Shown here: positions 1 to 64,000 of the stretch, piece by piece
Position numbering within the stretch: the stretch's first letter is position 1
Layout of the letters: each line of letters starts with the position of its first letter
Assembly: GCA_023247895.1 (NCBI GenBank)
Contig: JAHFFP010000001.1
Coordinates: 1,029 to 65,028 of the forward strand
Direction of reading: 5' to 3'
From: Candidatus Omnitrophota bacterium
Lineage (GTDB): Bacteria; Omnitrophota; Gorgyraeia; Gygaellales; UBA12090
Length of the DNA stretch: 64,000 bases
The notes under the pieces: model-generated
Database searches by the model: none
Told to the model about the DNA's origin: nothing
What the model saw: only the letters and a program-made list of their open reading frames with translations
Position numbers and translations under genes: made by a program

Positions 1-180
1 CGAACCCTGCCTCGCCGGCAGGCGGGCCTACAACCCCTTGAGATACCGCTACTCATAAAAATCCATCGCAAGCGCAGTATGGGCTGGCTTATCGCCCTAG
101 GCGAACCCATCTTCAACAAACTTACAAAAACTGTCAAAATATCGCACGAATTAAAACCATTCTTTGACTACGTTATTTAA
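1..180 (+). repeat. Copy 1 (5'-truncated by window edge) of tandem repeated element encoding C-terminus of a small conserved protein (…RTLPRRQAGLQPLEIPLLIKIHRKRSMGWLIALGEPIFNKLTKT…FFDYVI*)
   Basis: Near-identical to 2850-3038 and 1419-1606. Open frame ends in ...DYVI-stop in all three copies. Differences between copies are mostly synonymous third-position changes. Confidence 0.6.
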
Positions 181-366
181 CTGAAAAAGCCTATTTCTTG
201 ATCAACGCTATAATCAATCCTATCACGCCCGAAGCGATAAAAAATATCCCGCCCAATCTAACTAAGGCCGCTTTATTACCCAGCTTCTCTTTTTTGTTTA
301 TTGACAGATATATCAAATAAATGCCCATACCCAAATAGAAAATTTTGTCAAAAAAAGCCCCTACAC

Positions 367-759
367 TCATGATACCCCCTTTTTAAATTGTTCTTTAATT
401 GACGGATTAAGAAAGAAAATAATAGCGCTTATTCCTATAATGAAACGCATTATGAATGCGATTAATACTGCTAAGCCAAGCCCTTGTTTTGAAAGGCTTG
501 CGATAGATGAAAGCGATGAAGAAAAAGTTAAGATACCCGCTAGAACAAGAAGCCCCATCAAGATTAAAAGAGTAATTCTTGCTACATTTTTCAGGCTCAA
601 TATTCCAATCCCGATTAAAACAAATAAAATTGGCAAGCCGACATAATCGACTCTCCAAATATTTCTTGCCGCATTAATTAATCCGTGACCAACCCCTAGT
701 GTTATTAATAAATATCCCCAAAAGGAAACGCCTCGAGATCTTATGTTTTCCATAAACAC
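367..759 (-). CDS. hypothetical integral membrane protein (4 predicted TM helices)
   Basis: 130-aa ORF, strongly hydrophobic segments; no recognisable motif. Confidence 0.5.
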   Translation of the reverse strand: MFMENIRSRGVSFWGYLLITLGVGHGLINAARNIWRVDYVGLPILFVLIGIGILSLKNVARITLLILMGLLVLAGILTFSSSLSSIASLSKQGLGLAVLIAFIMRFIIGISAIIFFLNPSIKEQFKKGVS

Positions 760-768
760 CCCTTTCGA

Positions 769-1371
769 TCATGGACTTACATGAATACCAATGGCAAAAA
801 GTATTAAAGTCAGCGAAACCTTGCCAACAAAAACCGTCTTATAATCCATTCTTTTTATAAACAGATTTTCCAACCAAGGACACCAAACTATTGCCAGAGA
901 AATAATAAGTGCAATATTAAACACCGTGTCTTTATGGATTAAGACTAAAATGGTTCCCCCTGCAAAAATCCAGAAAAACATCCACTTAAAAACAGAACCC
1001 ATTACCACCACGGAACGAACAACACCTTGGATGTCCAAATCCGGGAAAAATATATTTTTAATGATTGCTGTTATCTTCAGATTACTGATGTTCTCTGAAT
1101 AACTTTGCTCTATGGTTGATAGCCCTTTATTACCATTAATTCTCCCAATCCCTTCTGTTACTATCCAATAAATTAGAAAAATTCCGCCGATGGCCCCAAT
1201 CAATAAAGGAATGATATCCCCGACTTTTTCGCCGCTTTGAATAAGAACATAGGCAACAACAGACACCCCAATCACAACAAAAAATGCTAGAAATATCTTA
1301 AATGATTTGGAAAGTTTGAGTTCTGGCGGATTCTCCATTAGCACAACCTCCTCCCTAGGGTTCGCGTCCAC
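769..1371 (-). CDS. hypothetical integral membrane protein
   Basis: 200-aa ORF with multiple hydrophobic helices; 9-nt gap to downstream ORF (operon-like). Confidence 0.5.
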   Translation of the reverse strand: MDANPREEVVLMENPPELKLSKSFKIFLAFFVVIGVSVVAYVLIQSGEKVGDIIPLLIGAIGGIFLIYWIVTEGIGRINGNKGLSTIEQSYSENISNLKITAIIKNIFFPDLDIQGVVRSVVVMGSVFKWMFFWIFAGGTILVLIHKDTVFNIALIISLAIVWCPWLENLFIKRMDYKTVFVGKVSLTLILFAIGIHVSP

Positions 1372-1606
1372 AATTAGTGTGGCCGATTTTCCTTACCCTC
1401 CTCAACGGAGGGTTCACTTAAAAATCTGGCGGGTAGTCGTGGACGGTAGGCGAACCCTACAACCCCTTGAAATAGAGCTACTTATAAAAATTCATCGAAA
1501 ACGTAGCATGGGTTGGCTTATCGCTCTGGACGAACCCATCTTCAATAAACTTACGAAAACTAATAAACCAGCAGACTCAACACCTTACTATGACTATGTT
1601 ATTTGA
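1358..1606 (+). repeat. Copy 2 of tandem small-ORF element (inverted-repeat arms 'ggttcgcgtccac'/'gtcgtggacggtaggcgaacc' + conserved coding block lacking the 21-nt in-frame 'LPRRQAS' insertion)
   Basis: Sequence alignment to copies 1 and 3. Frame open from 1307 (ATG, overlaps the convergent gene). A GTG near 1393 is an alternative start. Ends ...PYYDYVI-stop. Confidence 0.55.
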
Positions 1607-1673
1607 AATCCGGCATTCTGTGAATTACACAGAGTTCTTACGTGAGGCTGTAAATAAAAAGCCAAGAAACCAT

Positions 1674-2582
1674 TCAGCCTCCCCATAAATGCAACTCCTT
1701 TAAGCGCTTAGCAAATAGATTAACTATTTGTATTGAACCCTCAAAATTATTCTCATTCAATAAATCAGCGTTCTTAGAATACTCAAAAGCAATACTAACC
1801 TTCTCTACTCCCCCCCCCCTTTTTCTTTTAGCAATGAAATTATGAGGGATATCATAACGCGTGATATTTTTTCCATAAACCTCTTTTGCGGCCATTTCTA
1901 CTTCTTTCGTAACTACCATGTCCGAATTTCTTTCAACACATGCCATGACGTTGATGCATATGAGATTTTCTAAACGGTTCTGAAAACCAAGAAAACTTTT
2001 CTGTAAATTTGTGTCAAAAAGATCGTGGTTAGTTGCTACCTGGTAAAAAATTGAAAACTGCTTATCAAAATCAGGATTTCCCGATGCTATTTCTTTTATT
2101 ATTAAGGGAAAGGTGACCTTCCTTGCTTCTTGAATCGGACGATTTTGATTCAGATTCATCATAAATATGACTTCTTCTTTCAAATTCATAGGAATCACTA
2201 CTTGACTGCTGGGCAAGTAATGGTCACCTCTGTCATACTCTTCTAAAGTTAATTTTACTTTATAATCTAGGCCATTCTCACAAAAGGTAAAAAGTTGGTT
2301 TTCGGAAATAATCGTATCCGGCTTTTTGCTCTTATGCCTGTTTAAATAATCTTCAGATTCGCTATCTGATACAGACTCATTCCTTGAAGGTAAAATTAAT
2401 ATGTAGCTAAACTCGATTTTCTCTGGCTCCGGAGTTACATTTCTCTTTTTAGCTTGTTCATTAATAAATTTATTCAAGATTTCTTTGTCTTTGTTTTTCT
2501 TAATATCCTTTTGCTGACCTTTCTTTCCAAACAAAAAGAAAACCAGCAGTATGAAACCTAAAAGTAAGAATATTAAATTCAT
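1674..2582 (-). CDS. hypothetical protein with N-terminal TM anchor
   Basis: 302-aa ORF, N-terminal hydrophobic helix then Lys-rich linker; no known motif recognised. Confidence 0.5.
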   Translation of the reverse strand: MNLIFLLLGFILLVFFLFGKKGQQKDIKKNKDKEILNKFINEQAKKRNVTPEPEKIEFSYILILPSRNESVSDSESEDYLNRHKSKKPDTIISENQLFTFCENGLDYKVKLTLEEYDRGDHYLPSSQVVIPMNLKEEVIFMMNLNQNRPIQEARKVTFPLIIKEIASGNPDFDKQFSIFYQVATNHDLFDTNLQKSFLGFQNRLENLICINVMACVERNSDMVVTKEVEMAAKEVYGKNITRYDIPHNFIAKRKRGGGVEKVSIAFEYSKNADLLNENNFEGSIQIVNLFAKRLKELHLWGG

Positions 2583-2666
2583 AACTCTACCCCCGTTGCT
2601 CCTTCACCCTAAAACTACGAATTAAATTCACAATTTCACTATGCCCATTTTTAATTGTCGCCCAAT

Positions 2667-3038
2667 GGTTCGCGTCCACGACAACACAAGCCTAAAACGC
2701 CACCTGTTTTCGACGGACGGTTCACTATAGTACTTTTAGAGCAATAGAACAATAGAGCATTAGACCGCAATGGAGCCTTTGCTTGACTATTGTTCTATTA
2801 TCTATTGCTCCATTGCTCTGTTTTTTTGCGAAGCAAAAAACGGATAGTCGTGGACGGTAGGCGAACCCTGCCTCGCCGGCAGGCGAGCCTACAACCTCTT
2901 GAAATACCGCTACTTATAAAAGTTCATCGCAAGCGCAGTATGGGCTGGCTTATCGCCCTAGGCGAACCCATTTTCAACAAACTTACAAAAACTGATAAAC
3001 CAAAGGCCGTAGTTCCCTACTATGACTACGTTATTTAA
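2667..3038 (+). repeat. Copy 3 of tandem small-ORF element: 16-bp inverted repeat ('ggttcgcgtccacgac' ... 'gtcgtggacggtaggcgaacc') enclosing a ~170-nt hairpin-rich insert, followed by conserved coding block
   Basis: Direct sequence comparison; internal complementary segments (agagcaatagaacaatag / ctattgttctatt..., ttttttgcgaagcaaaaaa). Confidence 0.6.
2790..3038 (+). CDS. small conserved protein of the repeated family (82 aa; C-terminal 60 aa shared with copies 1 and 2)
   Basis: ORF track, ATG at 2790. Compared with copy 2, 11 synonymous third-position changes versus ~4 non-synonymous. A 21-nt indel is in frame. Confidence 0.5.
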   Translation: MFYYLLLHCSVFLRSKKRIVVDGRRTLPRRQASLQPLEIPLLIKVHRKRSMGWLIALGEPIFNKLTKTDKPKAVVPYYDYVI

Positions 3039-3051
3039 CACGTGCTCAAAA

Positions 3052-4143
3052 TTATTCTTCCAATATAACCACAGGACTGTTACCAAAAGTTATTAAACCG
3101 ATGCGACGAGTATTTAAATCGAACAGAACAATCTGATTTCCAACTTGGCAGATAACCTGATCTTCTGGCAATACAGTCGCTTTACTAATTGGCCACATTA
3201 AGAAAGGAGTTTCAAGGGCAATATGTAAAGATTTGCCGGTTTTTTTATTTTCTCCGTTTAATCCTACTATAGCCCAACTTCCAGTATTCACGCTCCAATC
3301 ACGCACATTAGGAGACCTAAAGTCAATTACCTCATCGTTATGCCACCTATCACTTTCACCACAATCTTCACTAACTGCAGTTGCTCCTAAGAGATTTCCC
3401 AGCAAAATAATTGGCTTAGACCAACGACCATTTTCGGCCCAATAAGCGCCTAAATTCGCCTTCCCGTCTTTACTACAAGCAAAAAGCACCTCATACTTAT
3501 TAGTAAGCCTCGCCTCTTTGACCTTTTGTTTAGCAGTGCCGTTGACTCGAATTTTATATAATGCTCTATCTTCCGAAGATATGAAATAAACCCAAGCATT
3601 CCTAGTTTTTAAGAAAGAGAGCGATTTATCGACCTTGACATTAGTCATTAGGCTTGTACCGCTAACTAAAAAATAGATTGGAATCAAAATAGCATATGAC
3701 GCCGAATTGATCACCGCACTTGCCTTAAATGCGCGATTATGGCGATCTTCCTTGCCTTTTAGAATCCAGAAACAAAACGGCCACTCAATAAAAATTGTCG
3801 CTATGTAGGATCCTGCCAGCATCGCAAGGATAATCGCGAAAACATTATTGATTGAGGCAACATTATTGAGCGCGCCCCCCAATGACCATATTCCTACAAC
3901 ACCAGCAACCATTGATATGTAATTAGCCAGCACCATAATAAGAATACTTTTTACTGTTCGAGCACCAAATAGCTTTGCAACTATCAAACCTTCGAATATA
4001 CCAATAATCGCATTGCCTATAAGTAAATGGCCAGCACCTAACAACATCAAGGGGGTTCCTACATCTGCATATGCTGATTTTGGCATAAGAATGAAGAAAG
4101 AAAAAATAATTAACCAAAAATGCTTAAAATATTTTTTACACAT
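3052..4143 (-). CDS. hypothetical membrane protein (N-terminal polytopic domain + C-terminal soluble domain)
   Basis: 363-aa ORF, several TM helices in first 170 aa. Confidence 0.5.
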   Translation of the reverse strand: MCKKYFKHFWLIIFSFFILMPKSAYADVGTPLMLLGAGHLLIGNAIIGIFEGLIVAKLFGARTVKSILIMVLANYISMVAGVVGIWSLGGALNNVASINNVFAIILAMLAGSYIATIFIEWPFCFWILKGKEDRHNRAFKASAVINSASYAILIPIYFLVSGTSLMTNVKVDKSLSFLKTRNAWVYFISSEDRALYKIRVNGTAKQKVKEARLTNKYEVLFACSKDGKANLGAYWAENGRWSKPIILLGNLLGATAVSEDCGESDRWHNDEVIDFRSPNVRDWSVNTGSWAIVGLNGENKKTGKSLHIALETPFLMWPISKATVLPEDQVICQVGNQIVLFDLNTRRIGLITFGNSPVVILEE

Positions 4144-4271
4144 AAACCATCTCCTCTAAAAAAGTTCAAATCCCCTTCTGCTCAAGCCTAAAATTGCATA
4201 GGCTTTCGTCGGAAGAGTTCAACAATTCATCAATCCTGAAAGCATTTTGCTGATATCTTCAAGCGTTCTCT

Positions 4272-4562
4272 TCAGTAGTTCACTCTTCGTTGTATCGACC
4301 AGCCCTCTACGGGAACAAATCTCAAGTATCGAGACACACTCAAACGCTGAATACGAGAAATTCTAAAGAAATTTATTCTACCTGCCTTGGTATATCTGCC
4401 ATTGCCTTCAGCAATATTCGCCGATATTGATAATGACGCCCTATTCAGTTGATCCGCCAGAAAATAATTACCTTTAGGAAAATCCTTGGTTATCTCGCAG
4501 ATGTTATCTGCAAAATCCACGGATTTTCTATATACATCTAATTTTTCGAACAGGAATGACAT
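4272..4562 (-). CDS. four-helix-bundle protein (23S rRNA intervening-sequence protein family); C-terminus possibly degraded
   Basis: Motif L.VY+.....I...T+.FPK.E.Y.L..QL.RA..SI.ANIAEG.GR.....F characteristic of the family. The longer ORF 4272-4727 reads into a tRNA gene, so the start is placed at M56. Confidence 0.55.
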   Translation of the reverse strand: MSFLFEKLDVYRKSVDFADNICEITKDFPKGNYFLADQLNRASLSISANIAEGNGRYTKAGRINFFRISRIQRLSVSRYLRFVPVEGWSIQRRVNY

Positions 4563-4678
4563 AATTTTTGAAAATCGATAATCGAAATTTGACCGAATCG
4601 AAAACCTATTCTTATCTACTTTCGAATCTCGATTTTCGATTCTCTGCCATTTTTGCCTCAATTTAACGTAGGCAAAAA

Positions 4679-4768
4679 TGGCGGAGAGGCAGGGATTCGA
4701 ACCCTGGGTAGCCTTACGACTACACATGCTCTCCAGGCATGCCGATTAAACCACTCTCGCACCTCTCC
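4679..4768 (-). tRNA. tRNA-Ser (anticodon GGA), CCA encoded
   Basis: Manual fold: GGAGAGG acceptor, long variable arm, T-loop GGTTCGAATCC, anticodon loop CT-GGA-GA. Confidence 0.8.
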
Positions 4769-4864
4769 AGATATCTATTATTGCGGAGTTTCATTATACA
4801 GCCATATAAACAGATCGTCAACAATTGTTGCTATTCTCTTTATTTTAGGTTACAATATGCCGCT

Positions 4865-5848
4865 ATGTTAAAAATAGATACCTTAAAATTATCTTCCAAT
4901 CTGATCCTTTCTCCTATGGCGGGAATTACTGACCTGCCCTTTCGTACGCTCAACCACACATTCGGCTGTGAGCTTGCCTTTGTGGAGATGATTAATGCCC
5001 GCTCACTTGGCCACAAGAGCAAGAAGACGCAACACATGCTTTCTACTAACCTTAAGGATAAGCCCTTAGGATTGCAATTGTTAGGCTGTGAGCCGAAGTT
5101 TATTCAAAGGGCTATGGATATCTTGCAAGAATATGAATTTGACGTCTTAGATTTTAATGCCGCCTGCCCCGCAAAGAAGGTCACCCGCCGCGGCGAAGGC
5201 GCAAGCCTGCTTAAAGAGCCCAAAAAACTCAATCAACTCCTTAAACTCATAATCAAGAATTCCAAGGTGCCGGTAACGGCAAAGATACGCGCAGGCTGGG
5301 ATAAAGACTCGCTCAACGCCAAAGAAGCCGCGCTCTATGCCCAGGACGCAGGGATAAAGGCGCTATTTATTCACGGCAGGTCTAAGACTCAAGGCTACAG
5401 CGGCTCGGTAGATTATAAAATAATCAAATCGGTAAAAGACGCCCTTACCATACCGGTAATTGCAAGCGGGGATATTCTCTCGGCGCAACTGGCAAAAAGG
5501 ATGTTTGATGAAACCGGATGCGACGGCATTGCCGTTGCCAGAGGCGCGTTAGGGAATCCCTGGATATTCAGAGAAATTCAGGAATTTATTAAAAACGGCA
5601 AAATCATCCCTCGTCCAAGCCCGCAAGAGATAATGCGCACTATGCTCAAACATTTGGATTTGTGCATTGATTTCTACGGTGAAAAGGTGGGAGTGGTGAT
5701 ATTTCGCAAATTTATCGCCTGGTACACTAAGGGCTTCCGCAAAATCAGGCCTCTTCGGGAAAAGGCATCCCGCGTAAAAACTAAGGAAGAAATTCTCACA
5801 CTCAGCGAAGAATTTTTATCCGTAAACACCAGAGAAAAAGAAAACTAA
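4865..5848 (+). CDS. dusB: tRNA-dihydrouridine synthase
   Basis: LSPMAGITDLPFR, FVEMI, flavin/TIM-barrel Dus motifs; start set at MLKIDTLKL. Confidence 0.85.
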   Translation: MLKIDTLKLSSNLILSPMAGITDLPFRTLNHTFGCELAFVEMINARSLGHKSKKTQHMLSTNLKDKPLGLQLLGCEPKFIQRAMDILQEYEFDVLDFNAACPAKKVTRRGEGASLLKEPKKLNQLLKLIIKNSKVPVTAKIRAGWDKDSLNAKEAALYAQDAGIKALFIHGRSKTQGYSGSVDYKIIKSVKDALTIPVIASGDILSAQLAKRMFDETGCDGIAVARGALGNPWIFREIQEFIKNGKIIPRPSPQEIMRTMLKHLDLCIDFYGEKVGVVIFRKFIAWYTKGFRKIRPLREKASRVKTKEEILTLSEEFLSVNTREKEN

Positions 5849-5972
5849 AAAAACAGAAAAATTTTATGGCGTTACCCTTGCAAGAAACAAGCCATATGTG
5901 GTATACTTTAGTTACTTCCTCGCGTACAAAATTGCTTCGGGCACAAATGGGGTTTTTGAAATAACCAAACCC

Positions 5973-6036
5973 AAGGGGGCGCGAAAGTCCCGAATCAATG
6001 AGAGAGGATGAAGACGTAAATACGCCCCCTTTTTTA
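5973..6036. terminator. GC stem (aagggggcg...cgccccctt) followed by T6; candidate bidirectional terminator between convergent dusB and HD-GYP gene
   Basis: 9-bp GC-rich stem with long loop then tttttt. Confidence 0.4.
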
Positions 6037-6091
6037 TCTTTCCCTCAAGCCTCGTTCCCAAAGAATATTATTCCTCAAAGAAGGCCTCCTA

Positions 6092-7399
6092 CTAATCGGC
6101 CAATTCTATGGAAACCCTCTCAAACTCCTTCTCCTTAAGTAAAAAGACATCAACCACATTTGGATCAAACTGAGTGCCCTTTGCTTCTGCTATAATCTTA
6201 ACGCTTTGGGCATGAGATAACGCATCCTTATAACATCTTTTTGAGCGAAGGGCATCATATACATCGGCCAGGGCCATTATCCTTGCGGACAAAGGGATTT
6301 TATCACCTGCTAAACCGTGGGGATATCCCGCGCCATCCCAGCGTTCATGATGAAATTCGGCTATTTGAATAGCTATCTCTATCAAAGACTGAAAGCCAAT
6401 CTTCTTATTTGCTTCTTTTAGTATTTCCGCTCCATAGACTGAATGCTTCTTAATTTCAGTGAATTCTTCAGGGGTGAGTTTAGCGGGTTTACGCAAAATC
6501 GCGTCAAGGACTCCCACCTTACCCACATCATGCAAAGGAGACGCCTTTACCAAATCAACAATGTATTGCTCTGTTATATAATTACTGTAGCCGGAAGACT
6601 TCTGCAATTCCTTAACAATAAGTTCAACATATTTTGATGTGCGCTCAAGGTGTTTCCCTGTTTCAATATCCCGAATTTCCGCAAGGTAAGCGAGGGCATA
6701 GATTGTGGCATCCAGCGTGCGCTCAACTTTAAGAATAGTGTCTTTTTGTGCCATATGAGCCCTGAAAAAGATAAAGAAAAGCAAGAGGTATATAAGAATA
6801 CCTGCCGCAGCGATGAGGCTCCAAATAATAGCCCTATTCTTCTCAATCTGCCCCAAAAGCTCATGCGCTGCTTCATATAGTTCAACCACCCCTATAACCT
6901 TATCAGCCTGCCTTATCGGGGTATAAATTTCCAAGACTGTGCCGGCAAACCTCTCTGATGAATTTTCCTCCTTCTCAGGCAGCTGAAACAGGCTATTGGT
7001 TTGTCCATGTATCGCAAGCTGGTAATTAGGGTCGTTTTCAAAATTCCTGCCGATTAATTCCCTGTCATTACTCCAAATCACATTTCCATTACTGTCCCAT
7101 ATCTTTACCCGAAAGACCGAACTAAACGACTCTATTCCCGAAGCAAAACCCTCGATATCCTCAAGTCTTCTTGAAGCGCTTTCAGACAGGATAAAAGAAT
7201 AAATTCCCGGGCTGTTCTTTGCCGTAAGCGAGATAATTTTAGGAAAAAAACTGATGTGGGCGTTAATTGCTTGTTCGGTGAGGCTTTGTGTTAAAAACGT
7301 CCCAAGCAAGAGAGACACACCTAAAGTAACCGCGAAAGTAACGACAGTATATTGCAGAATTATGTTGCGTTTTAGCTTTGCATCAATCTTTATGGGCAA
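6092..7399 (-). CDS. membrane-anchored HD-GYP domain c-di-GMP phosphodiesterase with N-terminal sensor region
   Basis: HDVGK, HHERWDGAGYP (HD-GYP signature), two TM helices flanking a periplasmic segment. Confidence 0.8.
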   Translation of the reverse strand: MPIKIDAKLKRNIILQYTVVTFAVTLGVSLLLGTFLTQSLTEQAINAHISFFPKIISLTAKNSPGIYSFILSESASRRLEDIEGFASGIESFSSVFRVKIWDSNGNVIWSNDRELIGRNFENDPNYQLAIHGQTNSLFQLPEKEENSSERFAGTVLEIYTPIRQADKVIGVVELYEAAHELLGQIEKNRAIIWSLIAAAGILIYLLLFFIFFRAHMAQKDTILKVERTLDATIYALAYLAEIRDIETGKHLERTSKYVELIVKELQKSSGYSNYITEQYIVDLVKASPLHDVGKVGVLDAILRKPAKLTPEEFTEIKKHSVYGAEILKEANKKIGFQSLIEIAIQIAEFHHERWDGAGYPHGLAGDKIPLSARIMALADVYDALRSKRCYKDALSHAQSVKIIAEAKGTQFDPNVVDVFLLKEKEFERVSIELAD

Positions 7400-7482
7400 G
7401 GGAGCTATGTCCTTTCTTGTAGGGCGTTCTTTTTCAATCCGAAATAAAGACAGCGCAGAAATACATTATTTCGGCATCCATA

Positions 7483-7541
7483 GATCCTGAGCCACATTGG
7501 TTCAGGATCCGCTTGTGCTTTCATTAATGAAAGCACAAGCG
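7483..7541. promoter_or_regulatory. Two adjacent perfect hairpins/palindromes (gatcctga...tcaggatc; cgcttgtgctttcat-taat-gaaagcacaagcg) immediately upstream of small HTH gene
   Basis: Perfect 8-bp and 14-bp inverted repeats. Position between divergent HD-GYP gene and HTH module suggests an operator or terminator. Confidence 0.4.
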
Positions 7542-7548
7542 GACGCGG

Positions 7549-7758
7549 TTGCAACCAATTCGCGCCGCCTCTGAAATCAAAGCTAAAATTATCATTAACC
7601 TTCTACAACGCATACCATTATATCAAAAATTATCTAAAAAGATAACGGAATTACGCTTACTTGGCATGCCTTGTAAAGACATAGCCAAGAACTTAAACAT
7701 CGCGAAAAGAACAGTTACACGGGCTTGTAAATTTCAGAAGATGACTCAAGGAGGCTAA
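7549..7758 (+). CDS. small HTH protein (sigma-70 region 4/LuxR-like helix-turn-helix), paralog of 9820-10035; TTG start
   Basis: LRLLGMPCKDIAKNLNIAKRTVTRA HTH; 80% nt identity to second copy with synonymous differences. Confidence 0.55.
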   Translation: MQPIRAASEIKAKIIINLLQRIPLYQKLSKKITELRLLGMPCKDIAKNLNIAKRTVTRACKFQKMTQGG

Positions 7759-7760
7759 GA

Positions 7761-7964
7761 ATGAGCTGACCATTTAGTATTCGTAATGCCCTATATTCCA
7801 AAGAAAGATATATTTGGATACAAGTCAGGATTATACACGAAACGGACAAAGCGATATTGATAGACAACGGTAGGAAAACATGGATCCCGAAGTCGCGGAT
7901 ATATGGGATAAGATTAAGGAATAATGTCTTTGAAATTTATATTAAAGAAGGTGTGGCGGGATAA
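7761..7964 (+). pseudogene. paralog of 10032-10235 small protein, interrupted by TGA at codon 3 (TGG->TGA)
   Basis: atgagcTGAccattt versus atgagcTGGccattt in the intact copy; rest of frame conserved (ETDKAIL.DNGRKTWIPKSRI). Confidence 0.5.
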
Positions 7965-8166
7965 TAATACTTAGGAATACTTTAATTAATAGGGCATTAC
8001 CTCTACTCACTTAAAGAATCTTGTTAATTAATACAGGCAATTTCTTACTTCGGGGATATGAGACACAATACTTAATGCTATCGACTGCATTAGTTGCTGC
8101 GCCCCGGGCATTATCACTGTGCTTCCCGATGTTTTTCACTTAGATGGGCACATTTTTGACATATCA

Positions 8167-8400
8167 TTAATTTGACACCTGTATAGAATAAAGACCGGTA
8201 TGAGTATCTTTTCCTGCCGAATCTTCTCTCTTCTTAACGATATAATCGGCCACTTCAGGCAAAATTATATTATTTTTCCAGTCTTCGTATTCTTTAAGAA
8301 TATACCCGCACTTCAAGGTAGCGTAACTTTTCTTTTTAAAATAAGCGGCTGTTTGTTTATATAACCGTTTAACTAAATTATTTCTTTTTAACATATTCAC
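8167..8400 (-). CDS. hypothetical small protein
   Basis: 77-aa ORF. Confidence 0.3.
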   Translation of the reverse strand: MNMLKRNNLVKRLYKQTAAYFKKKSYATLKCGYILKEYEDWKNNIILPEVADYIVKKREDSAGKDTHTGLYSIQVSN

Positions 8401-8427
8401 ATTTTTCTTATTAAAAAACTGTCATAA

Positions 8428-8625
8428 TTACAGCATTTCCACTTCTTCACCGCAATTAGGACACTTGCAAATATTCTTTGTTTTATCAACCCATTCTATT
8501 TTCTGATCTAAATAAATCACAGCGCCGCAATGAGGGCATTCCTCACTATTCATCAGCTCATCGCCGCCATCTAAGAAAAAATCATCAAGTTCGTCGCTTT
8601 TCATCTCCAAGAATAGAACCGTCAC
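8428..8625 (-). CDS. hypothetical zinc-ribbon protein (CPHCG...CPNCG)
   Basis: Two CxxC pairs. Confidence 0.4.
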   Translation of the reverse strand: MTVLFLEMKSDELDDFFLDGGDELMNSEECPHCGAVIYLDQKIEWVDKTKNICKCPNCGEEVEML

Positions 8626-8641
8626 TTATTTCCCCTATTTC

Positions 8642-9118
8642 CTAGAATTTAAAATTCCCCTGCGGGCTGTCTCTCTTCATGATTTCTTTGATAAGATTAA
8701 CGAATTTTGTTGCCGTATCCAAGGCTCCCCCTGCTTCTGTGCATGAAATTGAAATATCAATCTCATAAGTGAAGATATTGCGCTTCCTGCGCATCCTGTC
8801 AAAACGTTCTGCTATGCTCTTATATTCTTCTCCTAGGCATTGCGCCATAAAATCTACCACAGTCTTATGTTGATAGCCATCTGCCGGGCGAAATCCCTTA
8901 AGCAGCATAAAGGCGCGTCCTGCGCGTAACATAGCCAGATACGCTACAGTATAGGCAATTCCTTCATCAATCTTAAGATTTGCCTTTGCTGTTTTTAAAT
9001 CCTTCTCGCTTCTGAAAATTAACTTCTCTACTGTGCCAAAGTCAGATTTCTGTTTCTTAAGCAGGCCTTTTGCTAAATATTCTTCTATAAACTTTTCATA
9101 TCTCATTTTTATCTCCAA
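8642..9118 (-). CDS. HEPN-domain protein (putative toxin of HEPN/MNT pair)
   Basis: All-helical 158-aa protein overlapping the upstream MNT gene by 23 nt; typical HepT/MntA gene arrangement. Confidence 0.55.
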   Translation of the reverse strand: MEIKMRYEKFIEEYLAKGLLKKQKSDFGTVEKLIFRSEKDLKTAKANLKIDEGIAYTVAYLAMLRAGRAFMLLKGFRPADGYQHKTVVDFMAQCLGEEYKSIAERFDRMRRKRNIFTYEIDISISCTEAGGALDTATKFVNLIKEIMKRDSPQGNFKF

Positions 9119-9668
9119 TCAAGAATATTTTCGGATTTCTTATAAGATCTAGGATAAAGGAATCTTTTCTGGCTTTTTTCTTCTTAAATTCTTCTCTTGT
9201 GTATAAAGTATAATTAATCTCTCTTCTAAATCCTTCTTCAGCTTTCTTTACTTCTCTAATTAGTTGATCTTCATTGACATTGCCCATAATGAAGAGGTCA
9301 ATATCGCTTGCGGCATTCTCGCTTTTTTGGGCAAATGACCCATAGATAAAAGCCAGCTCAATCCCCTTAATTTTAGCCAGAGACTGCTTCAATGCCCCTT
9401 CTACGCCAACAGTCTTAAATACTATACTTTTTAACTCGCTGAATAATGGGTACGATTTATTGAGAGAATAATAAGTTCTATTTCCGTTTTTTCGGGATAA
9501 AAATATGCCTTCCTGCTCCAGTCGGACAAGTTCTTTGCGAATCATACTCACGGGAGTATCAATAAGGCGCTCCAATTCCCTCAGATAATATTCTCCGTGC
9601 GGGTTAGTAAAATAGAGCTTAAAAAGCTCTTTTCGTGTTTTAGATTTAAATATGTTTGAAATATCCAT
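9096..9668 (-). CDS. nucleotidyltransferase (MNT-type, Pol-beta superfamily) with N-terminal winged-helix domain
   Basis: GSFAQK...DIDLFIMG (GS...DxD minimal NTase motif); N-terminal wHTH-like segment. Confidence 0.7.
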   Translation of the reverse strand: MDISNIFKSKTRKELFKLYFTNPHGEYYLRELERLIDTPVSMIRKELVRLEQEGIFLSRKNGNRTYYSLNKSYPLFSELKSIVFKTVGVEGALKQSLAKIKGIELAFIYGSFAQKSENAASDIDLFIMGNVNEDQLIREVKKAEEGFRREINYTLYTREEFKKKKARKDSFILDLIRNPKIFLIGDKNEI

Positions 9669-9819
9669 ATTGTAACCTTTCTCTATTACTATTGTAATAT
9701 ATTTAGATTACAATATCAAGAGAATACTCAATAATGAATAGGACCATCTCCATTCTTATCCATAAAGTTAAATTCAACATTCAAGGTCTGACCCTGTTGT
9801 TTTTGACTGGCGGACGCGG

Positions 9820-10035
9820 TTGCAACCAATTCGCACCGTATCGGAAATCCAAGCAAAGATTATAATTCAACCTTTCCAACGCATACCATTATATCAAAAA
9901 TTATCTAAAAAGGTAACAGAATTGCGGCTTTTGGGTATGCTTCATAAGGAAATAGCTAAAAGTTTAAACATTTCTAAAAGAACAGTTACGAAGGCTTGTA
10001 AATTTCAGGAAAAGATTCAAGGAAGCGAAAAATGA
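9820..10035 (+). CDS. small HTH protein, paralog of 7549-7758
   Basis: LRLLGMLHKEIAKSLNISKRTVTKA. Confidence 0.55.
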   Translation: MQPIRTVSEIQAKIIIQPFQRIPLYQKLSKKVTELRLLGMLHKEIAKSLNISKRTVTKACKFQEKIQGSEK

Positions 10036-10235
10036 GCTGGCCATTTAGTATTCGTAATATTATATATCCTAAAGAAAAATACATCTGGGCGCAGGTTAAG
10101 ATTATACATGAAACAGACAAAGCTATACTGGTAGATAACGGCAGAAAAACTTGGATTCCTAAGTCTCGAATACATGGAATAAGATTACGACATAATATCT
10201 TTGAAATTTACACTAAAGAAAGTACAATAGGATAA
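10032..10235 (+). CDS. small conserved protein of unknown function (partner of HTH gene), overlaps it by 4 nt
   Basis: 67-aa ORF; paralog at 7761-7964. Confidence 0.45.
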   Translation: MSWPFSIRNIIYPKEKYIWAQVKIIHETDKAILVDNGRKTWIPKSRIHGIRLRHNIFEIYTKESTIG

Positions 10236-10365
10236 CACCTAAGGCTTCCCTGGCTAATAGAGGCATTACATTATGCTATAGCCTATAGAACAAGTAAAAA
10301 TAATATAACTATATGTATTGAAATGAGTTACGATTTACTTGCTTTACCGCAAAACAAGTAACCCA

Positions 10366-11814
10366 TCATTTCTTAACCTCTGGAGAATCGGGCAGCTTGT
10401 ATTTAGTTCCCTTAAAATAACCAGAGGGTGGCACGATCTGTATTAACAAACCCTGCTTGGCCCAATTTTTTAACATTTTTGCCATCTTATCGCGCTGGAC
10501 AACACCAGTAACTTCTCTAGCTTTCTCATTTGTAATATATTTATTTTCCTTTAAGTAACTGCTGATCTTTTCCCATTCTGAAGGCCGATATTCATTAAGT
10601 AAAATAACCTTAACGAAATCTTGATATAATGGATAGGTAAGAAATATAGGTGGGTATAAATTCTGAGCGGCCATTTCACTCCTCATGGCCCGAACGCCTT
10701 CGTTCTGATCAAGATTAGGTGGTGACGGAAACTCTCGTAAATGTTTGACTAGTAAATCATTTCTATATCCTTCGGCGCGCACCCATCCAATATTAGCTCT
10801 CGTGATGTTACAGGGGAATAATCCGGGGCTATCTACTTCAACCCTATCTTCGTAAATCTTAACTTCGATATCCCTCTTCATGTGGTAATCTCTGTGAATC
10901 ACCGCATTCGTAATAGCCTCCTTAATCGCCCGTTCTGGAATTTGATATATCGTTTTAAAGCCAGATGGAATGCGAATACCTGATCGCAAAAGCGTCAATA
11001 CATATTCATGAGCATCTTTGATCTGTTTAATAAGCGGGCCTTGTATAGTTTTTGGTACGCCAATAAGATTTGGGGTCTCTCCAATATTCTCGATAGTGCC
11101 GGTGTATTGAAAAACCCTGATAGCGCATTTAGTTTCAGTAAGCTCATTGGGGTATTCTGCAAATAATAAAACTGCTGCTAATGTAGGAAGAAGCTTACCT
11201 TGCTCATTCTTTCGCGCTAATCCAGTTTTTTCCAAAATTGTTTCAATAGGACTGCCGTTAATTCGCCTCGCCTCTTTCCATTCTTCAAAATAGGGTGTCT
11301 TTAATAAGGTAAAATCGATACCCACAAGCCCTTTATCAGCCCTTTCGAACCCTTTTGCATAGGCAAACTTTACCATCTCGTGAGCTGTTAAGTGACGGTT
11401 CCCCTTTACGCCTCGCACATAGACATTATTATTGACCGAATGAAAACTATCTATAGCCTTAGGTACAAATATTAAAGCGACTCTCTTCTGGCCATCAGGC
11501 GCATCGAGAAGAGTAGGCGGCCATAGACCAGGTATTGGTGGAATAATTCTTTGAATTTCCCGCCCTAGAGCATCATACGTTTGAACATTTTCATCAATTC
11601 CATAAATGCGATTAAGACCCTTTAGTTTTGTTTTCTCCGGGTCATCAATGCCCAAAATGATCACACCACCATCTGTATTCGTCATAGCCACAATGGTTTC
11701 TATAACCTTAGTAACAACTTTATCCTCGGACAAACGCTTAAATTCAATCGTTTGGGTTTCAGCAGGTATCTCGAGAATATTCTTTAACCAATCATTTTGA
11801 TTTTCTTTTTTCAT
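10366..11814 (-). CDS. AlbA_2 (Schlafen-like divergent AAA) + HATPase_c_4 domain protein, putative ATP-dependent DNA-binding/defence-associated regulator
   Basis: N-terminal TIEFKRLSEDKV...AMTNTDGGVIILGIDD (AlbA_2) and C-terminal ITNAVIHRDYHMKRDIEVKIYEDRVEVDSPGLFP (HATPase_c_4). Confidence 0.65.
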   Translation of the reverse strand: MKKENQNDWLKNILEIPAETQTIEFKRLSEDKVVTKVIETIVAMTNTDGGVIILGIDDPEKTKLKGLNRIYGIDENVQTYDALGREIQRIIPPIPGLWPPTLLDAPDGQKRVALIFVPKAIDSFHSVNNNVYVRGVKGNRHLTAHEMVKFAYAKGFERADKGLVGIDFTLLKTPYFEEWKEARRINGSPIETILEKTGLARKNEQGKLLPTLAAVLLFAEYPNELTETKCAIRVFQYTGTIENIGETPNLIGVPKTIQGPLIKQIKDAHEYVLTLLRSGIRIPSGFKTIYQIPERAIKEAITNAVIHRDYHMKRDIEVKIYEDRVEVDSPGLFPCNITRANIGWVRAEGYRNDLLVKHLREFPSPPNLDQNEGVRAMRSEMAAQNLYPPIFLTYPLYQDFVKVILLNEYRPSEWEKISSYLKENKYITNEKAREVTGVVQRDKMAKMLKNWAKQGLLIQIVPPSGYFKGTKYKLPDSPEVKK

Positions 11815-11949
11815 ACTAAACCCTCCGAATTTTTAATAGCTTTACTTCGTTTGGATTTATTTTACGAGTCGATAGATTATAGCGACTTACGTAAAGCGTC
11901 TTAAATTTTCTTTAATTTTGCATCTTTGGATCGTTCTATGGAAAACAAC

Positions 11950-12972
11950 TTATACATCTCCATTACCAATTCTTCTCCTTAATAGTTCTGATAGCAGCGA
12001 AGGAAATGTTGTTTGAGGCGGAGCAGGAGACATTAACAATGAAGAAAATGGGGATGGTAATGTCGGGGGTGTATAAAACCCGCTGCCCAATATTCTACCC
12101 CATACCTGCTTGGCAAAACCAATCTGTCCTTTCTGCATATAATCAAATGCTTTTTGAGCATAAGCAAAGTGCGCTTTGATTTTCTGCTTAACCGCTGCTA
12201 ATAAAAAAGGATTGGCATAGAGATATTGGTCTACATAAACACTATTCCCGCCTGGCTCTGGAACAAATGGACTGTTTTTGTAAAGGTCAAGCAGGTAATT
12301 CGTTTTTGCGAAAAACGCCCCAACACCACCCGCATAATCTTCAATCTTATAGGCACTAAACGCCATCCTTGCCAACATTTCTAAATGGAATGACCGTAGA
12401 GGGACTTTATGCACATCTTTCCATCGCTTTAACATCTATACTGTTGGCTTAAACAATCCCCCTGCCTGCTTATTCTCCTGCGTCATCCATTTGTGGGGGA
12501 TTTTGGGATATGTTTGTTGCCATCCCAAACCACTAACCGCTGGTATCTTGAAAAGTTCCTCATTATCACTGAAACCAATCGCAGGAACGACTTCAAAATG
12601 ACAATATGAAAACTTAACAGTTATACACGGTTGAGTTATGATAACTGGCGTTAAAGGATAAGCGCTTCTCAAGACACGGCTAATCTTATTGAGCAATTGC
12701 ATAGGGGTATCGTTTTTGTGCTGCCCATAATGAACCTGAACAATAAAATCTACGTCCTTCAAAGGTCTTATCATTGTATCTCGTGCGTAAGAACCCGTCA
12801 GGAATGTACCCACTATCTTCACATCTGTGGAGTTTTCAAGCATAGTCCTCATCTTTGTATGACTTGCTGAAATAGAACTTTTTTCATTTTCGTTTGGTTC
12901 TATCTTTGAGCGTAATTTTTCAAATTCCTCAAGAATACTTTGTTTCGCCCTCTCGTAAGGTAGTAAAGTCAT
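11950..12972 (-). CDS. SMODS/CD-NTase-like nucleotidyltransferase (~340 aa) interrupted by an in-frame TAG at 12436-12438; annotated by the ORF track as two ORFs (178 aa + 161 aa)
   Basis: N-part: GSYARDTMIRPLKDVDFIV (GS...DxD), FEVVPA third acidic site. C-part begins LKRWKDV...LRSFHLEMLA, matching the helical-domain motif that follows the NTase core in the cGAS/DncV-like family. The two ORFs are in the same frame with only the stop between them. Confidence 0.55.
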
Positions 12973-13508
12973 ACTTGTTTATCCTTTTCAGAATACACTT
13001 CTTCGCCATCCTTAACGCCATCTCGTGCCTTTTGGTAATCTCCCTGTGAAGTCTCTGGCTCATCTTTCTGAATATCATTTACCTCTTGGCAAATCTTCTC
13101 AAGTTCTTTCTGAACTTCATCTAATGTTTTATTGCCATCTTTGTAGTAAGCAAGTAACCTCTGCGCTTCCTTCATCAAACATAGGTATCTATCTGCTGTA
13201 ACTTTATGTCTTAATGCTTGTTTTTCAAACTTCAAGTAAGTCTGCAAAGCCACAAGGATTGCATTAAGTAATATAAAAATCCCGACAATAATTTGCGCTA
13301 ATAGTATATCGCTCTTAGACAGAGCGAAGTAAACCGAAGTTCCCATAATGGCGGTCAAAACCACTATTGCTATCCCCATATTTCTATTGTAAGTAGCAAC
13401 CCTATCTCTTGCGTTGTAATGCTTCTTCTTCCCATACATACAGTCAATTCTAAATTTATTTAATTCTTCAATGGTATTTATACCTTTTTCCATTTTACTC
13501 CTTATCAA
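12969..13508 (-). CDS. SLATT-like 2-TM effector (SMODS- and SLOG-associating 2TM domain)
   Basis: 179 aa: ~50-aa N-region, two hydrophobic helices, helical C-terminus. ATGA overlap with the NTase gene. SMODS+SLATT is a described two-gene conflict system. Confidence 0.5.
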   Translation of the reverse strand: MIRSKMEKGINTIEELNKFRIDCMYGKKKHYNARDRVATYNRNMGIAIVVLTAIMGTSVYFALSKSDILLAQIIVGIFILLNAILVALQTYLKFEKQALRHKVTADRYLCLMKEAQRLLAYYKDGNKTLDEVQKELEKICQEVNDIQKDEPETSQGDYQKARDGVKDGEEVYSEKDKQV

Positions 13509-13693
13509 GTGGCGTAAAATTGCCGCATGAGAGACTCTGCTTCTTTTTGGGGATCCACTTCAACCTTAGACTTTTGCTGTTCCGAATCTAAGACAATTCC
13601 ACCTTTTCCTATAGCTTTAATTCTTGGGAATAACCCTATTATTTGTTTGCGAAATATAACAAAGAAGGCTATAAAAATTAAAACCACCGCCAT
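13505..13693 (-). CDS. small single-TM peptide, translationally coupled (ATGA overlap) to SLATT gene
   Basis: 62 aa, N-terminal hydrophobic helix. Confidence 0.4.
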   Translation of the reverse strand: MAVVLIFIAFFVIFRKQIIGLFPRIKAIGKGGIVLDSEQQKSKVEVDPQKEAESLMRQFYAT

Positions 13694-13747
13694 GGCACTA
13701 TGTATATATACCCCCCCTCTTAGTAAAATAGAAACAACAGCTGTCTC

Positions 13748-14716
13748 CTATTTCCTGCTCGAACACCAATCTATTTGCTTAAAGTCATCAAAAAGTCTGT
13801 TATACAGTTTTCTGTTTATTGGCTTAATATGACTTATTTTTCCCAAAATACGCTCTCTGAATTTTAACAAGCTAAAATCTGGCTTTTTATCAAAGTTAAA
13901 TTCTTCGTTAAATCTATCAATCTGAGTTCGAGGGCCAAGAGTTATGCAGTTATTAATGATCGCTTTTAAATTATGACGATAGGCATAAGGCACATTAGGC
14001 TTTTCATTAACACCAATCCCAGTGACTTCTTGTTTTTGCCAATAATACTGTTCCTTAATTTTACTTTCATTCACAATAAAACCTTCTTGCTTAAAAACTT
14101 TGCAAATAAGCTTCTTAAGGGTTTTAATCCCCATATTCCCAGATATTGTTATATCATCAGAAAAAAATGTGTAAGTATAACTTAATCCTATTTTCATAAA
14201 TAACGTTTTTAGGCGTTTGTCCAGGTTTCTCAGCATCAAAACTGCTAGGATCGGACTAGCTGAAAACCCATGCGGCAGACAGTAATCAGCTGTGGTTAAT
14301 CTTGATAAAATCTTTGACTCCTGCTCATCAAAACCAAGATTTTTAAACAACGCAAATACTTTCTTGAAATGCACACTCGGGAAGAAATCTTTGATGTCTA
14401 ATTTTGTAATGACCCTCTTGCTGAGATGACAGAGAGCATTTGTTAAATTAGACCTTTTCTTCTTATATCCGTGGAAAGTCTCAGGGAGTGAAGTTTTTTT
14501 AGAAATATAGGCTAGGATTGTTCGCTGGAGTTCCTTAAGATCTTTGGAGGTAGAAAAAATAAGGCGCTTTTTGCCGTTTTTATCAATTTCTTCTCGCTTG
14601 CGATAATGATTCCTAAAATGCGATACAATATTGCAAAGCTTCTCTTCACTATAACCTATTTTATAAGAAAGAGAGTAGTAAACTGAACCTGCTGATGAAT
14701 TTATTTTGCCATCCAT
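13748..14716 (-). CDS. reverse transcriptase, retron/Abi-like (RT domain only), with FSDD in place of canonical YADD
   Basis: KKRLIFSTSKDLKELQRTIL (motif 1), LDIKDFFPSV (motif 2), LPHGFSASPILAVLMLRNLD (QG..SP-type motif 4), YTYTFFSDDITISG (motif C). Confidence 0.8.
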   Translation of the reverse strand: MDGKINSSAGSVYYSLSYKIGYSEEKLCNIVSHFRNHYRKREEIDKNGKKRLIFSTSKDLKELQRTILAYISKKTSLPETFHGYKKKRSNLTNALCHLSKRVITKLDIKDFFPSVHFKKVFALFKNLGFDEQESKILSRLTTADYCLPHGFSASPILAVLMLRNLDKRLKTLFMKIGLSYTYTFFSDDITISGNMGIKTLKKLICKVFKQEGFIVNESKIKEQYYWQKQEVTGIGVNEKPNVPYAYRHNLKAIINNCITLGPRTQIDRFNEEFNFDKKPDFSLLKFRERILGKISHIKPINRKLYNRLFDDFKQIDWCSSRK

Positions 14717-15077
14717 TAGTAATGATAGCCATATTGAACAAATCTATAGAAAAGTCACGCCGTGACTGCATCATACATTGGGAAATAAAGGACCTTACGA
14801 TTTTAGTAATTGCCTCAACAATCGTGCTTAGAGCCTGTAATGTCGTAGCAAACAAAGCAAATGCCTTAACTGCCGTGCTTGCTTTATCCCTATCACGAAT
14901 TTTGGTAACTGCTATTCTCTTGGCGTCCTCGATCTCCCCAAAATTAAGAGAATTTCTTCTCTTTTTTTGTTTCGATCTACTCATTTGACCACCCCCTTTC
15001 TTCTTTGACTTGTTCACTCTTAAATTTTGGGATATATTTCCCCAATGAAAGATAAGCATATATTTATTGCTTATCAT
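14661..15077 (-). CDS. uncertain ORF upstream of and overlapping RT start (basic N-terminus); may instead be non-coding RNA region
   Basis: ORF track only; overlaps RT by 56 nt. Confidence 0.2.
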   Translation of the reverse strand: MISNKYMLIFHWGNISQNLRVNKSKKKGGGQMSRSKQKKRRNSLNFGEIEDAKRIAVTKIRDRDKASTAVKAFALFATTLQALSTIVEAITKIVRSFISQCMMQSRRDFSIDLFNMAIITNGWQNKFISRFSLLLSFL

Positions 15078-15464
15078 TTGTTAACTATACAATCCTTCTT
15101 TTTAATTATCCTACGACATTAATAATGCTACGGCTACTTTGTCCGTTCGATTATTCTTCTTAACTTAATTGTTGGCGTCAAAAGATAATCAAAGGGAGAA
15201 ATTGAAAGAAAGATTGTTGAGTCTCTTTTCGAGAACAACTTAAGCGCGAAATGCTCTTGCTGGGAAAGGGGCACAACTCTGGTAGACTAAAAGAGAAGAT
15301 ATCAAAGAGCTACGGTAAGCGTAACGCTTACCGCAAAAAGTATATCACCACTCATATTGTTTGTCAATGAAAAAATACAACATCTGGTATGTTATCTTCC
15401 CTGAACAACAATATATTGTATGACAATGCTGAACGAATAGAAATTTGGCGCCTTAAAACTAGTA

Positions 15465-17822
15465 TTACAAACTGATAACCTTCATAACCTCATCGCCATA
15501 GTGATTAATTACTTTTACGGCGATTTTTCCGGTCCTTGGCTTAGAGAATGGGCGGGAAACAGTGGAATAAAGATCATCCCAGGCGTCCTCTTTGATATCT
15601 GCCTTGAGTGCTTTCTTTAATTTTTCGTAGGGTTTATCTGCTCCGAGGAAATACGCGTGAGTAACAAAGAATGCTTCTCCGTTATAATTCGTATCTATAA
15701 ACCAGGCAGCGATTTCATGTTCTGGATCCCCTGACCCGCTTGAGCGAATTTCGCTCTTAACTGGATCGTATATATCCACACCAACTATTTCAACTATGAT
15801 ACCCTCTTTTGTTTGCTTAACTTTTACGTCCGGCTCTCCAAAAGCAAGGAAAAGATTGCCTGATCCGGTTTTCTTAAGGAGATCACCCATGGAGAGATCA
15901 GGATTAATCTTTACCTTCATTACGCGCAATTTCCCTACTTCAGAAGGCTCGGAGAATGCTGATGCCTCAAAAGAAGTAGCCGCAACCACAAGAAGATCTG
16001 CAAATTTCTTGGCTACTTTAGCTGCATCGTGGATAAAATCATCATCAGCACTACCAAACTCGGGACCAATAGCAACAGCAACTTTCTTTAATCCCTGAGC
16101 TGTCTTATATTCACCCGAAGCTTGAATTTCAGGCCCACCCGGAAGAATATCTAGATTAACAAACTCCACCCGCGCACCTTTTTCACCGGTCTGTACTCCG
16201 GCCTTAAGGAGATTTGCAACCACGGTCTCTACGAAACGCTCAGAAGAAACCATTTCTTGAGCATCAGAAACACGGTGAGGCGAAAGCGACTCTACTGTAA
16301 AAGGTCCAGATACTCGAACAATATTCTTATCCTCTTTCGGTTGATCATATAACATCTCTTGTTCCGGTTCTTCATTATTGGCCAACGACCTAAGAGTAAC
16401 ATGAGGCACAGTATTATATTCAAATCCTATGCTAATATTGAATTTATCTTTAAGCGTATAATAAGGAAACTTCGCCGTCATAAGACGAGTACGAGCTAAC
16501 GCTAACGCAACCCGAGAAGTATCTATAGTAATCCATCTTCTGCCCCATTGCTCTGCAACGCAAGCTGTTGTGCCTGCACCACAAGTTGGATCTAATACTA
16601 AGTCTCCGGGATCTGTAGTCATCAAAATACAGCGTTTTATAACTTCGATTCCAGTTTGAACAACATATTTCTTATTCTGTTCTGATAACTGCGTATTCCA
16701 AATATTATCATACTGAATATATGGAAAATCTTTTACGTATCTCACAAAGCGTAATGTTCCAGAAGCATAAATTCTACCAATCTCTGCAAGTTTTTTTAAG
16801 CTTTCTTCTGAAACCCGCCATCCATTATTTGGATTGTAAATTTTACCTTTATATTTAAAACTATAGATTGCTTGAGGGGCACTTGCCTCAATCTGTTGCG
16901 TTCCTACAATCTCATTTTCATCTACATAGTCTCTTTTTATAAAGAGAGGCCTGAATTTTAGTTCTTTCTCTTCTTTTGCGTACCATAAAATATAATCAAA
17001 AATATTGTTTAGGCGATCGGTTGGCTTTGTCATTGCTGTACGAAAACCAATTTGATTTATAAAATTATCATTCCCGAAAACCTCATCCATAATGTTTCTT
17101 ACTAAATGGACGTTTTCATCATTAATTTGGACAAAACATGAACCACTTTCAGTTAATAGCTCCCGCGCTACTATCAAACGATCTCGCAGATAAGAAAGAT
17201 AAGAATGAATTCCTAGCTCCCAAGTATCGCGATAAGCTTTAATTTGTTCTGGCTGCCGGATAAAATCATCAACCTTATTATCTTTCACATCACGCTTACG
17301 AGTTGATACCTGCCAATTTGAACCAAACTTTATACCGTAAGGTGGGTCAATGTAAATAGTCTGCACTTTACCCCGCATTCCCTCTTTCTCAAGTAGACTA
17401 TTCATTACCAATAAAGAATCACCCAGGACCATGCGATTTTGCCAATTATCCTCATGTTTATAAAACTCAACTGCTTTATCAAATTGCTGCTGCGTTGTTT
17501 CGCCAAAAAGGATTAATTGCATTTCATCTTTAGCTCCCTGTTTAAGCCGAGCAATAATCCCTTCAGGGGCAACCTTTTCTTGAACATAAATTGGAACTGT
17601 AGAAACAGATAATTCTACACCCGCCTCTTTCTTGCCAGCCCAAACTAATTGTGGCTCAAGAGAAGGATCATAATCATACCTTTTCTTTATTGGCTGCTTA
17701 TCGCGGGCAGAAAGTTTTACAGATTCTTCCTGTGTAGGAATACGCTTTCGCTTATCTTTATGCTTATACGAGACTATTGCAGCAGCTTCGGTAGTTCGTG
17801 GTTCTAACCTTTTTCTTCCCAT
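15465..17822 (-). CDS. mod: Type III restriction-modification methyltransferase (Mod), N6-adenine beta-class
   Basis: DPPYGIKFGSNWQ (motif IV) precedes DPTCGAGTTACVA (motif I) = beta-class order; 19-nt overlap with res. Confidence 0.8.
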   Translation of the reverse strand: MGRKRLEPRTTEAAAIVSYKHKDKRKRIPTQEESVKLSARDKQPIKKRYDYDPSLEPQLVWAGKKEAGVELSVSTVPIYVQEKVAPEGIIARLKQGAKDEMQLILFGETTQQQFDKAVEFYKHEDNWQNRMVLGDSLLVMNSLLEKEGMRGKVQTIYIDPPYGIKFGSNWQVSTRKRDVKDNKVDDFIRQPEQIKAYRDTWELGIHSYLSYLRDRLIVARELLTESGSCFVQINDENVHLVRNIMDEVFGNDNFINQIGFRTAMTKPTDRLNNIFDYILWYAKEEKELKFRPLFIKRDYVDENEIVGTQQIEASAPQAIYSFKYKGKIYNPNNGWRVSEESLKKLAEIGRIYASGTLRFVRYVKDFPYIQYDNIWNTQLSEQNKKYVVQTGIEVIKRCILMTTDPGDLVLDPTCGAGTTACVAEQWGRRWITIDTSRVALALARTRLMTAKFPYYTLKDKFNISIGFEYNTVPHVTLRSLANNEEPEQEMLYDQPKEDKNIVRVSGPFTVESLSPHRVSDAQEMVSSERFVETVVANLLKAGVQTGEKGARVEFVNLDILPGGPEIQASGEYKTAQGLKKVAVAIGPEFGSADDDFIHDAAKVAKKFADLLVVAATSFEASAFSEPSEVGKLRVMKVKINPDLSMGDLLKKTGSGNLFLAFGEPDVKVKQTKEGIIVEIVGVDIYDPVKSEIRSSGSGDPEHEIAAWFIDTNYNGEAFFVTHAYFLGADKPYEKLKKALKADIKEDAWDDLYSTVSRPFSKPRTGKIAVKVINHYGDEVMKVISL

Positions 17823-20794
17823 AGATTATTCTCTAATTTATCAAAACCATTTTTTAAACCAGCGCGTATCAAATTTTGTACTTCATGGATATCTTGCACT
17901 TCTAAAATATCCCACTTACCAAATTTCCCAAAATTATTTATCGCAGGAATCCATAATTCACGCGCTGTCTTAACTTTTATTGTTTTCTTGTCATCTTTTT
18001 TTCCTGTAACCTCAATGATTAAATTTAGAATTGATTTATCGGATAACTCAATTTTTGCAATAAAATCCGGGTTGTAATAATGTGCCGCGCCTTGGTGCTC
18101 ATATGGAATGGCAAAACCCAGATTTTGATTTTTGACATAGGATAAAACTTCTGGCATCTGCTCTAATCTTTTCGCAACCCCTTGCTCCCATTCTAGAGTA
18201 TCAGCTACAACGTAATTAACATGGCTCTTGGCTGTACCCTGTACTTCTTTTGTAGTCAAAAAATCCACATATGTAGTAGAACCCAGAGTATCATAAGGAG
18301 CAAGGACCGGAAGAATTCTTTTCTCTTTTTGTTCTGATAGATGCTCAGCTACAATCCCATGCTGAATCTTCGTTAATGCTCCAGAGAAGTATTCACCCAC
18401 AGACAAATAGCCAATTACCATACGATCCTTTAAAACAACATAACTCTTTACATATTCTTCGCAAATTTTCTTAAGCTGCGGGAATAACCAGTATTTTTCC
18501 GTGCCGTCAGCATCCATATAGTAATGTTTGAGTAAGGCCTCGGCAAGTCGTATTATTACTTCGCCATCCCTACGGCTCTTTATCTTTTCAAGCTTTTCTA
18601 CGGTTGTTTCTCCAATAATACCGCCAGACGTAACTTCAGTAGGTTCATTTTCAATTACGGTTTTAGATTCTTCCGTAAACCGAGCCTTCAGCTTTGTCTC
18701 ATCCAGCTCGTATCGATATCCTTCAACGCGCGGAAACGTAATCTCATATTGTTTGCGTTCTTGCAAAGAACAAACACGGTGAATAACTTTTGGCGGCTGT
18801 GGCGGAGTAACTCCTTCAGATTTTAAGAAATTGAACGGCACGCCATACACCTCAGCATATTCTGGCGTCATAAGACCAGTTCCTTTATCGACATCATATT
18901 CAACACGTCTTAAAGCCCTTCCTACTACTTGCTCACACAAAAGCTGAGTAGAAAAAGCTCTAATACCCAAAATATGAGTAACCGTATTTACATCCCAGCC
19001 TTCAGTAAGCATAGAAACAGATACTACGCATTTTATGTTTTCGCCTAGCTTACCCGGCTTTCCAACAGTATTCATTACCTCGCGCAAAAGTTCCTCATCA
19101 CTTGGCTCGGATCTTCCAGGAAAACGGTAACGGTATTCTTTATGGAAATCTTCAATTTCCTTAGTAAAGATTTTCTTAAACTCATCATTTATTTTTTCAC
19201 CACTTTCTAACTGGGCGCTATCAATAAGAAGCGTATTAGGACGATCGATGAACTGCGCGCCGTTTTCGTTTCGGAAATACTCCAAATTACCTTTTTCGAG
19301 TTTAATTCTTCCTGTTGCCGTCTCAATCTCATATCCAGCTATCCAACGATAAACCAATTCAGAAACTGCCGTATTATTACACACGACAATCATAACCGGA
19401 GGCATAACCGAAGGATTAGTCTTCTTCACGTCCGCATAGCGTAGATAATACTGCTCATAGTTGCCGTATAATGACTCTAGCGCCTCCTGTAATTTCGTAG
19501 GCAAAACGAGGGTCGTAAGATAATCTTTACCTCCGGTTTTTAAACCTTTCTTAGGCAAGTTATCGCGGACGTACAGCCATAAATTACGGAATTCTGGTTC
19601 CTCTTCTTGCCTAATGGTGTCCGATTCAATTGGTAAGCGCGGAATCTTCACTACGCCACACTCTAAAGCATCCAATAGTGAAAAATCGTAAACTGTCCAA
19701 GAGAAAAGCGTTCCTTCTTGGTAACCAGAGCCACTTAAGAAATACGGGGTAGCAGAAAGATCGATTATCCCATTAAGAGCAATCTTTTTAGAAAGAGCGG
19801 CTATCCCATTAAGCCAAACCCTCGCTGCTTTATTATTCTCATCTGCTTCTTGCCGTTCGTCTCCTACTAATCTTTCCTCACTTGGTTTCTCTTGATAGCA
19901 ATGATGAGCCTCATCATTGATAACTAGAATTCGCGGCTTCCCAAGCAAACTTTTAAACGCCCTATTTACCATAGTCATCGGAGTCTCTTTTACAGCTTCA
20001 TCTTTAATGATTCCTGCTACTTTCATAACTGACCCAACTTGAAAACGAGGGTTTTGTCGCAACTCTAACTGATGAAAATTTGTTATAATAATTACTGCTT
20101 GCTGAAGAAGCTCAAAATCCTGATATGAGACAATATCTCGCTTCCGATAATAGTTGCTTACGTCGTTTGGCAATAAAACATTAAGCCGATCCCGAATAGT
20201 AATTCCGGGAGTGATAATTGCAAAGGCGTCAGTAAATCGTGTATCTTGCGGATAACGAATCTTATTGAGTGTGTTATAAGCAATAATCATTGCCATAACA
20301 ACAGTTTTGCCTGAACCTGTTGCCATTTTGAAGGCCATACGGTATAACCCAGGATTTGCGTCAGCACTTGATTTCTTAAGTTCATTAATTATCCAACTTT
20401 CGCTAGACTTCTCTGCAGTCTCATTTATAAACATTAATGTTTCTATCGCCTCAATCTGACAAAAGAATAATTTATTTTCTCTAGTTTCATCGCGCCAATA
20501 GGCGAGAAGATCCCGGGAAGTTTTTGTGAGACCATGATAACCGCCATCTCTCCATTCCTTTACCTTAATCCTGATTTTATTTATAAACTCATTCTCTTTT
20601 TGGAGTTCGCTGCCAAAAGCTCCTTCAGCTATATTAAGCTCAAGTTGCTTCTCTTTTGTTTTGGCGCGCGGGATAGGAATGTAGAAACTACTTGGCCGAC
20701 GAAATTCTAAAACCTCATCAGTTATTCCACGCTCATCTGATTTAAAATGGAGGGTAGGTTCAAAATATGGGAAATTTAATATGGGCGATTTCAT
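17804..20794 (-). CDS. res: Type III restriction enzyme Res subunit (SF2 helicase + endonuclease)
   Basis: GSGKT Walker A, LVINDEAHH (DEAH box), helicase C motifs, ~1000 aa. Confidence 0.8.
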   Translation of the reverse strand: MKSPILNFPYFEPTLHFKSDERGITDEVLEFRRPSSFYIPIPRAKTKEKQLELNIAEGAFGSELQKENEFINKIRIKVKEWRDGGYHGLTKTSRDLLAYWRDETRENKLFFCQIEAIETLMFINETAEKSSESWIINELKKSSADANPGLYRMAFKMATGSGKTVVMAMIIAYNTLNKIRYPQDTRFTDAFAIITPGITIRDRLNVLLPNDVSNYYRKRDIVSYQDFELLQQAVIIITNFHQLELRQNPRFQVGSVMKVAGIIKDEAVKETPMTMVNRAFKSLLGKPRILVINDEAHHCYQEKPSEERLVGDERQEADENNKAARVWLNGIAALSKKIALNGIIDLSATPYFLSGSGYQEGTLFSWTVYDFSLLDALECGVVKIPRLPIESDTIRQEEEPEFRNLWLYVRDNLPKKGLKTGGKDYLTTLVLPTKLQEALESLYGNYEQYYLRYADVKKTNPSVMPPVMIVVCNNTAVSELVYRWIAGYEIETATGRIKLEKGNLEYFRNENGAQFIDRPNTLLIDSAQLESGEKINDEFKKIFTKEIEDFHKEYRYRFPGRSEPSDEELLREVMNTVGKPGKLGENIKCVVSVSMLTEGWDVNTVTHILGIRAFSTQLLCEQVVGRALRRVEYDVDKGTGLMTPEYAEVYGVPFNFLKSEGVTPPQPPKVIHRVCSLQERKQYEITFPRVEGYRYELDETKLKARFTEESKTVIENEPTEVTSGGIIGETTVEKLEKIKSRRDGEVIIRLAEALLKHYYMDADGTEKYWLFPQLKKICEEYVKSYVVLKDRMVIGYLSVGEYFSGALTKIQHGIVAEHLSEQKEKRILPVLAPYDTLGSTTYVDFLTTKEVQGTAKSHVNYVVADTLEWEQGVAKRLEQMPEVLSYVKNQNLGFAIPYEHQGAAHYYNPDFIAKIELSDKSILNLIIEVTGKKDDKKTIKVKTARELWIPAINNFGKFGKWDILEVQDIHEVQNLIRAGLKNGFDKLENNLWEEKG

Positions 20795-20797
20795 TAC

Positions 20798-21001
20798 TTA
20801 CTCTTCTAAAAAATAAGCCGCTTCTTTCTTAAGGGCTTTTGCAATCTTAACCAACGTTTCAATTGATGGCATTGAAAGACCAGTTTCGTAACGCGAAATA
20901 CTTTTCTGCTTCGCACTTATTTTTTTTGCAAGCTCAGTTTGATTCAAATCTAATTCAATACGGGCAATTTTTATCTTCTTCCCTAATTTTTTAGCGTCCA
21001 T
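20798..21001 (-). CDS. XRE-family HTH protein, probable R-M controller (C) protein
   Basis: LNQTELAKKISAKQKSISRYETG HTH; 67 aa; immediately upstream of res-mod. Confidence 0.65.
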   Translation of the reverse strand: MDAKKLGKKIKIARIELDLNQTELAKKISAKQKSISRYETGLSMPSIETLVKIAKALKKEAAYFLEE

Positions 21002-21020
21002 TCCATCTCCAAAATAATAC

Positions 21021-21050
21021 TTGACAATTATACCTTTTAAGGTATAATTT
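21021..21050 (+). promoter_or_regulatory. Consensus sigma-70 promoter (TTGACA-16 nt-TATAAT) overlapping palindrome aattatacctttt|aaggtataatt; candidate C-box operator / divergent promoter region
   Basis: Exact -35/-10 hexamers at 21021-21026 and 21043-21048; 11-bp perfect inverted repeat. Confidence 0.5.
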
Positions 21051-21318
21051 AGTCATTAAGGGAATATTTACATTCTAGACTTATTAAGGCTAATATATAC
21101 CTATCCGGTAATAAACGCAAGTAATTTATGGGTAACTCGAGTTTGATAGAGGGTAAGGTTCGGGGACAGTCCTCTGCGGGGACAGTCCTTTCGGTAACTT
21201 CGAGGGCAGACCCTTCCGTCCAGCATCTATTAGACGTAATCTCTTCTATTATAGCCGAAGAATACATTATGATAGCTAAACAAAACCCTAAAACATTTCA
21301 AAATGATGGAGGCACAAA

Positions 21319-23307
21319 ATGAAAGCAGCAATATACGCAAGATATTCTTCTGAAAATCAAAGCGAAAAGAGTATTGACGACCAGATAAGAGTATGCAAAA
21401 ACTACTGCAAAGAGCATGAAATTCTTATAAATGAGGAACACATTTATGTTGATGAAGCCCTATCCGGCTCCCTACTTAACCGCCCCGGATTACAAGCCTT
21501 GGATAAAGCCGCAGAAAACAAGGAATTTGAGGCTGTGGTTGTTGATGACCTCTCCCGCCTTTCAAGAAGTAACCACCAGATGCTGACACTGGTGCTTAAA
21601 TTCAATTATTATCAAGTTAAGATTATCTCGGTTGCAGATGGAATCTGCACTGACGATGAAAATTCGAAGTTAGGGATTCAAATGCGCGGCTTAATAAATG
21701 AGCTATACCTGGATGATTTGAGAAAAAAGACCCTGCGTGGGCTTGAGGGGCAAAAACTCCGCGGCTTTAGCGCCGGCGAAAAAGTCTATGGCTACTATAC
21801 CAAGCCCGTAGGCGAATTAAAACTTAATCGTAAAGGACAAGCCAAATACGAAGGTATGGTCCATAAAATAAACCCTGATGAGGCTGAAATCGTAAAAAGG
21901 ATATTCAAGGAATTCGCAGACGGTAAAAGCATCCAGAAAATAATGATTGGGCTTAACGAAGAAAAGGTTCCGACAAAAAGAAAACTTAACGGCGGATGGA
22001 ATACCTCAACCATATCCAGGATTTTAAAGAACCAGAAATATATCGGAATATGGAACTGGAGAAAAACAAAGGTTGTCAGGGACCCGATGACCGGGAAAAA
22101 GAAGAAATTTGCCCGTCCTGAAAAAGATATGATTCCTATTCAGCGAGAGGATCTGGTCATTATCGATAAAGAACTCTGGGAAAAAGTGCAAAAAAGACGG
22201 CAGGAAATAGAAGGAACATGGCCGGTAAGCAAGAAAAAACAGGCCTTCTACCAGCAAAAAAGCTATGTGCATACCAGCCCAAACCACTTATTTTCCGGCC
22301 TAATGAAGTGTAATTCCTGCGGCGGAGCAATCGTCCTCATTAGCGGCAAGGGCGGCGGTTATTACGGATGCTACAATACAAAAAGAAAAACCTGTAGTAA
22401 CCCTCTTACTATTCCCCGGAAAAGGATAGAAGAAATAATTATCAAGGAGTTACAAAATACAATACTAACCGCAGAGAATATCGAATATGTCTATAAGAAC
22501 GTGGAGAAACTTGCCGTGCAAGGTCTAAATGAAATACCCGAACTGGTTACGAAAAAGAAGGCGCAATATGAAAAAATACAGCAAGAGATACAAAATTACC
22601 TTAATTTTATCAGGATGGGTAATCTTTCCAAGGCAGTGGCTGATGCTTTAACAGAAGCAGAAAAGAAAAATGATGGGCTAAAGCAGGAAATCGGGTCTTT
22701 GGAGTTTCAGAAAGAGAATAATTTCAAAGCACCGCCAAAAGAATGGATAAATCACAGGCTGGAAAACTTAAAGGACACCCTGAATAAAAACACTATCTCT
22801 TCTTCCTTAGCGCTTAAAGAACTATTGGGAGCAATAACGCTTGAGCCGGTTTTAACCAAAGACGCTGATTTTTACCAGCTTTTTGCGGAAAACGAGAAGA
22901 ATTTCAAGCCCTATTACGTTGCCCATACAAAAATTCAAACCCTTGCGCTCTTAGATGAAGAGCACAAAGGTTCGAATTGGTGTCACTGGCGGAGAGTGGA
23001 GGATTTGAACCTCCGGTCGCCTTACGGCGACAACGGTTTTCGAGACCGCCGCATTCAACCGCTCTGCCAACTCTCCGAATTATATTTTCTTTCCTATAAT
23101 CAAAGCTGTATCAAATTCCGTATCTTTTCTTTTAATTTCGGACAACCCTGCATCCTTCATCCACGAACGCACTTGGGATTCGGTATAGGTATCGCCCTCT
23201 TCTGTGGCGACGAGCATATTCAAAGAAAAAAGGGCGCCAAAGGAGGGGCTCGTCCTATCTTCATCCATAATAAAATCCTGCACTACCACCTGCCCTCCGG
23301 GATTTAG
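21319..23307 (+). CDS. large serine recombinase (integrase). ORF has no stop until 23307 and reads through tRNA-Ser and into the convergent methyltransferase gene. The functional C-terminus is probably near 22980.
   Basis: MKAAIYARYSSENQS...SIDDQ (resolvase catalytic Ser domain), recombinase domain, CNSCGG...C zinc ribbon, coiled-coil. Confidence 0.75.
   Translation: MKAAIYARYSSENQSEKSIDDQIRVCKNYCKEHEILINEEHIYVDEALSGSLLNRPGLQALDKAAENKEFEAVVVDDLSRLSRSNHQMLTLVLKFNYYQVKIISVADGICTDDENSKLGIQMRGLINELYLDDLRKKTLRGLEGQKLRGFSAGEKVYGYYTKPVGELKLNRKGQAKYEGMVHKINPDEAEIVKRIFKEFADGKSIQKIMIGLNEEKVPTKRKLNGGWNTSTISRILKNQKYIGIWNWRKTKVVRDPMTGKKKKFARPEKDMIPIQREDLVIIDKELWEKVQKRRQEIEGTWPVSKKKQAFYQQKSYVHTSPNHLFSGLMKCNSCGGAIVLISGKGGGYYGCYNTKRKTCSNPLTIPRKRIEEIIIKELQNTILTAENIEYVYKNVEKLAVQGLNEIPELVTKKKAQYEKIQQEIQNYLNFIRMGNLSKAVADALTEAEKKNDGLKQEIGSLEFQKENNFKAPPKEWINHRLENLKDTLNKNTISSSLALKELLGAITLEPVLTKDADFYQLFAENEKNFKPYYVAHTKIQTLALLDEEHKGSNWCHWRRVEDLNLRSPYGDNGFRDRRIQPLCQLSELYFLSYNQSCIKFRIFSFNFGQPCILHPRTHLGFGIGIALFCGDEHIQRKKGAKGGARPIFIHNKILHYHLPSGI
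22987..23076 (-). tRNA. tRNA-Ser (anticodon CGA), CCA encoded
   Basis: GGAGAGT acceptor, long variable arm, GGTTCAAATCC T-loop, anticodon loop CT-CGA-AA. Confidence 0.8.
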
Positions 23308-24084
23308 GGCATTGACACATTTCACTATCAATTTCTTGCTTTTTGCAAATGAATTACTGTGGACAATCGCTGAAAGAAATATTAAGTCAAAGCCGCTGCC
23401 CAAGCTATCAGCATTGTAATCCCCTGCCACCACATCAATTTTATCTAAAAGGCCTTCTTTTTTAATATAGCTTCTGGTAAGCACAACGACGTTTGGCAAA
23501 TCGAAAGCTCTTACCCTTACGCCGTCTTTTGCCCGCGCAAAAGCCATTGCATACGCCCCTGAACCAGCGCCGACATCAAGCACTCGCATAACTTTTGATA
23601 AATCTAACATTGACACTATTTTTTTTGCCTGTGTCAGCGCGCGCTCATGCATTGCGGCAATAAAAGCAGTAAGCCACTCTTTTTCTCTCTTTTTTACCGA
23701 GACGTTTTTGCCTAAGACTGCCTTGCCTTTACGCACTGCCTGTGTCAAAGTACTCCAGCTATTCCAGAGGTTGGCTACATGCATAAGCCCTGCCATATAT
23801 TCGGGCTTTCCTTTCACCAGGAATCGCGACGTCAAAGGAGTATTGGAAAACTTCCCCGCCTTCTTCTTTAAAAGCCCTGTGGCACAAAGGGCGTTCATCA
23901 GGCGTCCGGCAGATTTTTGCGGTAATCGCAAAGCCTTCGCCACTTCCTCAGCGTCTTTACTCTTATCACCTAAAGCGCTAAATAGATCCAATTCATAGGC
24001 TGTAAGCAGAATCCGGCTTTCCTTAAATGCCATTGCCATCTGCATAATTCTATCAGCAGAGCAATTATTTCTTTCTAGTGCCAT
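23080..24084 (-). CDS. class I SAM-dependent O-methyltransferase (dimerisation + MTase domains)
   Basis: VLDVGAGSGAYAMAFARA glycine-rich SAM motif; OMT-like N-terminal wHTH dimerisation region. Confidence 0.7.
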   Translation of the reverse strand: MALERNNCSADRIMQMAMAFKESRILLTAYELDLFSALGDKSKDAEEVAKALRLPQKSAGRLMNALCATGLLKKKAGKFSNTPLTSRFLVKGKPEYMAGLMHVANLWNSWSTLTQAVRKGKAVLGKNVSVKKREKEWLTAFIAAMHERALTQAKKIVSMLDLSKVMRVLDVGAGSGAYAMAFARAKDGVRVRAFDLPNVVVLTRSYIKKEGLLDKIDVVAGDYNADSLGSGFDLIFLSAIVHSNSFAKSKKLIVKCVNALNPGGQVVVQDFIMDEDRTSPSFGALFSLNMLVATEEGDTYTESQVRSWMKDAGLSEIKRKDTEFDTALIIGKKI

Positions 24085-24096
24085 CTATATCAAGCC

Positions 24097-25722
24097 TCAC
24101 TCTTTTACATTAACCGCTTGCTTTTCATATACAAAAAGCGGGATATCTTTTACTAGCACCTGAAGCTTCCCCTCTTTCACAGGTTTGATTTCGCTGTTAA
24201 AGGCGGCATGATAATCCACGATATCCTTGCCAAATTCATATTTAGGGACTGCCTCGGTTATCACCGCTTCAGCCGATGCTATGCCGGATATAGAAACCGG
24301 AGTTTCTTCCTGGGTATCATTCCATATGACCCAAACAGGCTTACCCTGCGTAATGAATTTATAAACGTATATGCCGTCTTTTTCCTGAATTACTTGTATA
24401 GTATCCCACTCACCACCATCAAGAGTCTCGGACAATTTCTTAAAGGTAAAATAGGAAAGCTTTTTGGCGCAATAGCCGGGGTTGTTATCGCCATGGCCGT
24501 TATACAGCAACCCCATATAGCCGTCGGGGCCTTGGCTTACGGCATTATCCATAATGCTAAACCAAAATACTTTCTTTACCCCAAAGCTCAAAGGGAAAAC
24601 AATCCTGCGGAACAAATCTACGGCCTGTTCTTTTTCTGTTTGGCTTGATGCGTACCCTTCTACATCGCGCGGCCTTCCGCTATACACCGCGGTCTCAGTA
24701 ATCCAAATCTCCATACCCTTATATCCAAGGACATCTAAGCCCTCTCTAATCATTGCATAGGCATCTTTCATCACTCGATAGTTGCCTGTTGCATTCCCAT
24801 AAAAATGGTAATCAAAAATATCAACGTCTTTGCCAGTGAGCTTCTCTAAAACCCGCAGGTAATATGTGTGAAACAGCTTTTCCGTTTGTGAACCGACATC
24901 CGCCATTCCCGAAAGGACAACTTTTGCTTGCGGGTCTTGCGCCTTAATTGCCTTTGCGGTAATCTCAAGGATGTGGGTATAATTATCCACAGAAACATTA
25001 AACCAGCTCGCGATAGTTGCTGTGTCAGCCTGCGCATCAAGCACAAGAGGCACCCCCGAAGGAGGCGGCCCGGGAAGCTCATTATCAATTTGCCAGTATT
25101 TAATGGGGTTTTTTAGGCCCGGCATATCACTCAGGCCATCTCCGTCATATCGCTCCACCAAATCCTTGACAAACTGAATATATTTTTCTTCATCAACTAA
25201 TTTCAGATAGCTTGCCGGAGGGTTATACGTGCTTAGCTTTTGCAACTCCTTTGGAATGTTAGATGGTTGTATCGCAGCCCACCTGCGCACATCAATATTA
25301 GCTAAAATATGCATAGAGACGGGAATACTTCCATAATTACTATCCATCAATTGCTGCCAGGTTGCGCCTAACTCTTGCGGCGGAATAAAGGCATACATAC
25401 CCGGCCTCTCCCACCCTGCGCCAACGTCCTCGGCGTAACTATACGTTCCCCAAAGCTTGGGATCGGCTAAATTATCCGGGTTATGGGTGAAGATGTCTTT
25501 CGGGTAAATTCTACCGATATGAAAACCAAAAGGCACAGACGTTATAGGATTATGCCCGGGAGGAACTACCCCTGTAACCATTGGTTGATGAACAAAATCT
25601 TCTGGATTTTGTGATACCGGCTGACTCTCTGCAAAAGAAAGGTTCTCAAAGGCACAATAAAAGCTAATAGCAGCAAGGCTTACTACGATTACCAGGATAG
25701 ATTTTCTAGCCATCTTCTTCAT
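24097..25722 (-). CDS. secreted TIM-barrel glycoside hydrolase (clan GH-A-like)
   Basis: Signal peptide; IDNELPG (NEP acid/base) and ITETA (nucleophile Glu) motifs. Confidence 0.55.
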   Translation of the reverse strand: MKKMARKSILVIVVSLAAISFYCAFENLSFAESQPVSQNPEDFVHQPMVTGVVPPGHNPITSVPFGFHIGRIYPKDIFTHNPDNLADPKLWGTYSYAEDVGAGWERPGMYAFIPPQELGATWQQLMDSNYGSIPVSMHILANIDVRRWAAIQPSNIPKELQKLSTYNPPASYLKLVDEEKYIQFVKDLVERYDGDGLSDMPGLKNPIKYWQIDNELPGPPPSGVPLVLDAQADTATIASWFNVSVDNYTHILEITAKAIKAQDPQAKVVLSGMADVGSQTEKLFHTYYLRVLEKLTGKDVDIFDYHFYGNATGNYRVMKDAYAMIREGLDVLGYKGMEIWITETAVYSGRPRDVEGYASSQTEKEQAVDLFRRIVFPLSFGVKKVFWFSIMDNAVSQGPDGYMGLLYNGHGDNNPGYCAKKLSYFTFKKLSETLDGGEWDTIQVIQEKDGIYVYKFITQGKPVWVIWNDTQEETPVSISGIASAEAVITEAVPKYEFGKDIVDYHAAFNSEIKPVKEGKLQVLVKDIPLFVYEKQAVNVKE

Positions 25723-25726
25723 ACAC

Positions 25727-26080
25727 CTATTTATTCACTACGGGCTCTTTTTGCGTTTCTTCCTCTTTCATTTCCTTTTTTAATTCAGCAACTTCTTTCT
25801 TCAGGGCGCTTAATGCCTGTTTTAATTCGGCTATCTCGCTTCGCAGCTCGGCTATATTTGCCTCGGTTTTTGCGATACGGTTTCCTGTCTCATCAAATCT
25901 TCGCACGGTATAGGTTTTAAAACCCTCGGTAGCCGTAAAGCTGCCCTTCGTAACGGTCTTTTCTCCCTCCGGCCTCTGAACCGATACTCCGGACTTCTTC
26001 TTATAATCCTCTGCCGAAGCCAACATCGTTGATGTGAAGAAAACAAATGCTAAAAGAGAAACAACCTTTTTATTCATCAT
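25727..26080 (-). CDS. secreted small coiled-coil protein
   Basis: Signal peptide + C-terminal heptad-rich segment. Confidence 0.4.
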   Translation of the reverse strand: MMNKKVVSLLAFVFFTSTMLASAEDYKKKSGVSVQRPEGEKTVTKGSFTATEGFKTYTVRRFDETGNRIAKTEANIAELRSEIAELKQALSALKKEVAELKKEMKEEETQKEPVVNK

Positions 26081-26159
26081 ATGAGCCCTCCCTTTTTCGC
26101 TTCAACTTTTGATAGTAGGTAGCTTTTATTTCCTGAAGGGGAACTTTTTCAGGCATAGA

Positions 26160-26660
26160 TTAGCTTTTGGCAAGCTCTTGTTTTGCTTTTTCGGCTAAAA
26201 GCTGCTGCACCAAGGCATCAATCTCTGTTTGGGTAAGCCTTCTGTCGGAACGGAGTGCTTTTCGGCTTGATTGCGGTTGATTTTCTCCAACAATAACAAC
26301 TCTCACAGAATCTCCGGTTTTGATCCTTCTAAGCTCTGAGGGGCTATGCCTTGTTTTTCCCACAATAACCACTCCGCTTGCCGGAACAGGCTTTCCGGCT
26401 TTGCTGATAGGAGTAGGCCCAAAGAATACGCAGATACACCTGCCTTGCGGCCAATAGGCAACATCACCCACGTCAACCTCAGAAGTTAAGACGATATCAT
26501 CGTAAAGCGCTTGTGTATTCGTCTCAAAATAGACTTCATCTCCCCACGTGGAAACAGCCGAATCCAAAGGCAAAGCCTTAACAATTTCCCGCGCGGTCAA
26601 ACCATTGTTGAGCTCAACCACGAAACAGCAATTTTTAGTCTGAAATGACACTTGTTGCAT
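26160..26660 (-). CDS. hypothetical protein
   Basis: 166-aa ORF. Confidence 0.4.
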   Translation of the reverse strand: MQQVSFQTKNCCFVVELNNGLTAREIVKALPLDSAVSTWGDEVYFETNTQALYDDIVLTSEVDVGDVAYWPQGRCICVFFGPTPISKAGKPVPASGVVIVGKTRHSPSELRRIKTGDSVRVVIVGENQPQSSRKALRSDRRLTQTEIDALVQQLLAEKAKQELAKS

Positions 26661-26994
26661 AGGCTACCTTTTATGAAAATAGATTCAACCCAGATTTTGC
26701 AATAGGTTTCGAGAAAAATGGCCCAAATCCTTGACAAGACAAGGCATGCGAGCAAAAGTACCACAGGCGTATCCTGTGCGATACGCCGAGGACACTTTTG
26801 TGAGCATAACGCAGTATTGGCAAGGATTTAGAGACATTTTGCCGAAATCCTATTGCAAATTCTGGGTTCAATTCCTTCTTACCCCGGTGCCTAAATTATA
26901 CGCCAAACAAAAACCCCCTGCAAGGTTATTTATTGCAAGGGGTTTAACAACGGCGCTATACTCACTCGGCTTATCTCCTTACAACAACTGAGTT

Positions 26995-27189
26995 CTACCT
27001 CTGAGGGAGCAGGCGATTCTTCAAAAAAGCAAAACCAGAGCCAGATTTTAAATATCTTTCAAAACTTACAGCTTGAGTTTTGTCCTTAAATACTGTATAT
27101 GTTTCTAAATTCCACGGTGCATAATTTTTGCTATATCTGGTTTCGTTATGATTATGCTCTTTAATCCTATTTTCTAAATTTTCTGTCAA
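26995..27189 (-). CDS. GIY-YIG nuclease-family small protein, N-terminally degraded or non-ATG start
   Basis: ...RLTENLENRIKEHN...YSKNYAPWNLETYTVFKDKTQAVSFERYLKSGSGFAFLKNRL matches the short GIY-YIG family. The frame stays open upstream (EYCLHF...ISGAIIYRL) to a stop, with no ATG. Confidence 0.45.
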   Translation of the reverse strand: MTENLENRIKEHNHNETRYSKNYAPWNLETYTVFKDKTQAVSFERYLKSGSGFAFLKNRLLPQR

Positions 27190-27383
27190 ACGATATATAA
27201 TCGCTCCGGATATTTCTAACTCTTTAAAATGTAAACAGTATTCATGCTATTCTGCTACGCCCTTTAGAATATTTAAAATCATGGTAGGGCTTCGCAGCAA
27301 TTCTTTTTCGCCATACTCAAAAAAAACTTGTTGCTTTGAAGCCCTACCAGCTATTACATATTGAAGGGCGAAAAAAGAACGGC

Positions 27384-27723
27384 GTTCTTGCGACGAAGTC
27401 AGAAGTTTTTACCGCTAAATTCCTTTGCTAAATTTTTAATCTGCACCGCCCTGTCGGGCTCCCACATCTCCCGCGCCCCATTCGCCCCGTTTAGGAGCGG
27501 GGCTCATTCGGCGCCAGCCTGGGCCGGCTGGCTTCTTGCTCATGCAATGCGGGTTCAGCTTTGCTTGTGTTTTGTAGCCGGGTGCGGGCGGCTGCAAAAC
27601 ACAGCGTCCTCACTCCAAGAATTTATTACAGGTAAAACGATTTTTTTAATAAGAGTTCGTCCGCTCTCCCGCCCCAACATCTTCGCCATTATAAAGAACA
27701 AAAATTTTGATGTCAGAATATTA
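27384..27723 (+). repeat. GC-rich, hairpin-dense 340-nt element, copy A (inverted copy at 29419-29758, ~99% identical)
   Basis: Direct comparison. Internal stems include gccccg...cggggc, gccagcc...ggctggc and tgttttgtagccg...cggctgcaaaaca. GC content is far above the flanks. Confidence 0.8.
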
Positions 27724-27734
27724 AAAAATGAGCT

Positions 27735-29111
27735 TTATCCAATTAAATTAGTACTTTTGTTATGGTCGCTCTCATTGACTAAAATTTTCTTTTCGGCTAA
27801 TGGTCCAACGAGTAGAGATAAAACTCGTCCATAGCTTTCACAATCCACTATTGTTACAGCGATCCCTTCGCTTTCCAGTTTCGTCTTTATTACTAATACT
27901 TCTTTAAGATCAGAATGGCGAAATACTTCTTTTAAATTTCCCTGATTTTTAAAAGAATAATAAATCCCTAAAATTATACCAATAAATGAGACTAATTCAT
28001 AACCCGTAAATGGAATATGAACATGAAGTAATCTGTGAAGAAAAACGGGTAAAAAAGCAACGCCACATAAAAAAATACTCCAAATAAATATGATTTTTGT
28101 CACTATATTATCTAAATATTCTATAGCAGATTTTTCCGTATCTCTCCCCGGTATAGATAATCCAAAATGCTTTAATTTAGGTACTAATTCTACGGGGTTA
28201 AATACCACTGCCGTACAGAAATAAGCAAAGAAAATAATTGATACTACCCACACGAGATATGAACCCCACGTCCCCGGCGTTAAAATATTACCTATAATAC
28301 CGGATGCTGAATTGACATGCTTACCAGAAAATACCATTACAGTAGCCGGAAATAATAATATACTGCTGGTAAAGTAAATTGGAAGTATCCCTCCAAGGTT
28401 AAAAGGTATCGTCATCGAAAGATCTTTAGAATTCTTTCCAGGAATACTTACTGATATTGTTTTATATTTTCTTAACATAAAAATAATTAGTCCAACAAAT
28501 GAAATAAATAACAATAACCCTAAGCTTGCTTTTAATAGACTTGAATTAAGGACCTCTTTTACCATCTGAGGTATAAGATGCCTAAACTTCATTAGTAGCC
28601 CCGAAATAATAAATAATGATATTCCGTTTCCAATTCCATATTTATTGATTTGATTCGCCATCCAAATAATAACCAAAACTCCGCCAGTAATAGACAAAAT
28701 GGATAACATTCGAAAAATGATACCAGGGTTACTAACTAGATAAATTCCATGAACCTTCCCAAAACTTTCCATCCATAGAGACAGAAAAAAAGCTTGAATT
28801 AGGCTAAGAAGAATGACTCCTACATATATAAATTGATTAATTTTTCTAATTCCTAGGGCACCATTTTTATATCTATTTCTCAAGGGGGGTACCACAGCTA
28901 TTAATAACATGAATATAATATGAGTGGATAGATAAGGCATAATATCTAAAGAAAAAATGGATATACGCCGCATAATTAACTCTAAGTAACCCATATTAGG
29001 AATGTTAGTAAGAGATTTTAAAGCAGCGTAACTCACTCCGGACACAGGAATAAATCTTCCAGCCCAGTAGAGCAGTAAAAACAATAATGTTATGCAAATG
29101 CGTTTGTACAT
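27735..29111 (-). CDS. SecY-family translocon protein paralog with ~60-aa C-terminal cytoplasmic extension
   Basis: AGRFIPVSGV, LDIMPYLSTHIIFMLL, YGIGNGISLFIISG, GGILPIYFTSSILLFPATVM and FCTAVVFNPVELVPKLKHFGLSIPG align with canonical SecY signatures. Confidence 0.75.
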   Translation of the reverse strand: MYKRICITLLFLLLYWAGRFIPVSGVSYAALKSLTNIPNMGYLELIMRRISIFSLDIMPYLSTHIIFMLLIAVVPPLRNRYKNGALGIRKINQFIYVGVILLSLIQAFFLSLWMESFGKVHGIYLVSNPGIIFRMLSILSITGGVLVIIWMANQINKYGIGNGISLFIISGLLMKFRHLIPQMVKEVLNSSLLKASLGLLLFISFVGLIIFMLRKYKTISVSIPGKNSKDLSMTIPFNLGGILPIYFTSSILLFPATVMVFSGKHVNSASGIIGNILTPGTWGSYLVWVVSIIFFAYFCTAVVFNPVELVPKLKHFGLSIPGRDTEKSAIEYLDNIVTKIIFIWSIFLCGVAFLPVFLHRLLHVHIPFTGYELVSFIGIILGIYYSFKNQGNLKEVFRHSDLKEVLVIKTKLESEGIAVTIVDCESYGRVLSLLVGPLAEKKILVNESDHNKSTNLIG

Positions 29112-29136
29112 TGCCCCCTCCTATAAATAGTGCTTC

Positions 29137-29334
29137 CTATTTTCTTCCTACCAGCTCATCTATCGAAACCCCAAAAACATCCGCTAATCTTGAAAGGGTC
29201 TCAAATGTTGGATTTTTTGCTTTTCCTACTTCTATTTTAGAAATTGTGTTATATGAAATATCGGTCAGTCGGGCAAGTTTTTCTTGAGATAATTTCTTTT
29301 GTTGTCTTAGCTTTTTCAGATTTTTACCTAACAT
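29137..29334 (-). CDS. XRE-family HTH transcriptional regulator
   Basis: LSQEKLARLTDISYNTISKIEVG. Confidence 0.7.
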   Translation of the reverse strand: MLGKNLKKLRQQKKLSQEKLARLTDISYNTISKIEVGKAKNPTFETLSRLADVFGVSIDELVGRK

Positions 29335-29418
29335 TTTGGGCTTGACTCAAAGTCAATTACATATTATAATACTCGTATTATAAAGTATACTTTATTTTTT
29401 CTATTATACCACTAAAAC

Positions 29419-29758
29419 TAATATTCTGACATCAAAATTTTTGTTCTTTATAATGGCGAAGATGTTGGGGCGGGAGAGCGGACGAACTCTTATTAAAAAA
29501 ATCGTTTTACCTGTAATAAATTCTTGGAGTGAGGACGCTGTGTTTTGCAGCCGCCCGCACCCGGCTACAAAACACAAGCAAAGCTGAACCCGCATTGCAT
29601 GAGCAAGAAGCCAGCCGGCCCAGGCTGGCGCCGAATGAGCCCCGCTCCTAAACGGGGCGAATGGGGCGCGGGAGATGTGGGAGCCCGACAGGGCGGTGCA
29701 GATTAAAAATTTAGCAAAGGAATTTGGCGGTAAAAACTTCTGACTTCGTCGCAAGAAC
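29419..29758 (-). repeat. GC-rich 340-nt element, copy B (inverted orientation)
   Basis: Reverse complement matches 27384-27723. Confidence 0.8.
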
Positions 29759-29760
29759 AC

Positions 29761-29814
29761 CGCCAGTCAAGACGACCCTGCGATTGGGCGATGTAATCGT
29801 AGGGTCGTCTTGAC
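29761..29814 (-). terminator. perfect 20-bp stem hairpin immediately 3' of tRNA-Ser(TGA)
   Basis: cgccagtcaagacgaccct...agggtcgtcttgactggcg. Confidence 0.5.
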
Positions 29815-29904
29815 TGGCGGAGAGGGTGAGATTTGAACTCACGGTGGAGTTGCCCCCACAACAGTTTTCAAGACTGCCGCTTTCAACCACTCAGCCACCT
29901 CTCC
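29815..29904 (-). tRNA. tRNA-Ser (anticodon TGA), CCA encoded
   Basis: GGAGAGG acceptor, long variable arm, GGTTCAAATCTCACC T-arm, anticodon loop CT-TGA-AA. Confidence 0.8.
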
Positions 29905-29980
29905 AATTTTCCCTATATTTATTACTATGAAAATTGGATATCGAACCCCGCGTTCTATGCGGGGTGAAATATCTGCGTTT

Positions 29981-30643
29981 TTATAAAAATAACTGCTTAA
30001 ACACCGCCACAAAAATATCTTTGCTTATCTGGTAAGAGCCGTTAAAGAAGGAAAGGAAGGAAAATTGCTCAAAGGCGCTATTAAGAAAACCGGCCACAAT
30101 AATTGCGTCTAAAATATAAATCCATGAAAACCCAAACAAATACCCTGCCTTAAGATTATCTCCCTGTTTCAAACGCAGGGTCTTTGCCGAAAACACAAGG
30201 TGCAGTGATATGCTAAAACCTATCATAAAGAGAAACATCGTTATATACTCACGAATATCCATCAAAGAACTGAGTATTAAATATATTGAGAAAATAAGGA
30301 TAGTGTATATGGGCAGCACAAACGGCGCGACCTTTACCAGGGGCGCGAAAAAACGCACCAAAACCTCAACTATTCTTTGGCCTTTCTTATAAAGAATCGC
30401 TGGCTCTCCTATAAACAGATACGCTCCCACAAAGCTCACAATCCCCCAAAGAAAAGAATGGCTCACTGACGGCTCTACCTTCAATAGTTCTTGGCCGAAA
30501 TTTACGGTAACCGCGTACACCACCGGAAGCAACAATATGCCGATGGTAAGCTTTAGAAAGAGCGTAAAGAACTCCTTAATTTTATTCTTAGAAGGAGGCT
30601 TAAGATCGCTAAATAACTTATCTTGTGATTCTATCTTTTCCAT
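29981..30643 (-). CDS. hypothetical polytopic membrane protein
   Basis: 220-aa ORF with 5-6 TM helices; overlaps serS 3' end by 26 nt. Confidence 0.45.
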   Translation of the reverse strand: MEKIESQDKLFSDLKPPSKNKIKEFFTLFLKLTIGILLLPVVYAVTVNFGQELLKVEPSVSHSFLWGIVSFVGAYLFIGEPAILYKKGQRIVEVLVRFFAPLVKVAPFVLPIYTILIFSIYLILSSLMDIREYITMFLFMIGFSISLHLVFSAKTLRLKQGDNLKAGYLFGFSWIYILDAIIVAGFLNSAFEQFSFLSFFNGSYQISKDIFVAVFKQLFL

Positions 30644-31898
30644 TGAAATAAGGCCTTAACACCTCAGGGATTACCACGGTCCCATCAGGCTGCTGGTAAT
30701 TTTCCAATATGGCAACCATTGTCCTGGGAAGAGCAACCCCTGATCCGTTTAAGGTATGCACATATTCTGTCGTCGTGCGTTTTGCGTCCTGCGTCTTGCG
30801 TCTAAATTTAATATTTGCCCGTCGGGCCTGAAAGCTCTCAAAATTGCTGCAGCTTGAAACCTCAAGCCATTTATCAATACCCGGGGCGTATGCCTCAAGG
30901 TCGTAGCATTTGCTTGCGGCAAAGCTTATATCGCCGCTTGAAAGCATCACCACCCGATACGGCAAACCTAAAAGCTGTAACACTGTTTCCGCGTTTTGCA
31001 CCAGTTTCTCCAATTCATCATATGAGCTATCCGGTGTAACAAACTTCACCATTTCAACTTTATCAAACTGATGCACCCTGATTAAACCACGAGTATCCTT
31101 GCCATAAGAGCCAGCTTCTCTTCTAAAACAGGCGGTATAGGCGGTGTAATAAATAGGCAGATCTTCTTCATTTAAGATTTCATCGCGAAAAATATTGGTA
31201 ACCGGCACCTCGGCTGTCGGAATCAGGAACAAATCATCGTCTTTAAGCCGGTACATATCCTCTTCTAATTTAGGAAGCTGCCCTGTACCGGTCATTGATG
31301 CCCGATTCACTAAAAAAGGAGGAAAAATTTCTTTATAGCCGTGCTTTGAGGTGTGTAAATCCAGCATAAAATTATACAACGCCCGTTCTAAGCGCGCGCC
31401 GTCGCCTTTATACAGGATAAAATTAGAGGCGGCAAGCTTTGTCCCGCGCGTAAAATCAATAATATCCAAATGCTCTGCTAACTCTATGTGGCTTCTGGCA
31501 TTGTGAATCTTTTTGGGCTCTCCCCAACTACGCACAATCTTATTTACGCTGGCATCACCCACAGGGATAGACGCGTGCGGGATATTGGGAATGGTAAGCA
31601 GCATACGGTTCACAATAGAGTCATACTCCTTTACTTCCTTCTCTAAGGTATCTATGCGCGCGGCGATTTCTTTCATTGAGGCAATTTTTTCCTTAGGGTC
31701 TTTTTTTTCCTTTAAAAGCGCGGTAATCTCATCATTTGCCTTATTCTTGCGGGCGCGTAAATCCTCAAGCTCAAACAGAACCTTTCGCCTTTTATCATCC
31801 ATCTCGATAAAATTATTCAAATCCAGATTGAGGTTACGCTTTTTTATCGCATCCCTTACTAAATCTATATTTTCTCTGATAAATTTTAAATCTAACAT
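30618..31898 (-). CDS. serS: seryl-tRNA synthetase
   Basis: MLDLKFIREN start, N-terminal coiled-coil arm, class II aaRS motifs (FRREAGS, GSG). Confidence 0.9.
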   Translation of the reverse strand: MLDLKFIRENIDLVRDAIKKRNLNLDLNNFIEMDDKRRKVLFELEDLRARKNKANDEITALLKEKKDPKEKIASMKEIAARIDTLEKEVKEYDSIVNRMLLTIPNIPHASIPVGDASVNKIVRSWGEPKKIHNARSHIELAEHLDIIDFTRGTKLAASNFILYKGDGARLERALYNFMLDLHTSKHGYKEIFPPFLVNRASMTGTGQLPKLEEDMYRLKDDDLFLIPTAEVPVTNIFRDEILNEEDLPIYYTAYTACFRREAGSYGKDTRGLIRVHQFDKVEMVKFVTPDSSYDELEKLVQNAETVLQLLGLPYRVVMLSSGDISFAASKCYDLEAYAPGIDKWLEVSSCSNFESFQARRANIKFRRKTQDAKRTTTEYVHTLNGSGVALPRTMVAILENYQQPDGTVVIPEVLRPYFNGKDRITR

Positions 31899-31903
31899 AA
31901 ACC

Positions 31904-33358
31904 CTATCCTTTTACTACACCCACCGGTCTCATCCGGCAAACCCTCTTGGAGATTCCGGCGTTATGCACCACATCCACCACATCGTTCACATCTTTATAG
32001 GCAAGCGGAGCCTCTTCCACGATTGTGCTACGGCTTGAGGCCATCACGTATATCCCTTGTGCCTCAAGATCCTTGACTAACTTGTGGGCGTCAAAAGCCT
32101 TGGTTGCCGCGGTGCGGGATTTTACCCGCCCTGCGCCATGGCAAGTGGAGTAAAATGTTTCAGCTGCTTTCTCGGTTCCCACCAGTAAATAGGAATTCCT
32201 CCCCATATCTCCCGGGATAATTACAGGTTGCCCTGTTTCCTGGTATTCCTGCGGTAATTCCGGATGCCCCGGAGGGAATGCCCGCGTTGCCCCTTTACGG
32301 TGCACGCAAAGTGTTTTTTCCTTGCCGTCAATCACATGCTTCTCAAGCTTGGCAATGTTATGGGCAACGTCATAAATCAAATCCATACCTATGTTCTGCC
32401 AGGACTTATTCAAAGTGCGCTCAAAGGCCTTACGCGCCAGATGCATCAAACACTGCCTATTATTCCAGGCATAATTTGCCGCCGAGCGCATTGCTGAAAG
32501 GTATTGTGTAGCCTCAAGAGAATCTATCGGAGCGCAGGCAAGCTGCCTATCGGGAACATTAATCCCTTATTTTTGCATTGCCCTCATCATAACTTTAAGG
32601 TAATCATCGCATACCTGATAACCAAAGCCGCGGGAGCCGGAATGAATCATCACGGTTATCAAGCCTTCACTTAAACCAAATACGTCTGCGATATCACTGT
32701 CATAAATCCTGTCAATAACCTGAATTTCCAGAAAATGGTTGCCGCTTCCCAGAGTGCCTGATTGCGCCTTGCCTCTCTCATACGCCCTCTCTGACACCGC
32801 CGAGGGGTCAGCTCCGGGAATTGCCCCGCGCTCTTCAGTTACCTCCAAGTCCTCTGCCACCCCATAACCTTGCGCAACCGCCCACTGAGACCCCTTAACC
32901 ATTATCTGCTGTTCTTCCTTTTCACTTACCTTAATCTCGCCTTTTGAGCCTACGCCTGAAGGCACCAGATGAAACAGGCTTAAGGTTAATTCCCTGATTC
33001 TATTCTTTACTTCTTCATATTCAAGATTTGTTTTAACAAGCCTCACTCCGCAGTTGATATCAAACCCAACTCCCCCGGGAGAAACTACGCCGCCTTTTTG
33101 CGGGTCAGTTGCCGCAACCCCGCCTATGGGGAAACCATATCCCCAGTGTATATCCGGCATAGCAAGCGACGCGCCTACAATTCCCGGTAAAAACGCTACA
33201 TTTGCCACTTGCTCTAGCGCCTTATCTTGACGGATATCTTTAAGGAGTTTTTCATCCGCATAGACTATACCGTCGACACGCATCCCTGGAATAGCCTCTT
33301 TGGGAATCTTCCAACGATAGTTATCTATCTTTTTTAAGCTTTCGTAGGTATCCTGCAT
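31904..33358 (-). pseudogene. rtcB: RNA-splicing ligase RtcB interrupted by in-frame TAA (32567-32569) at a position occupied by Tyr in homologs
   Basis: HSGSRGFGYQV and HGAGR motifs. The two ORFs (263 aa + 195 aa) are in the same frame, 75 nt apart. Readthrough translation ...MQK*GINVPDRQLACAP matches RtcB. Confidence 0.75.
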
Positions 33359-33367
33359 TTTTTCTTA

Positions 33368-33667
33368 TCAAACCAAAAACTTTACCCCGGTTTGAAACTT
33401 ATCTGCTTCTTGTTTCTGCCAAACCACCCTCACCAAGGCTTTAATATGCTCAGACTGCTCACCGTGAAGGTCAAACTCCACATTTAAAATAGTTCCTGAT
33501 GCCAAAGGCTGCGGCAACATAAGGCATAGTCCGCCTTCGCTAATATCCCTGATTAGGCCTGTTTGATATGAAGGCATTACTACCGAATAGGTAACGTTAG
33601 AAATTAACTCTACCCTCTGAGAAGACCTGCGTTCAGCAGAAATCTTTTTCTCTCGCTCAGACATCAA
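33368..33667 (-). CDS. PilZ-domain protein (c-di-GMP binding)
   Basis: RRSSQR...DISEGGL (RxxxR / DxSxxG PilZ motifs). Confidence 0.65.
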   Translation of the reverse strand: MMSEREKKISAERRSSQRVELISNVTYSVVMPSYQTGLIRDISEGGLCLMLPQPLASGTILNVEFDLHGEQSEHIKALVRVVWQKQEADKFQTGVKFLV

Positions 33668-34073
33668 AAATCACCTTTGCCTCATAGCCATCCTTAACCT
33701 GTTTAAATTCCAATTCATGATAGGTTACCGCTTTAATTTCGGTTTTCATCTTATCAGGCGCTTTATCGCCCCACATAATTGCCTTGAGCGTGTTTTGGGT
33801 TACACCTTGAATTGAAAACTCAACACCCACAATTTCGGTAACACTAAATTGATACAGTAATTCCTGAAGCCATTGACGCAGGAGTTCATCATAGCTGTCT
33901 GCCTGCACAGAGATTTCCAGCTTTTCCTTCGGTTTTATACCGCTGGTCTCGGCAATAACCTCAAACATCCCTTTTGCGGCATTCACAAAGAGTTCCTCAA
34001 CCGTATTCCCATAAACCCTTATGCCCACATCAGCGGTATGCTCAAAAAACTTGTATTTTTTCCTCACTCCCAA
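33657..34073 (-). CDS. archease (RtcB cofactor)
   Basis: FEHTADVGIRVYGNTVEELF... archease signature; adjacent to rtcB. Confidence 0.8.
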   Translation of the reverse strand: MGVRKKYKFFEHTADVGIRVYGNTVEELFVNAAKGMFEVIAETSGIKPKEKLEISVQADSYDELLRQWLQELLYQFSVTEIVGVEFSIQGVTQNTLKAIMWGDKAPDKMKTEIKAVTYHELEFKQVKDGYEAKVIFDV

Positions 34074-34339
34074 TCAATAGCCTCTTATTAATCCCAGATT
34101 TTGCATTAGCAAAATATGGGATTAACCTGAATTTTCATTATTATAGCATATTTTTATAATTTTCAATTTGAAATTTCTAATATATACCAAAGAAAAATCC
34201 CCTAACCTATTCAGTTAAAGGATGCGTTTGCCCCTCGCTTAAACGTGCCGAAAATCTCTTTGACATTTTCGGCACAAGCTCGGGATAAATTCGCCCACAC
34301 AACTTACGCAAGGCCTTACGTAAGTTGTGGGCTCATTTA

Positions 34340-34412
34340 TGGGCCATGTAGGAGTCGAACCTACGACCTTGACATTAAGAGTGTCCTGCTCTGCCAATTG
34401 AGCTAATGGCCC
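34340..34412 (-). tRNA. tRNA-Lys (anticodon CTT)
   Basis: GGGCCAT acceptor, anticodon loop CT-CTT-AA, GGTTCGACTCC T-loop; followed by two strong hairpins at 34250-34330. Confidence 0.8.
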
Positions 34413-34543
34413 GAATTTTAATCTTCTTTTCGTTATAAAAAACCCAACCAGATACTAATTTTTGTGAAGCTTACTTATATATTATTCTATTAACGCTGTA
34501 AAGGACGATTTTAAAAAAGACCGCGGGGGAGGAATACCTTGGC

Positions 34544-36592
34544 TTATTCTTTCTCTTTTTCCGATACAGACTCAATGGCCTCCTCAACTCCCCTTTCAAT
34601 CTTACGCTCAATAAAATTAGGGATTCTGTCCTGGAGCTCTTTCTTTAAATCAGACTTAAGCCACTGGAAATTCATGGCGTGGAGTATTCCCGAAAGCTGA
34701 AAGTTAAAACGCAGCGACTCGAGGTCTTCACCCACAAGTTTAAGCAGGCGGCTAAACTTAGGCGATTCCTTTAAGAGTTCTCTGGTTAAAGAAAGCGATA
34801 TTTTGCTTGCGACTAAATCATTCGCGCCTAAACTAAAATACCCGCTCAAATCTACGTCTTTTGAATCCAACTCTATTCTCTGCAGGCCCGCACCGTATTC
34901 ATCTATGGTAAAATTTGAAACTGCACTATCAAAGTCTACCCTGCGAAGCGAGGCAAGTGCAAAAAAATCAGCCAGCCATTTGAAAAACTCAAAATCGCGC
35001 AAATAGCCGTTATGTATCTCCAGAGCGCCCTTTAAGGATAAGCTCGGATAAGTGCTAAAATACATCTGCCCGGACAACTTGCCATATACTTTAGAGAAAT
35101 GAATCAGCAATCCCTCAAGTTTATTGGCAGTTACCTCTGTTACGTAAATATGGGAGGAAATACGCGCCGGAGGCATCCCTGTGTCAAACCCTCCCCAGCC
35201 TTTAAGCAACCCATCGTAAAATGAAGAATGGAATCGTATAAACCTCTGCCTTCCCTCGCGCAGGTCTGTAACCGCGTGCGCGTCATTAAGCAGTATGCTA
35301 TACGTATTAGTTTCAGTTACACATCCAAGGCTTAACTCGCCAAGGGCCATTGAAAGACGAGGATACCGGGAAAGATACAACGCCAATCCTTTTAGGTTAA
35401 GCTCAAGGCTTTCAAGCGGAGGATTGGCCTTTTTCTTCTTTACAAAATCAAAATTGAGCCTTGCGCTTCCTCTGAAGGTATTATGTTCGACAATGCCCTG
35501 CACCTTTAACCCTAACTTCTTTGGATTCTCCATAACCTGTTTTTCAGATTGGCTTAAGGAAGCTTGTATTCCTAAGGAAACAGGCCTTGAAAAAGCAAGA
35601 TTTCCTTTCACGCTCACAGGGTTATTATTGAGAGTAAAGCTGAGGCGCTCTATTTCAAAATGAGGAAATTCTGCCTTAAGCCGGCAATCAATATCAAGGA
35701 TGTTCATATTTACCTTGGATAAATCTATACTTGGAAGACGGGTTTTACGCCTCAACAGATACTCTTTAATATTAAAGTGGCTTTTTTTCCGAGAGCCTTC
35801 TTCAAACAAGGTATCAATAAACGCAAAGCCGTTTAACTGCAAGATACTTCCTGAAGAATCCCCCCACAATTTTACATACGAATTTTCTCTCACATATTCA
35901 ACATTTTCTATAGAAAAACCTCCACTTTTTACAAGAGCCCTGAATTTGTATTGAAAAGGCACGCCTTTTATCACTTGCCGTGAAGGAATACCCTTATAGA
36001 GTGCAGGCATATCTTTGTCTTCGCTTACCTTCCCATAACCAAAAACCAAATCGCCTGCCAGACGCAAGAAAAAGTCCGCGTTAATATAACGCGTGCTCTC
36101 ATTATCATGTACTGTCTCTAAATGAGCTTCTTTAATAGCGAGCGTGATATCTTGCCTTGGCAGGCGCTTTATAAACTCCAGGATTTGCTTAAAGTTATCC
36201 TCTAAGAAAGTATAGCAGGTAGTGTAGTTTGCCTGAGGGGCATACAAAGAGATGCCGTAAAGCTGGAGGCGTTTTTTTGTTAAAAGCTCACTCAAAGAAA
36301 ATCGCGCAACCACCCTAGTCACGCTCACAAATGGTGTGCGGACAGATACGCTCTCGTCAAAGAGAGAAACGTTTTGCGCAATAATAAAGTGAGGCGGGCA
36401 ATAAATGATATTTTCTACAGAAAGCGTAAAGGGCGCAATATATTTCTGCGCCCTTTGAAGTAGTATTTCTTTTGACTTGGCGAGAATACGGTTAAGGTAA
36501 AGGGTAGCAATTACCGTTACGAAAATGACAGCTATTGCTAAAAATCCTATACACCTAGTAAGATATCTTCGCAAACAACTCCCCATCAACAT
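34544..36592 (-). CDS. large membrane-anchored protein of unknown function (possibly AsmA-like)
   Basis: 682 aa, N-terminal TM, beta-rich repetitive body. Confidence 0.35.
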   Translation of the reverse strand: MLMGSCLRRYLTRCIGFLAIAVIFVTVIATLYLNRILAKSKEILLQRAQKYIAPFTLSVENIIYCPPHFIIAQNVSLFDESVSVRTPFVSVTRVVARFSLSELLTKKRLQLYGISLYAPQANYTTCYTFLEDNFKQILEFIKRLPRQDITLAIKEAHLETVHDNESTRYINADFFLRLAGDLVFGYGKVSEDKDMPALYKGIPSRQVIKGVPFQYKFRALVKSGGFSIENVEYVRENSYVKLWGDSSGSILQLNGFAFIDTLFEEGSRKKSHFNIKEYLLRRKTRLPSIDLSKVNMNILDIDCRLKAEFPHFEIERLSFTLNNNPVSVKGNLAFSRPVSLGIQASLSQSEKQVMENPKKLGLKVQGIVEHNTFRGSARLNFDFVKKKKANPPLESLELNLKGLALYLSRYPRLSMALGELSLGCVTETNTYSILLNDAHAVTDLREGRQRFIRFHSSFYDGLLKGWGGFDTGMPPARISSHIYVTEVTANKLEGLLIHFSKVYGKLSGQMYFSTYPSLSLKGALEIHNGYLRDFEFFKWLADFFALASLRRVDFDSAVSNFTIDEYGAGLQRIELDSKDVDLSGYFSLGANDLVASKISLSLTRELLKESPKFSRLLKLVGEDLESLRFNFQLSGILHAMNFQWLKSDLKKELQDRIPNFIERKIERGVEEAIESVSEKEKE

Positions 36593-37088
36593 AACATTCT
36601 ATTTTATCGATATAATACACCACGCGGTGTTTGCGGTAAAATGGCGAGCGGTATTTATACTCTTTGGATTCCCTGAATAAAAAGGTCGTCTGTTTAAGGG
36701 TAATTATCTTTTTCTCAAAATCCTTAACCGCTTTTTCCTTTTCCTGTATCCGGGCTATCTTTAAGAGGTACATAAAGACAAACACATTGGCCTTAGAATC
36801 CGGGTACTCGTTAAGATATTGAGTAAATGCCTTAATCGCATCCGGATAATCCGCAATGAGAGAATAGTATTCTCCTATTGCGAATAAGGCGTTTTCTGCG
36901 TATTTTGAATCAGGATAGTTTAACAAAATCGTGCGAAAACGCATAAAGGCCAAATGGATGTTACCGGAGCGCGCCTCCGCAACAGCCGTAGAATAGAGCT
37001 GCCCTGCCTCTTGTGCATACCCAGAAGCTAAACTAAGGATAAAAAAGAAACAAACTAAAAACAAAATTTTATCCTTGTATTTTTTCAT
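36555..37088 (-). CDS. TPR-repeat lipoprotein, YbgF/CpoB-like
   Basis: Signal peptide; YPDSKYAENALFAIGEYY and YPDSKA... repeats typical of YbgF TPR. Confidence 0.55.
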   Translation of the reverse strand: MKKYKDKILFLVCFFFILSLASGYAQEAGQLYSTAVAEARSGNIHLAFMRFRTILLNYPDSKYAENALFAIGEYYSLIADYPDAIKAFTQYLNEYPDSKANVFVFMYLLKIARIQEKEKAVKDFEKKIITLKQTTFLFRESKEYKYRSPFYRKHRVVYYIDKIECYVDGELFAKISY

Positions 37089-37119
37089 CGCAAAGAAATA
37101 CCTTCTCAGAAACTAAATA

Positions 37120-37193
37120 CGCGCCTGGCTGGGCTCGAACCAGCAACACCTAGTTCCGAAGACTAGTGCTCTATCCGATTGAACTACAGGCGC
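37120..37193 (-). tRNA. tRNA-Arg (anticodon TCG)
   Basis: GCGCCTG acceptor, anticodon loop CT-TCG-GA, GGTTCGAGCCC T-loop. Confidence 0.75.
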
Positions 37194-37196
37194 ACT

Positions 37197-37916
37197 TTAT
37201 ATAATCTCGCACTTTGGCCCTAAAATATCTTTTATCTGATTCAATCGTTCTTTATCCGGAGGTTTAACCCAGATTTCCGTAGTTGACCGCACCGGCGTAT
37301 TAAGCTGTATCTTATCCGGTTTTATTTTATCTATAGCCTCTTTAAACTTATAGGCGTAGCCTATACCATCGTTCATGCCTTTAAGCAGCATTATTTCTAA
37401 GTATATCTTCCCCTTAAATTCATCGCGTAGCGCAATTAATCCGCTTACAATATTTTCTATTTTCATTCCTGTAACAGGCCGGTCTATAACCTCAAAGACA
37501 TCCTCAGTCACTGCATCAAGCGACGGCACAATTATATCCACTCCTAATACATCATGGCGCACTTTTGCGTCAGAAAATAAGGAAGCGTTCGTTATCAGCA
37601 CAAGAGGTACAGAAGTAAGCTTTTTAACTTCGCTAATTACGCGCGCGATATCAACATTAAGCATCGGCTCGCCAAAACCGGAGAGGCTGATATAATCTAT
37701 AGGAGAAGTTTTAGAATCAAGTGTTTTAAAGAATCCCTGCAACTCTGCCAATATTTCTCGTATATCCAGATAACTGCTACGCTGATTGGCCTTTATTGTT
37801 GTCTTACCTAATTGGCAATAAACGCAATCAAAATTACAGACTTTGTGTGGCGTTAAGGTTATCCCAAGCGATAACCCTAATCTACGCGACCTCACAGGAC
37901 CATATATATAACGCAT
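37197..37916 (-). CDS. radical SAM protein
   Basis: CNFDCVYCQ (CxxxCxxC) and YGPVRSRRLGLSLGI N-terminus. Confidence 0.7.
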   Translation of the reverse strand: MRYIYGPVRSRRLGLSLGITLTPHKVCNFDCVYCQLGKTTIKANQRSSYLDIREILAELQGFFKTLDSKTSPIDYISLSGFGEPMLNVDIARVISEVKKLTSVPLVLITNASLFSDAKVRHDVLGVDIIVPSLDAVTEDVFEVIDRPVTGMKIENIVSGLIALRDEFKGKIYLEIMLLKGMNDGIGYAYKFKEAIDKIKPDKIQLNTPVRSTTEIWVKPPDKERLNQIKDILGPKCEII

Positions 37917-37984
37917 TCCTGAAATTATCCGATTGTGTATCTGTGTATAGTTGCCTATCTACGAAATCCACACCGCTAAAATAA

Positions 37985-38017
37985 ACCCCGCATCTATTTT
38001 TTTAATAGGTGCGGGGA
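37985..38017 (-). terminator. Rho-independent terminator downstream of CBM48 gene
   Basis: ccccgca-N17-tgcgggg followed on minus strand by tttatttt. Confidence 0.45.
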
Positions 38018-38045
38018 ATCTTAAAAATGTGCGGTGAACCAAACC

Positions 38046-38345
38046 TTATCGTACCACTAAAACTGAATTCGTGCTGCCTAAGGTATTGGAGATGGCGTCC
38101 TTACAGCTGGGATCATTTATCCATGAGCCATCAACCACAAATTTATACTCATATTTTCCGGGAGTAAATGTCGCCCTGATTGCCCAAATTCCTTTAGCAT
38201 CTTTCTTGGCAACTAACGAGTTTGCATCCCAATTATTAAAGTTACCCGCAAGGCTTACCCTCTTTGCCTCCGGCGCACGGAGCTTAAACTCCACCGCCCT
38301 TGACTCCACTGTTTTTACTTTTGATTCCACTGCTTTCTTTACCAT
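38046..38345 (-). CDS. CBM48/glycogen-binding (E-set) domain protein
   Basis: VEFKLRAPEAKRVSLAGNFNNWD...YEYKFVVDGSWINDP matches AMPK-beta/isoamylase N-domain. Confidence 0.65.
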   Translation of the reverse strand: MVKKAVESKVKTVESRAVEFKLRAPEAKRVSLAGNFNNWDANSLVAKKDAKGIWAIRATFTPGKYEYKFVVDGSWINDPSCKDAISNTLGSTNSVLVVR

Positions 38346-38447
38346 ATTCCCCCTCCCGTTTACTTACTATCGACCCTTATATAAAGTTATTTTAGCAATG
38401 CACAATCTTTATGTCAAGAAGAATCCCTTTAAAAGCCTGGGGAACCT

Positions 38448-39251
38448 TTACGAAGATACCGCGAGTATCGCAATATCCTTTTTCTCTGCTAAGCGTAATG
38501 CCTCGTGCTGATCAAAAAATAAGGTTTTGCCTGCCTCTATCGCCAGACAGCTTCCCTGAGACAGGTTTTTTATTGTCCCTAAGCCTACCACAGGCACATC
38601 AAAACGCATATCCTGCGAAGGTTTACTCGTTTTTACCAAAACAATCGACGAACGCGTAAGGCTCACCGCGCGCCTTATGGCGTTATCGGTGCCTTCTATT
38701 GACTCAACCGCCAAAATCACGCCATTCTTGACGCATACGCTTTGGCCGATATCCATAATCCCTAAATGCTTAGCGATTTTAAAACCAAATCTCACGTCCT
38801 TATACTCCTGTTCGCTTGGAGACCTTGGTGTCAAAACTGCCTCTTGAGGCATATAGCCTGATAAGAATAGCGTTGAATCAAGCAACTCTAAATGTGCTTT
38901 TTGCAATCGAGCGACAAATGCCCGAAATACCGTATCGGCCCTGCGGTCTTCTATTTTACCAAAAAAAGCCTCTACATCAGGCGAAGCCATAATCTTTGGG
39001 TTAAAAAGGAACTGCGGATTAATTTGCCCCGCCATAGCTACTTTAGAAATGTCTTCCTTCTTAAAAATATCGATAATGCGGTTAAACTCCTTCGCTTCTA
39101 TCCAATGAAGTATAGCAACGTATTTCTTAAGGACTGGCCTTGTATTTTTCTTGACGCCAACAGCAGTGACATGGTAGCCTGCGTTCTTTGCGTGTTGGGC
39201 AAAAAATAGGGGAAAATTACCTCTGCCTGCAATAAGGCCAATTCTTTCCAT
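38448..39251 (-). CDS. lpxI: UDP-2,3-diacylglucosamine diphosphatase LpxI (DUF1009)
   Basis: MERIGLIAGRGNFP start and overall LpxI pattern; position in lpx cluster. Confidence 0.7.
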   Translation of the reverse strand: MERIGLIAGRGNFPLFFAQHAKNAGYHVTAVGVKKNTRPVLKKYVAILHWIEAKEFNRIIDIFKKEDISKVAMAGQINPQFLFNPKIMASPDVEAFFGKIEDRRADTVFRAFVARLQKAHLELLDSTLFLSGYMPQEAVLTPRSPSEQEYKDVRFGFKIAKHLGIMDIGQSVCVKNGVILAVESIEGTDNAIRRAVSLTRSSIVLVKTSKPSQDMRFDVPVVGLGTIKNLSQGSCLAIEAGKTLFFDQHEALRLAEKKDIAILAVSS

Positions 39252-39288
39252 AGTGTGTAGAGAGAGTCAAAACCACCGCGCAAGCCTT

Positions 39289-40083
39289 TTAGGCAGGGGT
39301 TTCTTGCGTGCTTACTGCCCGGGCTATACCGCGCGATGAAGACTTTAGAAAATCTATTAAATAGTTGACTTCATGGCTCTTATTGATACAGCTTTGCAGC
39401 TTCTCAATGGCGTGAGTTTTGCTTAAACCGGTAAAGAAGAGATATTTAAATGCGGACTTCAAATCAGAGATAACGTTTGAAGGAACCTGCGCCCTGCGCA
39501 AACCAACCAGGTTAAGGCCGTACACCCTTGCGGGATGGCCGTCACAGGTAGAAAAAGGGGGAATATCCTGAACCACCTTGGAACAACCTCCGATAATAGA
39601 AAATTTTCCCACTCGGGTAAACTGATGTATAGCCACCAGCCCGCCAATAACTGTTTTATCTTCTATAGTAACATGCCCGGCTAAGGTTGCGCAGTTAGCC
39701 AGGACACAATTATCGCCGACTATGCAATCATGGGCAATATGCGAATACGCCATAATAAGGTTATTATTACCTACCGTGGTGACGCCTTTCTCAACGGTTC
39801 CAAGGTTTATAGTAGTATACTCTCTGATAATGTTATTCTCGCCAATGACAACTTGGGTATCTTCGCCTTTATATTTTAAGTCCTGCGGCGGGCTTCCTAT
39901 CACCACGCCGCTATAAATCTGACAACCAGCGCCAATAGTGGTATCGCCGTCAATTACGCAGGAAGTGGCTATCTTTACCTTGGGGCCTATCTTTACCTTT
40001 GAGCCTATAACCGAATACGGGCCGACTTCTACATCAGCCGCTATTTGAGCATATTCTGAGACTACCGCCGTTTTATGTATCAT
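39289..40083 (-). CDS. lpxA: acyl-ACP:UDP-GlcNAc O-acyltransferase
   Basis: Left-handed beta-helix hexapeptide repeats, MIHKTAVV start, conserved C-terminal helical domain. Confidence 0.85.
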   Translation of the reverse strand: MIHKTAVVSEYAQIAADVEVGPYSVIGSKVKIGPKVKIATSCVIDGDTTIGAGCQIYSGVVIGSPPQDLKYKGEDTQVVIGENNIIREYTTINLGTVEKGVTTVGNNNLIMAYSHIAHDCIVGDNCVLANCATLAGHVTIEDKTVIGGLVAIHQFTRVGKFSIIGGCSKVVQDIPPFSTCDGHPARVYGLNLVGLRRAQVPSNVISDLKSAFKYLFFTGLSKTHAIEKLQSCINKSHEVNYLIDFLKSSSRGIARAVSTQETPA

Positions 40084-40114
40084 AGAAATTATGCTTTTGT
40101 GTGTCTCTCTATTT

Positions 40115-41434
40115 TCAACCTTCAACCAACGCAAACATCAATTCACCTTCCGTTGCCACCCTTCCATCCACGTATGCCTTGGCAAACACCTGTCCGGTTT
40201 TTGTCTTAATTTTACCCACGATAACCTCAATCATAAGCTGATCGCCCGGCAAAACCGGTTTTCTGAATTTTACCCCATTAGCCGCCATAAAAAAGGCAAG
40301 CTTGCCCCTATTTTCTTCCGAAGAAAGCATCATTACCCCACCCACCTGAGCCATAGCCTCGATAATCAATACTCCCGGCATAACCGGTTTACCGGGGAAA
40401 TGCCCGACGAAGAAATGCTCATTGATAGTCACATTTTTTATCCCCACTGCCTTTTTGCCTTTCTCCAAGGAAACAATCTTATCCACCAAAAGGAAAGGAT
40501 AGCGATGAGGTAAAATTTTCATAATGGCCGCAGCATCTAGTTCTTCGCCATTCTTGGGGATATTGCCAAAGGCGATACTTCCTGATTCATATTTTATCTT
40601 TTGCTGATATATCTTTTGCAATAATTTCAGATTCAAAGAGTGGCCACTTCTGATAGCTATTATTTTTCCCTTTATCTGCGCGCCTAACACATAGAGGTCA
40701 CCCATTAAATCCAAGATTTTATGCCGGACAAACTCATCTTGAAAGCGCAAAGTATTCTTAATGACTTCTTTTTCCCCCACCACAAGAGTATTCTGATAGT
40801 TGGCGCCTTTTCCCAGGCCAATGCCTTGCAGGCTTTCGGCTTCTTCCTGTAAACAAAAGGTTCTTGATGAAGCAAGCTCTTGCTCAAAACTCTCAGGAGT
40901 AACCACCAATTCCAGATACTGGGCCTTTAATAAGAGATGGTCATACTGCAATGTGTAGCGGATACTGTAGTCATTCGCGGGTAACGCCACAATCATTGCT
41001 TGGCCTTCTTCAACCCACAAAGGCTCTTTTATAGAAAAATATTTTCTTGAAGTTTCTTGTTCAACGATACCCGCTTCCTTGAGCAAGCTTAAAAACTCAA
41101 TTCCTGAGCCGTCAAGCCCGGGGATTTCGTTATTATCGACTTCTATCAAGAGATTGTCCAATTGCAAACCGGATAATACCGCCATAAGATGCTCAACTGT
41201 TTGCACTTCGGCATTTCCTATCCCTAACGAGGTACGGCGCTGAGTCTTACACGATTCTAAGACAGATACGCTCTCCGCCTTTATTGCCGGCTTGTCCTTT
41301 ATATCTACGCGAACAAAATGTATTCCGGAATTAACCGGCGCCGGCTTAAAAGTAAGATTCACCTTGTTGCCAGTATGCAGCCCTATGCCGGAAATCCTTG
41401 CTTGATTTTTAATCGTTCTTTGTAAAAGCTCCAT
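40115..41434 (-). CDS. lpxC-fabZ: bifunctional UDP-3-O-acyl-GlcNAc deacetylase / 3-hydroxyacyl-ACP dehydratase (LpxC-FabZ fusion)
   Basis: N-terminal GIGLHTGNKVNLTFKPAP (LpxC); C-terminal HFFVGHFPGKPVMPGVLIIEAMAQ (FabZ hot-dog). Confidence 0.85.
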   Translation of the reverse strand: MELLQRTIKNQARISGIGLHTGNKVNLTFKPAPVNSGIHFVRVDIKDKPAIKAESVSVLESCKTQRRTSLGIGNAEVQTVEHLMAVLSGLQLDNLLIEVDNNEIPGLDGSGIEFLSLLKEAGIVEQETSRKYFSIKEPLWVEEGQAMIVALPANDYSIRYTLQYDHLLLKAQYLELVVTPESFEQELASSRTFCLQEEAESLQGIGLGKGANYQNTLVVGEKEVIKNTLRFQDEFVRHKILDLMGDLYVLGAQIKGKIIAIRSGHSLNLKLLQKIYQQKIKYESGSIAFGNIPKNGEELDAAAIMKILPHRYPFLLVDKIVSLEKGKKAVGIKNVTINEHFFVGHFPGKPVMPGVLIIEAMAQVGGVMMLSSEENRGKLAFFMAANGVKFRKPVLPGDQLMIEVIVGKIKTKTGQVFAKAYVDGRVATEGELMFALVEG

Positions 41435-41436
41435 GA

Positions 41437-42474
41437 TTATTTCTTACTCACCCTTTCTTCTAATTCCTGAAGGCGCTTCTTCAAATCTATAATCTCTTGA
41501 AATAATTCAGGCAATTTCTGGGTGTAGGCATTTATCTTTTTGGCTTCGCTATGCGGCCGCGCCGGATACCCCGACACAATGGCATTAGCGGCCACCGATT
41601 TGGTAACCCCTGCCTGTGCTGCGATTATCGCGCCGTCGCCGACTTCTATGTGGCCGACTAAACCCGACTGGCCGGCGAGCGTTACATTTTTTCCGATAAT
41701 CGTGCTTCCGGAAATACCTGTTTGCGCTACGATAATCGAATTTTCGCCAATTACCACATTGTGGGCAATCTGCACAAGATTGTCAATCTTGGTTCCCTTG
41801 CCTATGACTGTCTTGTCAAAACGCGCGCGGTCGATAGCCACATTAGCCCCGATTTCTACATCATCTTGTATCTCCACACTCCCAATCTGGGGAATCTTTT
41901 CATGAATGCCTTTTATATTGATAAATCCAAAACCATCCGAACCGATAACCGTCCCGCTATGAATAATAACTCTATTGCCTATATTCGTCTTTTCCCGTAT
42001 GGAAACATTTGGATATATCAGGCAGTTATTTCCTATACGGCTCTGGTGGCCGATGAAACACCCGGGATATATAATAGTCTTATCGCCAATAACTACATCA
42101 TCGTCTATTACTACATAGGCGCCTAAGGCAACATCTTGGCTTAAAACAACATTCTTTCCGATTATCGCGCTAGGATGTATACCTTGCGGATGGCGTACAG
42201 AAGAAGGCAGCGCATACGAAATTACTCTCGTAAATGCCAAAGAGGGGTTCTCAATGCGGATTATTGGCTTAGGAGTAGACTGAACTTCCCTGGAAGTAAT
42301 AATCGCTGAGGCGTGCGTTTCGCCTATAAGATTGGTATAACGCGAATTAGCAAGAAAGGTGATATCGCCTTCTTTTGCCTCCTTGATACCGCAGACGCCG
42401 GTAATAACGATGCTCGGGTCCCCTATCAACTCACCGCCGATAACTCGGGCTATTTCACCTAAGGTGCTCTTCAT
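41437..42474 (-). CDS. lpxD: UDP-3-O-acylglucosamine N-acyltransferase
   Basis: Hexapeptide repeats, N-terminal LpxD domain, C-terminal coiled-coil. Confidence 0.85.
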   Translation of the reverse strand: MKSTLGEIARVIGGELIGDPSIVITGVCGIKEAKEGDITFLANSRYTNLIGETHASAIITSREVQSTPKPIIRIENPSLAFTRVISYALPSSVRHPQGIHPSAIIGKNVVLSQDVALGAYVVIDDDVVIGDKTIIYPGCFIGHQSRIGNNCLIYPNVSIREKTNIGNRVIIHSGTVIGSDGFGFINIKGIHEKIPQIGSVEIQDDVEIGANVAIDRARFDKTVIGKGTKIDNLVQIAHNVVIGENSIIVAQTGISGSTIIGKNVTLAGQSGLVGHIEVGDGAIIAAQAGVTKSVAANAIVSGYPARPHSEAKKINAYTQKLPELFQEIIDLKKRLQELEERVSKK

Positions 42475-42503
42475 TATGCCGCTATCTTTCTGATTATCTC
42501 TAA

Positions 42504-43028
42504 TTACTTCTTTTCTTGAGGCGCGGCCTTTTTATAATTAGCCTGCAATATCTCAAGGACTTTATCCGTAATATCGCTGGTATTTGTTTTATACATAAAC
42601 ACCCTGTCATTAAAAACCATAGTATAGCCTTCTTTTTGGGCGTATTCCTTTACCGCATTTTCTATATCATTTAAAACCTCTTTGAGCCTATCATCCCTTT
42701 CTTTCTTTAAGTCGCCTTCTTTCGATAAGGCAAATTCCCGGACAGACTTAACTTTTTCCTCCAATTCCTTCTGTTTCTTTTCTTTTTCCTTATCTGCTAA
42801 TATATCTAAACCATCCTGCAGCTTCTTTACCTCTGAGATCTTGGTATCCCTGTCTTTTTCATATGCGCTTGCCTTTGTTTCAAGGTTCTTATCATACTCT
42901 TTTGTCTTTTGATACTCGTCAAAAAGCTTACCCACATCAACATATCCAATTTTATCCGCCGCAAAAGCAGAGGTTACCAATCCCCCAAGAAATATAACTC
43001 CTAACAATACCGGTAAACCTTTTTTCAT
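42504..43028 (-). CDS. skp: periplasmic chaperone Skp/OmpH
   Basis: Signal peptide, KIGYVDVGKLF, Lys/Glu-rich coiled-coil. Confidence 0.8.
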   Translation of the reverse strand: MKKGLPVLLGVIFLGGLVTSAFAADKIGYVDVGKLFDEYQKTKEYDKNLETKASAYEKDRDTKISEVKKLQDGLDILADKEKEKKQKELEEKVKSVREFALSKEGDLKKERDDRLKEVLNDIENAVKEYAQKEGYTMVFNDRVFMYKTNTSDITDKVLEILQANYKKAAPQEKK

Positions 43029-43073
43029 TTCTCCTCCTCAATGTGCACTTGTGCCCGCCTTATCTCTACAATC

Positions 43074-45683
43074 CTAAAAACCATGGCTTATGCCAAAGTG
43101 AAGCTGTCCATCGCCTTTTTCTGTTTCACCGGATTCCTTATTTAAAGGAATACCATAATCTAGGCGCAGCGGCCCAATGGGAGTCTTAAGCCTTATCCCA
43201 AAGCCAAACCCTGCCTTGTAGCCGCCTGAACCGAAGTCATCAACCTTTGACCAGACATTACCAACATCAAAAAATACTGCCGCCTTTAAGATATCTATAA
43301 GAGGATACAGGTATTCAATATTGCCAACAAGCATAGCCTCACCGCCAACAGGGTCCTTCGAAACGCTGTCTATGGGGCCAACCTTTCGTTCCTGATACCC
43401 GCGAACGGTATACGCGCCACCCGCATAAAAACGCTCATAGATAGGGACCTCTTTGGAATTGCCGTATGCATCCACTACACCTGCGCGCAGGCGCAATTCT
43501 ATTGTAGATGACTTAGGCAGCCCGAAATATTTGCTGGCGGTTGCGTTCAATTTAGTAAAGTCTTTATCCCCTACAAACGGCCCTCCGGCAACCTCAATGC
43601 TTCCTCCTAACACATATCCTTTAGACGGGCTATAAATATTATCCCTTGTATCCCGGCTAATACCTAACTGCAAAGAACTTATTACATTCGAACCAATTTC
43701 TTTTTTAAGGTCGCTTGTGGCATTGTCAGAAACGCTTGAGATATTAACCTCTTCCAAACGATACAGCGCATCAACCCTCACGTATTCGGACAATTCCTTT
43801 CCTAAACGCAAATCCCCTCCGGTCCTTTTTTCATTGTACCCAAACCCCACATCGGTTTCGCGGTCGCGCTGCCGGCGATAGGCATCAAACCCAAACGATA
43901 TGGGATAATCAAACATCCACGGTTCGGTAAAGCTAAGGTCATAATTCTGGGAGATAGAGCCCAATTCTGCCCTGAGGCGCAAATCCTGTCCCCCGCCGGT
44001 AAAATAAGGAAAGTTTTTCCAGTCAAAATTCTTCTGGGCAATTTCCACAAACCCAATGAGCTTATCTACCGAACTGTATCCGCCGCCAAAGCTGAATTCG
44101 CCGGTCTTTGTCTCCTTCACATCAACTATCAGATTTCTTTTATTCGGCTCACCCATTGCTGAGGGTTCAATATCATAGCTGACTTCTTCAAAAAAACCTA
44201 AATTTTGCAGCCGCTCTTTGCTGCGTTTGAGTTTTTCTCCGTCAAAACGTTCACCCGGGAAAATTCTTAACTCCCTGCGGATAACTACATCTTTTGTCTT
44301 AATATTGCCTTGTATCTTAATCTTATCCACATATCCTAGCTCTCCCTCATCAACGCTATAGGTAACATCCACCTTATCAGTTTCCGGGTTTAAATAGCTT
44401 GATTCGCTCACATGCGCAAAAATATAGCCTTTGTCAAAATATAAACTCTGGATGCTTGCGGAATCTTCATGAATGCTCTCGGGGCTAAAAACCTTGCCCT
44501 CACCCGTCGTCTTAAGTGATTTCTTTATCTCCTCAGCAGTAAACACCACATTATTTTTCGTATATACCTGCCCGATGAGATACTTCCTGCCCTCGCTCAC
44601 CGTAAAGATAATAAACATCCGCCCCTTGTGCGCATCATAACCAGTTTCATAATCCACCTTTACATCGGTATATCCTTCTCGGCGGTAAAAAGACTTAAGC
44701 CTTTCTATATCGTCTTTTAAGAGTTCTTCTTTATAAAATCCTGAACTAAAAAGAGCTGCCTTGCGGCTCTTAATTAACTTAAGGAGCCTCTTGGAAGTAA
44801 ATATTTTGTTGCCCCTAAAATCTATTTTTCTTATCCGTACACGTTTTGCCGGCGCAATCGTGATAGTAAGGGCAATTTTATTAGTCTGGGTGCTAAGCTC
44901 GCTCTTATAGGTAACTTCGGCCTGAGCGTAGCCTTTCTTCACGCAAAGGTCCTTTATCACGCTGATATCTTCCTTTACCTGCACTTCATCCAAATACTGC
45001 CCTTCCTTTGATTTGATCGTTTCTCTCAGTTTCTCTTCTCTGACTATCCGGGAGAAATACCCCTCGAAGATAATTTTCTCAATTAACAATTTTTCAACCA
45101 CAATAATATATACTTTCAACCCGTCTTGATAATCCTGCGTATCTATTTTTATATCGCTAAAATAGCCAAGTTCATTCAGGCGCTTGATATCATCGCTAAT
45201 GATATTAGTGGAATAAGCCGTGCCTACTTTGGTTTTTATCTTGGAAAGGATAACGGTGGTGCTGATAGATTTGTTGCCTTTGACTTCTATGGCGGTCACT
45301 TTCTTCTCAAGAGGCTTTGAAGGGACTGTTGCCGGGGGGTGTTCATCCTTTATCACTGCCGGCGTTTCAGCTTCAGTCAAGGCGATAACTGTAGGCGTAT
45401 CCTTTTTTGCTTGAGTAGATGTAATGTCTTCCTTAAATTTCTGCGCGGTATCAATAGCGCTCAACGTCTCTTTAATTGCTGTTTTTCGTTCATCCGCCCC
45501 CACAGCCTCTTTCTGCGTATCGTTTGTTGCTTCTTGCGCATATGCGCAGAGGGCGAGCGCCATACAAAACATACCGCTTATCACAAACACCTTTTTCTTC
45601 ACATCAATCCTTTTAAGTAGCAAAGGCAGATTTAACTTCGTATAATATTGCGTTATTATAATAAATATACGGCCAAAAATCAA
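43074..45683 (-). CDS. bamA: outer membrane protein assembly factor BamA
   Basis: POTRA repeats, C-terminal 16-strand beta-barrel ending ...HFGISHGF; exact start uncertain. Confidence 0.85.
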   Translation of the reverse strand: MIFGRIFIIITQYYTKLNLPLLLKRIDVKKKVFVISGMFCMALALCAYAQEATNDTQKEAVGADERKTAIKETLSAIDTAQKFKEDITSTQAKKDTPTVIALTEAETPAVIKDEHPPATVPSKPLEKKVTAIEVKGNKSISTTVILSKIKTKVGTAYSTNIISDDIKRLNELGYFSDIKIDTQDYQDGLKVYIIVVEKLLIEKIIFEGYFSRIVREEKLRETIKSKEGQYLDEVQVKEDISVIKDLCVKKGYAQAEVTYKSELSTQTNKIALTITIAPAKRVRIRKIDFRGNKIFTSKRLLKLIKSRKAALFSSGFYKEELLKDDIERLKSFYRREGYTDVKVDYETGYDAHKGRMFIIFTVSEGRKYLIGQVYTKNNVVFTAEEIKKSLKTTGEGKVFSPESIHEDSASIQSLYFDKGYIFAHVSESSYLNPETDKVDVTYSVDEGELGYVDKIKIQGNIKTKDVVIRRELRIFPGERFDGEKLKRSKERLQNLGFFEEVSYDIEPSAMGEPNKRNLIVDVKETKTGEFSFGGGYSSVDKLIGFVEIAQKNFDWKNFPYFTGGGQDLRLRAELGSISQNYDLSFTEPWMFDYPISFGFDAYRRQRDRETDVGFGYNEKRTGGDLRLGKELSEYVRVDALYRLEEVNISSVSDNATSDLKKEIGSNVISSLQLGISRDTRDNIYSPSKGYVLGGSIEVAGGPFVGDKDFTKLNATASKYFGLPKSSTIELRLRAGVVDAYGNSKEVPIYERFYAGGAYTVRGYQERKVGPIDSVSKDPVGGEAMLVGNIEYLYPLIDILKAAVFFDVGNVWSKVDDFGSGGYKAGFGFGIRLKTPIGPLRLDYGIPLNKESGETEKGDGQLHFGISHGF

Positions 45684-45686
45684 TAC

Positions 45687-47063
45687 TTATTCCTCACCGG
45701 GGCGAGCCAAGTTTTCAAAACGCGTATATTCACGGATAAAGGCCAGGTTAAAACTGCCTACTGGGCCATTACGCTGCTTCGCAATATGTATCTCTGCAAT
45801 ACCTTTGTTTTCTTCTGTGGGGTTATAATATTCTTCACGTAAAAGAAGCACCACCACATCCGCATCCTGCTCGATGGCGCCTGATTCCCTCAAATCTGAA
45901 AGCTGAGGCTTATGGTCGGTACGGGATTCAACCGCTCTCGATAACTGGCTAATGGCAATAATCGGAACATTTAATTCGCGTGCCAAGGCCTTAAGCGAAC
46001 GTGAGATTTCAGAAATTTCTTGCTGCCTGCTTTCGGCTCTGTTTGACCCGCGCATGAGCTGTAAATAATCCAAAACTAATAATTTTATATCGTGATGTGC
46101 CTTAAGACGCCGCGCCTTGGCCCTGAGCTCCATTACCGAAATTCCGGGGGTATCATCGATAAAAATTTGCGCTTCGGAAAGCTTGCCTGCGGCAGCGGTA
46201 AGCTTTGGCCAATCGGAAACAGACAAAAATCCTGTACGGACTTTATGGGCATCAACCCTGGCATGCGAACACAAAAGGCGCTGTACCAACTGCTCCTTAG
46301 ACATTTCCAGGCTAAAAAAAGCGCTGGGAGTTTTCGTAATTACGCTTGCATATTCAAGCATACCGATAGCAAAGGCGCTTTTTCCCATAGAAGGCCGTCC
46401 CGCGACAATAATCAAATCCGAAGGCTGCAGCCCCGCGGTTTTAATATCAAAATCAGTATACCCAGTGGCAATCCCGGTAATATGCTCTTTTTTCTGATAC
46501 AACCTGTCAATAGTTTCAATGGAATCTTTAATTATTTCTTTTAATGAGACAATGGTGCCTGTCTTACGATTATCCCTGATTTCAAAAATGAGACGCTCGG
46601 CATTATCCAGGACTTGGTCAATATTGCCTTCGGCAGCATAGGCATCATTGACAATTTGGGTTGAGTTATTAATCAGCGCCCTCAAGATTGCCTTCTCGCG
46701 AACAATTGAAGCGTAATGCTGTATATTTGCAGAGGTAGGGACAGTGTTCACTAAAGACGCGATATAGCTTGAGCCGCCTACCTGTTCTAAGAGATCCTGT
46801 TTTTTCAGTTCTTCGCAAATGGTAATGATATCTACTGCCTTATTGTGGTTAAAAAGGCTTAAGATACCCTCATACACATGGCGATGGCTCTCTTTGTAAA
46901 AGAATTCGCAAGAAAGAATTTCAATAGCAGTAGCAACGGCTTCCTCATCAATCAGCATAGCGCCTAAGACAGCCATTTCTGCTTCAAGATTCTGGGGGGG
47001 GAGTTTTTCTAAGATAAGTTCCTGCGGCATATGAGAAACTAGAAATAAAATTTTAAAATTCAA
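45687..47063 (-). CDS. dnaB: replicative DNA helicase DnaB
   Basis: GRPSMGKSAFA Walker A, DnaB N-domain. No intein present. Start may be the internal MPQEL Met at 47030. Confidence 0.9.
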   Translation of the reverse strand: MNFKILFLVSHMPQELILEKLPPQNLEAEMAVLGAMLIDEEAVATAIEILSCEFFYKESHRHVYEGILSLFNHNKAVDIITICEELKKQDLLEQVGGSSYIASLVNTVPTSANIQHYASIVREKAILRALINNSTQIVNDAYAAEGNIDQVLDNAERLIFEIRDNRKTGTIVSLKEIIKDSIETIDRLYQKKEHITGIATGYTDFDIKTAGLQPSDLIIVAGRPSMGKSAFAIGMLEYASVITKTPSAFFSLEMSKEQLVQRLLCSHARVDAHKVRTGFLSVSDWPKLTAAAGKLSEAQIFIDDTPGISVMELRAKARRLKAHHDIKLLVLDYLQLMRGSNRAESRQQEISEISRSLKALARELNVPIIAISQLSRAVESRTDHKPQLSDLRESGAIEQDADVVVLLLREEYYNPTEENKGIAEIHIAKQRNGPVGSFNLAFIREYTRFENLARPGEE

Positions 47064-47143
47064 AATCCCTGCCTACCGGCAAGGCAGACAAAATCCTTCC
47101 CGCTAAGGCGGAACAAGTTTAGAAGGACAGCGTTTTATCTCTC

Positions 47144-47587
47144 TTATTTCTTAACTATCCAGACTTTTATTTTAGTAGAAACTTCAGGATGTAATTTTAT
47201 CGGTATCTCGTAGACGCCTAACACCTTGATTGGTTCATTTAAAAGTATATTTTTCTTTTCTACCGTGTAGCCTTCAGACGCTAAAAGCTTTGCAACTTCA
47301 TTCTCATCTACGCTTCCATAAAGTTTGTCATCAATGTTTGCTTCGGCAGCCAAGGTAAAAGAGGCATCTGCTATTTTCTTTGCCAGTGCTTGCGCCGAAG
47401 ACTTTTCCTTTTGTGCTGACGCAGAGAGAGAAGCCATTAATTCCTGCCTCAAGTTAAGATTTTTCTTAGTCGCCTCAAAGGCAAGGTCTTGTGGAAACAA
47501 AAAGTTCCGGGCAAAACCATCCTTCACATTTACCATATCCCATGCATCGCCGATTTTCTCTATTCGTTGTTTTAATATTACCTTCAT
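47144..47587 (-). CDS. rplI: ribosomal protein L9
   Basis: MKVILKQRIEKIGDAWDMVNVKDGFARNFL. Confidence 0.85.
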   Translation of the reverse strand: MKVILKQRIEKIGDAWDMVNVKDGFARNFLFPQDLAFEATKKNLNLRQELMASLSASAQKEKSSAQALAKKIADASFTLAAEANIDDKLYGSVDENEVAKLLASEGYTVEKKNILLNEPIKVLGVYEIPIKLHPEVSTKIKVWIVKK

Positions 47588-47636
47588 ATCATGAGCCCCC
47601 CGATGAAGCCAGCGCAGTGCTCTGCTCTGAATTACT

Positions 47637-47858
47637 CTACGTCCGGACATACGGCAACAAAGCCATATAACGGGCAAGTTTTATTGCACTGCTAAGTTTA
47701 CGTTGATGCTTTGTACAATTTCCTGAAAATTTGCGAGATATCATCTTATATCTTTCGGTTACAAATTTTTCTAATCTCTTTGCGTCTTTGTAATCAATCT
47801 CACTTGCTTTTTCCACGCAAAAACGGCAGAATTTCTTACGCACCGGCATAAAATCCAT
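47637..47858 (-). CDS. rpsR: ribosomal protein S18
   Basis: [46 protein letters not shown]; upstream in-frame extension to 47972 overlaps ssb. Confidence 0.8.
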
Positions 47859-47913
47859 ATCCCTGTCTTTTCGTTTAAAACCTGTCCTCGTGTCTTTTCT
47901 TGTTTCTCTTTTC

Positions 47914-48375
47914 TTATAAGTTGCCACTCTTATCGTCTCCTTCCGTCCAAGAAATATTTTCCTCATTCCCATGAGTTACATTCTGAGGAACTTCACCCTC
48001 ACTCTCATCGGATGCAAAGGGTGTTTTTCCTCCTTGAGTATTTGAAGGCTGCCCCATAAATTGCACCCTTTCCGCCCGCACCTCAATCACACTGCGCTTC
48101 TGCCCCGCAGTATCTTCCCAAGAACGTGATTGCAACCTGCCCTCAATAAACAAGGGGGCGCCCTTACGGAGGTATTGATTACATACCTCTGCCTGCTTAT
48201 CCCATGCTACCACAGTAATAAAACATACCTCTTCTTTTTGCTCTCCCGATTTATCCTTCCAACGCCTATTCACCGCAAGCCTTAAGTTTACCACCGCGGT
48301 GCCTTGAGGGGTATAGCGCAATTCCGGATCCTTCGTAAGATTCCCGATAAGCAATACCTTATTTAAACTTGCCAT
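47914..48375 (-). CDS. ssb: single-stranded DNA-binding protein
   Basis: [27 protein letters not shown]-fold start, acidic C-tail. Confidence 0.85.
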
Positions 48376-48420
48376 TACATTCTCCTCTCAAAGGGCAAAA
48401 ACGCACACCATGATACACCC

Positions 48421-48714
48421 TTACTCACTGCGCATAATAAGCAGCCTGATAACACTTTCGTTTAGTGTATATGCCTGTTTCAGTTTTAAAATATTGCGTG
48501 GTTCGCTCTTAAACTGCACCAGATAATAAATGCCTTCATGAAATTTTTTTATCGGGTAGGCAAGCTTTCTTTTCTCCGACCAGATTGCAGAGTTTAAGAC
48601 TTCCCCTTGGTTTTTGATGATTACTTCATTTAATTGCGCAGTAATTTCCTTTTTCTGCTCTTCATTAGCGTTAGGATTTACTATAAACATTGCTTCGTAA
48701 TTACCCATTTTCAA
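48421..48714 (-). CDS. rpsF: ribosomal protein S6
   Basis: YEAMFIVNP start, S6 fold motifs. Confidence 0.85.
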   Translation of the reverse strand: MKMGNYEAMFIVNPNANEEQKKEITAQLNEVIIKNQGEVLNSAIWSEKRKLAYPIKKFHEGIYYLVQFKSEPRNILKLKQAYTLNESVIRLLIMRSE

Positions 48715-49285
48715 TCTCCCTTATTCTATTAAAGTTATTCATTGCTGCTTCTATACCATATTCCAACCAATACAATACCGCTTCTTTCGCCGTTATAACG
48801 GCGTTCTGAATTATTCCTTTTTCTTTAGCCGAAAACCGTGACACTACATACTCGCTTAAATCCCGAAGGCTATCTTCAGGCGCGATTCCCACTCTTAAGC
48901 GCGGAAAATCTTCCGTGCGCAGAGAATGAATTATAGCCTGTAAGCCTTTGTGGCCCCCGGCGCTGCCCTTTGCTTTAAGTTTTATCCTGCCTAATGCTAC
49001 GTGTATGTCGTCACAGACTACCAGAATATCTGTAGGGCATAACCTATATTCTTCGGCTAATTTCTTTACGCAATCGCCTGAAAGATTCATATAGGTTTGC
49101 GGTTTACAAAGAACAACTTCTTCTCTTTTAAAGTGAACTTTTATTTTTTGCGATTTGGTTTTGAGGTCTGCCTTCGGGCGCTTCCCAAAGTGCTCAAGGA
49201 GCGCGTCTACCGCCATAAACCCTAAATTATGGCGCGTATTCTTGTAGCCTTCTCCCGGATTGCCTAATCCTACTACCGCTTTCAC
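48701..49285 (-). CDS. pth: peptidyl-tRNA hydrolase
   Basis: VVGLGNPG...YKNTRHNLGF. Confidence 0.9.
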   Translation of the reverse strand: MKAVVGLGNPGEGYKNTRHNLGFMAVDALLEHFGKRPKADLKTKSQKIKVHFKREEVVLCKPQTYMNLSGDCVKKLAEEYRLCPTDILVVCDDIHVALGRIKLKAKGSAGGHKGLQAIIHSLRTEDFPRLRVGIAPEDSLRDLSEYVVSRFSAKEKGIIQNAVITAKEAVLYWLEYGIEAAMNNFNRIREIENG

Positions 49286-49321
49286 AAAAATAAGCTGTCT
49301 GTGTAAAGAAAAAAGGATATG

Positions 49322-50023
49322 TTATTTCTTTTCTTCTTTCTTTGTGGCTGCTTCACCGGTGGCTCCTTCAGCCTTTTCTTTCTTCTCTTTGATAACCTCA
49401 GGCTCGGCCTTTGCCTGGCCTGCAAGAGCTTCTTCAGCCGCAGGAACAGCCTCTTTGGTTGGCATACTCACGGCTAACACCGTTGCCCCAGGATCGCTAA
49501 GTACTTTTACCCCTTGAGGAAGTGAAAGGTCTTTAATATGAAGCGCATCGCCAATCTTCAAGTTTGAAACATCTACCTCTATAGACTCAGGGATCTGCGT
49601 AGGAAGGCACTCGATTTCTAATTCCCACATCGTATGGTCAAGAATCCCGCCATCTTGCTTGACGCCAACAGCCTCGCCTGTAGCAACCAGACCCACCTTT
49701 ACCCTGATAGTCTTTGTTAAGGATATCTCATGAAAATCGATATGAACAATCTCGTCACTCACGGGGTCATGCTGTATCTGCTTTATGAGGACAGACTTGT
49801 CTTGAGATTGAGCGCCATCCTTAATCCTTAAGGTGATCACGAACGATTCCCCCTTATGCACTCGCATAAGATGCAGCAAATCCTTGCTCACTAATTGAAT
49901 GCTTAAGGATTTTTTCCCTTCACCGTAGACTACCGCAGGTAACAGCGCCCGTTTACGCAAGCGATTTACCTTGCCTGTGCCAATGTCCTGCCTTCTCTGT
50001 GCTTCTAGAATTACCTCTTCCAT
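49322..50023 (-). CDS. ctc: ribosomal protein L25/general stress protein Ctc
   Basis: RKRALLPAVVYGEGKK ... two-domain L25/Ctc with Ala/Glu/Lys-rich tail. Confidence 0.8.
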   Translation of the reverse strand: MEEVILEAQRRQDIGTGKVNRLRKRALLPAVVYGEGKKSLSIQLVSKDLLHLMRVHKGESFVITLRIKDGAQSQDKSVLIKQIQHDPVSDEIVHIDFHEISLTKTIRVKVGLVATGEAVGVKQDGGILDHTMWELEIECLPTQIPESIEVDVSNLKIGDALHIKDLSLPQGVKVLSDPGATVLAVSMPTKEAVPAAEEALAGQAKAEPEVIKEKKEKAEGATGEAATKKEEKK

Positions 50024-50095
50024 TTTCCTTCGCTCCTTCATCGCTCGGAGTGTAAAGTTTATACGTGCAACTTACACACTAACGTACTTTTTTTT

Positions 50096-51040
50096 CTAAT
50101 CAAATAACGAACTCACCGACTCCTCTTTATATATCCTCTTAATTGCCTCGCCTAAAAGCTCGGCAATTGAGAGGACCTTAATCTTAGGATGCTTTTTTTG
50201 GTTATCTAAAGGAATGCTGTCCGTAATTAATAATTCCTTCAAATTCTTGCTTTTATCTACCCGTTCTATGGCAGAACCGCACAATACGCCGTGGCTGACT
50301 GCGGCGCGTATCTCTTTGGCTCCGTGGTTTGCAAGTATTTCAACCGCTTCAATGAGCGAAGAGCCTGTCGAAATAAGATCATCAACTAAGATAATATTCT
50401 TCCCCTCTATCTCACCTAAGATATGCTCTGCTTCGGTAGACTCCGGAGAAATCCTGCGTTTATCCACAATGGCAAGCCCCGCGTTCAAACGCTTGGCATA
50501 TGCTCGTGCCATCTTGATTCCGCCTACATCCGGAGAAACTACTACCAAATCTTTTAGCTTGAGTTTCTCAAAATATTCCACAAAAACCCCCACCGCAAAC
50601 AGGTGGTCCAAGGGTATATCAAAGAATCCCTGGATTTGCCCCGCGTGCAAATCCATGGTCAGGACCCTATCAGCGCCCGCGACGGTAATCAGGTTTGCCA
50701 CTAATTTCGCAGTGATGGGTACCCGAGGCTGGTCCTTACGGTCCTGGCGCGCATATCCGTAATACGGCATCACCGCGGTTATACGCTTAGCCGATGCCCT
50801 CTTTAAGGCATCAACAAGAATCAACAACTCCATCAAAGTATCATTCGCCGGAGGGCACGTTGGCTGAATCACAAACACATCTTTTCCCCGGATATTCTCC
50901 TCAATTTTTACCCTTATTTCCCCTTCGCTAAACCGGCCTACCAGGCATTCGGATAATTTTAATTTTAGATATTTACAGATGCTCTTGGCTAATTCAGGAT
51001 GAGCGTTTCCGGTTACTAAAGCCAATTTATCCATTATCAT
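50096..51040 (-). CDS. prs: ribose-phosphate pyrophosphokinase
   Basis: MPYYGYARQDRK, DLHAGQIQGFFDIP, VDDLISTGSS. Confidence 0.9.
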   Translation of the reverse strand: MIMDKLALVTGNAHPELAKSICKYLKLKLSECLVGRFSEGEIRVKIEENIRGKDVFVIQPTCPPANDTLMELLILVDALKRASAKRITAVMPYYGYARQDRKDQPRVPITAKLVANLITVAGADRVLTMDLHAGQIQGFFDIPLDHLFAVGVFVEYFEKLKLKDLVVVSPDVGGIKMARAYAKRLNAGLAIVDKRRISPESTEAEHILGEIEGKNIILVDDLISTGSSLIEAVEILANHGAKEIRAAVSHGVLCGSAIERVDKSKNLKELLITDSIPLDNQKKHPKIKVLSIAELLGEAIKRIYKEESVSSLFD

Positions 51041-51058
51041 TCACTCCGTCTATAGAGG

Positions 51059-52312
51059 TTACTTTCTTAATGGCCGTGCAGGCACCCCCACAACCACTTC
51101 TTGGGCTTTCACATCTTTAGTGACAACTGCCCCTGCTCCGGTAATTGCGTGTTTGCCGATTTTTACCGGCGCCCGTAACACGGTATCACAGCCGATAAAT
51201 GCGCCGTCACCTATAACAGTCTTTTGCTTATTCTTGCCGTCGAAATTAGCTACCACGGTCCCGCAGCCGATATTTACCTTGTTTCCGGCAACAGTATCTC
51301 CGAGATAACTGAAATGCTTCATAAAAGACTCACCACCAATTCGAGAACGAGTTATCTCTGTATAATTGCCGATAACTGTCTTATCTTCAATAACCGTTCC
51401 TGGCCGTAAATGACAAAAAGGGCCTATCTGGCAGAATTTACCAATTTTAACATCTTTTTCAACAACTGTAAAGGGATAAATTATTGTATCTTGCCCTATA
51501 GCACTGCCAAAGTCTATATGCGTAGTTTCCGGGTCTACTATCCCTATCCCCGCCAGCATAAATTTTTCTAACATACGATAGCGCATAATCTTTTGCGCCT
51601 CGGCTAAATCTATGCGCGTATTTATGCCTTGCGCTTCCTTTACGTCGCCTTTAAGCGCTATTGAGTCGATACGCAAGCCTTCATCAGCCATAAGCTTTAT
51701 GCAATCGGTTAAATAATATTCTTTTTTCGCGTTATTTGGCTTAATCTTGGCTATTGCCTTAAAAAGCAAATGTTTCTTAAAACAAATTATCCCCGTATTT
51801 ATCTCATTAACATTTTTCTGCTCTCTCGCAGCATCCTTCTCTTCTACAATGGCTTTTATGCTGCAGAAATTATCGCGTATAATTCTCCCATAGCCGCACG
51901 GATTGTCTACATACGCGCTCAGGATAGTTGCCGCGGCATCCGCCTCGTTATGTTTTTGAATGAGCCTTTGCAAGGTTTCTTCTCGGAGAAGGGGCTGATC
52001 CCCATACAGCACGATGATATCCCCGGAAAAACTTCTTAAGGCGCCTTCGGCCCTTTTAATCGCATCCGCAGTGCCTAAGAGCTTATCTTGATACACAGGT
52101 TTAGCTTTATATTCAGCCAGTAGCTCCTGAAGCATTTCCCTCTTATGGCCAACGACTACGAGAGTGCTCTTTAATTTCAGCTCTTTGGCTAAATCCAAAA
52201 CATATGCCAGCATTGGACGGCCGCACAAAGGATGCATCACCTTAGGGATTACAGATTTCATCCGTGTGCCTTCACCTGCCGCCAAAATTATACCAACACA
52301 ATTCTTACTCAT
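51059..52312 (-). CDS. glmU: bifunctional UDP-GlcNAc pyrophosphorylase / GlcN-1-P N-acetyltransferase
   Basis: GIILAAGEGTRMKS, C-terminal hexapeptide repeats. Confidence 0.9.
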   Translation of the reverse strand: MSKNCVGIILAAGEGTRMKSVIPKVMHPLCGRPMLAYVLDLAKELKLKSTLVVVGHKREMLQELLAEYKAKPVYQDKLLGTADAIKRAEGALRSFSGDIIVLYGDQPLLREETLQRLIQKHNEADAAATILSAYVDNPCGYGRIIRDNFCSIKAIVEEKDAAREQKNVNEINTGIICFKKHLLFKAIAKIKPNNAKKEYYLTDCIKLMADEGLRIDSIALKGDVKEAQGINTRIDLAEAQKIMRYRMLEKFMLAGIGIVDPETTHIDFGSAIGQDTIIYPFTVVEKDVKIGKFCQIGPFCHLRPGTVIEDKTVIGNYTEITRSRIGGESFMKHFSYLGDTVAGNKVNIGCGTVVANFDGKNKQKTVIGDGAFIGCDTVLRAPVKIGKHAITGAGAVVTKDVKAQEVVVGVPARPLRK

Positions 52313-52590
52313 AATGGCCTTACGAAAAGCAAAAAAAACTACATTACTAATTGCTGCGCAAGCCCTAGCGTCATTTTGCAAATTGAAGGGCGTAGCAGAA
52401 TCACCCTAATTGGCATCTGATTGCGCGCTTTTATGGCTTGGAAACAGGCTAAAATGAACAGCTAACGGTATATGTCTTTTCTGCTGCTGATACGCAAAAC
52501 AAGAATCAAAATCTCCCGTAATCAAATCTCGAATCTCGATTTTCGATTCTCTACCAATTTCGAGCCCTGGTTAGAGCCCAAGCTCGAAAT

Positions 52591-52664
52591 TGGTTGCCCG
52601 GCAAGGATTCGAACCTTGACGCTCAGACCCAAATTCTGATGTGCTACCATTACACTACCGGGCA
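52591..52664 (-). tRNA. tRNA-Gln (anticodon TTG), CCA encoded
   Basis: TGCCCGG/CCGGGCA acceptor, anticodon loop AT-TTG-GG, GGTTCGAATCC T-loop; 12-bp hairpin immediately 3'. Confidence 0.75.
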
Positions 52665-52686
52665 AAAGTCTCTATCCAAAAACCTC

Positions 52687-53091
52687 CTACGAAACTACTT
52701 CTGCCTGTCCTTTGTTCTTCTCCTGTGCGTAGCCCTCAAGGACTTTTTTCTGTAAATATTCCCTAAATTGTTGCGTGATAGGATGCGCGATGTCCTTATG
52801 CTCTGACTGCATATCTGAAGCCTGTGACTCTCCGGTTATCGGCTGGGAAACAAGCGGCAGCTGTGCCGCGCATTGATTGCAGTATTTGCTGCGCAATTCA
52901 TTCCTAAAGCCGCACTTTGGGCATGGCTGTTTTATCTTTCTTGACGGCATCGCAATAAACAAGCCGCTTGAGCCCTCAATAACCTTTATATTCCTTACCA
53001 CAAAGGCATTATCTAAGGTAATAGTAGCATATGCCTTTAATTTTTTATCTGGCGAATCCTTTAAAAATATTCTTACTTCGCTTATCTCCAT
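52687..53091 (-). CDS. spoVG: SpoVG-family protein carrying an inserted CxxC-X11-CxxC zinc-ribbon segment
   Basis: MEISEVRIFLKD...AYATITLDNAFVVRNIKVIEGSSGLFIAMPS then CPKCGF...CNQC insertion, then DIAHPIT. Confidence 0.75.
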   Translation of the reverse strand: MEISEVRIFLKDSPDKKLKAYATITLDNAFVVRNIKVIEGSSGLFIAMPSRKIKQPCPKCGFRNELRSKYCNQCAAQLPLVSQPITGESQASDMQSEHKDIAHPITQQFREYLQKKVLEGYAQEKNKGQAEVVS

Positions 53092-53127
53092 CGGTGTTAA
53101 CCCTCCTTAAAACCCATCATATGGTGT

Positions 53128-53991
53128 TCAAATTGTTTTTACTACAAATACCTTTACTTTCTGACCATGCTGAAAATGCGCTGCAATCTCAAGGCCCTCC
53201 TTTCTTGAATGAACGATCCCAAAGACTGACCCTCCGGAACCAGACATCAGCACATGCGTAAGCCCGCAGGCTCTCAAATTTTCTTTAAGTATTCTTACCT
53301 CGGGATACTTTCTAAAAGTAATTTCCTCAAGCCGGTTAAACAATATTGAATCTATTGTGAAGTTTCTTCTGCACGCTACTGTGCGTGTGTCTGCATTATG
53401 TCCGCAAAGACCTGCGTTCTTATCAAATTCCCGATATATTTCTTTCGTAGAAACTGATATAGGGGGCACCAAAACAATATGCCAGATTTTTTTATGTAAA
53501 GGGGCAAACGGTTTCACCTTTTCGCCCCTGGAGCTTCCCCAGGCAAAAGAAACATCCGCTATAAAAAAAGCCACATCACTGCCAAGCTCTGCTGCGTACT
53601 CACACAGCCTTCTTCGGCTTAAACGAAGCCTCCAGAGTTGATTTAAGCCGATGAGTGTCGCCGCGGCATTGCTTGAGCCTCCGCCTAAGCCTGCCCCCAA
53701 GGGTATCCGTTTCTTTATCCGGAACCTTACTCCTTTTTTAATCCCCAAACTATTCTTTAAAAGGGTTGCTGCCTTATACACAAGGTTACGGCTGTCCAAA
53801 GGCATTTCTTTAGAATCGGATTCTATAGTAATACTATTGTCTTGGGACTCCTTTATAGTTATTTCATCGGCTAAAGATATCCGCTCAAAAAGCGTAGAGA
53901 TGGTATGATATCCATCCGGCCTTTTATCCAAAACCTCCAGATAGAGATTTAATTTTGCCGGCGAGATTACCCTTACTGTTTTAGCCATCAC
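53128..53991 (-). CDS. ispE: 4-diphosphocytidyl-2-C-methyl-D-erythritol kinase
   Basis: SPAKLNLYLEV, PLGAGLGGGSSNAAA (GHMP kinase). Confidence 0.85.
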   Translation of the reverse strand: MMAKTVRVISPAKLNLYLEVLDKRPDGYHTISTLFERISLADEITIKESQDNSITIESDSKEMPLDSRNLVYKAATLLKNSLGIKKGVRFRIKKRIPLGAGLGGGSSNAAATLIGLNQLWRLRLSRRRLCEYAAELGSDVAFFIADVSFAWGSSRGEKVKPFAPLHKKIWHIVLVPPISVSTKEIYREFDKNAGLCGHNADTRTVACRRNFTIDSILFNRLEEITFRKYPEVRILKENLRACGLTHVLMSGSGGSVFGIVHSRKEGLEIAAHFQHGQKVKVFVVKTI

Positions 53992-53995
53992 GTTA

Positions 53996-54922
53996 TCAAA
54001 GAACTCTTTTACAAGTAGCTACAATGTCCTTTACGGACAATTTATATTCGTTCAACAACTCATCCGGCTCGCCTGATTGCCCGTAGCGATTCCTTACGCC
54101 CACCCGTAACACGGTAGTAGGATGATGTTCGGCAACCACCTCATCAACTGCCGAAGCTAAACCACCCACAATCGTATGTTCTTCACAGACGACAATCCCT
54201 TTGGTTTCTTTTGCCGCTTTTATGATGGCTTTTGAATCAATGGGCTTTATGGTATGCATATTGATTACCCTGCAGTATATGCCTTCATTCTTAAGCGCAA
54301 TAGCGGCATCAAGAGCCTGCGTTACCATAATGCCGCAGGCAATGACCGCGATATCCTTACCCTCGGATAATACTTCGGCCTCGCCGAATTTAAAGATCCC
54401 TTTTCCTTCAAGGGTCGCAACCTTTGGCCTTCCAAGCCTTACATACACAGGCCCTTGCGTCTGGTATGCCGCTAACACCGCATCGCGCGTCTGAGGGCCG
54501 TCCGCGGGGACAATAACTTTCATCGTCGGGATAATCCGCATAAGGGTAATATCCTCTAATGCCTGATGCGAGGCTCCGTCAGGGCCAACGCTCACCCCCG
54601 CGTGGGTAGCCACGATCTTAACATTAAAATTATTATAGGCAAGGGTATTACGCACCTGATCCCATGCCCTTCCTGTAGCAAATATCGCAAAGGTAGAGAT
54701 AAACACAATTTTCCCGCAGCTTGCCATACCGGCTGATGCCGCAACCATATTCTGTTCGGCAACGCCGAAATTAAAAAACCTGTCCTTAAACTCCTTGGTA
54801 AAAAGGCACGTCCTTGTAGAACTGGAAAGGTCGGCATCAAAAACCACCACATTGGGGTCGCTCTTGCCAAGCTCCACCAATGTTTTGCCATACACATCGC
54901 GTTGATAAAGCATCTCAGCCAT
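53996..54922 (-). CDS. transketolase, C-terminal section subunit
   Basis: Pyrimidine-binding and C-terminal domains; split arrangement with upstream N-terminal subunit. Confidence 0.85.
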   Translation of the reverse strand: MAEMLYQRDVYGKTLVELGKSDPNVVVFDADLSSSTRTCLFTKEFKDRFFNFGVAEQNMVAASAGMASCGKIVFISTFAIFATGRAWDQVRNTLAYNNFNVKIVATHAGVSVGPDGASHQALEDITLMRIIPTMKVIVPADGPQTRDAVLAAYQTQGPVYVRLGRPKVATLEGKGIFKFGEAEVLSEGKDIAVIACGIMVTQALDAAIALKNEGIYCRVINMHTIKPIDSKAIIKAAKETKGIVVCEEHTIVGGLASAVDEVVAEHHPTTVLRVGVRNRYGQSGEPDELLNEYKLSVKDIVATCKRVL

Positions 54923-54924
54923 AA

Positions 54925-55755
54925 TTATTCCAATTCTTTTAACGCTTTCTCCGCTTCTTCTTTAGTAGGTGCCCTACCGTGAAATTCCAAAACGCCTTCC
55001 ATAAATGAAACCCCCTTGCCCTTTATGGTATGCGCAATGATGATAGTGGGTTTACCTTTTATCGTCTTGGCTTCTTCAAAGGCATAGAGCAGCTCTTTGA
55101 TATCATGGCCGTTTATTTCAATGGTATGCCAGCCAAAGCTGCGCCATTTATCGGTAACAGGCTCCAAATTCATTATCTCTTTGGTGCAGCCGTCTATTTG
55201 AAAACCATTATAATCGAGAATCGCACAAAGGTTATCGCGCTGATAATGGCTGCATGCCATTGCCGCTTCCCAGATATTTCCTTCCTGGATTTCCCCATCG
55301 CCCATCACACAATACACCCGGTAATCGCGCGTATCAACTTTTGCTGCCAGGCTCATACCCAAAGCAACCGATAAACCCTGGCCTAATGAACCGCTTGCCA
55401 CCTCAACTCCTGGGACCCTTCTATCCGGATGCCCCTGCAATATTGACCCAAACTTTCGTAGAGTTAAAAGATGCCCCGCAGGAAAATACCCCGCCTCTGA
55501 TAACGCCGCGTATAACGCCGGACAACAATGCCCTTTCGATAAATGAAACCTATCCCTGTCCTGCCAATAAGGCTCTTTAGGATTATAGCGCATGACTTTA
55601 AAATAAAGGCACGTAATGACATCGGTAATAGAGAGGCTCCCTCCCGGATGCCCAGAGCCTGCCTGAGCCAGCATCTGAATGACAAGCCTGCGAATCTGCT
55701 TTGCCTTTTCTTCTAAAAGCTTTATTTCTTTTTCATCGATTGTTTTTATCATCAC
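54925..55755 (-). CDS. transketolase, N-terminal (TPP-binding) section subunit
   Basis: GHPGGSLS, GDGEIQEGNIWEA TPP motifs. Confidence 0.85.
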   Translation of the reverse strand: MMIKTIDEKEIKLLEEKAKQIRRLVIQMLAQAGSGHPGGSLSITDVITCLYFKVMRYNPKEPYWQDRDRFHLSKGHCCPALYAALSEAGYFPAGHLLTLRKFGSILQGHPDRRVPGVEVASGSLGQGLSVALGMSLAAKVDTRDYRVYCVMGDGEIQEGNIWEAAMACSHYQRDNLCAILDYNGFQIDGCTKEIMNLEPVTDKWRSFGWHTIEINGHDIKELLYAFEEAKTIKGKPTIIIAHTIKGKGVSFMEGVLEFHGRAPTKEEAEKALKELE

Positions 55756-56720
55756 TTTAGCTTTTCTAATTTCTCTTTTACCTTTTGCTGCTCGGCATCT
55801 AAACTAAGAGACTTCTCCCAGCTCCGTAACGCCTTATCGGATATTCCCTTCTTAAAATATGCATCGCCCAAATGGTCAAATATGACTGGGTCAGAAAGCA
55901 AAGCGCTTGCCTTTTCCAGATATTCGATAGCCTTATCAATAAGGCTCATTTTAAAATACACCCAGCCTAAACTATCGATGTAGGCACCATTATCAGGATC
56001 CGCAAGAAGCGCTTTTCTAATAAGCTCCTCTGCCTCAGCGAGATTCACGCCCTCTTCGGCATACACATAGCCCAAGGAATTAAGGGCATCAGGATACTCA
56101 GGATTCAGAGTGAGCGTTTCCTTGAATTTCTCGATTGCCTCTTTCCTTTTTCCCGACTCTTCTAAAAGGCTTCCTAAAAGGAATATCGCCTCATAATTAT
56201 CTTTCTCAAGCGTGAGTATAAGACTATACATCTCAATTGCGTTTTCAAACTTTTTCTGCTGGTAATATAATGCAGCTAAACTCTTAAGGATATAGATATT
56301 CTTAGGCTCTTTTTGCGCAGCCCTTTTCAACACCTCCTCATATTCCTTATTTGCCTTGTCTGAGGAATCCTGCGTTGAATATAAGAGCGCAAGCATAAGC
56401 CCTGCTTCCAAACCTTCAGGATCAAGCCGCTTAGCTTCTTCTAATTCCTGAATTGCTTTTGTAGTATCAGCCTTTCGAATAAAAACCGAGGCCAGGCGCA
56501 GGTGAATACTTGAGATATCTTTTTCCAGGCGAAGCGCATCTTTATACTCTGCGATTGCTTCGTCAAGCTTTTCCTGATGTTCATAAAATAAGCCCATCAT
56601 ATAATGGGCTTGGGCCTGCACTGTTTTTTTATCTCGAGGGCTGGCATAGCAGGAAAGCGTCAAAATAATACTTAAGGCAAAAACACCCGCGAAAAATTTT
56701 GCTGGTCTACAAAACGGCAT
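55752..56720 (-). CDS. TPR-repeat lipoprotein
   Basis: Signal peptide + multiple 34-aa TPR units. Confidence 0.65.
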   Translation of the reverse strand: MPFCRPAKFFAGVFALSIILTLSCYASPRDKKTVQAQAHYMMGLFYEHQEKLDEAIAEYKDALRLEKDISSIHLRLASVFIRKADTTKAIQELEEAKRLDPEGLEAGLMLALLYSTQDSSDKANKEYEEVLKRAAQKEPKNIYILKSLAALYYQQKKFENAIEMYSLILTLEKDNYEAIFLLGSLLEESGKRKEAIEKFKETLTLNPEYPDALNSLGYVYAEEGVNLAEAEELIRKALLADPDNGAYIDSLGWVYFKMSLIDKAIEYLEKASALLSDPVIFDHLGDAYFKKGISDKALRSWEKSLSLDAEQQKVKEKLEKLK

Positions 56721-57000
56721 CTATCGTATAGAAACGCAAAAATACTTTATATGGCACAGAAACCCTTACACCCCACTTTAAACCCATAATTTGCATTAGC
56801 CCACTGCGAATAACGCTAATCTTTTGGGTTAAAAGCCTTTGGCATAGAGGGACCGCTGTTTAGTTAATGCTGAAAAGTCTTTTTCTGGCACAAATTCTCA
56901 CGAATACAGTGACGAAATAAATCGCGCCTATTCATACAACATAAGGGTTTTTCAACGCTTAACTAGTTACGGTCAGCGCCGCCTTAAAAGGCCCTCACGC

Positions 57001-57102
57001 TTAACCCCAAGCTCTTTTCTTCAAGTGTCTACGCTTACGCAGCATTTTCTTTCTCTTGTGCGTGCGTATCTTCTTTTTCTTTCTTTTTCTGCCGCAAGGC
57101 AT
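57001..57102 (-). CDS. 33-aa extremely basic peptide (MPCGRKRKKKKIRTHKRKKMLRKRRHLKKRAWG); possible bS22/THX-like small ribosomal protein. Not in supplied ORF track.
   Basis: ATG preceded by GAAGGAGTGAAGAA (RBS, ~8-nt spacing). Composition resembles known tiny basic ribosomal proteins. Sits in an otherwise unexplained 500-nt gap. Confidence 0.35.
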   Translation of the reverse strand: MPCGRKRKKKKIRTHKRKKMLRKRRHLKKRAWG

Positions 57103-57232
57103 TTCTTCACTCCTTCAAGCTTGTTTTCGTTTGCCGTTGACCCTGCCTCACCGTCAGGCAGGCATGTACCGTTTACCGTTACGGCTAACGGTGAGCGTTC
57201 CAGGGTAAACGCAACGATTATCTTTAGTTTGG

Positions 57233-58111
57233 TTAATATATCAACTTATTCAACGGATACTCAATAATTCCCTCAGCGCCCGCTGACTTAAGCAAGGGGA
57301 TAATAGTGCGCACTATCTTTTCTTCAATGATTGTCTCAACCGCAAGCCAGTCTTTTTGGGCCAAATCTGATATCGTAGGATTTTTAAGCGCAGGCAGGAG
57401 GCTTATTACTCTTTTGACATTCTCTCTGCGGACATTCATTTTCAATCCCACCTTGCCTTCTGCCTGAATAGCGCCTTTAAGCAAAAGGCATATCTGGCGC
57501 ATTTTCTCTTGTTTCCAAGAATCTTTGTACGAAGCTTTATTGGCAATAAATTGGGTTGTTGACTCAATAATAGTCGCAATCTGAATAAGCTTATGCGCCC
57601 TTAGACTTCTTCCTGTTTCGGTAAGCTCGACAATTCCATCAACCAGCCCCGAAGCAACCTTCACTTCAGTTGCCCCCCAGCTAAATTCAACCTCCGCATC
57701 CACCTTGTTTTTCTTTAAATATGCTTTCGTCACATTCACAAGCTCAGTGGCAATTAATTTCCCCTTCAAATCTTTTACCTCTTTAATTCCGGAATTTTCC
57801 GGAACTGCCAATACCCAGCGCACCGGATTTAAACTCTGCTTGGCATACACTAATTCCTCAACGTTAACCACCTCAGAGCCGTTTTCCATTATCCAGTCGT
57901 TACCCGTAATACCGCAATCAAGAGCCCCATCCTCGACGTAACGCGACATTTCCTGCGCCCTAAGCAATACCGGGTCAATTTCAGGATCATCAATAGAAGG
58001 GATATAAGAACGCTCTCCCGTATAAATGCTAAACCCTGCCTTCTTAAGCATCGCAAACGTTGCTTCCTGCAAACTCCCCTTAGGCAAACCTAATTTTAAC
58101 ACTTTAGTCAT
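57233..58111 (-). CDS. hisG: ATP phosphoribosyltransferase, long form
   Basis: [16 protein letters not shown] start, catalytic + C-terminal regulatory domain (~290 aa). Confidence 0.8.
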
Positions 58112-58273
58112 AGAGAATCCCTATCAAAAAAAACTCTCTCTCCTTACACCTATAAGAAAGGCACGTGCTTCATTCTATATCTTCACACCAGCCTCATGCC
58201 TAAAACCTTAACAATTATACAGGCATACATTTAAATTGTAAAGCAAAAAGATATTGCCTGAGTACGGTTAAAG

Positions 58274-59758
58274 ATGTATAATACGTTTCTTATGTTAAAA
58301 ATCTTGCGCCATAAAGGGCTGGCTAAAAAAATCTTCTGGCTTATCATTGGGGTAATGGTGATTGCCTTTGTCCTCTGGGGAGCCGGTGCCTCTCGGCAAA
58401 GTTCAAAAACAACAGACTATTGCGGAGAAATATTCGGCAAAAAGATACCTTCTCAAGAGTTCTTCCAGCTCTATTCCTTTAACCTCAATAAATTGCGCCT
58501 GAGCGTAGGAGAAAAATATCAGGAATTACTGCCCTATCTTAACCTCAAGGAGCAAACATGGACACAACTCATCCTCTTAGCGCATGCCAAAAGGCTTACT
58601 CTCAAAGCTTCTGATCAAGAGGTAATTCAAAGCATCTCGGAAATGCCTCTATTCCTCAAAAACGGGAAATTTGACCAAGGGATATATCACAATGTAGTTC
58701 GTTATTTTTTTAACAGCAAACCCCGCGATTTTGAAGAACAAACCCGTAATGAGCTTACTCTCAAGAAACTCTTTGATGAACTTACCCGCACTGTCACTAT
58801 TAATGACGAAGAAGTCTTGGCAACCTATAAACACGAGCACGAGGCAATAAGTATAAATTATATCAAAGTTGAAGGAAAGGAATTTCTCGATAGTGCGCAA
58901 ATCTCTGATGATGAGTTAAAAGATTATTACCAAAAGAATGTAGAAAAGTTTAAGAGGCAGCCTTCGGTAAAAATTGAATATGTAGGCATACCTTACCCCC
59001 CAGAAGCACAAGAAGCCGAGCGCTTACAAATCTTTGAGCAAATGAAAACCCTGCACCCTAAAGTTAAAGGCGCGCACGAACTCAAAGAAATTGCGCGCGA
59101 GCCTCTTATATACCAACAAACTGGCTTCTTCACTATGGACGAATCTCCCGAAGAAATTAAATCCTATGAATTTTACCGGTATGCTTTTTCTCTTGCAGAA
59201 AAAGAAACAAGCCCTCTGATCCAGGCTTCTGACGGAGTGTATGCCTTACGCGTCATTCAAAAAAAGCCTTCTTATACACCTGATCTTAATGAGGTAAAAG
59301 AAAAGGTTTCTGAGGAACTGAAAGCTATAAAGGCAAAAGAATTTGCCAAAAAGAAGATTGAGGAATATAAACGCAAGATAGACGAACTACTAAAAGGCCA
59401 AAGCGCGGCGAAACTTAAAACTATCGCGCCCTTATTACCCAAAGAGCTCAAAACTAGTGCGGAATTTAAACGAGGCGGCCCTATCCCCGATATTGGACTC
59501 GAGAAAAATATAATTGATACCGCCTTCTCCCTTAAACCTGACCAGATAAGCGGTATACTAGAAACAAATTCAGCTTATTATATTATTGCGCAGGAGAAAT
59601 TTACGGGCATTGACGAAGAAAAATATAAACAAGAAAAGGAAACTTACCGCAAAGACTTATTAGAAAGAAAAAAGCAAAGCGCCTTCTCTGGGCCTGCGCA
59701 AGCAATCATAGAAAGAGCCAATCTTAAAGACTACACTGCATCACAACCTTCAAAATAA
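58274..59758 (+). CDS. membrane-anchored periplasmic chaperone / PPIase-domain protein (PpiD/SurA-like)
   Basis: N-terminal TM (IFWLIIGVMVIAFVLWGAG), SurA_N-like and parvulin-like regions. Confidence 0.65.
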   Translation: MYNTFLMLKILRHKGLAKKIFWLIIGVMVIAFVLWGAGASRQSSKTTDYCGEIFGKKIPSQEFFQLYSFNLNKLRLSVGEKYQELLPYLNLKEQTWTQLILLAHAKRLTLKASDQEVIQSISEMPLFLKNGKFDQGIYHNVVRYFFNSKPRDFEEQTRNELTLKKLFDELTRTVTINDEEVLATYKHEHEAISINYIKVEGKEFLDSAQISDDELKDYYQKNVEKFKRQPSVKIEYVGIPYPPEAQEAERLQIFEQMKTLHPKVKGAHELKEIAREPLIYQQTGFFTMDESPEEIKSYEFYRYAFSLAEKETSPLIQASDGVYALRVIQKKPSYTPDLNEVKEKVSEELKAIKAKEFAKKKIEEYKRKIDELLKGQSAAKLKTIAPLLPKELKTSAEFKRGGPIPDIGLEKNIIDTAFSLKPDQISGILETNSAYYIIAQEKFTGIDEEKYKQEKETYRKDLLERKKQSAFSGPAQAIIERANLKDYTASQPSK

Positions 59759-59818
59759 TATAGGGAACAGCTCATGAACTGTTCCCTATATACTATTTAC
59801 AAACGTCAAACCTGTTCT

Positions 59819-60016
59819 TTACTCTACTTTAATACAGCTTACCGGACAGCTATCGGCTACTTCTTTTAAGTTATGATTTACTGTGCAGCTATGGCCTAAG
59901 ATATGGGCAATACCATCGCCTTGCACCTGAAACACCTCAGGGCAAGACTGTTCGCACAAACCGCATCCCACACACGTTGAAACATCTACGCTTACTTTCA
60001 TTGTTTCTTCCTCCAT
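59819..60016 (-). CDS. 4Fe-4S ferredoxin
   Basis: CVGCGLCEQSCP ... CPVSC. Confidence 0.7.
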   Translation of the reverse strand: MEEETMKVSVDVSTCVGCGLCEQSCPEVFQVQGDGIAHILGHSCTVNHNLKEVADSCPVSCIKVE

Positions 60017-60063
60017 GATTAAGGGACAGTTCTTGCCTTACGGGAAGTTCTGTCCCTGCATTT

Positions 60064-60996
60064 TTAAACTTTTGTCTGGGTGTTTACCGGCTGCGGTGCA
60101 GACGGATTTACAGGCTCCGGCCGCAGGCCGTATCGCTCAATATTATAATCCGCAATTGCCTGAATCTGTTTTATCTGCTCAGGAGAATTTATAATGTGCT
60201 TAAACCTTCCCTGGAATTTCAAATATTCTTCCACCGGCTTAATTTTGCTTAGCTTGCGCACCGCAGTTAACTTGCCATTTTCATACTCAATTAATGGATA
60301 GAGGCCTGTCTCAACCGCTAATTTCGCGATATCATACGTAAGCTCTGAATCATGCCTCCAGCCCAAAGGGCAGGGCACATGAATTTGGATATATTTCGGC
60401 CCTTTTATGGAAATGGCTTTCTTAATCTTCTTTTGAATATCCTGAGGATAACCCGACGAGGCAGTGGCAACATACGCCACTCCATGCGCTACTGCAATCT
60501 CCGGCATAGGCTTCTTTGGCCTGGGGTTACCCAATGATTGCTTACCTACAGGCGTTGTAGAGGTGCTCGTTTCAAAAGGCGTAAGCCCGCTACGCTGCAC
60601 CCCGGTATTCATATAAGCCTCATTATCATAACAAATTGATAAAATATCATGGCCTCTTTCCCACATCCCTGATAATGCCTGCAGCCCTATATCCGCAGTT
60701 CCTCCGTCTCCCGCCTGGCAGATAACGGTGGTCTTTTCTTTTTGCCCCAGAAATTTTAACGCTGCCTCAATCCCCGAAGCAACTGCAGCGGCATTTTCAA
60801 ACAAAGAATGTATCCAAGGAACTCCCCATGCAGATTCGGGATATTTGGTTGAAAAAACCTCGAGACAACCTGTATTATTTGCGATAATGGTATTCTTACC
60901 GGTTACATCTACTACCAGGCGCGCGGCAATTGCCTGTCCGCAGCCGGCGCAGGCGGTATGCCCTGAACTAAACAAGTGCCCGTTTTCTTGAGCCAT
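60064..60996 (-). CDS. porB: 2-oxoacid:ferredoxin oxidoreductase beta (TPP) subunit
   Basis: GHTACAGCGQ, GDGG TPP-binding. Confidence 0.85.
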   Translation of the reverse strand: MAQENGHLFSSGHTACAGCGQAIAARLVVDVTGKNTIIANNTGCLEVFSTKYPESAWGVPWIHSLFENAAAVASGIEAALKFLGQKEKTTVICQAGDGGTADIGLQALSGMWERGHDILSICYDNEAYMNTGVQRSGLTPFETSTSTTPVGKQSLGNPRPKKPMPEIAVAHGVAYVATASSGYPQDIQKKIKKAISIKGPKYIQIHVPCPLGWRHDSELTYDIAKLAVETGLYPLIEYENGKLTAVRKLSKIKPVEEYLKFQGRFKHIINSPEQIKQIQAIADYNIERYGLRPEPVNPSAPQPVNTQTKV

Positions 60997-62172
60997 TTAT
61001 ATAGTTTCCTCTAATAATTCAGGTTTCAAATCAATGTATTCTTCGCTTATAGGTTTTGGGCCTAAGCGCTTATATACCTCTTTAATAGAATCTATGGTAA
61101 TATCCCTTCCTCCTAAACCAATCACAAAACCGCTTATCACCGGGGACTTCTTTTTCCCGCTAAAGATAGAGCGGATTTCGCTTAAAAGAGGGCTATATGA
61201 CCCTATAGAAACTGCCTTTTCTAGCACCGCAACTTTAGGAATATCTTTTAGGGCCTGATAAATCGCGTCTATAGGAAACGGCCGATAGGTAACTATTTTT
61301 AACAGCCCTACCTTCTTGCCTTTGCTGCGCAGGCTATCTATCACATCTTTGGTTGTACCGCAGACTGAGCCCATTGCCACAATAACTTTTTGGGCGTCGT
61401 CAAGCCTATATGCCTCAATCAATCCGCCGCTTGAGCGGCCAAAGGTTCTTTGGAATTCAGCCTGAATCAAAGGAATTAATTTTAAAACATCCTTATGCGT
61501 TTCTGAAACCGCGAAGCGGGCTTCCATATAATAGTCAGGATCCACCAAGGGGCCCAACGTAAGAGGATTTTCAACATCCAATTTATACAAAGGCGTATAG
61601 GCAGGAAGGAAACTATCCACCTGCTCCTGGGTAGGCATATCTACCACTTCCAGCCCATGGGTCAGAATAAAGCCGTCCATATTCACCATTACCGGAAGCA
61701 TAATCTTCGGCGCTTCTCCTATGCGATAAGCCTGAATATGCAAATCTATGGCCTCCTGAATATTTTCCGCATGCATCTGAACCCAGCCGGAATCACGCAC
61801 GGTAATCGCGTCCTGATGGTCATTCCAGATATTTAAGGGCGCAGAAATTGCCCGGTTTGCGCAGGTCATAATTACCGGCAGGCGCATCCCCGCGATATTA
61901 AACACCACCTCAGCCATAAGCAGCAACCCTTGGGAACTGGTAGCAGTAAAAGAACGTACCCCTGTTGCTACCGAACCCAAGACCACGCTCGCTGCTGAAT
62001 GCTCTGACTCTACATTCACAAATTGTGCGTTCAGCTTACCGTCGGCAATTATCGAAGCCAATTCTTCAACGATATGCGTCTGGGGAGTAATAGGATATGC
62101 TGAAATAACTCCCGGCTTACACAATCTCACTGCCTCAGCAACCGCCTGTGAGCCTTCTAATAATTCATTCAT
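60997..62172 (-). CDS. porA: 2-oxoacid:ferredoxin oxidoreductase alpha subunit
   Basis: PorA N-terminal pyrimidine-binding domain. Confidence 0.85.
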   Translation of the reverse strand: MNELLEGSQAVAEAVRLCKPGVISAYPITPQTHIVEELASIIADGKLNAQFVNVESEHSAASVVLGSVATGVRSFTATSSQGLLLMAEVVFNIAGMRLPVIMTCANRAISAPLNIWNDHQDAITVRDSGWVQMHAENIQEAIDLHIQAYRIGEAPKIMLPVMVNMDGFILTHGLEVVDMPTQEQVDSFLPAYTPLYKLDVENPLTLGPLVDPDYYMEARFAVSETHKDVLKLIPLIQAEFQRTFGRSSGGLIEAYRLDDAQKVIVAMGSVCGTTKDVIDSLRSKGKKVGLLKIVTYRPFPIDAIYQALKDIPKVAVLEKAVSIGSYSPLLSEIRSIFSGKKKSPVISGFVIGLGGRDITIDSIKEVYKRLGPKPISEEYIDLKPELLEETI

Positions 62173-62429
62173 TTTTCTTCTTCCTTAACCATGCTAATGT
62201 CTTTTTTAGGACAAATTGCCGCGCAATTACCGCAACCTTTACAAAACTCATAATCACAGAGATAGGTGTTCTTTGCCTCGCCGCTCACGCAGGCTTCAGG
62301 GCAAATTAACACGCACATCTTACAGGCAATACAGTCCTTCTGTAAGAACTTCGGTTTAACCTCAACCCGCCAAGAACCGGTCTTATTTGCCTTTGCTGTT
62401 GCGGCTTTAGAAATCAATGGCCCAAACAT
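62169..62429 (-). CDS. porD: 2-oxoacid:ferredoxin oxidoreductase delta (2x[4Fe-4S]) subunit
   Basis: CIACKMCVLICPE and CKGCGNCAAICP. Confidence 0.85.
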   Translation of the reverse strand: MFGPLISKAATAKANKTGSWRVEVKPKFLQKDCIACKMCVLICPEACVSGEAKNTYLCDYEFCKGCGNCAAICPKKDISMVKEEEK

Positions 62430-62446
62430 TTTAAGTCACCTTGCCT

Positions 62447-63028
62447 TTATTTTGCAGCCGCGAATACCTTCCGTGTGGCTGCGGCCTTCTTAGTAAGAAT
62501 GTAATCATAGCCTTTTTTGGAGGCTAAGAGATTCTGATCAACAGCTTTCCCGGAAAATCGGTGTTTAATTGACTCAAATAAGGAATCTAATTTTATTTCA
62601 TCTGTTGCCGCGACAAATGCCCCCAAAAGCGCGGTATTGCCTAAAGGCCTGCCTATAGTTTCCATAGCAATGTCATTTGCGGGGACTACATAAATCTTCT
62701 GGGTTGGCCTATGTTCAGGGACAGGGAAAGATTCTCTTTCATTGATTATCGCAATGCCGTTTTCCTTAAAACCTTTAAAGCAATTAAATCCCCGTAAAAG
62801 CGTGGCATCGGAAATCAAAAGATAATCCGGCTCATAAATCTGGGACCTCAGGCGCACCGGTTTATCGTCAACCCGCACAAAGGCATTCATCGGCGCGCCC
62901 ATACGCGCCGCCCCAAAATTCGGGAAGGCGTAGGGAAACTTTCCCTCTATAAAATAGGCGTAGCCAAGAATGGTTGCCGTAGTAATCGCGCCTTGGCCTG
63001 CCCTCGCGTGAATCCTTATTTCTTTCAT
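62447..63028 (-). CDS. porG: 2-oxoacid:ferredoxin oxidoreductase gamma subunit
   Basis: PorG family N-terminus IHARAGQGAITTA. Confidence 0.8.
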   Translation of the reverse strand: MKEIRIHARAGQGAITTATILGYAYFIEGKFPYAFPNFGAARMGAPMNAFVRVDDKPVRLRSQIYEPDYLLISDATLLRGFNCFKGFKENGIAIINERESFPVPEHRPTQKIYVVPANDIAMETIGRPLGNTALLGAFVAATDEIKLDSLFESIKHRFSGKAVDQNLLASKKGYDYILTKKAAATRKVFAAAK

Positions 63029-63107
63029 CGTGTAAGCCTTGTATTCCTTATTGCTATTTTCCTCGTGCTATTTGACAAAATAGGCACGGAATAAAAAATT
63101 ATACCAC

Positions 63108-63527
63108 TCAATTTGAATTTTGCAATGTTTTTTTATCGTCTCTTTTACCAGCCTTTCTTATCTGCGCAGGCGTTCCAAAGATATTCTTGAATGCCTCTTC
63201 AAAATCATACACATCCTTAAAATCACCCAGGGAATCTTCTTCCGTCTTTGAAAGCAACTTAGCATTTATCATATTATAGACTATGTTGCCAATATCAATA
63301 GTTTTATGTATGCCCCAGTGGCCCAGAACAGCCTTAGCCATTGGGCCATATTGTTCAATGGCAAAGTCACGCATCCCAAGCGCCAGCTCACGCCCGCTCA
63401 AGTGGCCTTGCTTTTTAAGCTTTTTCTGGGCAAAATGAAGCGCCTGAATAACAAACTCATAGCTATCAGGCTTATAACGGCTATCTTTAGCATAAATAAC
63501 GTCAACTGCTTTTATAAAATCTATCAT
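63108..63527 (-). CDS. hypothetical protein
   Basis: 139-aa ORF. Confidence 0.4.
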   Translation of the reverse strand: MIDFIKAVDVIYAKDSRYKPDSYEFVIQALHFAQKKLKKQGHLSGRELALGMRDFAIEQYGPMAKAVLGHWGIHKTIDIGNIVYNMINAKLLSKTEEDSLGDFKDVYDFEEAFKNIFGTPAQIRKAGKRDDKKTLQNSN

Positions 63528-63718
63528 CGTAAAAGTATCCTATCTTTATCCGCCAACCTGGTTTTCTTATCCCCTACTAACTCGCTGCAATGAGCGCAAT
63601 AATACTCAAACAAATAACCATCCGGCAAAATCAAAAGCAGGCGTTCCCGCACCGGCATAGAGCCGCCGCAATTATTACAATACAGATGGGTAGCCTTTAA
63701 ATCGTCATACTGTTTCAT
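63524..63718 (-). CDS. small zinc-ribbon protein (CNNCGG ... CAHC)
   Basis: Two CxxC pairs; ATGA overlap with downstream ORF. Confidence 0.4.
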   Translation of the reverse strand: MKQYDDLKATHLYCNNCGGSMPVRERLLLILPDGYLFEYYCAHCSELVGDKKTRLADKDRILLR

Positions 63719-63734
63719 ACGTTCATCGTCCTTC

Positions 63735-63995
63735 TCACATCAACCCGGGGATATTTAATCCTGTAACTGCCTTCATCTTATCCGCGGCGATATCGTGCGA
63801 ACGCTTGATCGCGCGGTTACACGTATCTTTTAATTTCAGCGCAAAAGCATTCGTATCAGCAACCTCACCCTGGATTTTGATATCCTTTATCTCCTGAGAA
63901 CCATTCATCATAATTTTTACTGCTTTGTCAGGGCTTTCAATTTCAAAGGTAGTTGCATCCAGCTCCCGTTTCAACTCTTCCATCTTTTTCTTCAT
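63735..63995 (-). CDS. YbaB/EbfC-family nucleoid-associated protein
   Basis: KIMMNGSQEIKDIKI...GLNIPGLM. Confidence 0.7.
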   Translation of the reverse strand: MKKKMEELKRELDATTFEIESPDKAVKIMMNGSQEIKDIKIQGEVADTNAFALKLKDTCNRAIKRSHDIAADKMKAVTGLNIPGLM

Positions 63996-64000
63996 ATCCC

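Follow-up and report, generated by a model that had tools for sequence, protein, structure and literature searches.

The window analyzed here, a stretch of 64,000 nucleotides from a Candidatus Omnitrophota bacterium, opens with copies of a short repeat, X, that alternate with other genes, and the question it raises is what X is and how such an array arose. The initial annotation counted three copies, which we located at 1-180, 1430-1606 and 2841-3038, with pairwise identities of 72 to 93%. It also held that the intervening cargo ORFs are unrelated to one another, and this is so. None could be assigned to a family, and every one is encoded on the minus strand. The features of the array, in window coordinates, are as follows.

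1-180, plus strand: X1, distal cassette-end element truncated by the window start (nhmmer match 15-180); contains the final 59 codons of the small ORF, including a 21-nt in-frame insertion, with its TAA stop at 178-180
191-1339, minus strand: cargo of the outermost visible cassette; three ORFs of 59 aa (191-370), 130 aa (367-759) and about 189 aa (769-1339; GGAGGAGG ahead of its ATG), predicted membrane proteins, no family match
1355-1429, no strand assigned: leader F, type A1, of the outermost visible cassette, a module that elsewhere stands directly behind tRNA-Ser; distal arm TAGGGTTCGCGTCCAC at 1356-1371, hairpin CCCTCC/GGAGGG at 1395-1413, GGTTCAC at 1411-1417, an A-rich run, and a terminal TGG at 1427-1429 (CCA on the tRNA strand)
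1430-1606, plus strand: X2, complete cassette-end element; crossover triplet CGG at 1430-1432, putative cis-element at about 1430-1505; ORF of 55 aa from GTG at 1439 to the TGA stop at 1604-1606
1674-2582, minus strand: cargo of the middle cassette, a 302-aa protein, no family match
2663-2840, no strand assigned: leader F, type A2, of the middle cassette; arm GGTTCGCGTCCACGAC at 2667-2682, GGTTCAC at 2719-2725, inserted CAATAG-repeat element at about 2733-2820, hairpin TTTTTTTGCGAAGCAAAAAA at 2821-2840
2841-3038, plus strand: X3, complete cassette-end element; CGG at 2841-2843; ORF of 62 aa from GTG at 2850 to the TAA stop at 3036-3038, with a 21-nt in-frame hairpin insertion at about 2870-2890
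3052-4143, minus strand: cargo of the next cassette, a 363-aa membrane protein, no family match
4163-4223, no strand assigned: leader F, type B, GTTCAAATCCCCTTCTGCTCAAGCC...GGAAGAGTTCAAC, by comparison with other type B leaders
4272-4562, minus strand: cargo of the tRNA-nearest unit, a decayed, frameshifted "23S rRNA intervening sequence protein" gene (four-helix bundle)
4679-4768, minus strand: tRNA-Ser(GGA), the array anchor; its 3' end, ...CUCUCCG-CCA, is the insertion point
4793-4821, minus strand: sigma-70-like promoter match (TTGACG, 17-nt spacer, TATAAT; 11 of 12 positions), a consensus match only

We found X in 133 loci, nearly all from Omnitrophota (a first set of 53 loci with 75 X copies, plus 80 additional metagenome loci). 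It is 120 to 200 nt long, conserved in sequence and present in one to four copies per locus, never in mixed orientation within any one of the 133, and the genes next to it are all on the opposite strand. Followed in the tRNA's own direction (along the minus strand in the window), the layout runs tRNA-Ser, leader F, one to three cargo genes, X, F, cargo, X and so on, with a cargo-plus-leader spacer of 376 to 2,689 nt from each X to the next X or tRNA. Because this architecture recurs in about 130 independent contigs from many studies, the misassembly that the initial annotation had entertained is excluded.

Constraints on the repeat X

All three window copies are open in one plus-strand frame and stop at the same aligned codon, which bears out the proposal of a plus-strand coding sequence with a shared stop position. 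The 21-nt indel is in frame, as had been claimed, and three independent insertions at one codon (21, 33 and 66 nt) each keep the frame. About 11 synonymous against about 4 amino-acid changes had been read between copies 2 and 3; the direction was right, but both counts were too low, as we found 15 synonymous differences at 40 synonymous sites and 12 non-synonymous differences at 128 sites, the latter amounting to 8 amino-acid differences. Furthermore, the summed entropy by codon position across 25 independent long-form copies from other genomes was 21.3, 19.3 and 38.3, and codons 25 to 62 of the X ORF gave a dS of 0.84 and a dN/dS of 0.19. These results indicate that the coding signature is real and that the purifying selection originally claimed for it holds. 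The start codon is GTG or ATG in 22 of the 25 long forms, and recently moved cassettes carry a "short-form" X in which a usable start codon is absent. The encoded protein is small, basic and helical, with the 55-aa form modeled by AlphaFold as a single helix (pLDDT, 55); it is probably an accessory DNA-binding or stabilizing factor and not a catalyst.

Over codons 0 to 24, the first ~75 nt of X, dS was 0.157, compared with 0.84 in codons 25 to 62, and four-fold sites (CGN, GGN and CTN), nearly free distally, were invariant in CGA-ACC-CTA-CAA...CTA-CTT-ATA. Because this stretch is frozen at its synonymous sites, it points to a cis-acting site. By its pattern of substitution, X is doubly constrained, combining a putative cis-acting stretch of about 60 to 100 nt at the junction end with a 55-aa ORF under purifying selection, the latter on the strand opposite to the cargo.

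A coding repeat with a conserved stop might be where a host protein gene ends, the gene being a target for integration; each element would bring a replacement 3' end, and the intact gene would lie upstream, to the left of the window. Tandem accretion at gene 3' ends has precedents in SCCmec at rlmH and in ICE/CIME elements at fda or rpsI. For X, this explanation, which the initial annotation had offered, is scarcely credible. A word-indexed search of 5.8 billion sequences returned proteins of 55 to 105 aa and none longer, and an exhaustive HMM search of 1.84 billion representatives returned 49 relatives of 32 to 240 aa, with the match always C-terminal, and no parent gene. Moreover, every X copy, including the outermost ones and the single ones in long contigs, begins at the boundary CGGGTAG, and the sequence upstream is unrelated and often runs into an in-frame stop only a few codons away. 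At their opposite end, the arrays have a tRNA-Ser gene as the conserved partner; the actual target is the 3' end of this tRNA, on the other strand, and no parent gene left of the window is needed.

Discrete cassettes joined at tRNA-Ser 3' ends

X typically lies 0.4 to 2.7 kb downstream of a tRNA-Ser gene, whatever the anticodon. The first tRNA downstream was a tRNA-Ser (gct, gga, cga or tga) on the opposite strand in most genome loci and a tRNA-Ser in 23 of the 27 judgeable metagenome loci, and the F module found before X also abuts tRNA-Ser 3' ends directly. Exceptions were one array that abuts a tRNA-Asp also ending in CCCCG-CCA (L013) and three loci that abut a 17-nt tRNA-Ser 3' remnant (L008, L004 and L038); at several arrays there was no tRNA within 6 kb. 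The window's own tRNA-proximal junction is degraded: in the type B leader at 4163-4223, the junction end has been lost and with it the expected CTAAAAAC-TGG-CGG, and the unit with the decayed gene at 4272-4562 (PF05635, E value = 1.8 × 10−18) is missing its own X. At two other loci (L054 and L113), a PF05635-type gene and its upstream repeat stand directly behind tRNA-Ser, and the first of these also has X. The promoter match at 4793-4821 is the strongest promoter-like site in window positions 1-5000; it lies just upstream of tRNA-Ser and is directed into the array.

We determined the cassette edges from a 1,686-nt beta-lactamase cassette (short X, SnoaL gene, class A beta-lactamase gene and F type B) that is 98 to 100% identical in eight contexts, abutting a different tRNA-Ser gene in each of five and another X in three. 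At its left edge, identity begins at /CGGGTAG (slashes mark edges) and all left flanks are unrelated; its right edge reads ...AAAAAATTGG/CGG/, after which comes one of five different tRNA-Ser genes or another X. The edges /CGGGTAG and TGG/CGG therefore place the crossover within CGG. Cassettes are discrete units with exact edges, they are joined to a tRNA or a resident X within this triplet (CCG on the tRNA strand, C71-C72-G73, directly before CCA), and one cassette is found behind different tRNA-Ser isoacceptor genes and within arrays. Three further pairs of loci (L015/L019, L014/L104 and L005/L027) have cassettes in common between first and internal positions or between different isoacceptors. 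Conservation does not extend to F, the tRNA-proximal end, where many cassettes have unrelated sequence. The cargo across loci is accessory and diverse, including SAM methyltransferases, beta-lactamases, DNA methylases, EcoRI methylase, GmrSD, and TPR and ankyrin proteins. Exact edges and shared cassettes support the earlier suggestion of a cassette array built by serial site-specific insertion; the suggested polymorphic family of small proteins and partners is not supported, since X is partnered by unrelated enzymes and one and the same cassette travels as a single unit.

If X were instead a small resident gene, or a module with a regulatory or terminator role, that had been duplicated, homologous recombination could have shuffled the DNA in between. 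The 72 to 93% identity among the window copies would suffice for occasional homologous exchange, and some arrays look locally duplicated, such as one (L026) whose two X copies share a 125-nt upstream flank. We consider such a non-mobile origin very unlikely, since it leaves unexplained both the exact start of identity at CGG beside eight unrelated left flanks, with its exact stop at the tRNA 3' end, and the link to tRNA-Ser genes of four isoacceptor types, which have little in common apart from the 3' end.

Possible routes of movement

The 16-bp inverted repeat reported before each complete copy is real, with a left arm, GGTTCGCGTCCAC, at 1359-1371 and 2667-2679 and a flanking arm, GTCGTGGACGGTAGGCGAACC, that occurs exactly twice (0 expected by chance); the extended left arm, GGTTCGCGTCCACGAC, is present in copy 3 only. 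The pairing in copy 2 consists of TAGGGTTCGC plus GTCCAC against GTGGAC, a GGTAG bulge and then GCGAACCCTA. The enclosed lengths are 67 nt (copy 2) and 164 nt (copy 3), and the insert, for which a mobile hairpin within a gene had been one suggestion, is the leader F of the neighboring cassette. The junction of copy 2, taken as single-stranded DNA, has a folding energy of −24 to −25 kcal/mol (z about −4). Systematic co-variation between the arms of one cassette's own F-X hairpin was not found, nor was a conserved fold of X on either strand.

The fold and the junction-near hairpins in F types A and B would suit single-strand transposition of non-autonomous elements by an HUH/Y1, IS200/IS605-like enzyme, which would insert 3' of ..CCG (tRNA strand) without duplication; as the right end of the element is also ..CCCG, new copies could land behind resident ones. 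Target-site duplication is indeed absent beyond the shared CGG, insertion is strictly oriented, and the element end CTACCCG resembles the target CTCTCCG. We judge this route unlikely, however, because IS200/IS605 elements require hairpins at both ends, whereas the F end is unconserved and X has no conserved fold; in addition, no tnpA-like gene was seen near any array. Alternatively, a processed transcript CCA-F-cargo-X might be reverse-transcribed and re-inserted, its edges coinciding with sites of tRNA 3' processing, one behind discriminator G73 of tRNA-Ser and one behind ..CCCG of X. The edge of the cassette is exactly at the boundary of G73 and CCA, X ends tRNA-like in ..ACCCG-CCA on the tRNA strand, the cargo is co-oriented with the tRNA, and a retron-type reverse transcriptase lies in the window, 10 kb off. 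This enzyme is nevertheless located among defense genes, and reverse transcriptases are not associated with arrays at other loci. Neither ARAGORN nor Rfam identifies X as tRNA-like, X lacks a conserved acceptor/T-arm fold, and we regard an RNA-mediated route as highly improbable.

The likely explanation is that these are integron-like cassettes, mobilized in trans and inserted serially at the tRNA-Ser 3' end, and that the window opens inside such an array. A cassette would excise as a circle in which X is joined to its own F, and re-insertion would proceed by conservative site-specific recombination of the X site with a tRNA-Ser 3' end or with another X. We found no circular cassette contigs. 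The recombinase would be encoded elsewhere in the genome. A tyrosine recombinase motif scan of the 133 loci gave one match, 7 kb from an array (L003), and of the 25 Pfam families that 146 neighboring proteins matched most often, none was a recombinase or transposase family. Judged by motifs and families, no recombinase is linked to the arrays across the 133 loci. Read-through from the tRNA promoter would probably drive at least some transcription of the cargo genes, all of which are co-oriented with the tRNA.

Relation to known mobile systems

We found no prior description of this cassette system in the available literature. IMEX elements and pdif modules borrow the host recombinase XerC/XerD. 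Like these, the cassettes are small recombinase-less cargo modules with conserved bounding sites and, as proposed here, an enzyme encoded elsewhere. Unlike them, they have no recognized dif-like 11-6-11 site, they target a tRNA 3' end, and each module has one long asymmetric site as opposed to two short inverted ones.

Integrative elements, integrase-less derivatives included, are known to accumulate in tandem at tRNA or tmRNA genes, as with CIMEs, tycheposon remnants (bioRxiv 10.1101/2020.12.28.424599) and the ssrA islands of Dehalococcoides (PMC3146451). The present arrays share with these serial insertion at a tRNA 3' end with outward displacement of older units, integrase-less units presumably mobilized in trans, and the seeding of a variable genomic island. 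The known elements are bounded by partial tRNA copies (attachment sites of about 20 to 40 nt) and have integrase-bearing parents of 5 to 100 kb, whereas here the shared sequence is CGG (plus CCA) only, the repeated X is no partial tRNA, the units hold one to three genes, and no such parent was seen.

Integrons differ in their IntI gene, found neither adjacent to the arrays nor anywhere in the 133 loci, and in their dedicated attI site, as against insertion at tRNA-Ser, with several such genes per genome. X is conserved in sequence, has no GTTRRRY core or conserved hairpin and encodes a conserved 55-aa protein, whereas attC sites are the opposite, variable in sequence and conserved in structure. 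In both systems, however, the arrays are made up of short cassettes (here 376 to 2,689 nt between successive sites). A cassette holds from one to a few accessory genes in a common orientation and a single distal recombination element, which lies almost wholly to one side of a 3-nt crossover (G/TT in integrons, CGG here). Both have one cassette at first and internal positions, a promoter at the insertion end of the array (here a consensus match), and beta-lactamases, methyltransferases and defense genes as cargo. Moreover, the proposed recombination of X with tRNA-Ser and of X with X would follow the logic of attC × attI and attC × attC.

The array behind tRNA-Ser(GGA) in the window

The repeat at the start of the window is a conserved cassette-end element with a small ORF (X), present in three copies (X1 to X3) of 170 to 200 nt. 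As the initial annotation had claimed, a single plus-strand frame is open throughout all three and reaches a stop codon at the same aligned position. Between the copies lie minus-strand ORFs of 59, 130, about 189, 302, and 363 amino acids (aa), which are mutually unrelated and matched no family in Pfam, PHROGs, or NCBIfam. The sequence GGTTCGCGTCCAC precedes copies 2 and 3 and is complementary to GTGGAC...GCGAACC within the block. What had been taken for a left arm plus an insert is the leader of a cassette (F), its tRNA-side end; the hairpin-rich insert of about 170 nt described before copy 3 is present and consists of a type A2 leader plus a repeat element.

Features of the window array, by position and then by unit
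1-180, plus strand: repeat copy 1 (X1), truncated by the window edge
1430-1606, plus strand: repeat copy 2 (X2)
2841-3038, plus strand: repeat copy 3 (X3)
Right of X3: truncated leader F(B)
4272-4727 as called, real gene about 4272-4562, minus strand: decayed four-helix-bundle gene ("23S rRNA IVS protein," PF05635)
4679-4768, minus strand: tRNA-Ser(GGA)
Unit 1, nearest the tRNA: four-helix-bundle gene; X and the junction of the next leader lost
Unit 2: F(B), 363-aa gene, X3
Unit 3: hairpin, CAATAG-repeat element, F(A2), 302-aa gene, X2
Unit 4: F(A1), three small membrane-protein genes, X1

At least four units are stacked behind tRNA-Ser(GGA), and the array continues past the left window edge. 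The PF05635 gene is frameshifted near its 3' end, and its long ORF call overruns into the tRNA gene; the absence from this unit of the expected X, together with the adjoining junction end of the next leader, suggests a deletion. The top promoter-like site of the region, a consensus match only, lies upstream of tRNA-Ser and is directed into the array. Two more tRNA-Ser genes in the window, CGA and TGA, lie at 22987-23076 and 29815-29904, both with CCA encoded; no X or F was found behind either, and each may be a vacant insertion site in this genome.

Elsewhere in the window, a cluster of defense-type genes occupies 8645-15077 on the minus strand.

Genes of the defense-type cluster
8645-9668, minus strand: HEPN and nucleotidyltransferase pair
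10369-11814, minus strand: Schlafen/AlbA_2 protein
12439-13508, minus strand: SMODS and SLATT_4 effector
13751-14716, minus strand: retron-type reverse transcriptase, 322 aa, with an overlapping 138-aa ORF

The best NCBIfam matches of the 322-aa reverse transcriptase were retron reverse transcriptase families, every one below its cut-off.

The small gene within X

Codon comparison bore out the proposal that the block is protein coding. Copies 2 and 3 differed at 15 of 40 synonymous sites and at 12 of 128 nonsynonymous sites, and across 25 independent long-form copies (X with the full small ORF) the summed entropy per codon position was 21.3, 19.3, and 38.3. The predicted start was GTG or ATG in 22 of these 25, and codons 25 to 62 gave a dN/dS of 0.19 (dS, 0.84). 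The first 24 codons had a dS of only 0.157, with fourfold degenerate positions invariant in CGA-ACC-CTA-CAA...CTA-CTT-ATA, which together indicate a second, nucleotide-level constraint overlapping the 5' end of the ORF. Many X copies are short forms, in which the first ~120 nt are kept and the C terminus has diverged, and some of these have no possible start codon (e.g., L047; L numbers denote loci with X in other genomes or metagenomes). The 55-aa protein is selected in the long forms and dispensable for recent movement. Three independent in-frame insertions occur at one codon, with lengths of 21 nt in the window (~7-27 and ~2870-2890), 33 nt in L017 (~485-517), and 66 nt in P0001, another independent copy; all are GC rich and hairpin forming. 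Many arrays at other loci have a similar GC-rich palindrome, e.g., GGCGAGATCTCGCC, in their flanks, which may point to a family of small palindromic repeats in these genomes.

The initial annotation had also offered X as a replacement 3' end of a target protein gene. A word-indexed search returned 14 relatives of 55 to 105 aa, and an exhaustive HMM search of 1.84 billion representatives returned 49 proteins of 32 to 240 aa, the match always being C-terminal. Since only small proteins emerged as relatives, and no full-length gene with the same C terminus, there is no parent gene, and that explanation was abandoned. A remnant of an integrase N terminus was likewise dropped, as no longer homologue was found in the 1.84 billion representatives. 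The small protein had no match in Pfam, NCBIfam, or PHROGs, and its AlphaFold model (pLDDT of 55, a single helix) was too poor for a fold search; the protein is predicted, with poor confidence, to form one basic helix followed by a Pro/Tyr-rich tail. With low confidence, we suggest that it acts as an accessory factor in site binding, directionality, or maintenance.

A structured RNA was also considered for X and dropped, although the 21-nt indel resembles an optional hairpin. RNAalifold on 52 X copies gave −2.0 kcal/mol for the minus strand and −4.9 kcal/mol for the plus strand with essentially no covariation, and so no consensus fold for X on either strand. Rfam returned nothing at the repeats, either for the whole window at the gathering threshold or for positions 1-5000 at E values of up to 10, and ARAGORN found no tRNA or tmRNA there. 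A tRNA-like or tmRNA-like RNA gene was rejected on the lack of a model match and of a conserved acceptor/T-arm fold, and a permuted tmRNA gene was considered and dropped.

Discrete cassettes with exact edges at tRNA-Ser

With one genome scanned per species, X turned up at 50 loci, and a metagenome scan found at least 80 more. Most of the genome loci are labeled Omnitrophota, and some are labeled Planctomycetes, Aminicenantes, Zixibacteria, or Saccharibacteria (labels as recorded). X occurs in one to four copies per locus, never in mixed orientation (nhmmer), and the neighboring genes sit on the opposite strand. The first downstream tRNA on the opposite strand is tRNA-Ser (gct, gga, cga, or tga) in most genome loci and in 23 of 27 judgeable metagenome loci, and at least four metagenome-assembled genomes (MAGs) carry arrays on two contigs. 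Maps of 13 loci gave the same unit order in the tRNA direction (tRNA-Ser, F, cargo, X, F, cargo, X, and so on), with 376 to 2,689 nt from one X to the next X or to the tRNA. Integration of the dusA type was dropped, the Dus gene (4739-5848) and the array being on opposite sides of the tRNA.

Some arrays depart from this anchor. In L013 (8590-8685), a cassette leader adjoins tRNA-Asp(GTC), whose 3' end likewise reads ..CCCCG-CCA, which suggests that the requirement is a ..CCG-CCA end rather than serine identity. A 17-nt remnant of the tRNA-Ser 3' end adjoins several arrays (L004, L008, and L038); these remnants mark other events, most simply the insertion of another element between array and tRNA. 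L023 adjoins a degraded tRNA-like 3' fragment. As a separate observation, L003 (= L016; 2078-3381 and 4352-10214) has three tRNA-Ser genes clustered beside those for seryl-tRNA synthetase, RtcB, and archease, and also beside a tyrosine recombinase gene, which no other array was seen to have nearby.

The edges of the cassettes were fixed by a unit of 1,686 nt that is 98 to 100% identical in L044 to L050 and L079, across MAGs and metagenomes from different studies. It contains a short X, a SnoaL gene, a class A beta-lactamase gene (PF13354; E value, 7e-43), and a type B leader; variants without the SnoaL gene were also found.

Occurrences of the beta-lactamase cassette
4312-5997: L044
5995-7680: L047 to L050
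Also present: L045, L046, L079
Variants: L071, L072, L125

At the left edge, identity starts exactly at CGGGTAG and the eight left flanks are unrelated; at the right edge, it stops at ...AAAAAATTGG-CGG, and the neighbor is one of five different tRNA-Ser genes (L047 to L050 and L079) or another X (L044 to L046). The junction partners share CGG only, or TGGCGG where CCA is encoded, which places the crossover at C71-C72-G73 of the tRNA strand, just before CCA. Other cassettes are tRNA adjacent in one genome and array internal in another (L019 versus L015, L014 versus L104), and one lies next to different isoacceptors (L005, gct, versus L027, tga). The cassettes are therefore discrete units that have moved. 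They are strictly oriented, and their edges fall exactly in CGG, whether the partner is a tRNA-Ser 3' end or a further X; the one conserved site of each cassette lies nearly entirely to one side of the crossover.

The leader is less uniform than X. Modules of the types below also adjoin the CCA end of tRNA-Ser genes directly, and many cassettes have other sequence than a known F at their tRNA-side end, so that the universal part is X only.

Types of leader F
Type A1: GGTTCGCGTCCAC-AATTAGTGTGGAC...CCCTCC-loop-GGAGGG-TTCAC-(C/T)TAAAAAC
Type A2: ...GTCCACGACAAC...
Type B: GTTCGAATCCCCTTCT...GGGTTCACC...

As single-stranded DNA, the F(A)-X junction folds strongly (z about −4), which leaves room for a folded-strand substrate there as in integron attC sites. 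This reading is weakened by the many cassettes that lack the inverted repeat across the junction and by a neutral arm test, in which a cassette's F arm matched its own X arm better in three cases, the neighboring X arm better in five, and both equally in six; there was one clear compensatory case (L015). Beside the leader of unit 3, at window positions 2733-2820, lies an element of ~90 nt with CAATAG-like octamer repeats in an inverted arrangement, flanked by a short A/T-stem hairpin. It also occurs in L046 (~1000-1087), L086, L054, L113, and L022, recurring right behind tRNA-Ser or X and often immediately upstream of a PF05635 four-helix-bundle gene; candidate roles are a promoter module and a very small mobile element.

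Cargo, mechanism, and comparison with known systems

We surveyed 71 cassette ORFs and 146 neighboring ORFs. Cargo types included SAM methyltransferases, class A beta-lactamases, TPR/ankyrin proteins, DNA methylases, EcoRI methylase, GmrSD, and SnoaL. No cassette examined carried a gene for the enzyme, and recombinase and transposase families were absent among the 25 most frequent Pfam families of the 146 neighboring proteins. A scan for tyrosine-recombinase motifs in all ORFs of the 133 loci and the window gave one match only, in L003 at 7 kb from the array, and tblastn with this integrase found no linked recombinase; the proximity of the L003 gene may be a coincidence or a lead to the enzyme. 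We found no circular cassette contigs and no match in viral contigs.

We infer a cycle in which X would be joined to its own F in a circular intermediate, and the circle would then recombine with the tRNA-Ser 3' end or a resident X by conservative site-specific recombination, catalyzed by a recombinase encoded elsewhere. Cargo expression would be aided by the tRNA promoter.

Integrons are the textbook dedicated gene-capture system, and to our knowledge few independent analogues exist. The arrays resemble integrons in their co-oriented cassettes, each ending in a site, and in the presence of the same cassette in different positions. However, an integron has intI, a tyrosine recombinase gene, beside the array, whereas no such gene adjoins the arrays in the 133 loci and the window. 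Integron attC sites are imperfect palindromes of 57 to 141 nt that carry R''/L''-L'/R' boxes and a GTTRRRY core and keep their structure while their sequence varies; X, in contrast, is conserved in sequence, lacks a consensus fold (−2 and −5 kcal/mol), and has CGG as its crossover triplet. CIME-like units share with the cassettes a site at a tRNA 3' end and the lack of a recombinase gene within the unit, but they are bordered by direct repeats, partial copies (about 15 to 60 nt) of the 3' end of the target tRNA, and X and tRNA-Ser share just CGG or TGGCGG. Elements of the IS200/IS605 type have conserved subterminal hairpins at both ends and a Y1 transposase in the genome, whereas the cassettes are variable at the tRNA-proximal end (F types A1, A2, B, and others) and X has no conserved hairpin. 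MITEs and classical insertion sequences have terminal inverted repeats and a target-site duplication; the cassette ends here are unrelated, and nothing is duplicated apart from the shared CGG. The system does not pass the tests that define integrons, CIME-like accretion, IS200/IS605 derivatives, or MITEs; functionally, its nearest counterparts are the integron and integrase-less accretion at tRNA genes. It was undescribed in the literature covered on Omnitrophota, tRNA-Ser, and cassettes, a coverage that is incomplete, with most subscription journals outside it.

By analogy, we view the system as integron logic built from different parts. We regard it as possible, with more doubt than conviction, that Omnitrophota have a second, independently evolved integron-analogous gene-capture platform, in which any tRNA-Ser serves as insertion site (C71-C72-G73) and promoter, a single element of ~120 to 200 nt is both recombination site and gene for a 55-aa factor, and a recombinase unlinked to the array moves the cassettes. 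That recombinase may come from a family that has had no earlier link to cassette capture, and there is a substantial chance that the system will stand as an independent gene-capture system once the enzyme is known. The search problem is defined: a recombinase that recognizes X and the tRNA-Ser end.

A recombination site overlapping a conserved small gene is unusual by itself. The locus shows this integron-like logic in a poorly known, largely uncultured phylum, with short single-site cassettes in ordered arrays. The cargo includes beta-lactamases and genes for restriction-modification and other defenses, and a near-identical cassette occurs across different genomes and insertion genes; with the beta-lactamase cassette, an uncultured phylum has an environmental beta-lactamase carried on a mobile unit. 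The X motif beside tRNA-Ser offers a sequence handle to mine cassettes from metagenomes, and the system would explain the exchange of accessory genes among small Omnitrophota genomes.

Follow-up and report, generated by a model that had tools for sequence, protein, structure and literature searches.

The locus described here probably belongs, as a miniature form, to a family of variable units that adjoin tRNA genes and are specific to Omnitrophota; in this locus a horizontally acquired accessory SecY would be repressed by an XRE regulator, and the flanking arms would recombine with each other. The backbone of these units consists of a structured element, designated E, an XRE gene and cargo, in this order, and the unit can end in an identical copy in inverted orientation (E'). 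In the present locus a single gene serves as cargo, coding for a SecY-like protein with a DUF2007-like C-terminal domain (SecY-DUF2007), and both copies of E have the same internal deletion. The arrangement E-XRE-SecY-E' recurs in diverged lineages, and the SecY-DUF2007 gene is compositionally foreign and is under purifying selection. The whole locus is contained in the window, i.e., the complete 64-kb stretch of DNA analysed, in the order arm, SecY-like gene, XRE gene, arm and then tRNA-Ser(TGA). The features are as follows:

26995..27189, minus strand: GIY-YIG nuclease fragment (64 aa, profile positions 20-71 of 78)
27380..27723, plus strand: left arm, a copy of element E with its sense on the plus strand, pointing inward to the cassette
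27735..29111, minus strand: SecY-DUF2007 gene (458 aa; 10-TM SecY-fold channel with remodelled cytosolic loops)
27753..27932, minus strand: codons of the DUF2007-like small alpha/beta domain (residues 394-453)
29137..29334, minus strand: XRE/Cro-C1-type HTH regulator (65 aa, HTH_3)
29335..29432, minus strand: operon control region with a promoter-like site and an imperfect palindrome
29419..29762, minus strand: right arm, a copy of element E oriented like tRNA-Ser and the XRE gene
29760..29820, minus strand: 26-bp hairpin with one mismatch (stems 29760-29785 and 29795-29820)
29815..29904, minus strand: tRNA-Ser(TGA), the chromosomal anchor of the unit

Architecture and recurrence of the cassette

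The arms, each 344 nt long and 1695 nt apart, are 99% complementary, with two mismatches at arm positions 4 and 37, and constitute the sole inverted repeat of at least 30 nt across the 64-kb window. The GC content is 58-60% in the arm cores, about 27-40% in the cassette and about 42-49% in the flanks. The E core occupies positions 27444-27676 in the left arm and 29698-29466 in the right arm. The left arm was assigned to E by nhmmer (E-value 1.5e-56), by blastn matches across 22 genomes and by alignment, and the right arm sits where E sits elsewhere, upstream of XRE. Both arms retain core positions 2-237 of approximately 340. Since about a third of the element is missing from the window copies, E may be inert DNA here.

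Much of what the preliminary description had reported for this region was confirmed: near-identical, inverted, GC-rich and hairpin-dense arms beside tRNA-Ser, an XRE regulator belonging to the cassette itself (a 65-aa ORF scoring 69.7 bits with HTH_3, PF01381, against a cut-off of 23), a degraded GIY-YIG gene on the far side, outside the left arm, and a diderm host, indicated by genes for BamA, OmpH, LpxD, LpxC-FabZ, LpxA and LpxI at 38448-45683. No GIY-YIG homolog was found adjoining E in the other loci. Two points needed correction. Rather than being peculiar to the cassette, the arms are degenerate copies of a family-wide element, and the "perfect 20-bp hairpin" after the tRNA is in fact 26 bp long with one mismatch and takes in the encoded CCA. 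The hairpin begins at the CCGCCA end encoded by the tRNA gene and finishes with TGGCGG where E starts. The same arrangement follows tRNA-Ser(GCT) in L042, and in L019, L033 and L023 the hairpin site is occupied by a recombinase gene with inverted repeats. The hairpin may represent a vacant or collapsed site, at which related genomes hold a large serine recombinase.

The reading of the inverted repeat as an assembly artefact, a chimeric or palindromic misjoin, is effectively refuted. Short-read MAG assemblies cannot tell which way round a segment flanked by 344-bp repeats lies, but the outer flanks of the two arms are distinct, and both mismatches are arm-specific. In a separate Logan assembly (SRR14366766) the cassette forms a 1755-bp unitig (1695 + 2x30) that breaks precisely at both inner boundaries, exactly 30 nt inside each arm. 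SRR22388351 contains the cassette at 92.7% identity with the same inverted 30-nt termini, and a like architecture was found in other runs and lineages (L124, L006, L126 and L033).

The E-XRE-SecY-E' unit was detected in at least four diverged lineages and at least five samples, in several contexts, in agreement with the mobility proposed earlier. The cassette has 92.7% nucleotide identity in L124, where both termini carry two common changes relative to the window, and 85% in L006. In the P0006 lineage the SecY shows 64% amino acid identity, the XRE is 93% identical and full-length E is present on either side. The arms evolve in concert. It seems that the unit would have been gained by horizontal transfer, and that recombination between the arms would maintain their identity and could invert the cassette. 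The orientation of the cassette in L125 compared with L127 was ambiguous, and an exact look-up of the XRE protein for contigs in the opposite orientation returned the same unitig only.

The cassette has the inverted repeats of an insertion sequence or composite transposon but neither of the other attributes: no transposase or recombinase was found between the arms, and no target-site duplication at their outer ends. A duplicated 3' fragment of tRNA-Ser, which would be a signature of integration, was not found either. The nearest recombinase (21319-23307), 6.4 kb off, is a large serine recombinase of an unrelated subfamily. A protein-coding role of the arms was rejected, the mirrored ORFs of 118 and 157 aa being of low complexity and the indels not multiples of three. 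Outward promoters at the inner arm ends (CTGACA-17-TATAAT, 11/12 positions) were not relied on, because other genomes do not conserve them and shuffled sequences contain as many promoter matches overall.

The XRE gene is the first of a two-gene operon and is separated from the secY-like gene by a 25-nt gap. The control region includes an extended -10 promoter-like site (ATGTCA-18-TATAAT with TG, 29432-29403), identified by a consensus scan whose overall counts were not above shuffles, and an imperfect palindrome (29349-29372 and 29375-29398), which could be the XRE operator. The TGGTATAAT of this region is conserved in L006 and L124. The XRE protein, which matched the PADLOC models HTH_VI, capH and RM Control_protein, would repress its own operon via the promoter-like site and the palindrome at the inner edge of the right arm, and the level of the channel would be kept low.

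Probable accessory nature of the SecY-DUF2007 protein

SecY-DUF2007 had been described as a genuine but divergent SecY-fold protein encoded outside the ribosomal spc operon and extended by a C-terminal domain of about 60 aa, and each part of this description stood. The protein shows the 10-TM SecY/Sec61 fold and matches Pfam SecY (PF00344) with 171.9 bits (gathering threshold 32.2) over profile positions 1-305 of 306. With the equivalog model TIGR00967 it scores 170.5 bits, under the cut-off of 253.6, and its identity to canonical SecYs is 31-37%. The neighbours of the gene are XRE, E and tRNA-Ser, and not the L15-SecY-Adk/Map series of the spc operon. The match of residues 394-453 to DUF2007 (PF09413; 24.5 bits) is slightly below the cut-off of 25.7, and the sequence of the domain gave no significant match in the PDB. 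The Gram-positive SecY2 proved to be the wrong family for comparison: the SecY2 models TIGR02920 and NF009082 gave 65.5 and 68.5 bits against cut-offs of 249.6 and 353.

The plug SIFSLDIMPY, the GIGNGISL motif and the TM7 motif PIYFTSSILLFPAT are kept in the protein. According to the alignment of the family with the canonical consensus, the N-terminus is short and FSGGAL is missing from it, the C4 loop is reduced by 7 aa and is devoid of YAKR..GR..YGG, x-DTE is found in place of GIRPG in the C5 motif, and the DUF2007-like domain stands where canonical SecY has its basic C-terminal tail. The basic C4 loop, the C5 Arg and the C-terminal tail are docking sites for the ribosome and SecA. With all three lost, SecY-DUF2007 probably does not serve as a general co-translational or SecA-driven translocon. 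It is probably a SecY-derived accessory channel in which plug, pore and lateral-gate helices are preserved, with the cytosolic alpha/beta domain substituting for the C-terminal tail.

It could be supposed that SecY-DUF2007 is the sole housekeeping SecY of its genome, fast-evolving and displaced from the spc operon, and that the repeats around it are incidental. No second secY was found in the 64-kb window, the SecY domain is full-length with the plug, pore and gate motifs kept, and dN/dS values of 0.17-0.24 indicate purifying selection, all of which would suit such a gene. This is nevertheless very improbable, given the loss of the docking motifs and a score far from the equivalog cut-off (170.5 against 253.6 bits). 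The GC content of the gene (32.5%; GC3 26%) is 11 points lower than that of its flanks (43.8%). The family comprises 13 clusters among 5.8 billion proteins, its distribution is patchy, and the gene moves with E-XRE-E' into differing contexts. The syntenic relative L019 has no secY at the corresponding locus. In addition, a preprint reports that complete Omnitrophota genomes carry canonical SecYEG. SecY-DUF2007 is almost certainly an accessory, mobile paralog, and the evidence for this is strong but indirect.

Elsewhere, members of the family occur in unrelated contexts, often adjacent to tRNA genes, and none of the contexts seen was an spc operon. L072 was rejected as a family member, as it represents an ordinary spc operon (S8-L6-L18-S5-L15-SecY-Map), and canonical SecYs dominated the matches of a metagenome scan for further members. 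The search of the phage database yielded only host-like canonical secY and no SecY-DUF2007, and no protein relative was found in IMG/VR. A phage origin was also rejected, the lone IMG/VR DNA pattern match, in a high-GC phage, being due to chance.

Structure and genomic contexts of element E

Element E is about 400-450 nt long, GC-rich, conserved and strongly structured. A scan of 185,579 GTDB species-representative genomes with a pattern of its invariant motifs yielded 31 loci, 22 of which are true homologs, almost all from Omnitrophota MAGs; the genomes bearing E are estimated to make up a small minority of Omnitrophota. The covariance-model search proposed for the arm element was carried out and revealed no known family: none of the 4227 Rfam models matched the window arms or 20 E loci at gathering thresholds, and with the E-value limit relaxed to 10 the arm and the full-length element gave chance-level matches only. 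The candidates tmRNA, RNase P, SRP, 6S, HEARO, GOLLD and ROOL were rejected, none having matched in Rfam, and a search for tmRNA with ARAGORN found none. An SRP RNA had been suggested by dnaX-recR synteny in four loci, and the idea was dropped since the helix-8 motif is absent and no Rfam match was obtained.

The secondary structure of E is supported by compensatory changes, as is expected of a structured RNA. RNAalifold found such changes in 30 of 41 pairs. With a model of 82 pairs, 87.8% of the cells are paired. The figure is 74.5% for shuffles, none of 500 being as high as the real alignment, and 35-46% for slid controls. Both partners change in 46 of the pairs, the long-range helix included. 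When the covarying helices are read in the XRE sense, G-U exceeds A-C by 31 to 15. E most likely acts as a folded single strand, with a modest preference for an RNA read in the sense of the tRNA and XRE genes. A pseudoknot between UCCCAC and the loop of helix 9 was not significant (56/500 shuffles reach the observed value).

E is followed by a same-direction XRE repressor gene and then by variable cargo, with XRE directly downstream in at least nine loci. In other Omnitrophota the cargo mostly consists of restriction-modification or defence-type genes, including HsdM/HsdS, a type III methylase, N6 methylases, DUF4011+AAA_11, radical SAM and DUF4062 proteins. A large serine recombinase of about 490 aa, with Recombinase and Zn-ribbon domains, adjoins E in five loci. 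Each recombinase gene is bracketed by inverted repeats of 91-137 bp (99-100% identical) that touch the CCA end of the tRNA gene. Its orientation relative to E is uniform in all five loci, which argues against free flipping of the recombinase unit.

A rather unlikely alternative is that E functions purely at the DNA level and has no RNA function. It would then provide the recombination sites, or the long inverted repeats at the termini, of a transposon-like or invertible unit that the neighbouring large serine recombinases move, and might also carry XRE operators. Identical inverted pairs do flank the cargo, as in L033, where the arms are 100% identical over the 162 nt available and enclose 5001 nt with XRE and restriction-modification cargo. 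E is repeated within genomes and contigs end at it, the neighbouring recombinase genes have perfect inverted repeats of their own, and the window copies, although internally deleted, are still identical. Besides, AT-rich palindromes of the GCAAAATTTTGC type lie in and after the terminal hairpin. The conserved loop of this hairpin occurs in either orientation, as the exact reverse complement in five genomes, which fits DNA-level recognition better than an RNA loop. However, duplex protein-binding sites would not select compensatory changes in 46 pairs, among them those of a long-range helix, and the excess of G-U over A-C and the missing target-site duplication also speak against this alternative. 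Serine recombinases are not known to need sites of about 450 bp.

Another possibility, a quite improbable one, is that E is a chromosomal ncRNA gene used as an integration target in the manner of tRNA and tmRNA genes, its extra copies being by-products of integration. Such an origin would agree with the full E and two partial 3'-half copies on the same strand in L041, the additional 5' fragment in L016, the variable cargo that begins immediately after E, and the location of E beside the housekeeping dnaX-recR genes in L026, L027 and L018. Nevertheless, with about 22 occurrences in the 185,579 genomes scanned for the invariant motifs, E is no universal RNA gene, and it lies at varying chromosomal sites from genome to genome (three tRNA-Ser isoacceptors, tRNA-His and dnaX). 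Integration yields direct repeats, whereas those of the window, L033 and L126 are inverted, and E, XRE and cargo travel as one.

Possible role and comparison with known systems

Within the tRNA-adjacent variable-unit family, the role ranked first for the channel, tentatively, is that of a repressor-controlled, conflict-type membrane module, acting as a gated pore or blocking secretion through competition for SecE/SecG. A dedicated export route for special substrates comes second, again tentatively, and other roles account for the remainder. The conflict role is suggested by association with neighbouring genes only, and no PADLOC model matched SecY-DUF2007. As a separate observation, the core of the channel is conserved throughout, and a working translocon would account for this at least equally well.

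A bolder proposal, rather unlikely as a whole, is that E constitutes a new class of structured elements of about 450 nt forming the termini of a hitherto unrecognised type of mobile invertible cargo cassette in Omnitrophota, serviced by the large serine recombinases whose genes are bracketed by perfect repeats at tRNA CCA ends, with SecY-DUF2007 as a conflict module. The latter might be a natural dominant-negative SecY or a ligand-gated SecY, and loss of XRE would then let it arrest secretion or open the membrane.

A SecY with a rebuilt cytosolic face and a fused domain, which shares a mobile cassette with a dedicated repressor in a candidate phylum of diderms, is of interest in either role. 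An alternative export route would bear on the export of unusual (giant) proteins by Omnitrophota, and with a conflict module the universal translocon scaffold would, for the first time, be seen in a defence- or toxin-type use. E itself, about 450 nt long and strongly covarying, is uncatalogued and has no Rfam family. The recurrent architecture of tRNA end, recombinase in perfect inverted repeats, E, XRE, variable cargo and E' could explain the shuffling of restriction and defence genes in Omnitrophota.

SecY-DUF2007 has the plug, the GIGNGISL and the TM7 motif in common with the housekeeping SecY (TIGR00967/PF00344), which differs in having the cytosolic docking motifs (C4, the GIRPG Arg of C5 and the basic tail) and in not being carried on a repeat-bracketed XRE cassette. 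Most of the second SecY channels known belong to plastids or to Gram-positive glycoprotein export. The SecY2 of the Gram-positive aSec system is likewise a second divergent SecY encoded outside the ribosomal protein operon; SecY-DUF2007 is distinguished by the diderm host and the C-terminal domain fusion, and no SecA2, Asp or glycosyltransferase genes were found beside it in seven contexts (window, L002-L011, L125-L128). With the controller (C) proteins of restriction-modification systems and CapH the cassette shares a 65-aa XRE preceding the cargo that it presumably represses, though here the cargo is a membrane channel and the operator is putative.

GOLLD, ROOL and HEARO/omega RNA are large structured ncRNAs linked to mobile elements. 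Like them, E is several hundred nt long, GC-rich in an AT-rich background, built of covarying helices and associated with mobile DNA near tRNA genes. It differs from them in its inverted pairs, in the absence of Rfam matches and of an IscB, TnpB or phage context. In the Hin/Gin invertible segments and in the plastid inverted-repeat flip-flop, a gene segment lies between identical inverted repeats, and the concerted evolution of the arms is common to these systems and the cassette. Like hin, the serine recombinase gene in related genomes is placed inside its own repeat-bracketed segment. The Hin/Gin sites, however, are about 26 bp long, in contrast to 344-450 bp for the E arms, the recombinases linked to E are large, and the cassette contains none. 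Tycheposons and pipolins are tRNA-linked integrative islands with defence cargo and serine or tyrosine integrases. They resemble the E units in their location at the tRNA 3' end, the backbone of recombinase and regulator, the variable cargo and the decayed copies without a recombinase, but they are delimited by short direct att repeats, and the E units by large covarying inverted copies.

The inverted repeat and the genes between its arms

The 64-kb window contains a single long inverted repeat. Its 344-nt arms, which are copies of a conserved structured element (hereafter E, the second, inverted copy being E'), contain two mismatches and are spaced 1695 nt apart. This agrees with the preliminary description of near-identical inverted repeats around a SecY-like gene, as does the presence of an extra C-terminal domain and of an own XRE regulator. 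The 458-aa ORF matches the entire Pfam SecY profile (171.9 bits), its C-terminal segment is DUF2007-like, and the XRE gene lies 25 nt away.

Features of the cassette and its borders (window coordinates)
Left of the left arm: GIY-YIG fragment
27380-27723: left arm
27735-29111, minus strand: SecY-like ORF, 458 aa, between the arms, 25 nt after the XRE gene
29137-29334, minus strand: XRE HTH gene, 65 aa, between the arms
29419-29762: right arm
29760-29820: hairpin, from the CCGCCA end of the tRNA to TGGCGG adjoining the right arm
29815-29904: tRNA-Ser(TGA)

The hairpin beside the tRNA was recognised correctly, but it is not a perfect one of 20 bp, comprising 26 bp with one mismatch. The higher GC content noticed in the arms was also found (58-60% in the arm cores, about 32% in the cassette and about 44% in the flanks), and BamA, OmpH, LpxA, LpxC, LpxD and LpxI encoded in the window show the host to be a diderm, as stated earlier. 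The possibility that the repeat is an assembly artefact is contradicted by two further records. A Logan unitig of SRR14366766 is 1755 bp long (1695 + 2 × 30) and ends 30 nt inside each arm, and a 92.7% identical cassette in SRR22388351 is built alike; the inverted repeat is thus real. In locus L124, a 92.7% relative, the inverted termini are identical and both arms differ from the window at the same two sites, which is direct evidence that the arms evolve in concert.

Other peculiarities of the window include RtcB (31904-33358), split into two ORFs of 263 and 195 aa with a gap of about 75 nt; in the relatives L004 and L005 it is one 991-aa ORF containing an intein. The split may represent a frameshift, a recoded stop or a decayed intein site. 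A 53-nt direct repeat (4601-4653 and 52508-52560, 79% identity, core AATCTCGATTTTCGATTCTCT) has one copy directly 3' of tRNA-Ser(GGA) and the other directly 3' of tRNA-Gln(TTG). There are also a 138-nt direct repeat in three copies spaced by about 1.43 kb (1-138, 1430-1567 and 2862-2999) and a 300-nt pair with 80% identity (7539-7838 and 9810-10109).

The SecY-DUF2007 protein and its cassette in other lineages

The SecY-DUF2007 family, to which the window protein belongs, comprises 13 clusters (33-84% identical to the window protein) among 5.8 billion proteins. The length is about 437-472 aa in all members, and the DUF2007 tail is recorded for most of them. The next-best matches are canonical SecYs (31-37% identity). 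The window SecY scores 170.5 bits against TIGR00967, below the equivalog cut-off of 253.6, and 65-69 bits with the SecY2 models. The plug segment, GIGNGISL and the TM7 motif are kept. Compared with canonical SecY, the N-terminal segment is shorter and FSGGAL is gone, the C4 loop is shorter by 7 aa and has no basic motif, and GIRPG in C5 is replaced by x-DTE, with R, I, K, A or V at the Arg position across the family. In canonical SecY, the loops altered here form the docking surface for the ribosome and SecA.

The dN/dS ratio of the gene is 0.17-0.24, with the tail likewise constrained, and by this measure the gene is under purifying selection. Its GC content is 32.5% (GC3 26%) versus 43.8% in the flanks, while in lower-GC relatives the gene is near its flanks in GC content; compositionally, the gene is foreign in the window genome. 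According to a preprint, complete Omnitrophota genomes encode canonical SecYEG and giant SecA-domain proteins. The alternative that the window SecY is simply the sole housekeeping protein is very unlikely, because the family is divergent, motifs are lost, the GC content is foreign and canonical SecYEG is reported for complete Omnitrophota genomes.

In the P0006 lineage of the family (64% identity to the window for SecY, 93% for XRE and 85% for E), contigs from several samples carry a full-length E followed by XRE, SecY-DUF2007 and an inverted full-length E'. Samples of this lineage include 3300035688, 3300032046 and ERZ27247591. Locus L006 has E, XRE and SecY plus an inverted inner terminus. 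The cassette with SecY is conserved as a unit. The distant members P0007, P0009, P0010 and P0014 are devoid of E and have unrelated neighbourhoods, often tRNA-adjacent or rich in nucleases and methylases; one of them retains part of an XRE gene and a duplicate of the 3' half of tRNA-Lys. At L004 9634-9990 (and likewise in L005), a SecY-DUF2007 gene with 62% identity is preceded by tRNA-Lys(CTT), a partial duplicate of the 3' half of this tRNA (about 9870-9913) and an XRE C-terminus remnant (9958-9987); this region looks like an old integration scar. An identical outer flank (at least 249 nt, with a terminator hairpin and a DDE transposase fragment) is located on the XRE side of E in one sample (L125, 1-560) and on the SecY side (E') in another (L127, 1970-2218). 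Longer arms, a misjoin or the presence of both cassette orientations may explain it.

Element E, its cargo and the associated recombinases

Two short motifs common to the window and its 85% identical relative L006 were scanned over 185,579 species-representative genomes. The scan yielded 31 loci, 22 of them homologous to arm positions of about 56-300 (68-84% identity), and nearly all hosts were Candidatus Omnitrophota MAGs, with three copies in one genome. With its leader and tail, the core of about 340 nt makes up a full-length E of about 450 nt. The covariance-model search of Rfam suggested earlier for the ~340-nt element, conducted with E from the window and homologous loci, matched no family. 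Rfam matches near E in other genomes included a group I intron (L035 555-751, with E about 300 nt away), a group II intron (L025 553-1167), a c-di-GMP-I riboswitch (L015 833-917) and an nhaA-I motif (L012 616-668).

RNAalifold revealed compensatory changes in 30 of 41 pairs. In a model of 82 pairs and 14 helices, 87.8% were paired, as opposed to 74.5% in column shuffles (none of 500 reached the observed value) and 35-46% with slid partners; both sides changed in 46 pairs, including the long-range helix. By these measures, the secondary structure is strongly conserved. Read in the tRNA-Ser/XRE direction, the covarying helices contain 31 G-U versus 15 A-C, weakly indicating that this is the functional strand; a candidate pseudoknot fits the same strand but is statistically not significant. 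The terminal hairpin (columns 568-600 of the alignment A2 of E copies, e.g., L022 at about 2372-2404; also L036 and L034) has covarying stems, AT-rich or GC-rich, and a conserved 8-9-nt loop, GGTGCGGGC. In five genomes (L020, L022, L027, L033 and L042) the loop is present as the exact reverse complement, which argues for some DNA-level role of E. Another helix of E ends in a closely similar, G-rich loop, GGGTG(C/G)GGG.

Of the core, the window arms contain positions 2-237 only; the tail is kept. Because they are without the 3' third, where two hairpins and one of the strands of the long-range helix are located, the window copies are degenerate, yet kept identical to each other. The deletion in the L006 copy is different. 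Genome JBAZLB01 carries a full E and two partial 3'-half copies on the same strand of one contig (L041; 449-627, 5096-5425 and 6184-6327), each with a KilA-N/ORF6N-like gene; two other contigs, L035 and L038, have more copies at their ends.

When the loci were aligned by the direction of E, at least nine of them had, downstream of E and in its orientation, an XRE gene with 40-67% identity to that of the window. The cargo after it varies and includes HsdM/HsdS, a type III methylase, N6 methylases, a DUF4011/AAA_11 helicase-like protein, a radical SAM protein, a DUF4062/HATPase_c_4 protein and a Hypoth_Ymh protein. Upstream of E, five genomes carry a large serine recombinase; otherwise, a tRNA is found there (Ser-TGA in the window, Ser-GCT in L042, Ser or His elsewhere). 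Locus L033 has a second, inverted E copy; the arms are 100% identical over the available 162 nt, and the 5001 nt between them hold XRE and restriction-modification cargo. Judging by this arrangement, L033 is the window design with other cargo. Locus L019 shares with the window the synteny of SerRS (76% identical), a membrane protein and tRNA-Ser, and contains recombinase, E, XRE and other cargo, without secY.

The E-linked recombinases (Resolvase, Recombinase and Zn_ribbon_recom domains, about 490 aa) are encoded on the strand opposite to E, their orientation relative to it being the same in all five loci. Each gene is bracketed by inverted repeats of 91-137 bp (99-100% identity, about 1.42-1.45 kb apart). 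At its outer end, the left repeat overlaps the CCA end of the tRNA, and the other repeat finishes with TGGCGG right before E.

Bracketed recombinases
L019: 1813-3446
L033: 800-2422
L023: 4672-6361
L031: 15-1641
L034: 5608-7296

In the window and L042, the 26-bp hairpin occupies the exact recombinase position and the gene is absent. A second island of the window (10366-23307) is located on another tRNA-Ser. Its large serine recombinase ORF (21319-23307, plus strand, with the same three domains) overlaps tRNA-Ser(CGA) (22987-23076) in antisense orientation; it is followed by genes for type III restriction-modification (ResIII 17804-20794; N6_N4_Mtase 15465-17822), a reverse transcriptase (13748-14716) and an AlbA_2/HATPase_c_4 protein (10366-11814). 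In the window, 6.7 kb separate the two tRNA-Ser genes, which are neighbours in L019.

Possible mechanism and comparison with known systems

The comparisons show a conserved, mobile-looking unit E-XRE-cargo-E' whose arms evolve in concert, and a SecY-derived gene that is foreign, constrained and accompanied by an XRE of its own. The window XRE resembles restriction-modification controllers and CapH regulators, and it would autoregulate the operon via a predicted extended -10 site and a palindrome (29349-29398) just inside the right arm. Recombination between the arms would homogenise them and could invert the cassette, and the 26-bp hairpin would be a vacated or collapsed recombinase site. The SecY-DUF2007 channel would work without ribosome or SecA docking. 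Since restriction/defence-type cargo fills the same slot elsewhere, a conflict-type membrane module under repressor control, acting as a gated pore or by competition for SecE/SecG, seems slightly preferable. A dedicated export route ranks slightly below it; in its favour are the channel core, which is intact, and the giant proteins that this phylum secretes.

The literature search found no paper combining SecY and DUF2007. Three features appear to be undescribed: the occurrence, in a diderm, of a SecY-DUF2007 fusion carried by a mobile cassette; element E, which is uncatalogued and about 450 nt long; and recombinases inside perfect inverted repeats at tRNA ends. Accessory SecY paralogs, XRE-controlled cargo, tRNA-linked islands and repeat-bracketed segments are of already known kinds.

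Follow-up and report, generated by a model that had tools for sequence, protein, structure and literature searches.

The window, by which we mean the whole 64,000-nucleotide stretch of DNA that was analyzed, contains a small gene cassette enclosed by a long inverted repeat. The first gene of the cassette (29137–29334, minus strand) encodes a 65-residue XRE-family helix-turn-helix regulator (Pfam HTH_3, E = 2e-19), and the cargo gene (27735–29111, minus strand) encodes a 458-residue SecY paralog (Pfam SecY, E = 3e-50) with a C-terminal DUF2007 domain (E = 3e-5). These are the only genes between the arms of the repeat, and a transposase is absent. The SecY paralog belongs to a family with 13 database proteins (P0002–P0014; 33–84% identity, with canonical SecY at about 31–37%), and its nearest named relative comes from a Candidatus Omnitrophota genome (57% identity). 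Searching genome contigs with the alignment of this family yielded a single family member, one already known, and searching metagenome contigs yielded only canonical SecY at about 33% identity.

The left arm of the repeat spans 27380–27723 and the right arm 29419–29762, as located by repeat search, pairwise alignment and nhmmer (E = 4e-95 for the left arm). Read from its outer to its inner end, the module that forms each arm lies on the plus strand on the left and on the minus strand on the right, where it has the same sense as the XRE gene, the SecY paralog and a neighboring tRNA-Ser gene. The arms are 344 nt long each, 99% complementary and separated by 1,695 nt. An earlier note on this DNA had described two inverted, near-identical copies, which the repeat search and the alignment bear out; it had counted one mismatch between them, where the alignment gives two in 344 positions (27383/29759 and 27416/29726). 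Outward of the arms, homology continues in the alignment for about six bases with small indels, to about 27373/29768. The note was also right that the element is more GC-rich than its flanks: G+C content is 50% over the whole arm, 58% in 27440–27680 and 64% in a 156-nt core, as against 41–42% in the flanks, 32% in the segment between the arms and 41.6% in the window. A 39-nt probe taken from the arm matched the window in the two arms only (chance expectation 0), and neither nhmmer nor the covariance model R1 detected any additional copy, be it in the window or at other SecY-paralog loci, so that the 64-kb window holds two.

On its outer side, the right arm abuts a tRNA-Ser(UGA) gene (29815–29904, minus strand; ARAGORN and Rfam). 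The repeat search detected a 26-bp hairpin across this junction (29760–29820), in which CCGCCA at the 3′ end of the tRNA pairs with TGGCGG at the outer edge of the module. A related copy of the module (L124) shares its 5′ end, ACTGGCGGTG. To the left of the left arm lies a decayed GIY-YIG gene, after which a terminator-like hairpin can be read from the sequence. Elsewhere in the window a tRNA-Lys gene and an archease gene are adjacent to each other, and the cassette lies 4.5 kb from them, after the tRNA-Ser gene. A serine recombinase gene of the large integrase type, located 6 kb away, reads into tRNA-Ser(CGA), and no tyrosine integrase gene was found nearby.

The inner end of each arm is AT-rich and conserved (27697–27712, plus strand, and 29430–29445 in the right arm). 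It has the sequence AACAAAAATTTTGATG, with the palindrome CAAAAATTTTG, and its exact matches in the window are the two arm copies alone. In the window and in three related loci (L007, L120, L125) it immediately precedes GTRGTATAAT and the XRE gene, homologs of which occupy the same position in all three. We infer that it serves the XRE promoter as its −35/operator region. Within the arms, the one strong promoter-like site is a near-consensus, sigma-70-like CTGACA-17-TATAAT (29426–29454, plus strand; 11 of 12 consensus matches), which reads outward through the right arm and has a mirror copy in the left arm (27716 to 27688, minus strand). L007 retains this site whereas L120 and L125 do not, which makes its function doubtful.

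Long, nearly perfect inverted repeats can be created by mis-joins in assembly, and the arms contain open frames of 118 and 157 residues; we therefore considered that assembly might have produced the repeat artificially, or that a stretch of coding sequence had been duplicated. An independent Logan unitig with an identical SecY paralog has a length of 1,755 nt, the 1,695 nt between the arms plus twice 30 nt, and its ends are perfect 30-nt terminal inverted repeats that correspond to the inner ends of the arms. A second unitig, carrying a variant of at least 90% identity, measures 1,756 nt. The unitigs break at the arms. Since an independent unitig ends within the arms and the same architecture is present in two diverged lineages, the inverted repeat is real and no artefact of assembly. 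The copies are thus not merely assembly duplicates, a possibility that had been raised along with their discovery: the arms recur in independent metagenome assemblies and in diverged relatives.

The coding half of this explanation fares no better. Pfam gave no domain match in the arms, single-nucleotide indels occur inside the conserved core, and no reading frame is conserved, the longest ORFs differing in frame and sequence among the window, L120 and L124 and the gene callers having chosen different frames in different copies of the module. We therefore rejected the module as a protein-coding gene, in agreement with the impression, gained from the sequence alone, that the internal ORFs are not protein-like. 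Altogether, an artefact or a duplicated coding segment is hardly credible as an account of the arms. Conservation of the core exceeds that of the cassette: between the window and the lineage of P0006, the core is 85% identical over 236 nt and the cassette DNA about 73%.

Searches against known RNA families were equally negative. With gathering thresholds, Rfam matched only five tRNAs in the whole window; there was no match in the arms at E ≤ 1 in positions 20000–36000 of the window, and none in the arms of L120, L122 and L007 at E ≤ 5. The unmatched classes include RNase P, tmRNA, SRP, 6S, riboswitches, T-box, group I and II introns, OLE, GOLLD, ROOL, HEARO and others, which extends the failure of the earlier reading by eye to find RNase P, tmRNA, SRP or 6S motifs. 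The arm is a non-coding, GC-rich, multi-hairpin module of about 300–400 nt without an Rfam entry.

The conserved 156-nt core of the module occupies 27458–27613 in the left arm (plus strand) and 29529–29684 in the right arm (minus strand), each scoring 189.5 bits with R1. It is laid out as a junction helix around two hairpins, A and B, and a small hairpin, followed by a third hairpin, C. The two perfect stems pointed out previously, GCCCCG/CGGGGC and GCCAGCC/GGCTGGC, are those of hairpins A and B. Hairpin A (27484–27503, plus strand) pairs GCCCCGTT with AGCGGGGC, and three of its eight pairs are compensated in L124 (GGCCTGCG/CGCAGGCC). Hairpin B (27513–27532, plus strand) is followed by CTTCTTGCT and was flagged as terminator-like on the outer-to-inner strand in a terminator scan; two of its seven pairs are compensated in L124 (GGCCGCC/GGCGGCC). 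Hairpin C (27566–27603, plus strand; loop GGTGCGGG) is the stem that had been given as 13 bp long; the stem is there, but it comprises 15 bp with one G·T pair. Five of these 15 pairs are compensated among the window, L120 and L124.

Outside the core, the minimum-free-energy and consensus folds contain a closing helix between GCGACGAA (27390–27397, plus strand) and TTCGTCCGC (27656–27664, plus strand). The helix segments adjacent to it differ in sequence between the window and L120 but keep their complementarity. A further hairpin at the 3′ side, which is missing from the window copy, occurs in other members of the family with the stems CTCCCGCC/GGCGGGAG (L120), ATGCCGC/GCGGCAT (L007, L125) and GGCTCGCC/GGCGAGCC (L124); this complementarity was read directly from the sequences, as MAFFT and RNAalifold mis-aligned these stems. 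Compared with shuffled sequences, the folding energy of the module is modestly better (z = −3.1 for the outer-to-inner strand, −2.4 for the other), and in absolute terms the strand opposite to the outer-to-inner one reaches a slightly lower minimum free energy. By our own tally, G·U pairs favor the outer-to-inner strand in about 8 cells and the other strand in 3, which weakly suggests that the outer-to-inner strand is the one that folds.

To evaluate the fold we analyzed covariation over the 156-nt core in the three full-length copies (window, L120, L124), which are 75–85% identical. Standard pairs make up 98.3% of the pair cells, and 10 of the 39 pairs show double compensatory changes (three in A, two in B, five in C). 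The observed values were not reached in any of 500 column shuffles, and moving the pairing partners by one to three columns reduced the paired fraction to 32–49%. Further, in ten more copies that are known through their translations and whose frame is known, hairpin C has only the self-consistent combinations TT..AA (seven copies) or GC..GC (three copies), which become eight and four when the window and L120 are added; an eleventh translated copy, P0156, has a change in hairpin C that is possibly uncompensated. By these comparisons, which draw on three full-length copies and on indirect evidence at the protein level, the hairpin fold of the module is under selection and kept by compensatory changes. 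The lack of conserved structure that the earlier note had named as a refuting outcome is thus not what covariation showed. Not every substructure is essential, since hairpin C is missing from the L007 lineage and the 3′ hairpin from the window; such loss of hairpins in some copies would also fit a loosely constrained repeat element. The description of the locus as a candidate ncRNA or a novel terminal-inverted-repeat element thus holds in both its halves, and the combined evidence supports the module as a conserved, structured non-coding element, two copies of which enclose a gene cassette as long inverted arms.

Copies of the module are not confined to SecY-paralog loci. A third full copy, in L124, is 75% identical (R1 171 bits), lies in reverse orientation and adjoins Fic, ORF6N and MerR genes. 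L125 has the 3′ part of the module, followed by the conserved promoter region, the XRE homolog and, as cargo, an HTH_11/PafC-type regulator. When the translated arm was searched against 1.84 billion representative proteins, 21 clusters matched, of which about 19 are genuine translations of the module; these are 54–210 residues long and mostly metagenomic, one of them having an NCBI accession. The proteins P0137 and P0146 are tandem-repeat proteins and were discarded as spurious matches. A concatenated six-frame translation used as a protein query found no match, but this is uninformative, as the query missed even P0136, an ORF that the database contains. Viral contigs, plasmids and phages gave no match in DNA searches, nor did a viral scan at the protein level. 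In the XRE-linked copies, homology runs unbroken from the module through the AT-rich palindrome (CAAAAATTTTG and variants) and GTRGTATAAT into the XRE gene, and the downstream arm ends between the −35 and −10 elements of the XRE promoter. Because the module-to-XRE homology is unbroken, the downstream arm appears to be an inverted duplicate of the region upstream of the XRE gene. Homology among these copies shows the module to be a dispersed family of uncultured bacteria, its usual site being just upstream of the promoter of a small XRE regulator, the leading gene of an accessory or mobile cassette.

A dispersed, structured module could simply be the gene of a free-standing, trans-acting ncRNA that was duplicated here by chance, its inverted arrangement having no role. 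Such a gene would agree with the conserved fold and the conserved single-stranded stretches CUCCCACAUCUCCCGCGCCCC and CUUCUUGCUAAUGCAAUGCG, with the existence of single copies elsewhere, and with the strong hairpin that precedes each copy, to which L125 adds a terminator-like hairpin after the module and before the XRE promoter. However, no conserved promoter lies upstream on the sense strand, and the linkage to XRE genes suggests a role in cis or at least a local one. Moreover, the inverted pair, with inner boundary and loop length unchanged, is found in three lineages, which is hard to reconcile with an incidental duplication. We consider this explanation unlikely.

The lineages in question carry the same architecture. 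In L121, which represents the lineage of P0006 (64% amino acid identity), the arms are 100% identical over 119 nt, where the contig ends limit them, and the loop between them is exactly 1,695 nt long. L120 and L122, which come from two different metagenomes, contain the upstream and downstream arms in full, with no mismatch in 630 nt. L007 (84% identity) has a 28-nt terminal inverted repeat at its contig end and a diverged upstream arm. Between lineages the arms diverge by 15–25%, and indels are common to both arms of a genome. Near-identity within a genome, divergence between lineages and indels shared by both arms argue that the arms evolve in concert, and identical arms that diverge between genomes and share their indels are the pattern expected of flip-flop recombination. 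Homogenization of the arms is also indicated in the P0006 lineage, where a degenerate IS (DUF772 and DDE_Tnp_1_6) lies outside both of them.

Other SecY-paralog loci lack the module (L002, L008, L009, L118), and in L004 and L005 the paralog is flanked by an unrelated inverted repeat of 45 nt. There it is located between a tRNA-Lys gene with a decayed tRNA-Lys fragment and the archease gene, while in the window it follows tRNA-Ser; the cargo gene has thus moved within a syntenic neighborhood. A derivation of the 45-nt repeat from the archease leader was rejected, the region upstream of archease in the window not being similar to it. There is a likeness between this repeat and the inner end of the arm (CAAAATTCG compared with CAAAAATTTTG) that is too weak to use.

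Long identical arms that evolve in concert, and the recurrence of inverted-repeat flanks around the SecY paralog in the form of an unrelated sequence (L004/L005), would also be expected if the repeats served to flip the cassette, as a programmed on/off or orientation switch that controls the accessory SecY or transcription reading through into its neighbors, driven by homologous recombination, as at the sap locus of Campylobacter fetus, or by a site-specific invertase. A serine recombinase gene is at hand 6 kb away, but it is of the large integrase type directed into tRNA-Ser(CGA) and typical of a separate integrated element. Further, inversion would change nothing locally, since the arms on both sides carry the same sequences. 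Site-specific invertible switches have short inverted repeats of roughly 10–50 bp and an adjacent dedicated invertase. The arms here differ from those of fimS, hin and the Bacteroides invertons in being 344 nt long, and at least 630 nt in a relative, and no dedicated invertase is adjacent, the nearest recombinase being the serine integrase type at 6 kb. A flipping switch therefore seems quite improbable to us.

In some related loci an IS adjoins the module. Part of a DDE_Tnp_1_6 transposase, found upstream of the arm in L120 (P0006 lineage), first hinted at a composite transposon. Three contigs with this fragment, L124 and L125 among them, have their first 415–429 nt or so in common and are divergent thereafter, from which it follows that the IS stops some 90 nt short of the module and was inserted separately. 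L126, in which a hairpin loop contains the IS, defines its ends as GAGGCTGTCCG... and ...CGGACAGCCTC. The right-end sequence of the IS (CGGACAGCCTCTGG) had no match in the window. We therefore rejected the arms as IS ends of a composite transposon, and no transposase was found in or beside the arms of the window, whereas each arm of an IS-bounded composite of the Tn5/Tn10 type is a complete IS with a transposase gene. Integron attC sites are imperfect palindromes of 55–140 nt that follow each cassette in one orientation and occur together with an IntI integrase; the module differs from them in its size of about 300–400 nt, its multi-branched form and its inverted pairs, and no tyrosine integrase is encoded nearby.

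The main rival to the explanation that we favor is a role of the module at the level of DNA: the arms would be the ends of a non-autonomous mobile element, MITE-like hairpins recognized in trans, perhaps as single-stranded DNA, by a transposase or recombinase that mobilizes the XRE-SecY cassette. MITE-bounded composites are already established (PMC13367494, PMC4133298, PMC3934969), and as in those, passenger genes here lie between two non-coding repeats and are not accompanied by a transposase. The module is dispersed and its contexts look mobile (Fic, ORF6N and MerR genes, IS insertions, tRNA-adjacent sites), the SecY paralog is found at different sites of syntenic neighborhoods (tRNA-Ser(UGA) in the window, tRNA-Lys/archease in L004), and the arms of three lineages end on their inner side at nearly the same homologous position. 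Against these points, the module lacks terminal inverted repeats, its outer and inner ends not being inverted repeats of each other. No target-site duplication, either direct or in the inverted pattern that a duplicative inversion should leave, was visible by eye at the four junctions, outer or inner, although an old event could have erased it. A cognate transposase was not found, the IS of the related loci stopping short of the module and its right end being unmatched in the window, and 64 kb contain only two copies. Finally, the unbroken homology of the upstream copies into the XRE promoter and gene speaks for an inverted duplication instead of two discrete insertions. On balance, we assign this MITE-like role a modest chance of being correct.

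We tentatively favor, with somewhat less than even confidence, a different reading: the module would be a structured element, probably an RNA, that belongs to XRE-led mobile cassettes and is present here as an inverted duplicate, with its two copies kept identical by recombination. This genome, like at least two related lineages, has a second, inverted copy just past the SecY paralog, so that the 1.7-kb cassette forms the loop between long inverted arms. A single strand of the module would fold such that a closing helix encloses a junction of GC-rich hairpins. Its active form is most likely an RNA transcribed from outside towards the cassette, which in the right arm is also the direction of the tRNA-Ser, XRE and SecY-paralog genes; the alternative is single-stranded or cruciform DNA. 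The outward-reading promoter-like site and the slightly lower minimum free energy of the opposite strand speak against this direction. Recombination or gene conversion between the arms would keep them identical, and recombination between inverted arms would also flip the cassette, as it does in plastid inverted repeats.

With both arms pointing inward, transcription from either side would meet the same structured domain, and a read-through transcript would have complementary 5′ and 3′ ends capable of forming a duplex of about 340 bp. The inward orientation and this possible duplex lead us to propose a cis-acting insulating or processing role for the transcript of the cassette, which is the least supported step of the model. 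A bolder proposal, which we regard as rather doubtful, is that the module represents a new class of large structured RNAs (about 300–400 nt) coupled to XRE regulators on small mobile cassettes of Omnitrophota-like bacteria. The inverted pair might then let the transcript of the cassette close into a panhandle of about 340 bp that serves its processing or control, or the RNA might move or flip the cassette in the manner of the guide and bridge RNAs of some insertion sequences.

If the module is a functional RNA, it would be a sizeable addition, supported by covariation, to the few large bacterial ncRNAs of unknown function, coming from a poorly studied, uncultured lineage and having a testable genetic partner in the XRE regulator. 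If it acts at the level of DNA, it would represent a new kind of cassette boundary that lacks its own transposase and yet moves an accessory SecY, among other cargo, from one tRNA-proximal site to another. Whichever holds, about 19 "hypothetical proteins" in the databases are apparently mistranslated copies of the module, and their annotations can be corrected.

Several known systems resemble the locus in part. MITE-bounded composites are represented by the TIME-COMPs, a 439-bp MITE pair around an integron in Acinetobacter, and mobile insertion cassettes (PMC13367494, PMC4133298, PMC3934969, PMC5444012). They share with the locus two non-coding repeats of several hundred bases that belong to a dispersed family and enclose passenger genes with no transposase between them. 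They differ in having short terminal inverted repeats that match a known transposon, and target-site duplications, neither of which we found here, whereas the module has an upstream copy that is continuous with the XRE promoter and gene, and a multi-hairpin fold that is under selection.

The inverted repeats of plastids and of the sap region of Campylobacter fetus have, like those of the window, long arms that are identical within a genome and divergent between genomes. Plastid and sap repeats contain genes or the 5′ ends of genes, and the consequence of inversion is known (sap) or neutral (plastids). In contrast, the arms here consist of a non-coding structured module, and inversion is proposed from sequence. 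A further parallel is offered by the processing stems of rRNA operons, in which complementary sequences flanking the rRNAs pair and are cut by RNase III. The complementary flanks of the cassette could pair similarly in a read-through transcript starting at the tRNA gene, but the arms are far longer and internally structured, and the parallel is purely one of analogy.

GOLLD, ROOL and the HEARO/IscB omega-RNA are large orphan structured RNAs of mobile elements near tRNA genes. The module is like them in being GC-rich, multi-helical and several hundred nucleotides long, in its covariation, and in its association with mobile DNA and its proximity to tRNA genes. It differs in having no Rfam match even at E ≤ 1–5 and no adjacent gene for IscB, TnpB or a recombinase. 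What sets it apart from GOLLD, ROOL and HEARO in its arrangement are the paired inverted copies, which enclose a cassette here and have no counterpart in those RNAs.

The 3' end of the tRNA-Ser that adjoins the right arm, CCGCCAGT, pairs with the outermost bases of the GC-rich module, ACTGGCGG, in a 26-bp hairpin (window 29760-29820). Since the 5' end of the module, ACTGGCGGTG, is also present without a tRNA nearby in L124, a contig that carries a 75%-identical copy in another context, this complementarity may be built into the module, or it may be a coincidence. Copies of the module have also entered the protein databases: about 19 'hypothetical proteins' of 54-210 aa among P0138-P0157 (e.g. 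NCBI TRZ95283.1) are translations of this non-coding element, in a reading frame that varies from copy to copy, and are probably annotation errors.

Relatives further carry a degenerate IS, consisting of a DUF772 N-terminal part and an 84-aa DDE_Tnp_1_6 ORF; about 10 clusters conserve the latter as a small ORF of its own. It occupies positions 3420-5164 of L126, the contig that defines its ends, and positions 1 to ~415 of L120, L124 and L125. Its insertions seem to fall within GC-rich hairpins or next to them: the hairpin CCCCGTTAGATC/GATCTAACGGGG of L126 has its loop split by the IS, and the module copies of L124 and L125 (in the latter case the 3' part, upstream of an XRE homolog) are both cut by it.

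Just beyond the left arm of the window lies a small, decayed GIY-YIG nuclease gene (26995-27255, minus strand). On our reading of the sequence, an in-frame TAG interrupts the N-terminal part of this gene (MNTVYILKS...), whose frame differs from that of the 64-aa ORF with the Pfam GIY-YIG match. Between this remnant and a cyclophilin-like gene, we observed a 45-nt inverted repeat of 78% complementarity (26683-26727 / 26828-26872), which includes a T-loop-like motif, GGGTTCAAT, and may be debris of a decayed tRNA or of an attachment site. Elsewhere in the window, the ORF of a large serine recombinase with Resolvase, Recombinase and Zn_ribbon_recom domains (21319-23307, plus strand) remains open through tRNA-Ser(CGA) on the opposite strand (22987-23076, minus strand), which it overlaps. 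This arrangement suggests one end of an independent integrated element, with this tRNA gene as its attachment site.

The lineage of locus L004 is without the GC-rich module; there, an unrelated 45-nt inverted repeat of 93% complementarity brackets just the SecY paralog (L004 5909-5953 / 7585-7629; L005 480-524 / 2156-2200). The last bases of its right arm are the archease start codon, and immediately outside its left arm is a tRNA-Lys remnant, a decayed 3' fragment. The RtcB ligase gene of the window (31904-33358, minus strand) has a single in-frame TAA at 32567-32569 (...MQK*GINVP...), where, judging from other RtcB sequences, we would expect a tyrosine codon; the TAA stems either from a sequencing error or from a nonsense mutation. 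In the L004 homolog, there is an intein instead.

The SecY paralog occurs in the window and in loci L002, L004, L006, L008, L009, L118 and L119. Its surroundings vary across these loci and often look mobile: a tRNA gene directly adjoins it in the window (tRNA-Ser UGA) and in L006 (tRNA-Ser CGA), and in L004 a tRNA-Lys lies about 300 nt away. No SecA2-like partner was seen in any of these neighborhoods. SecY paralogs with a C-terminal DUF2007 domain constitute a distinct family: besides the window member (27735-29111, minus strand), it comprises 13 database proteins (P0002-P0014) with 33-84% identity to that member, against only about 31-37% for canonical SecY proteins.
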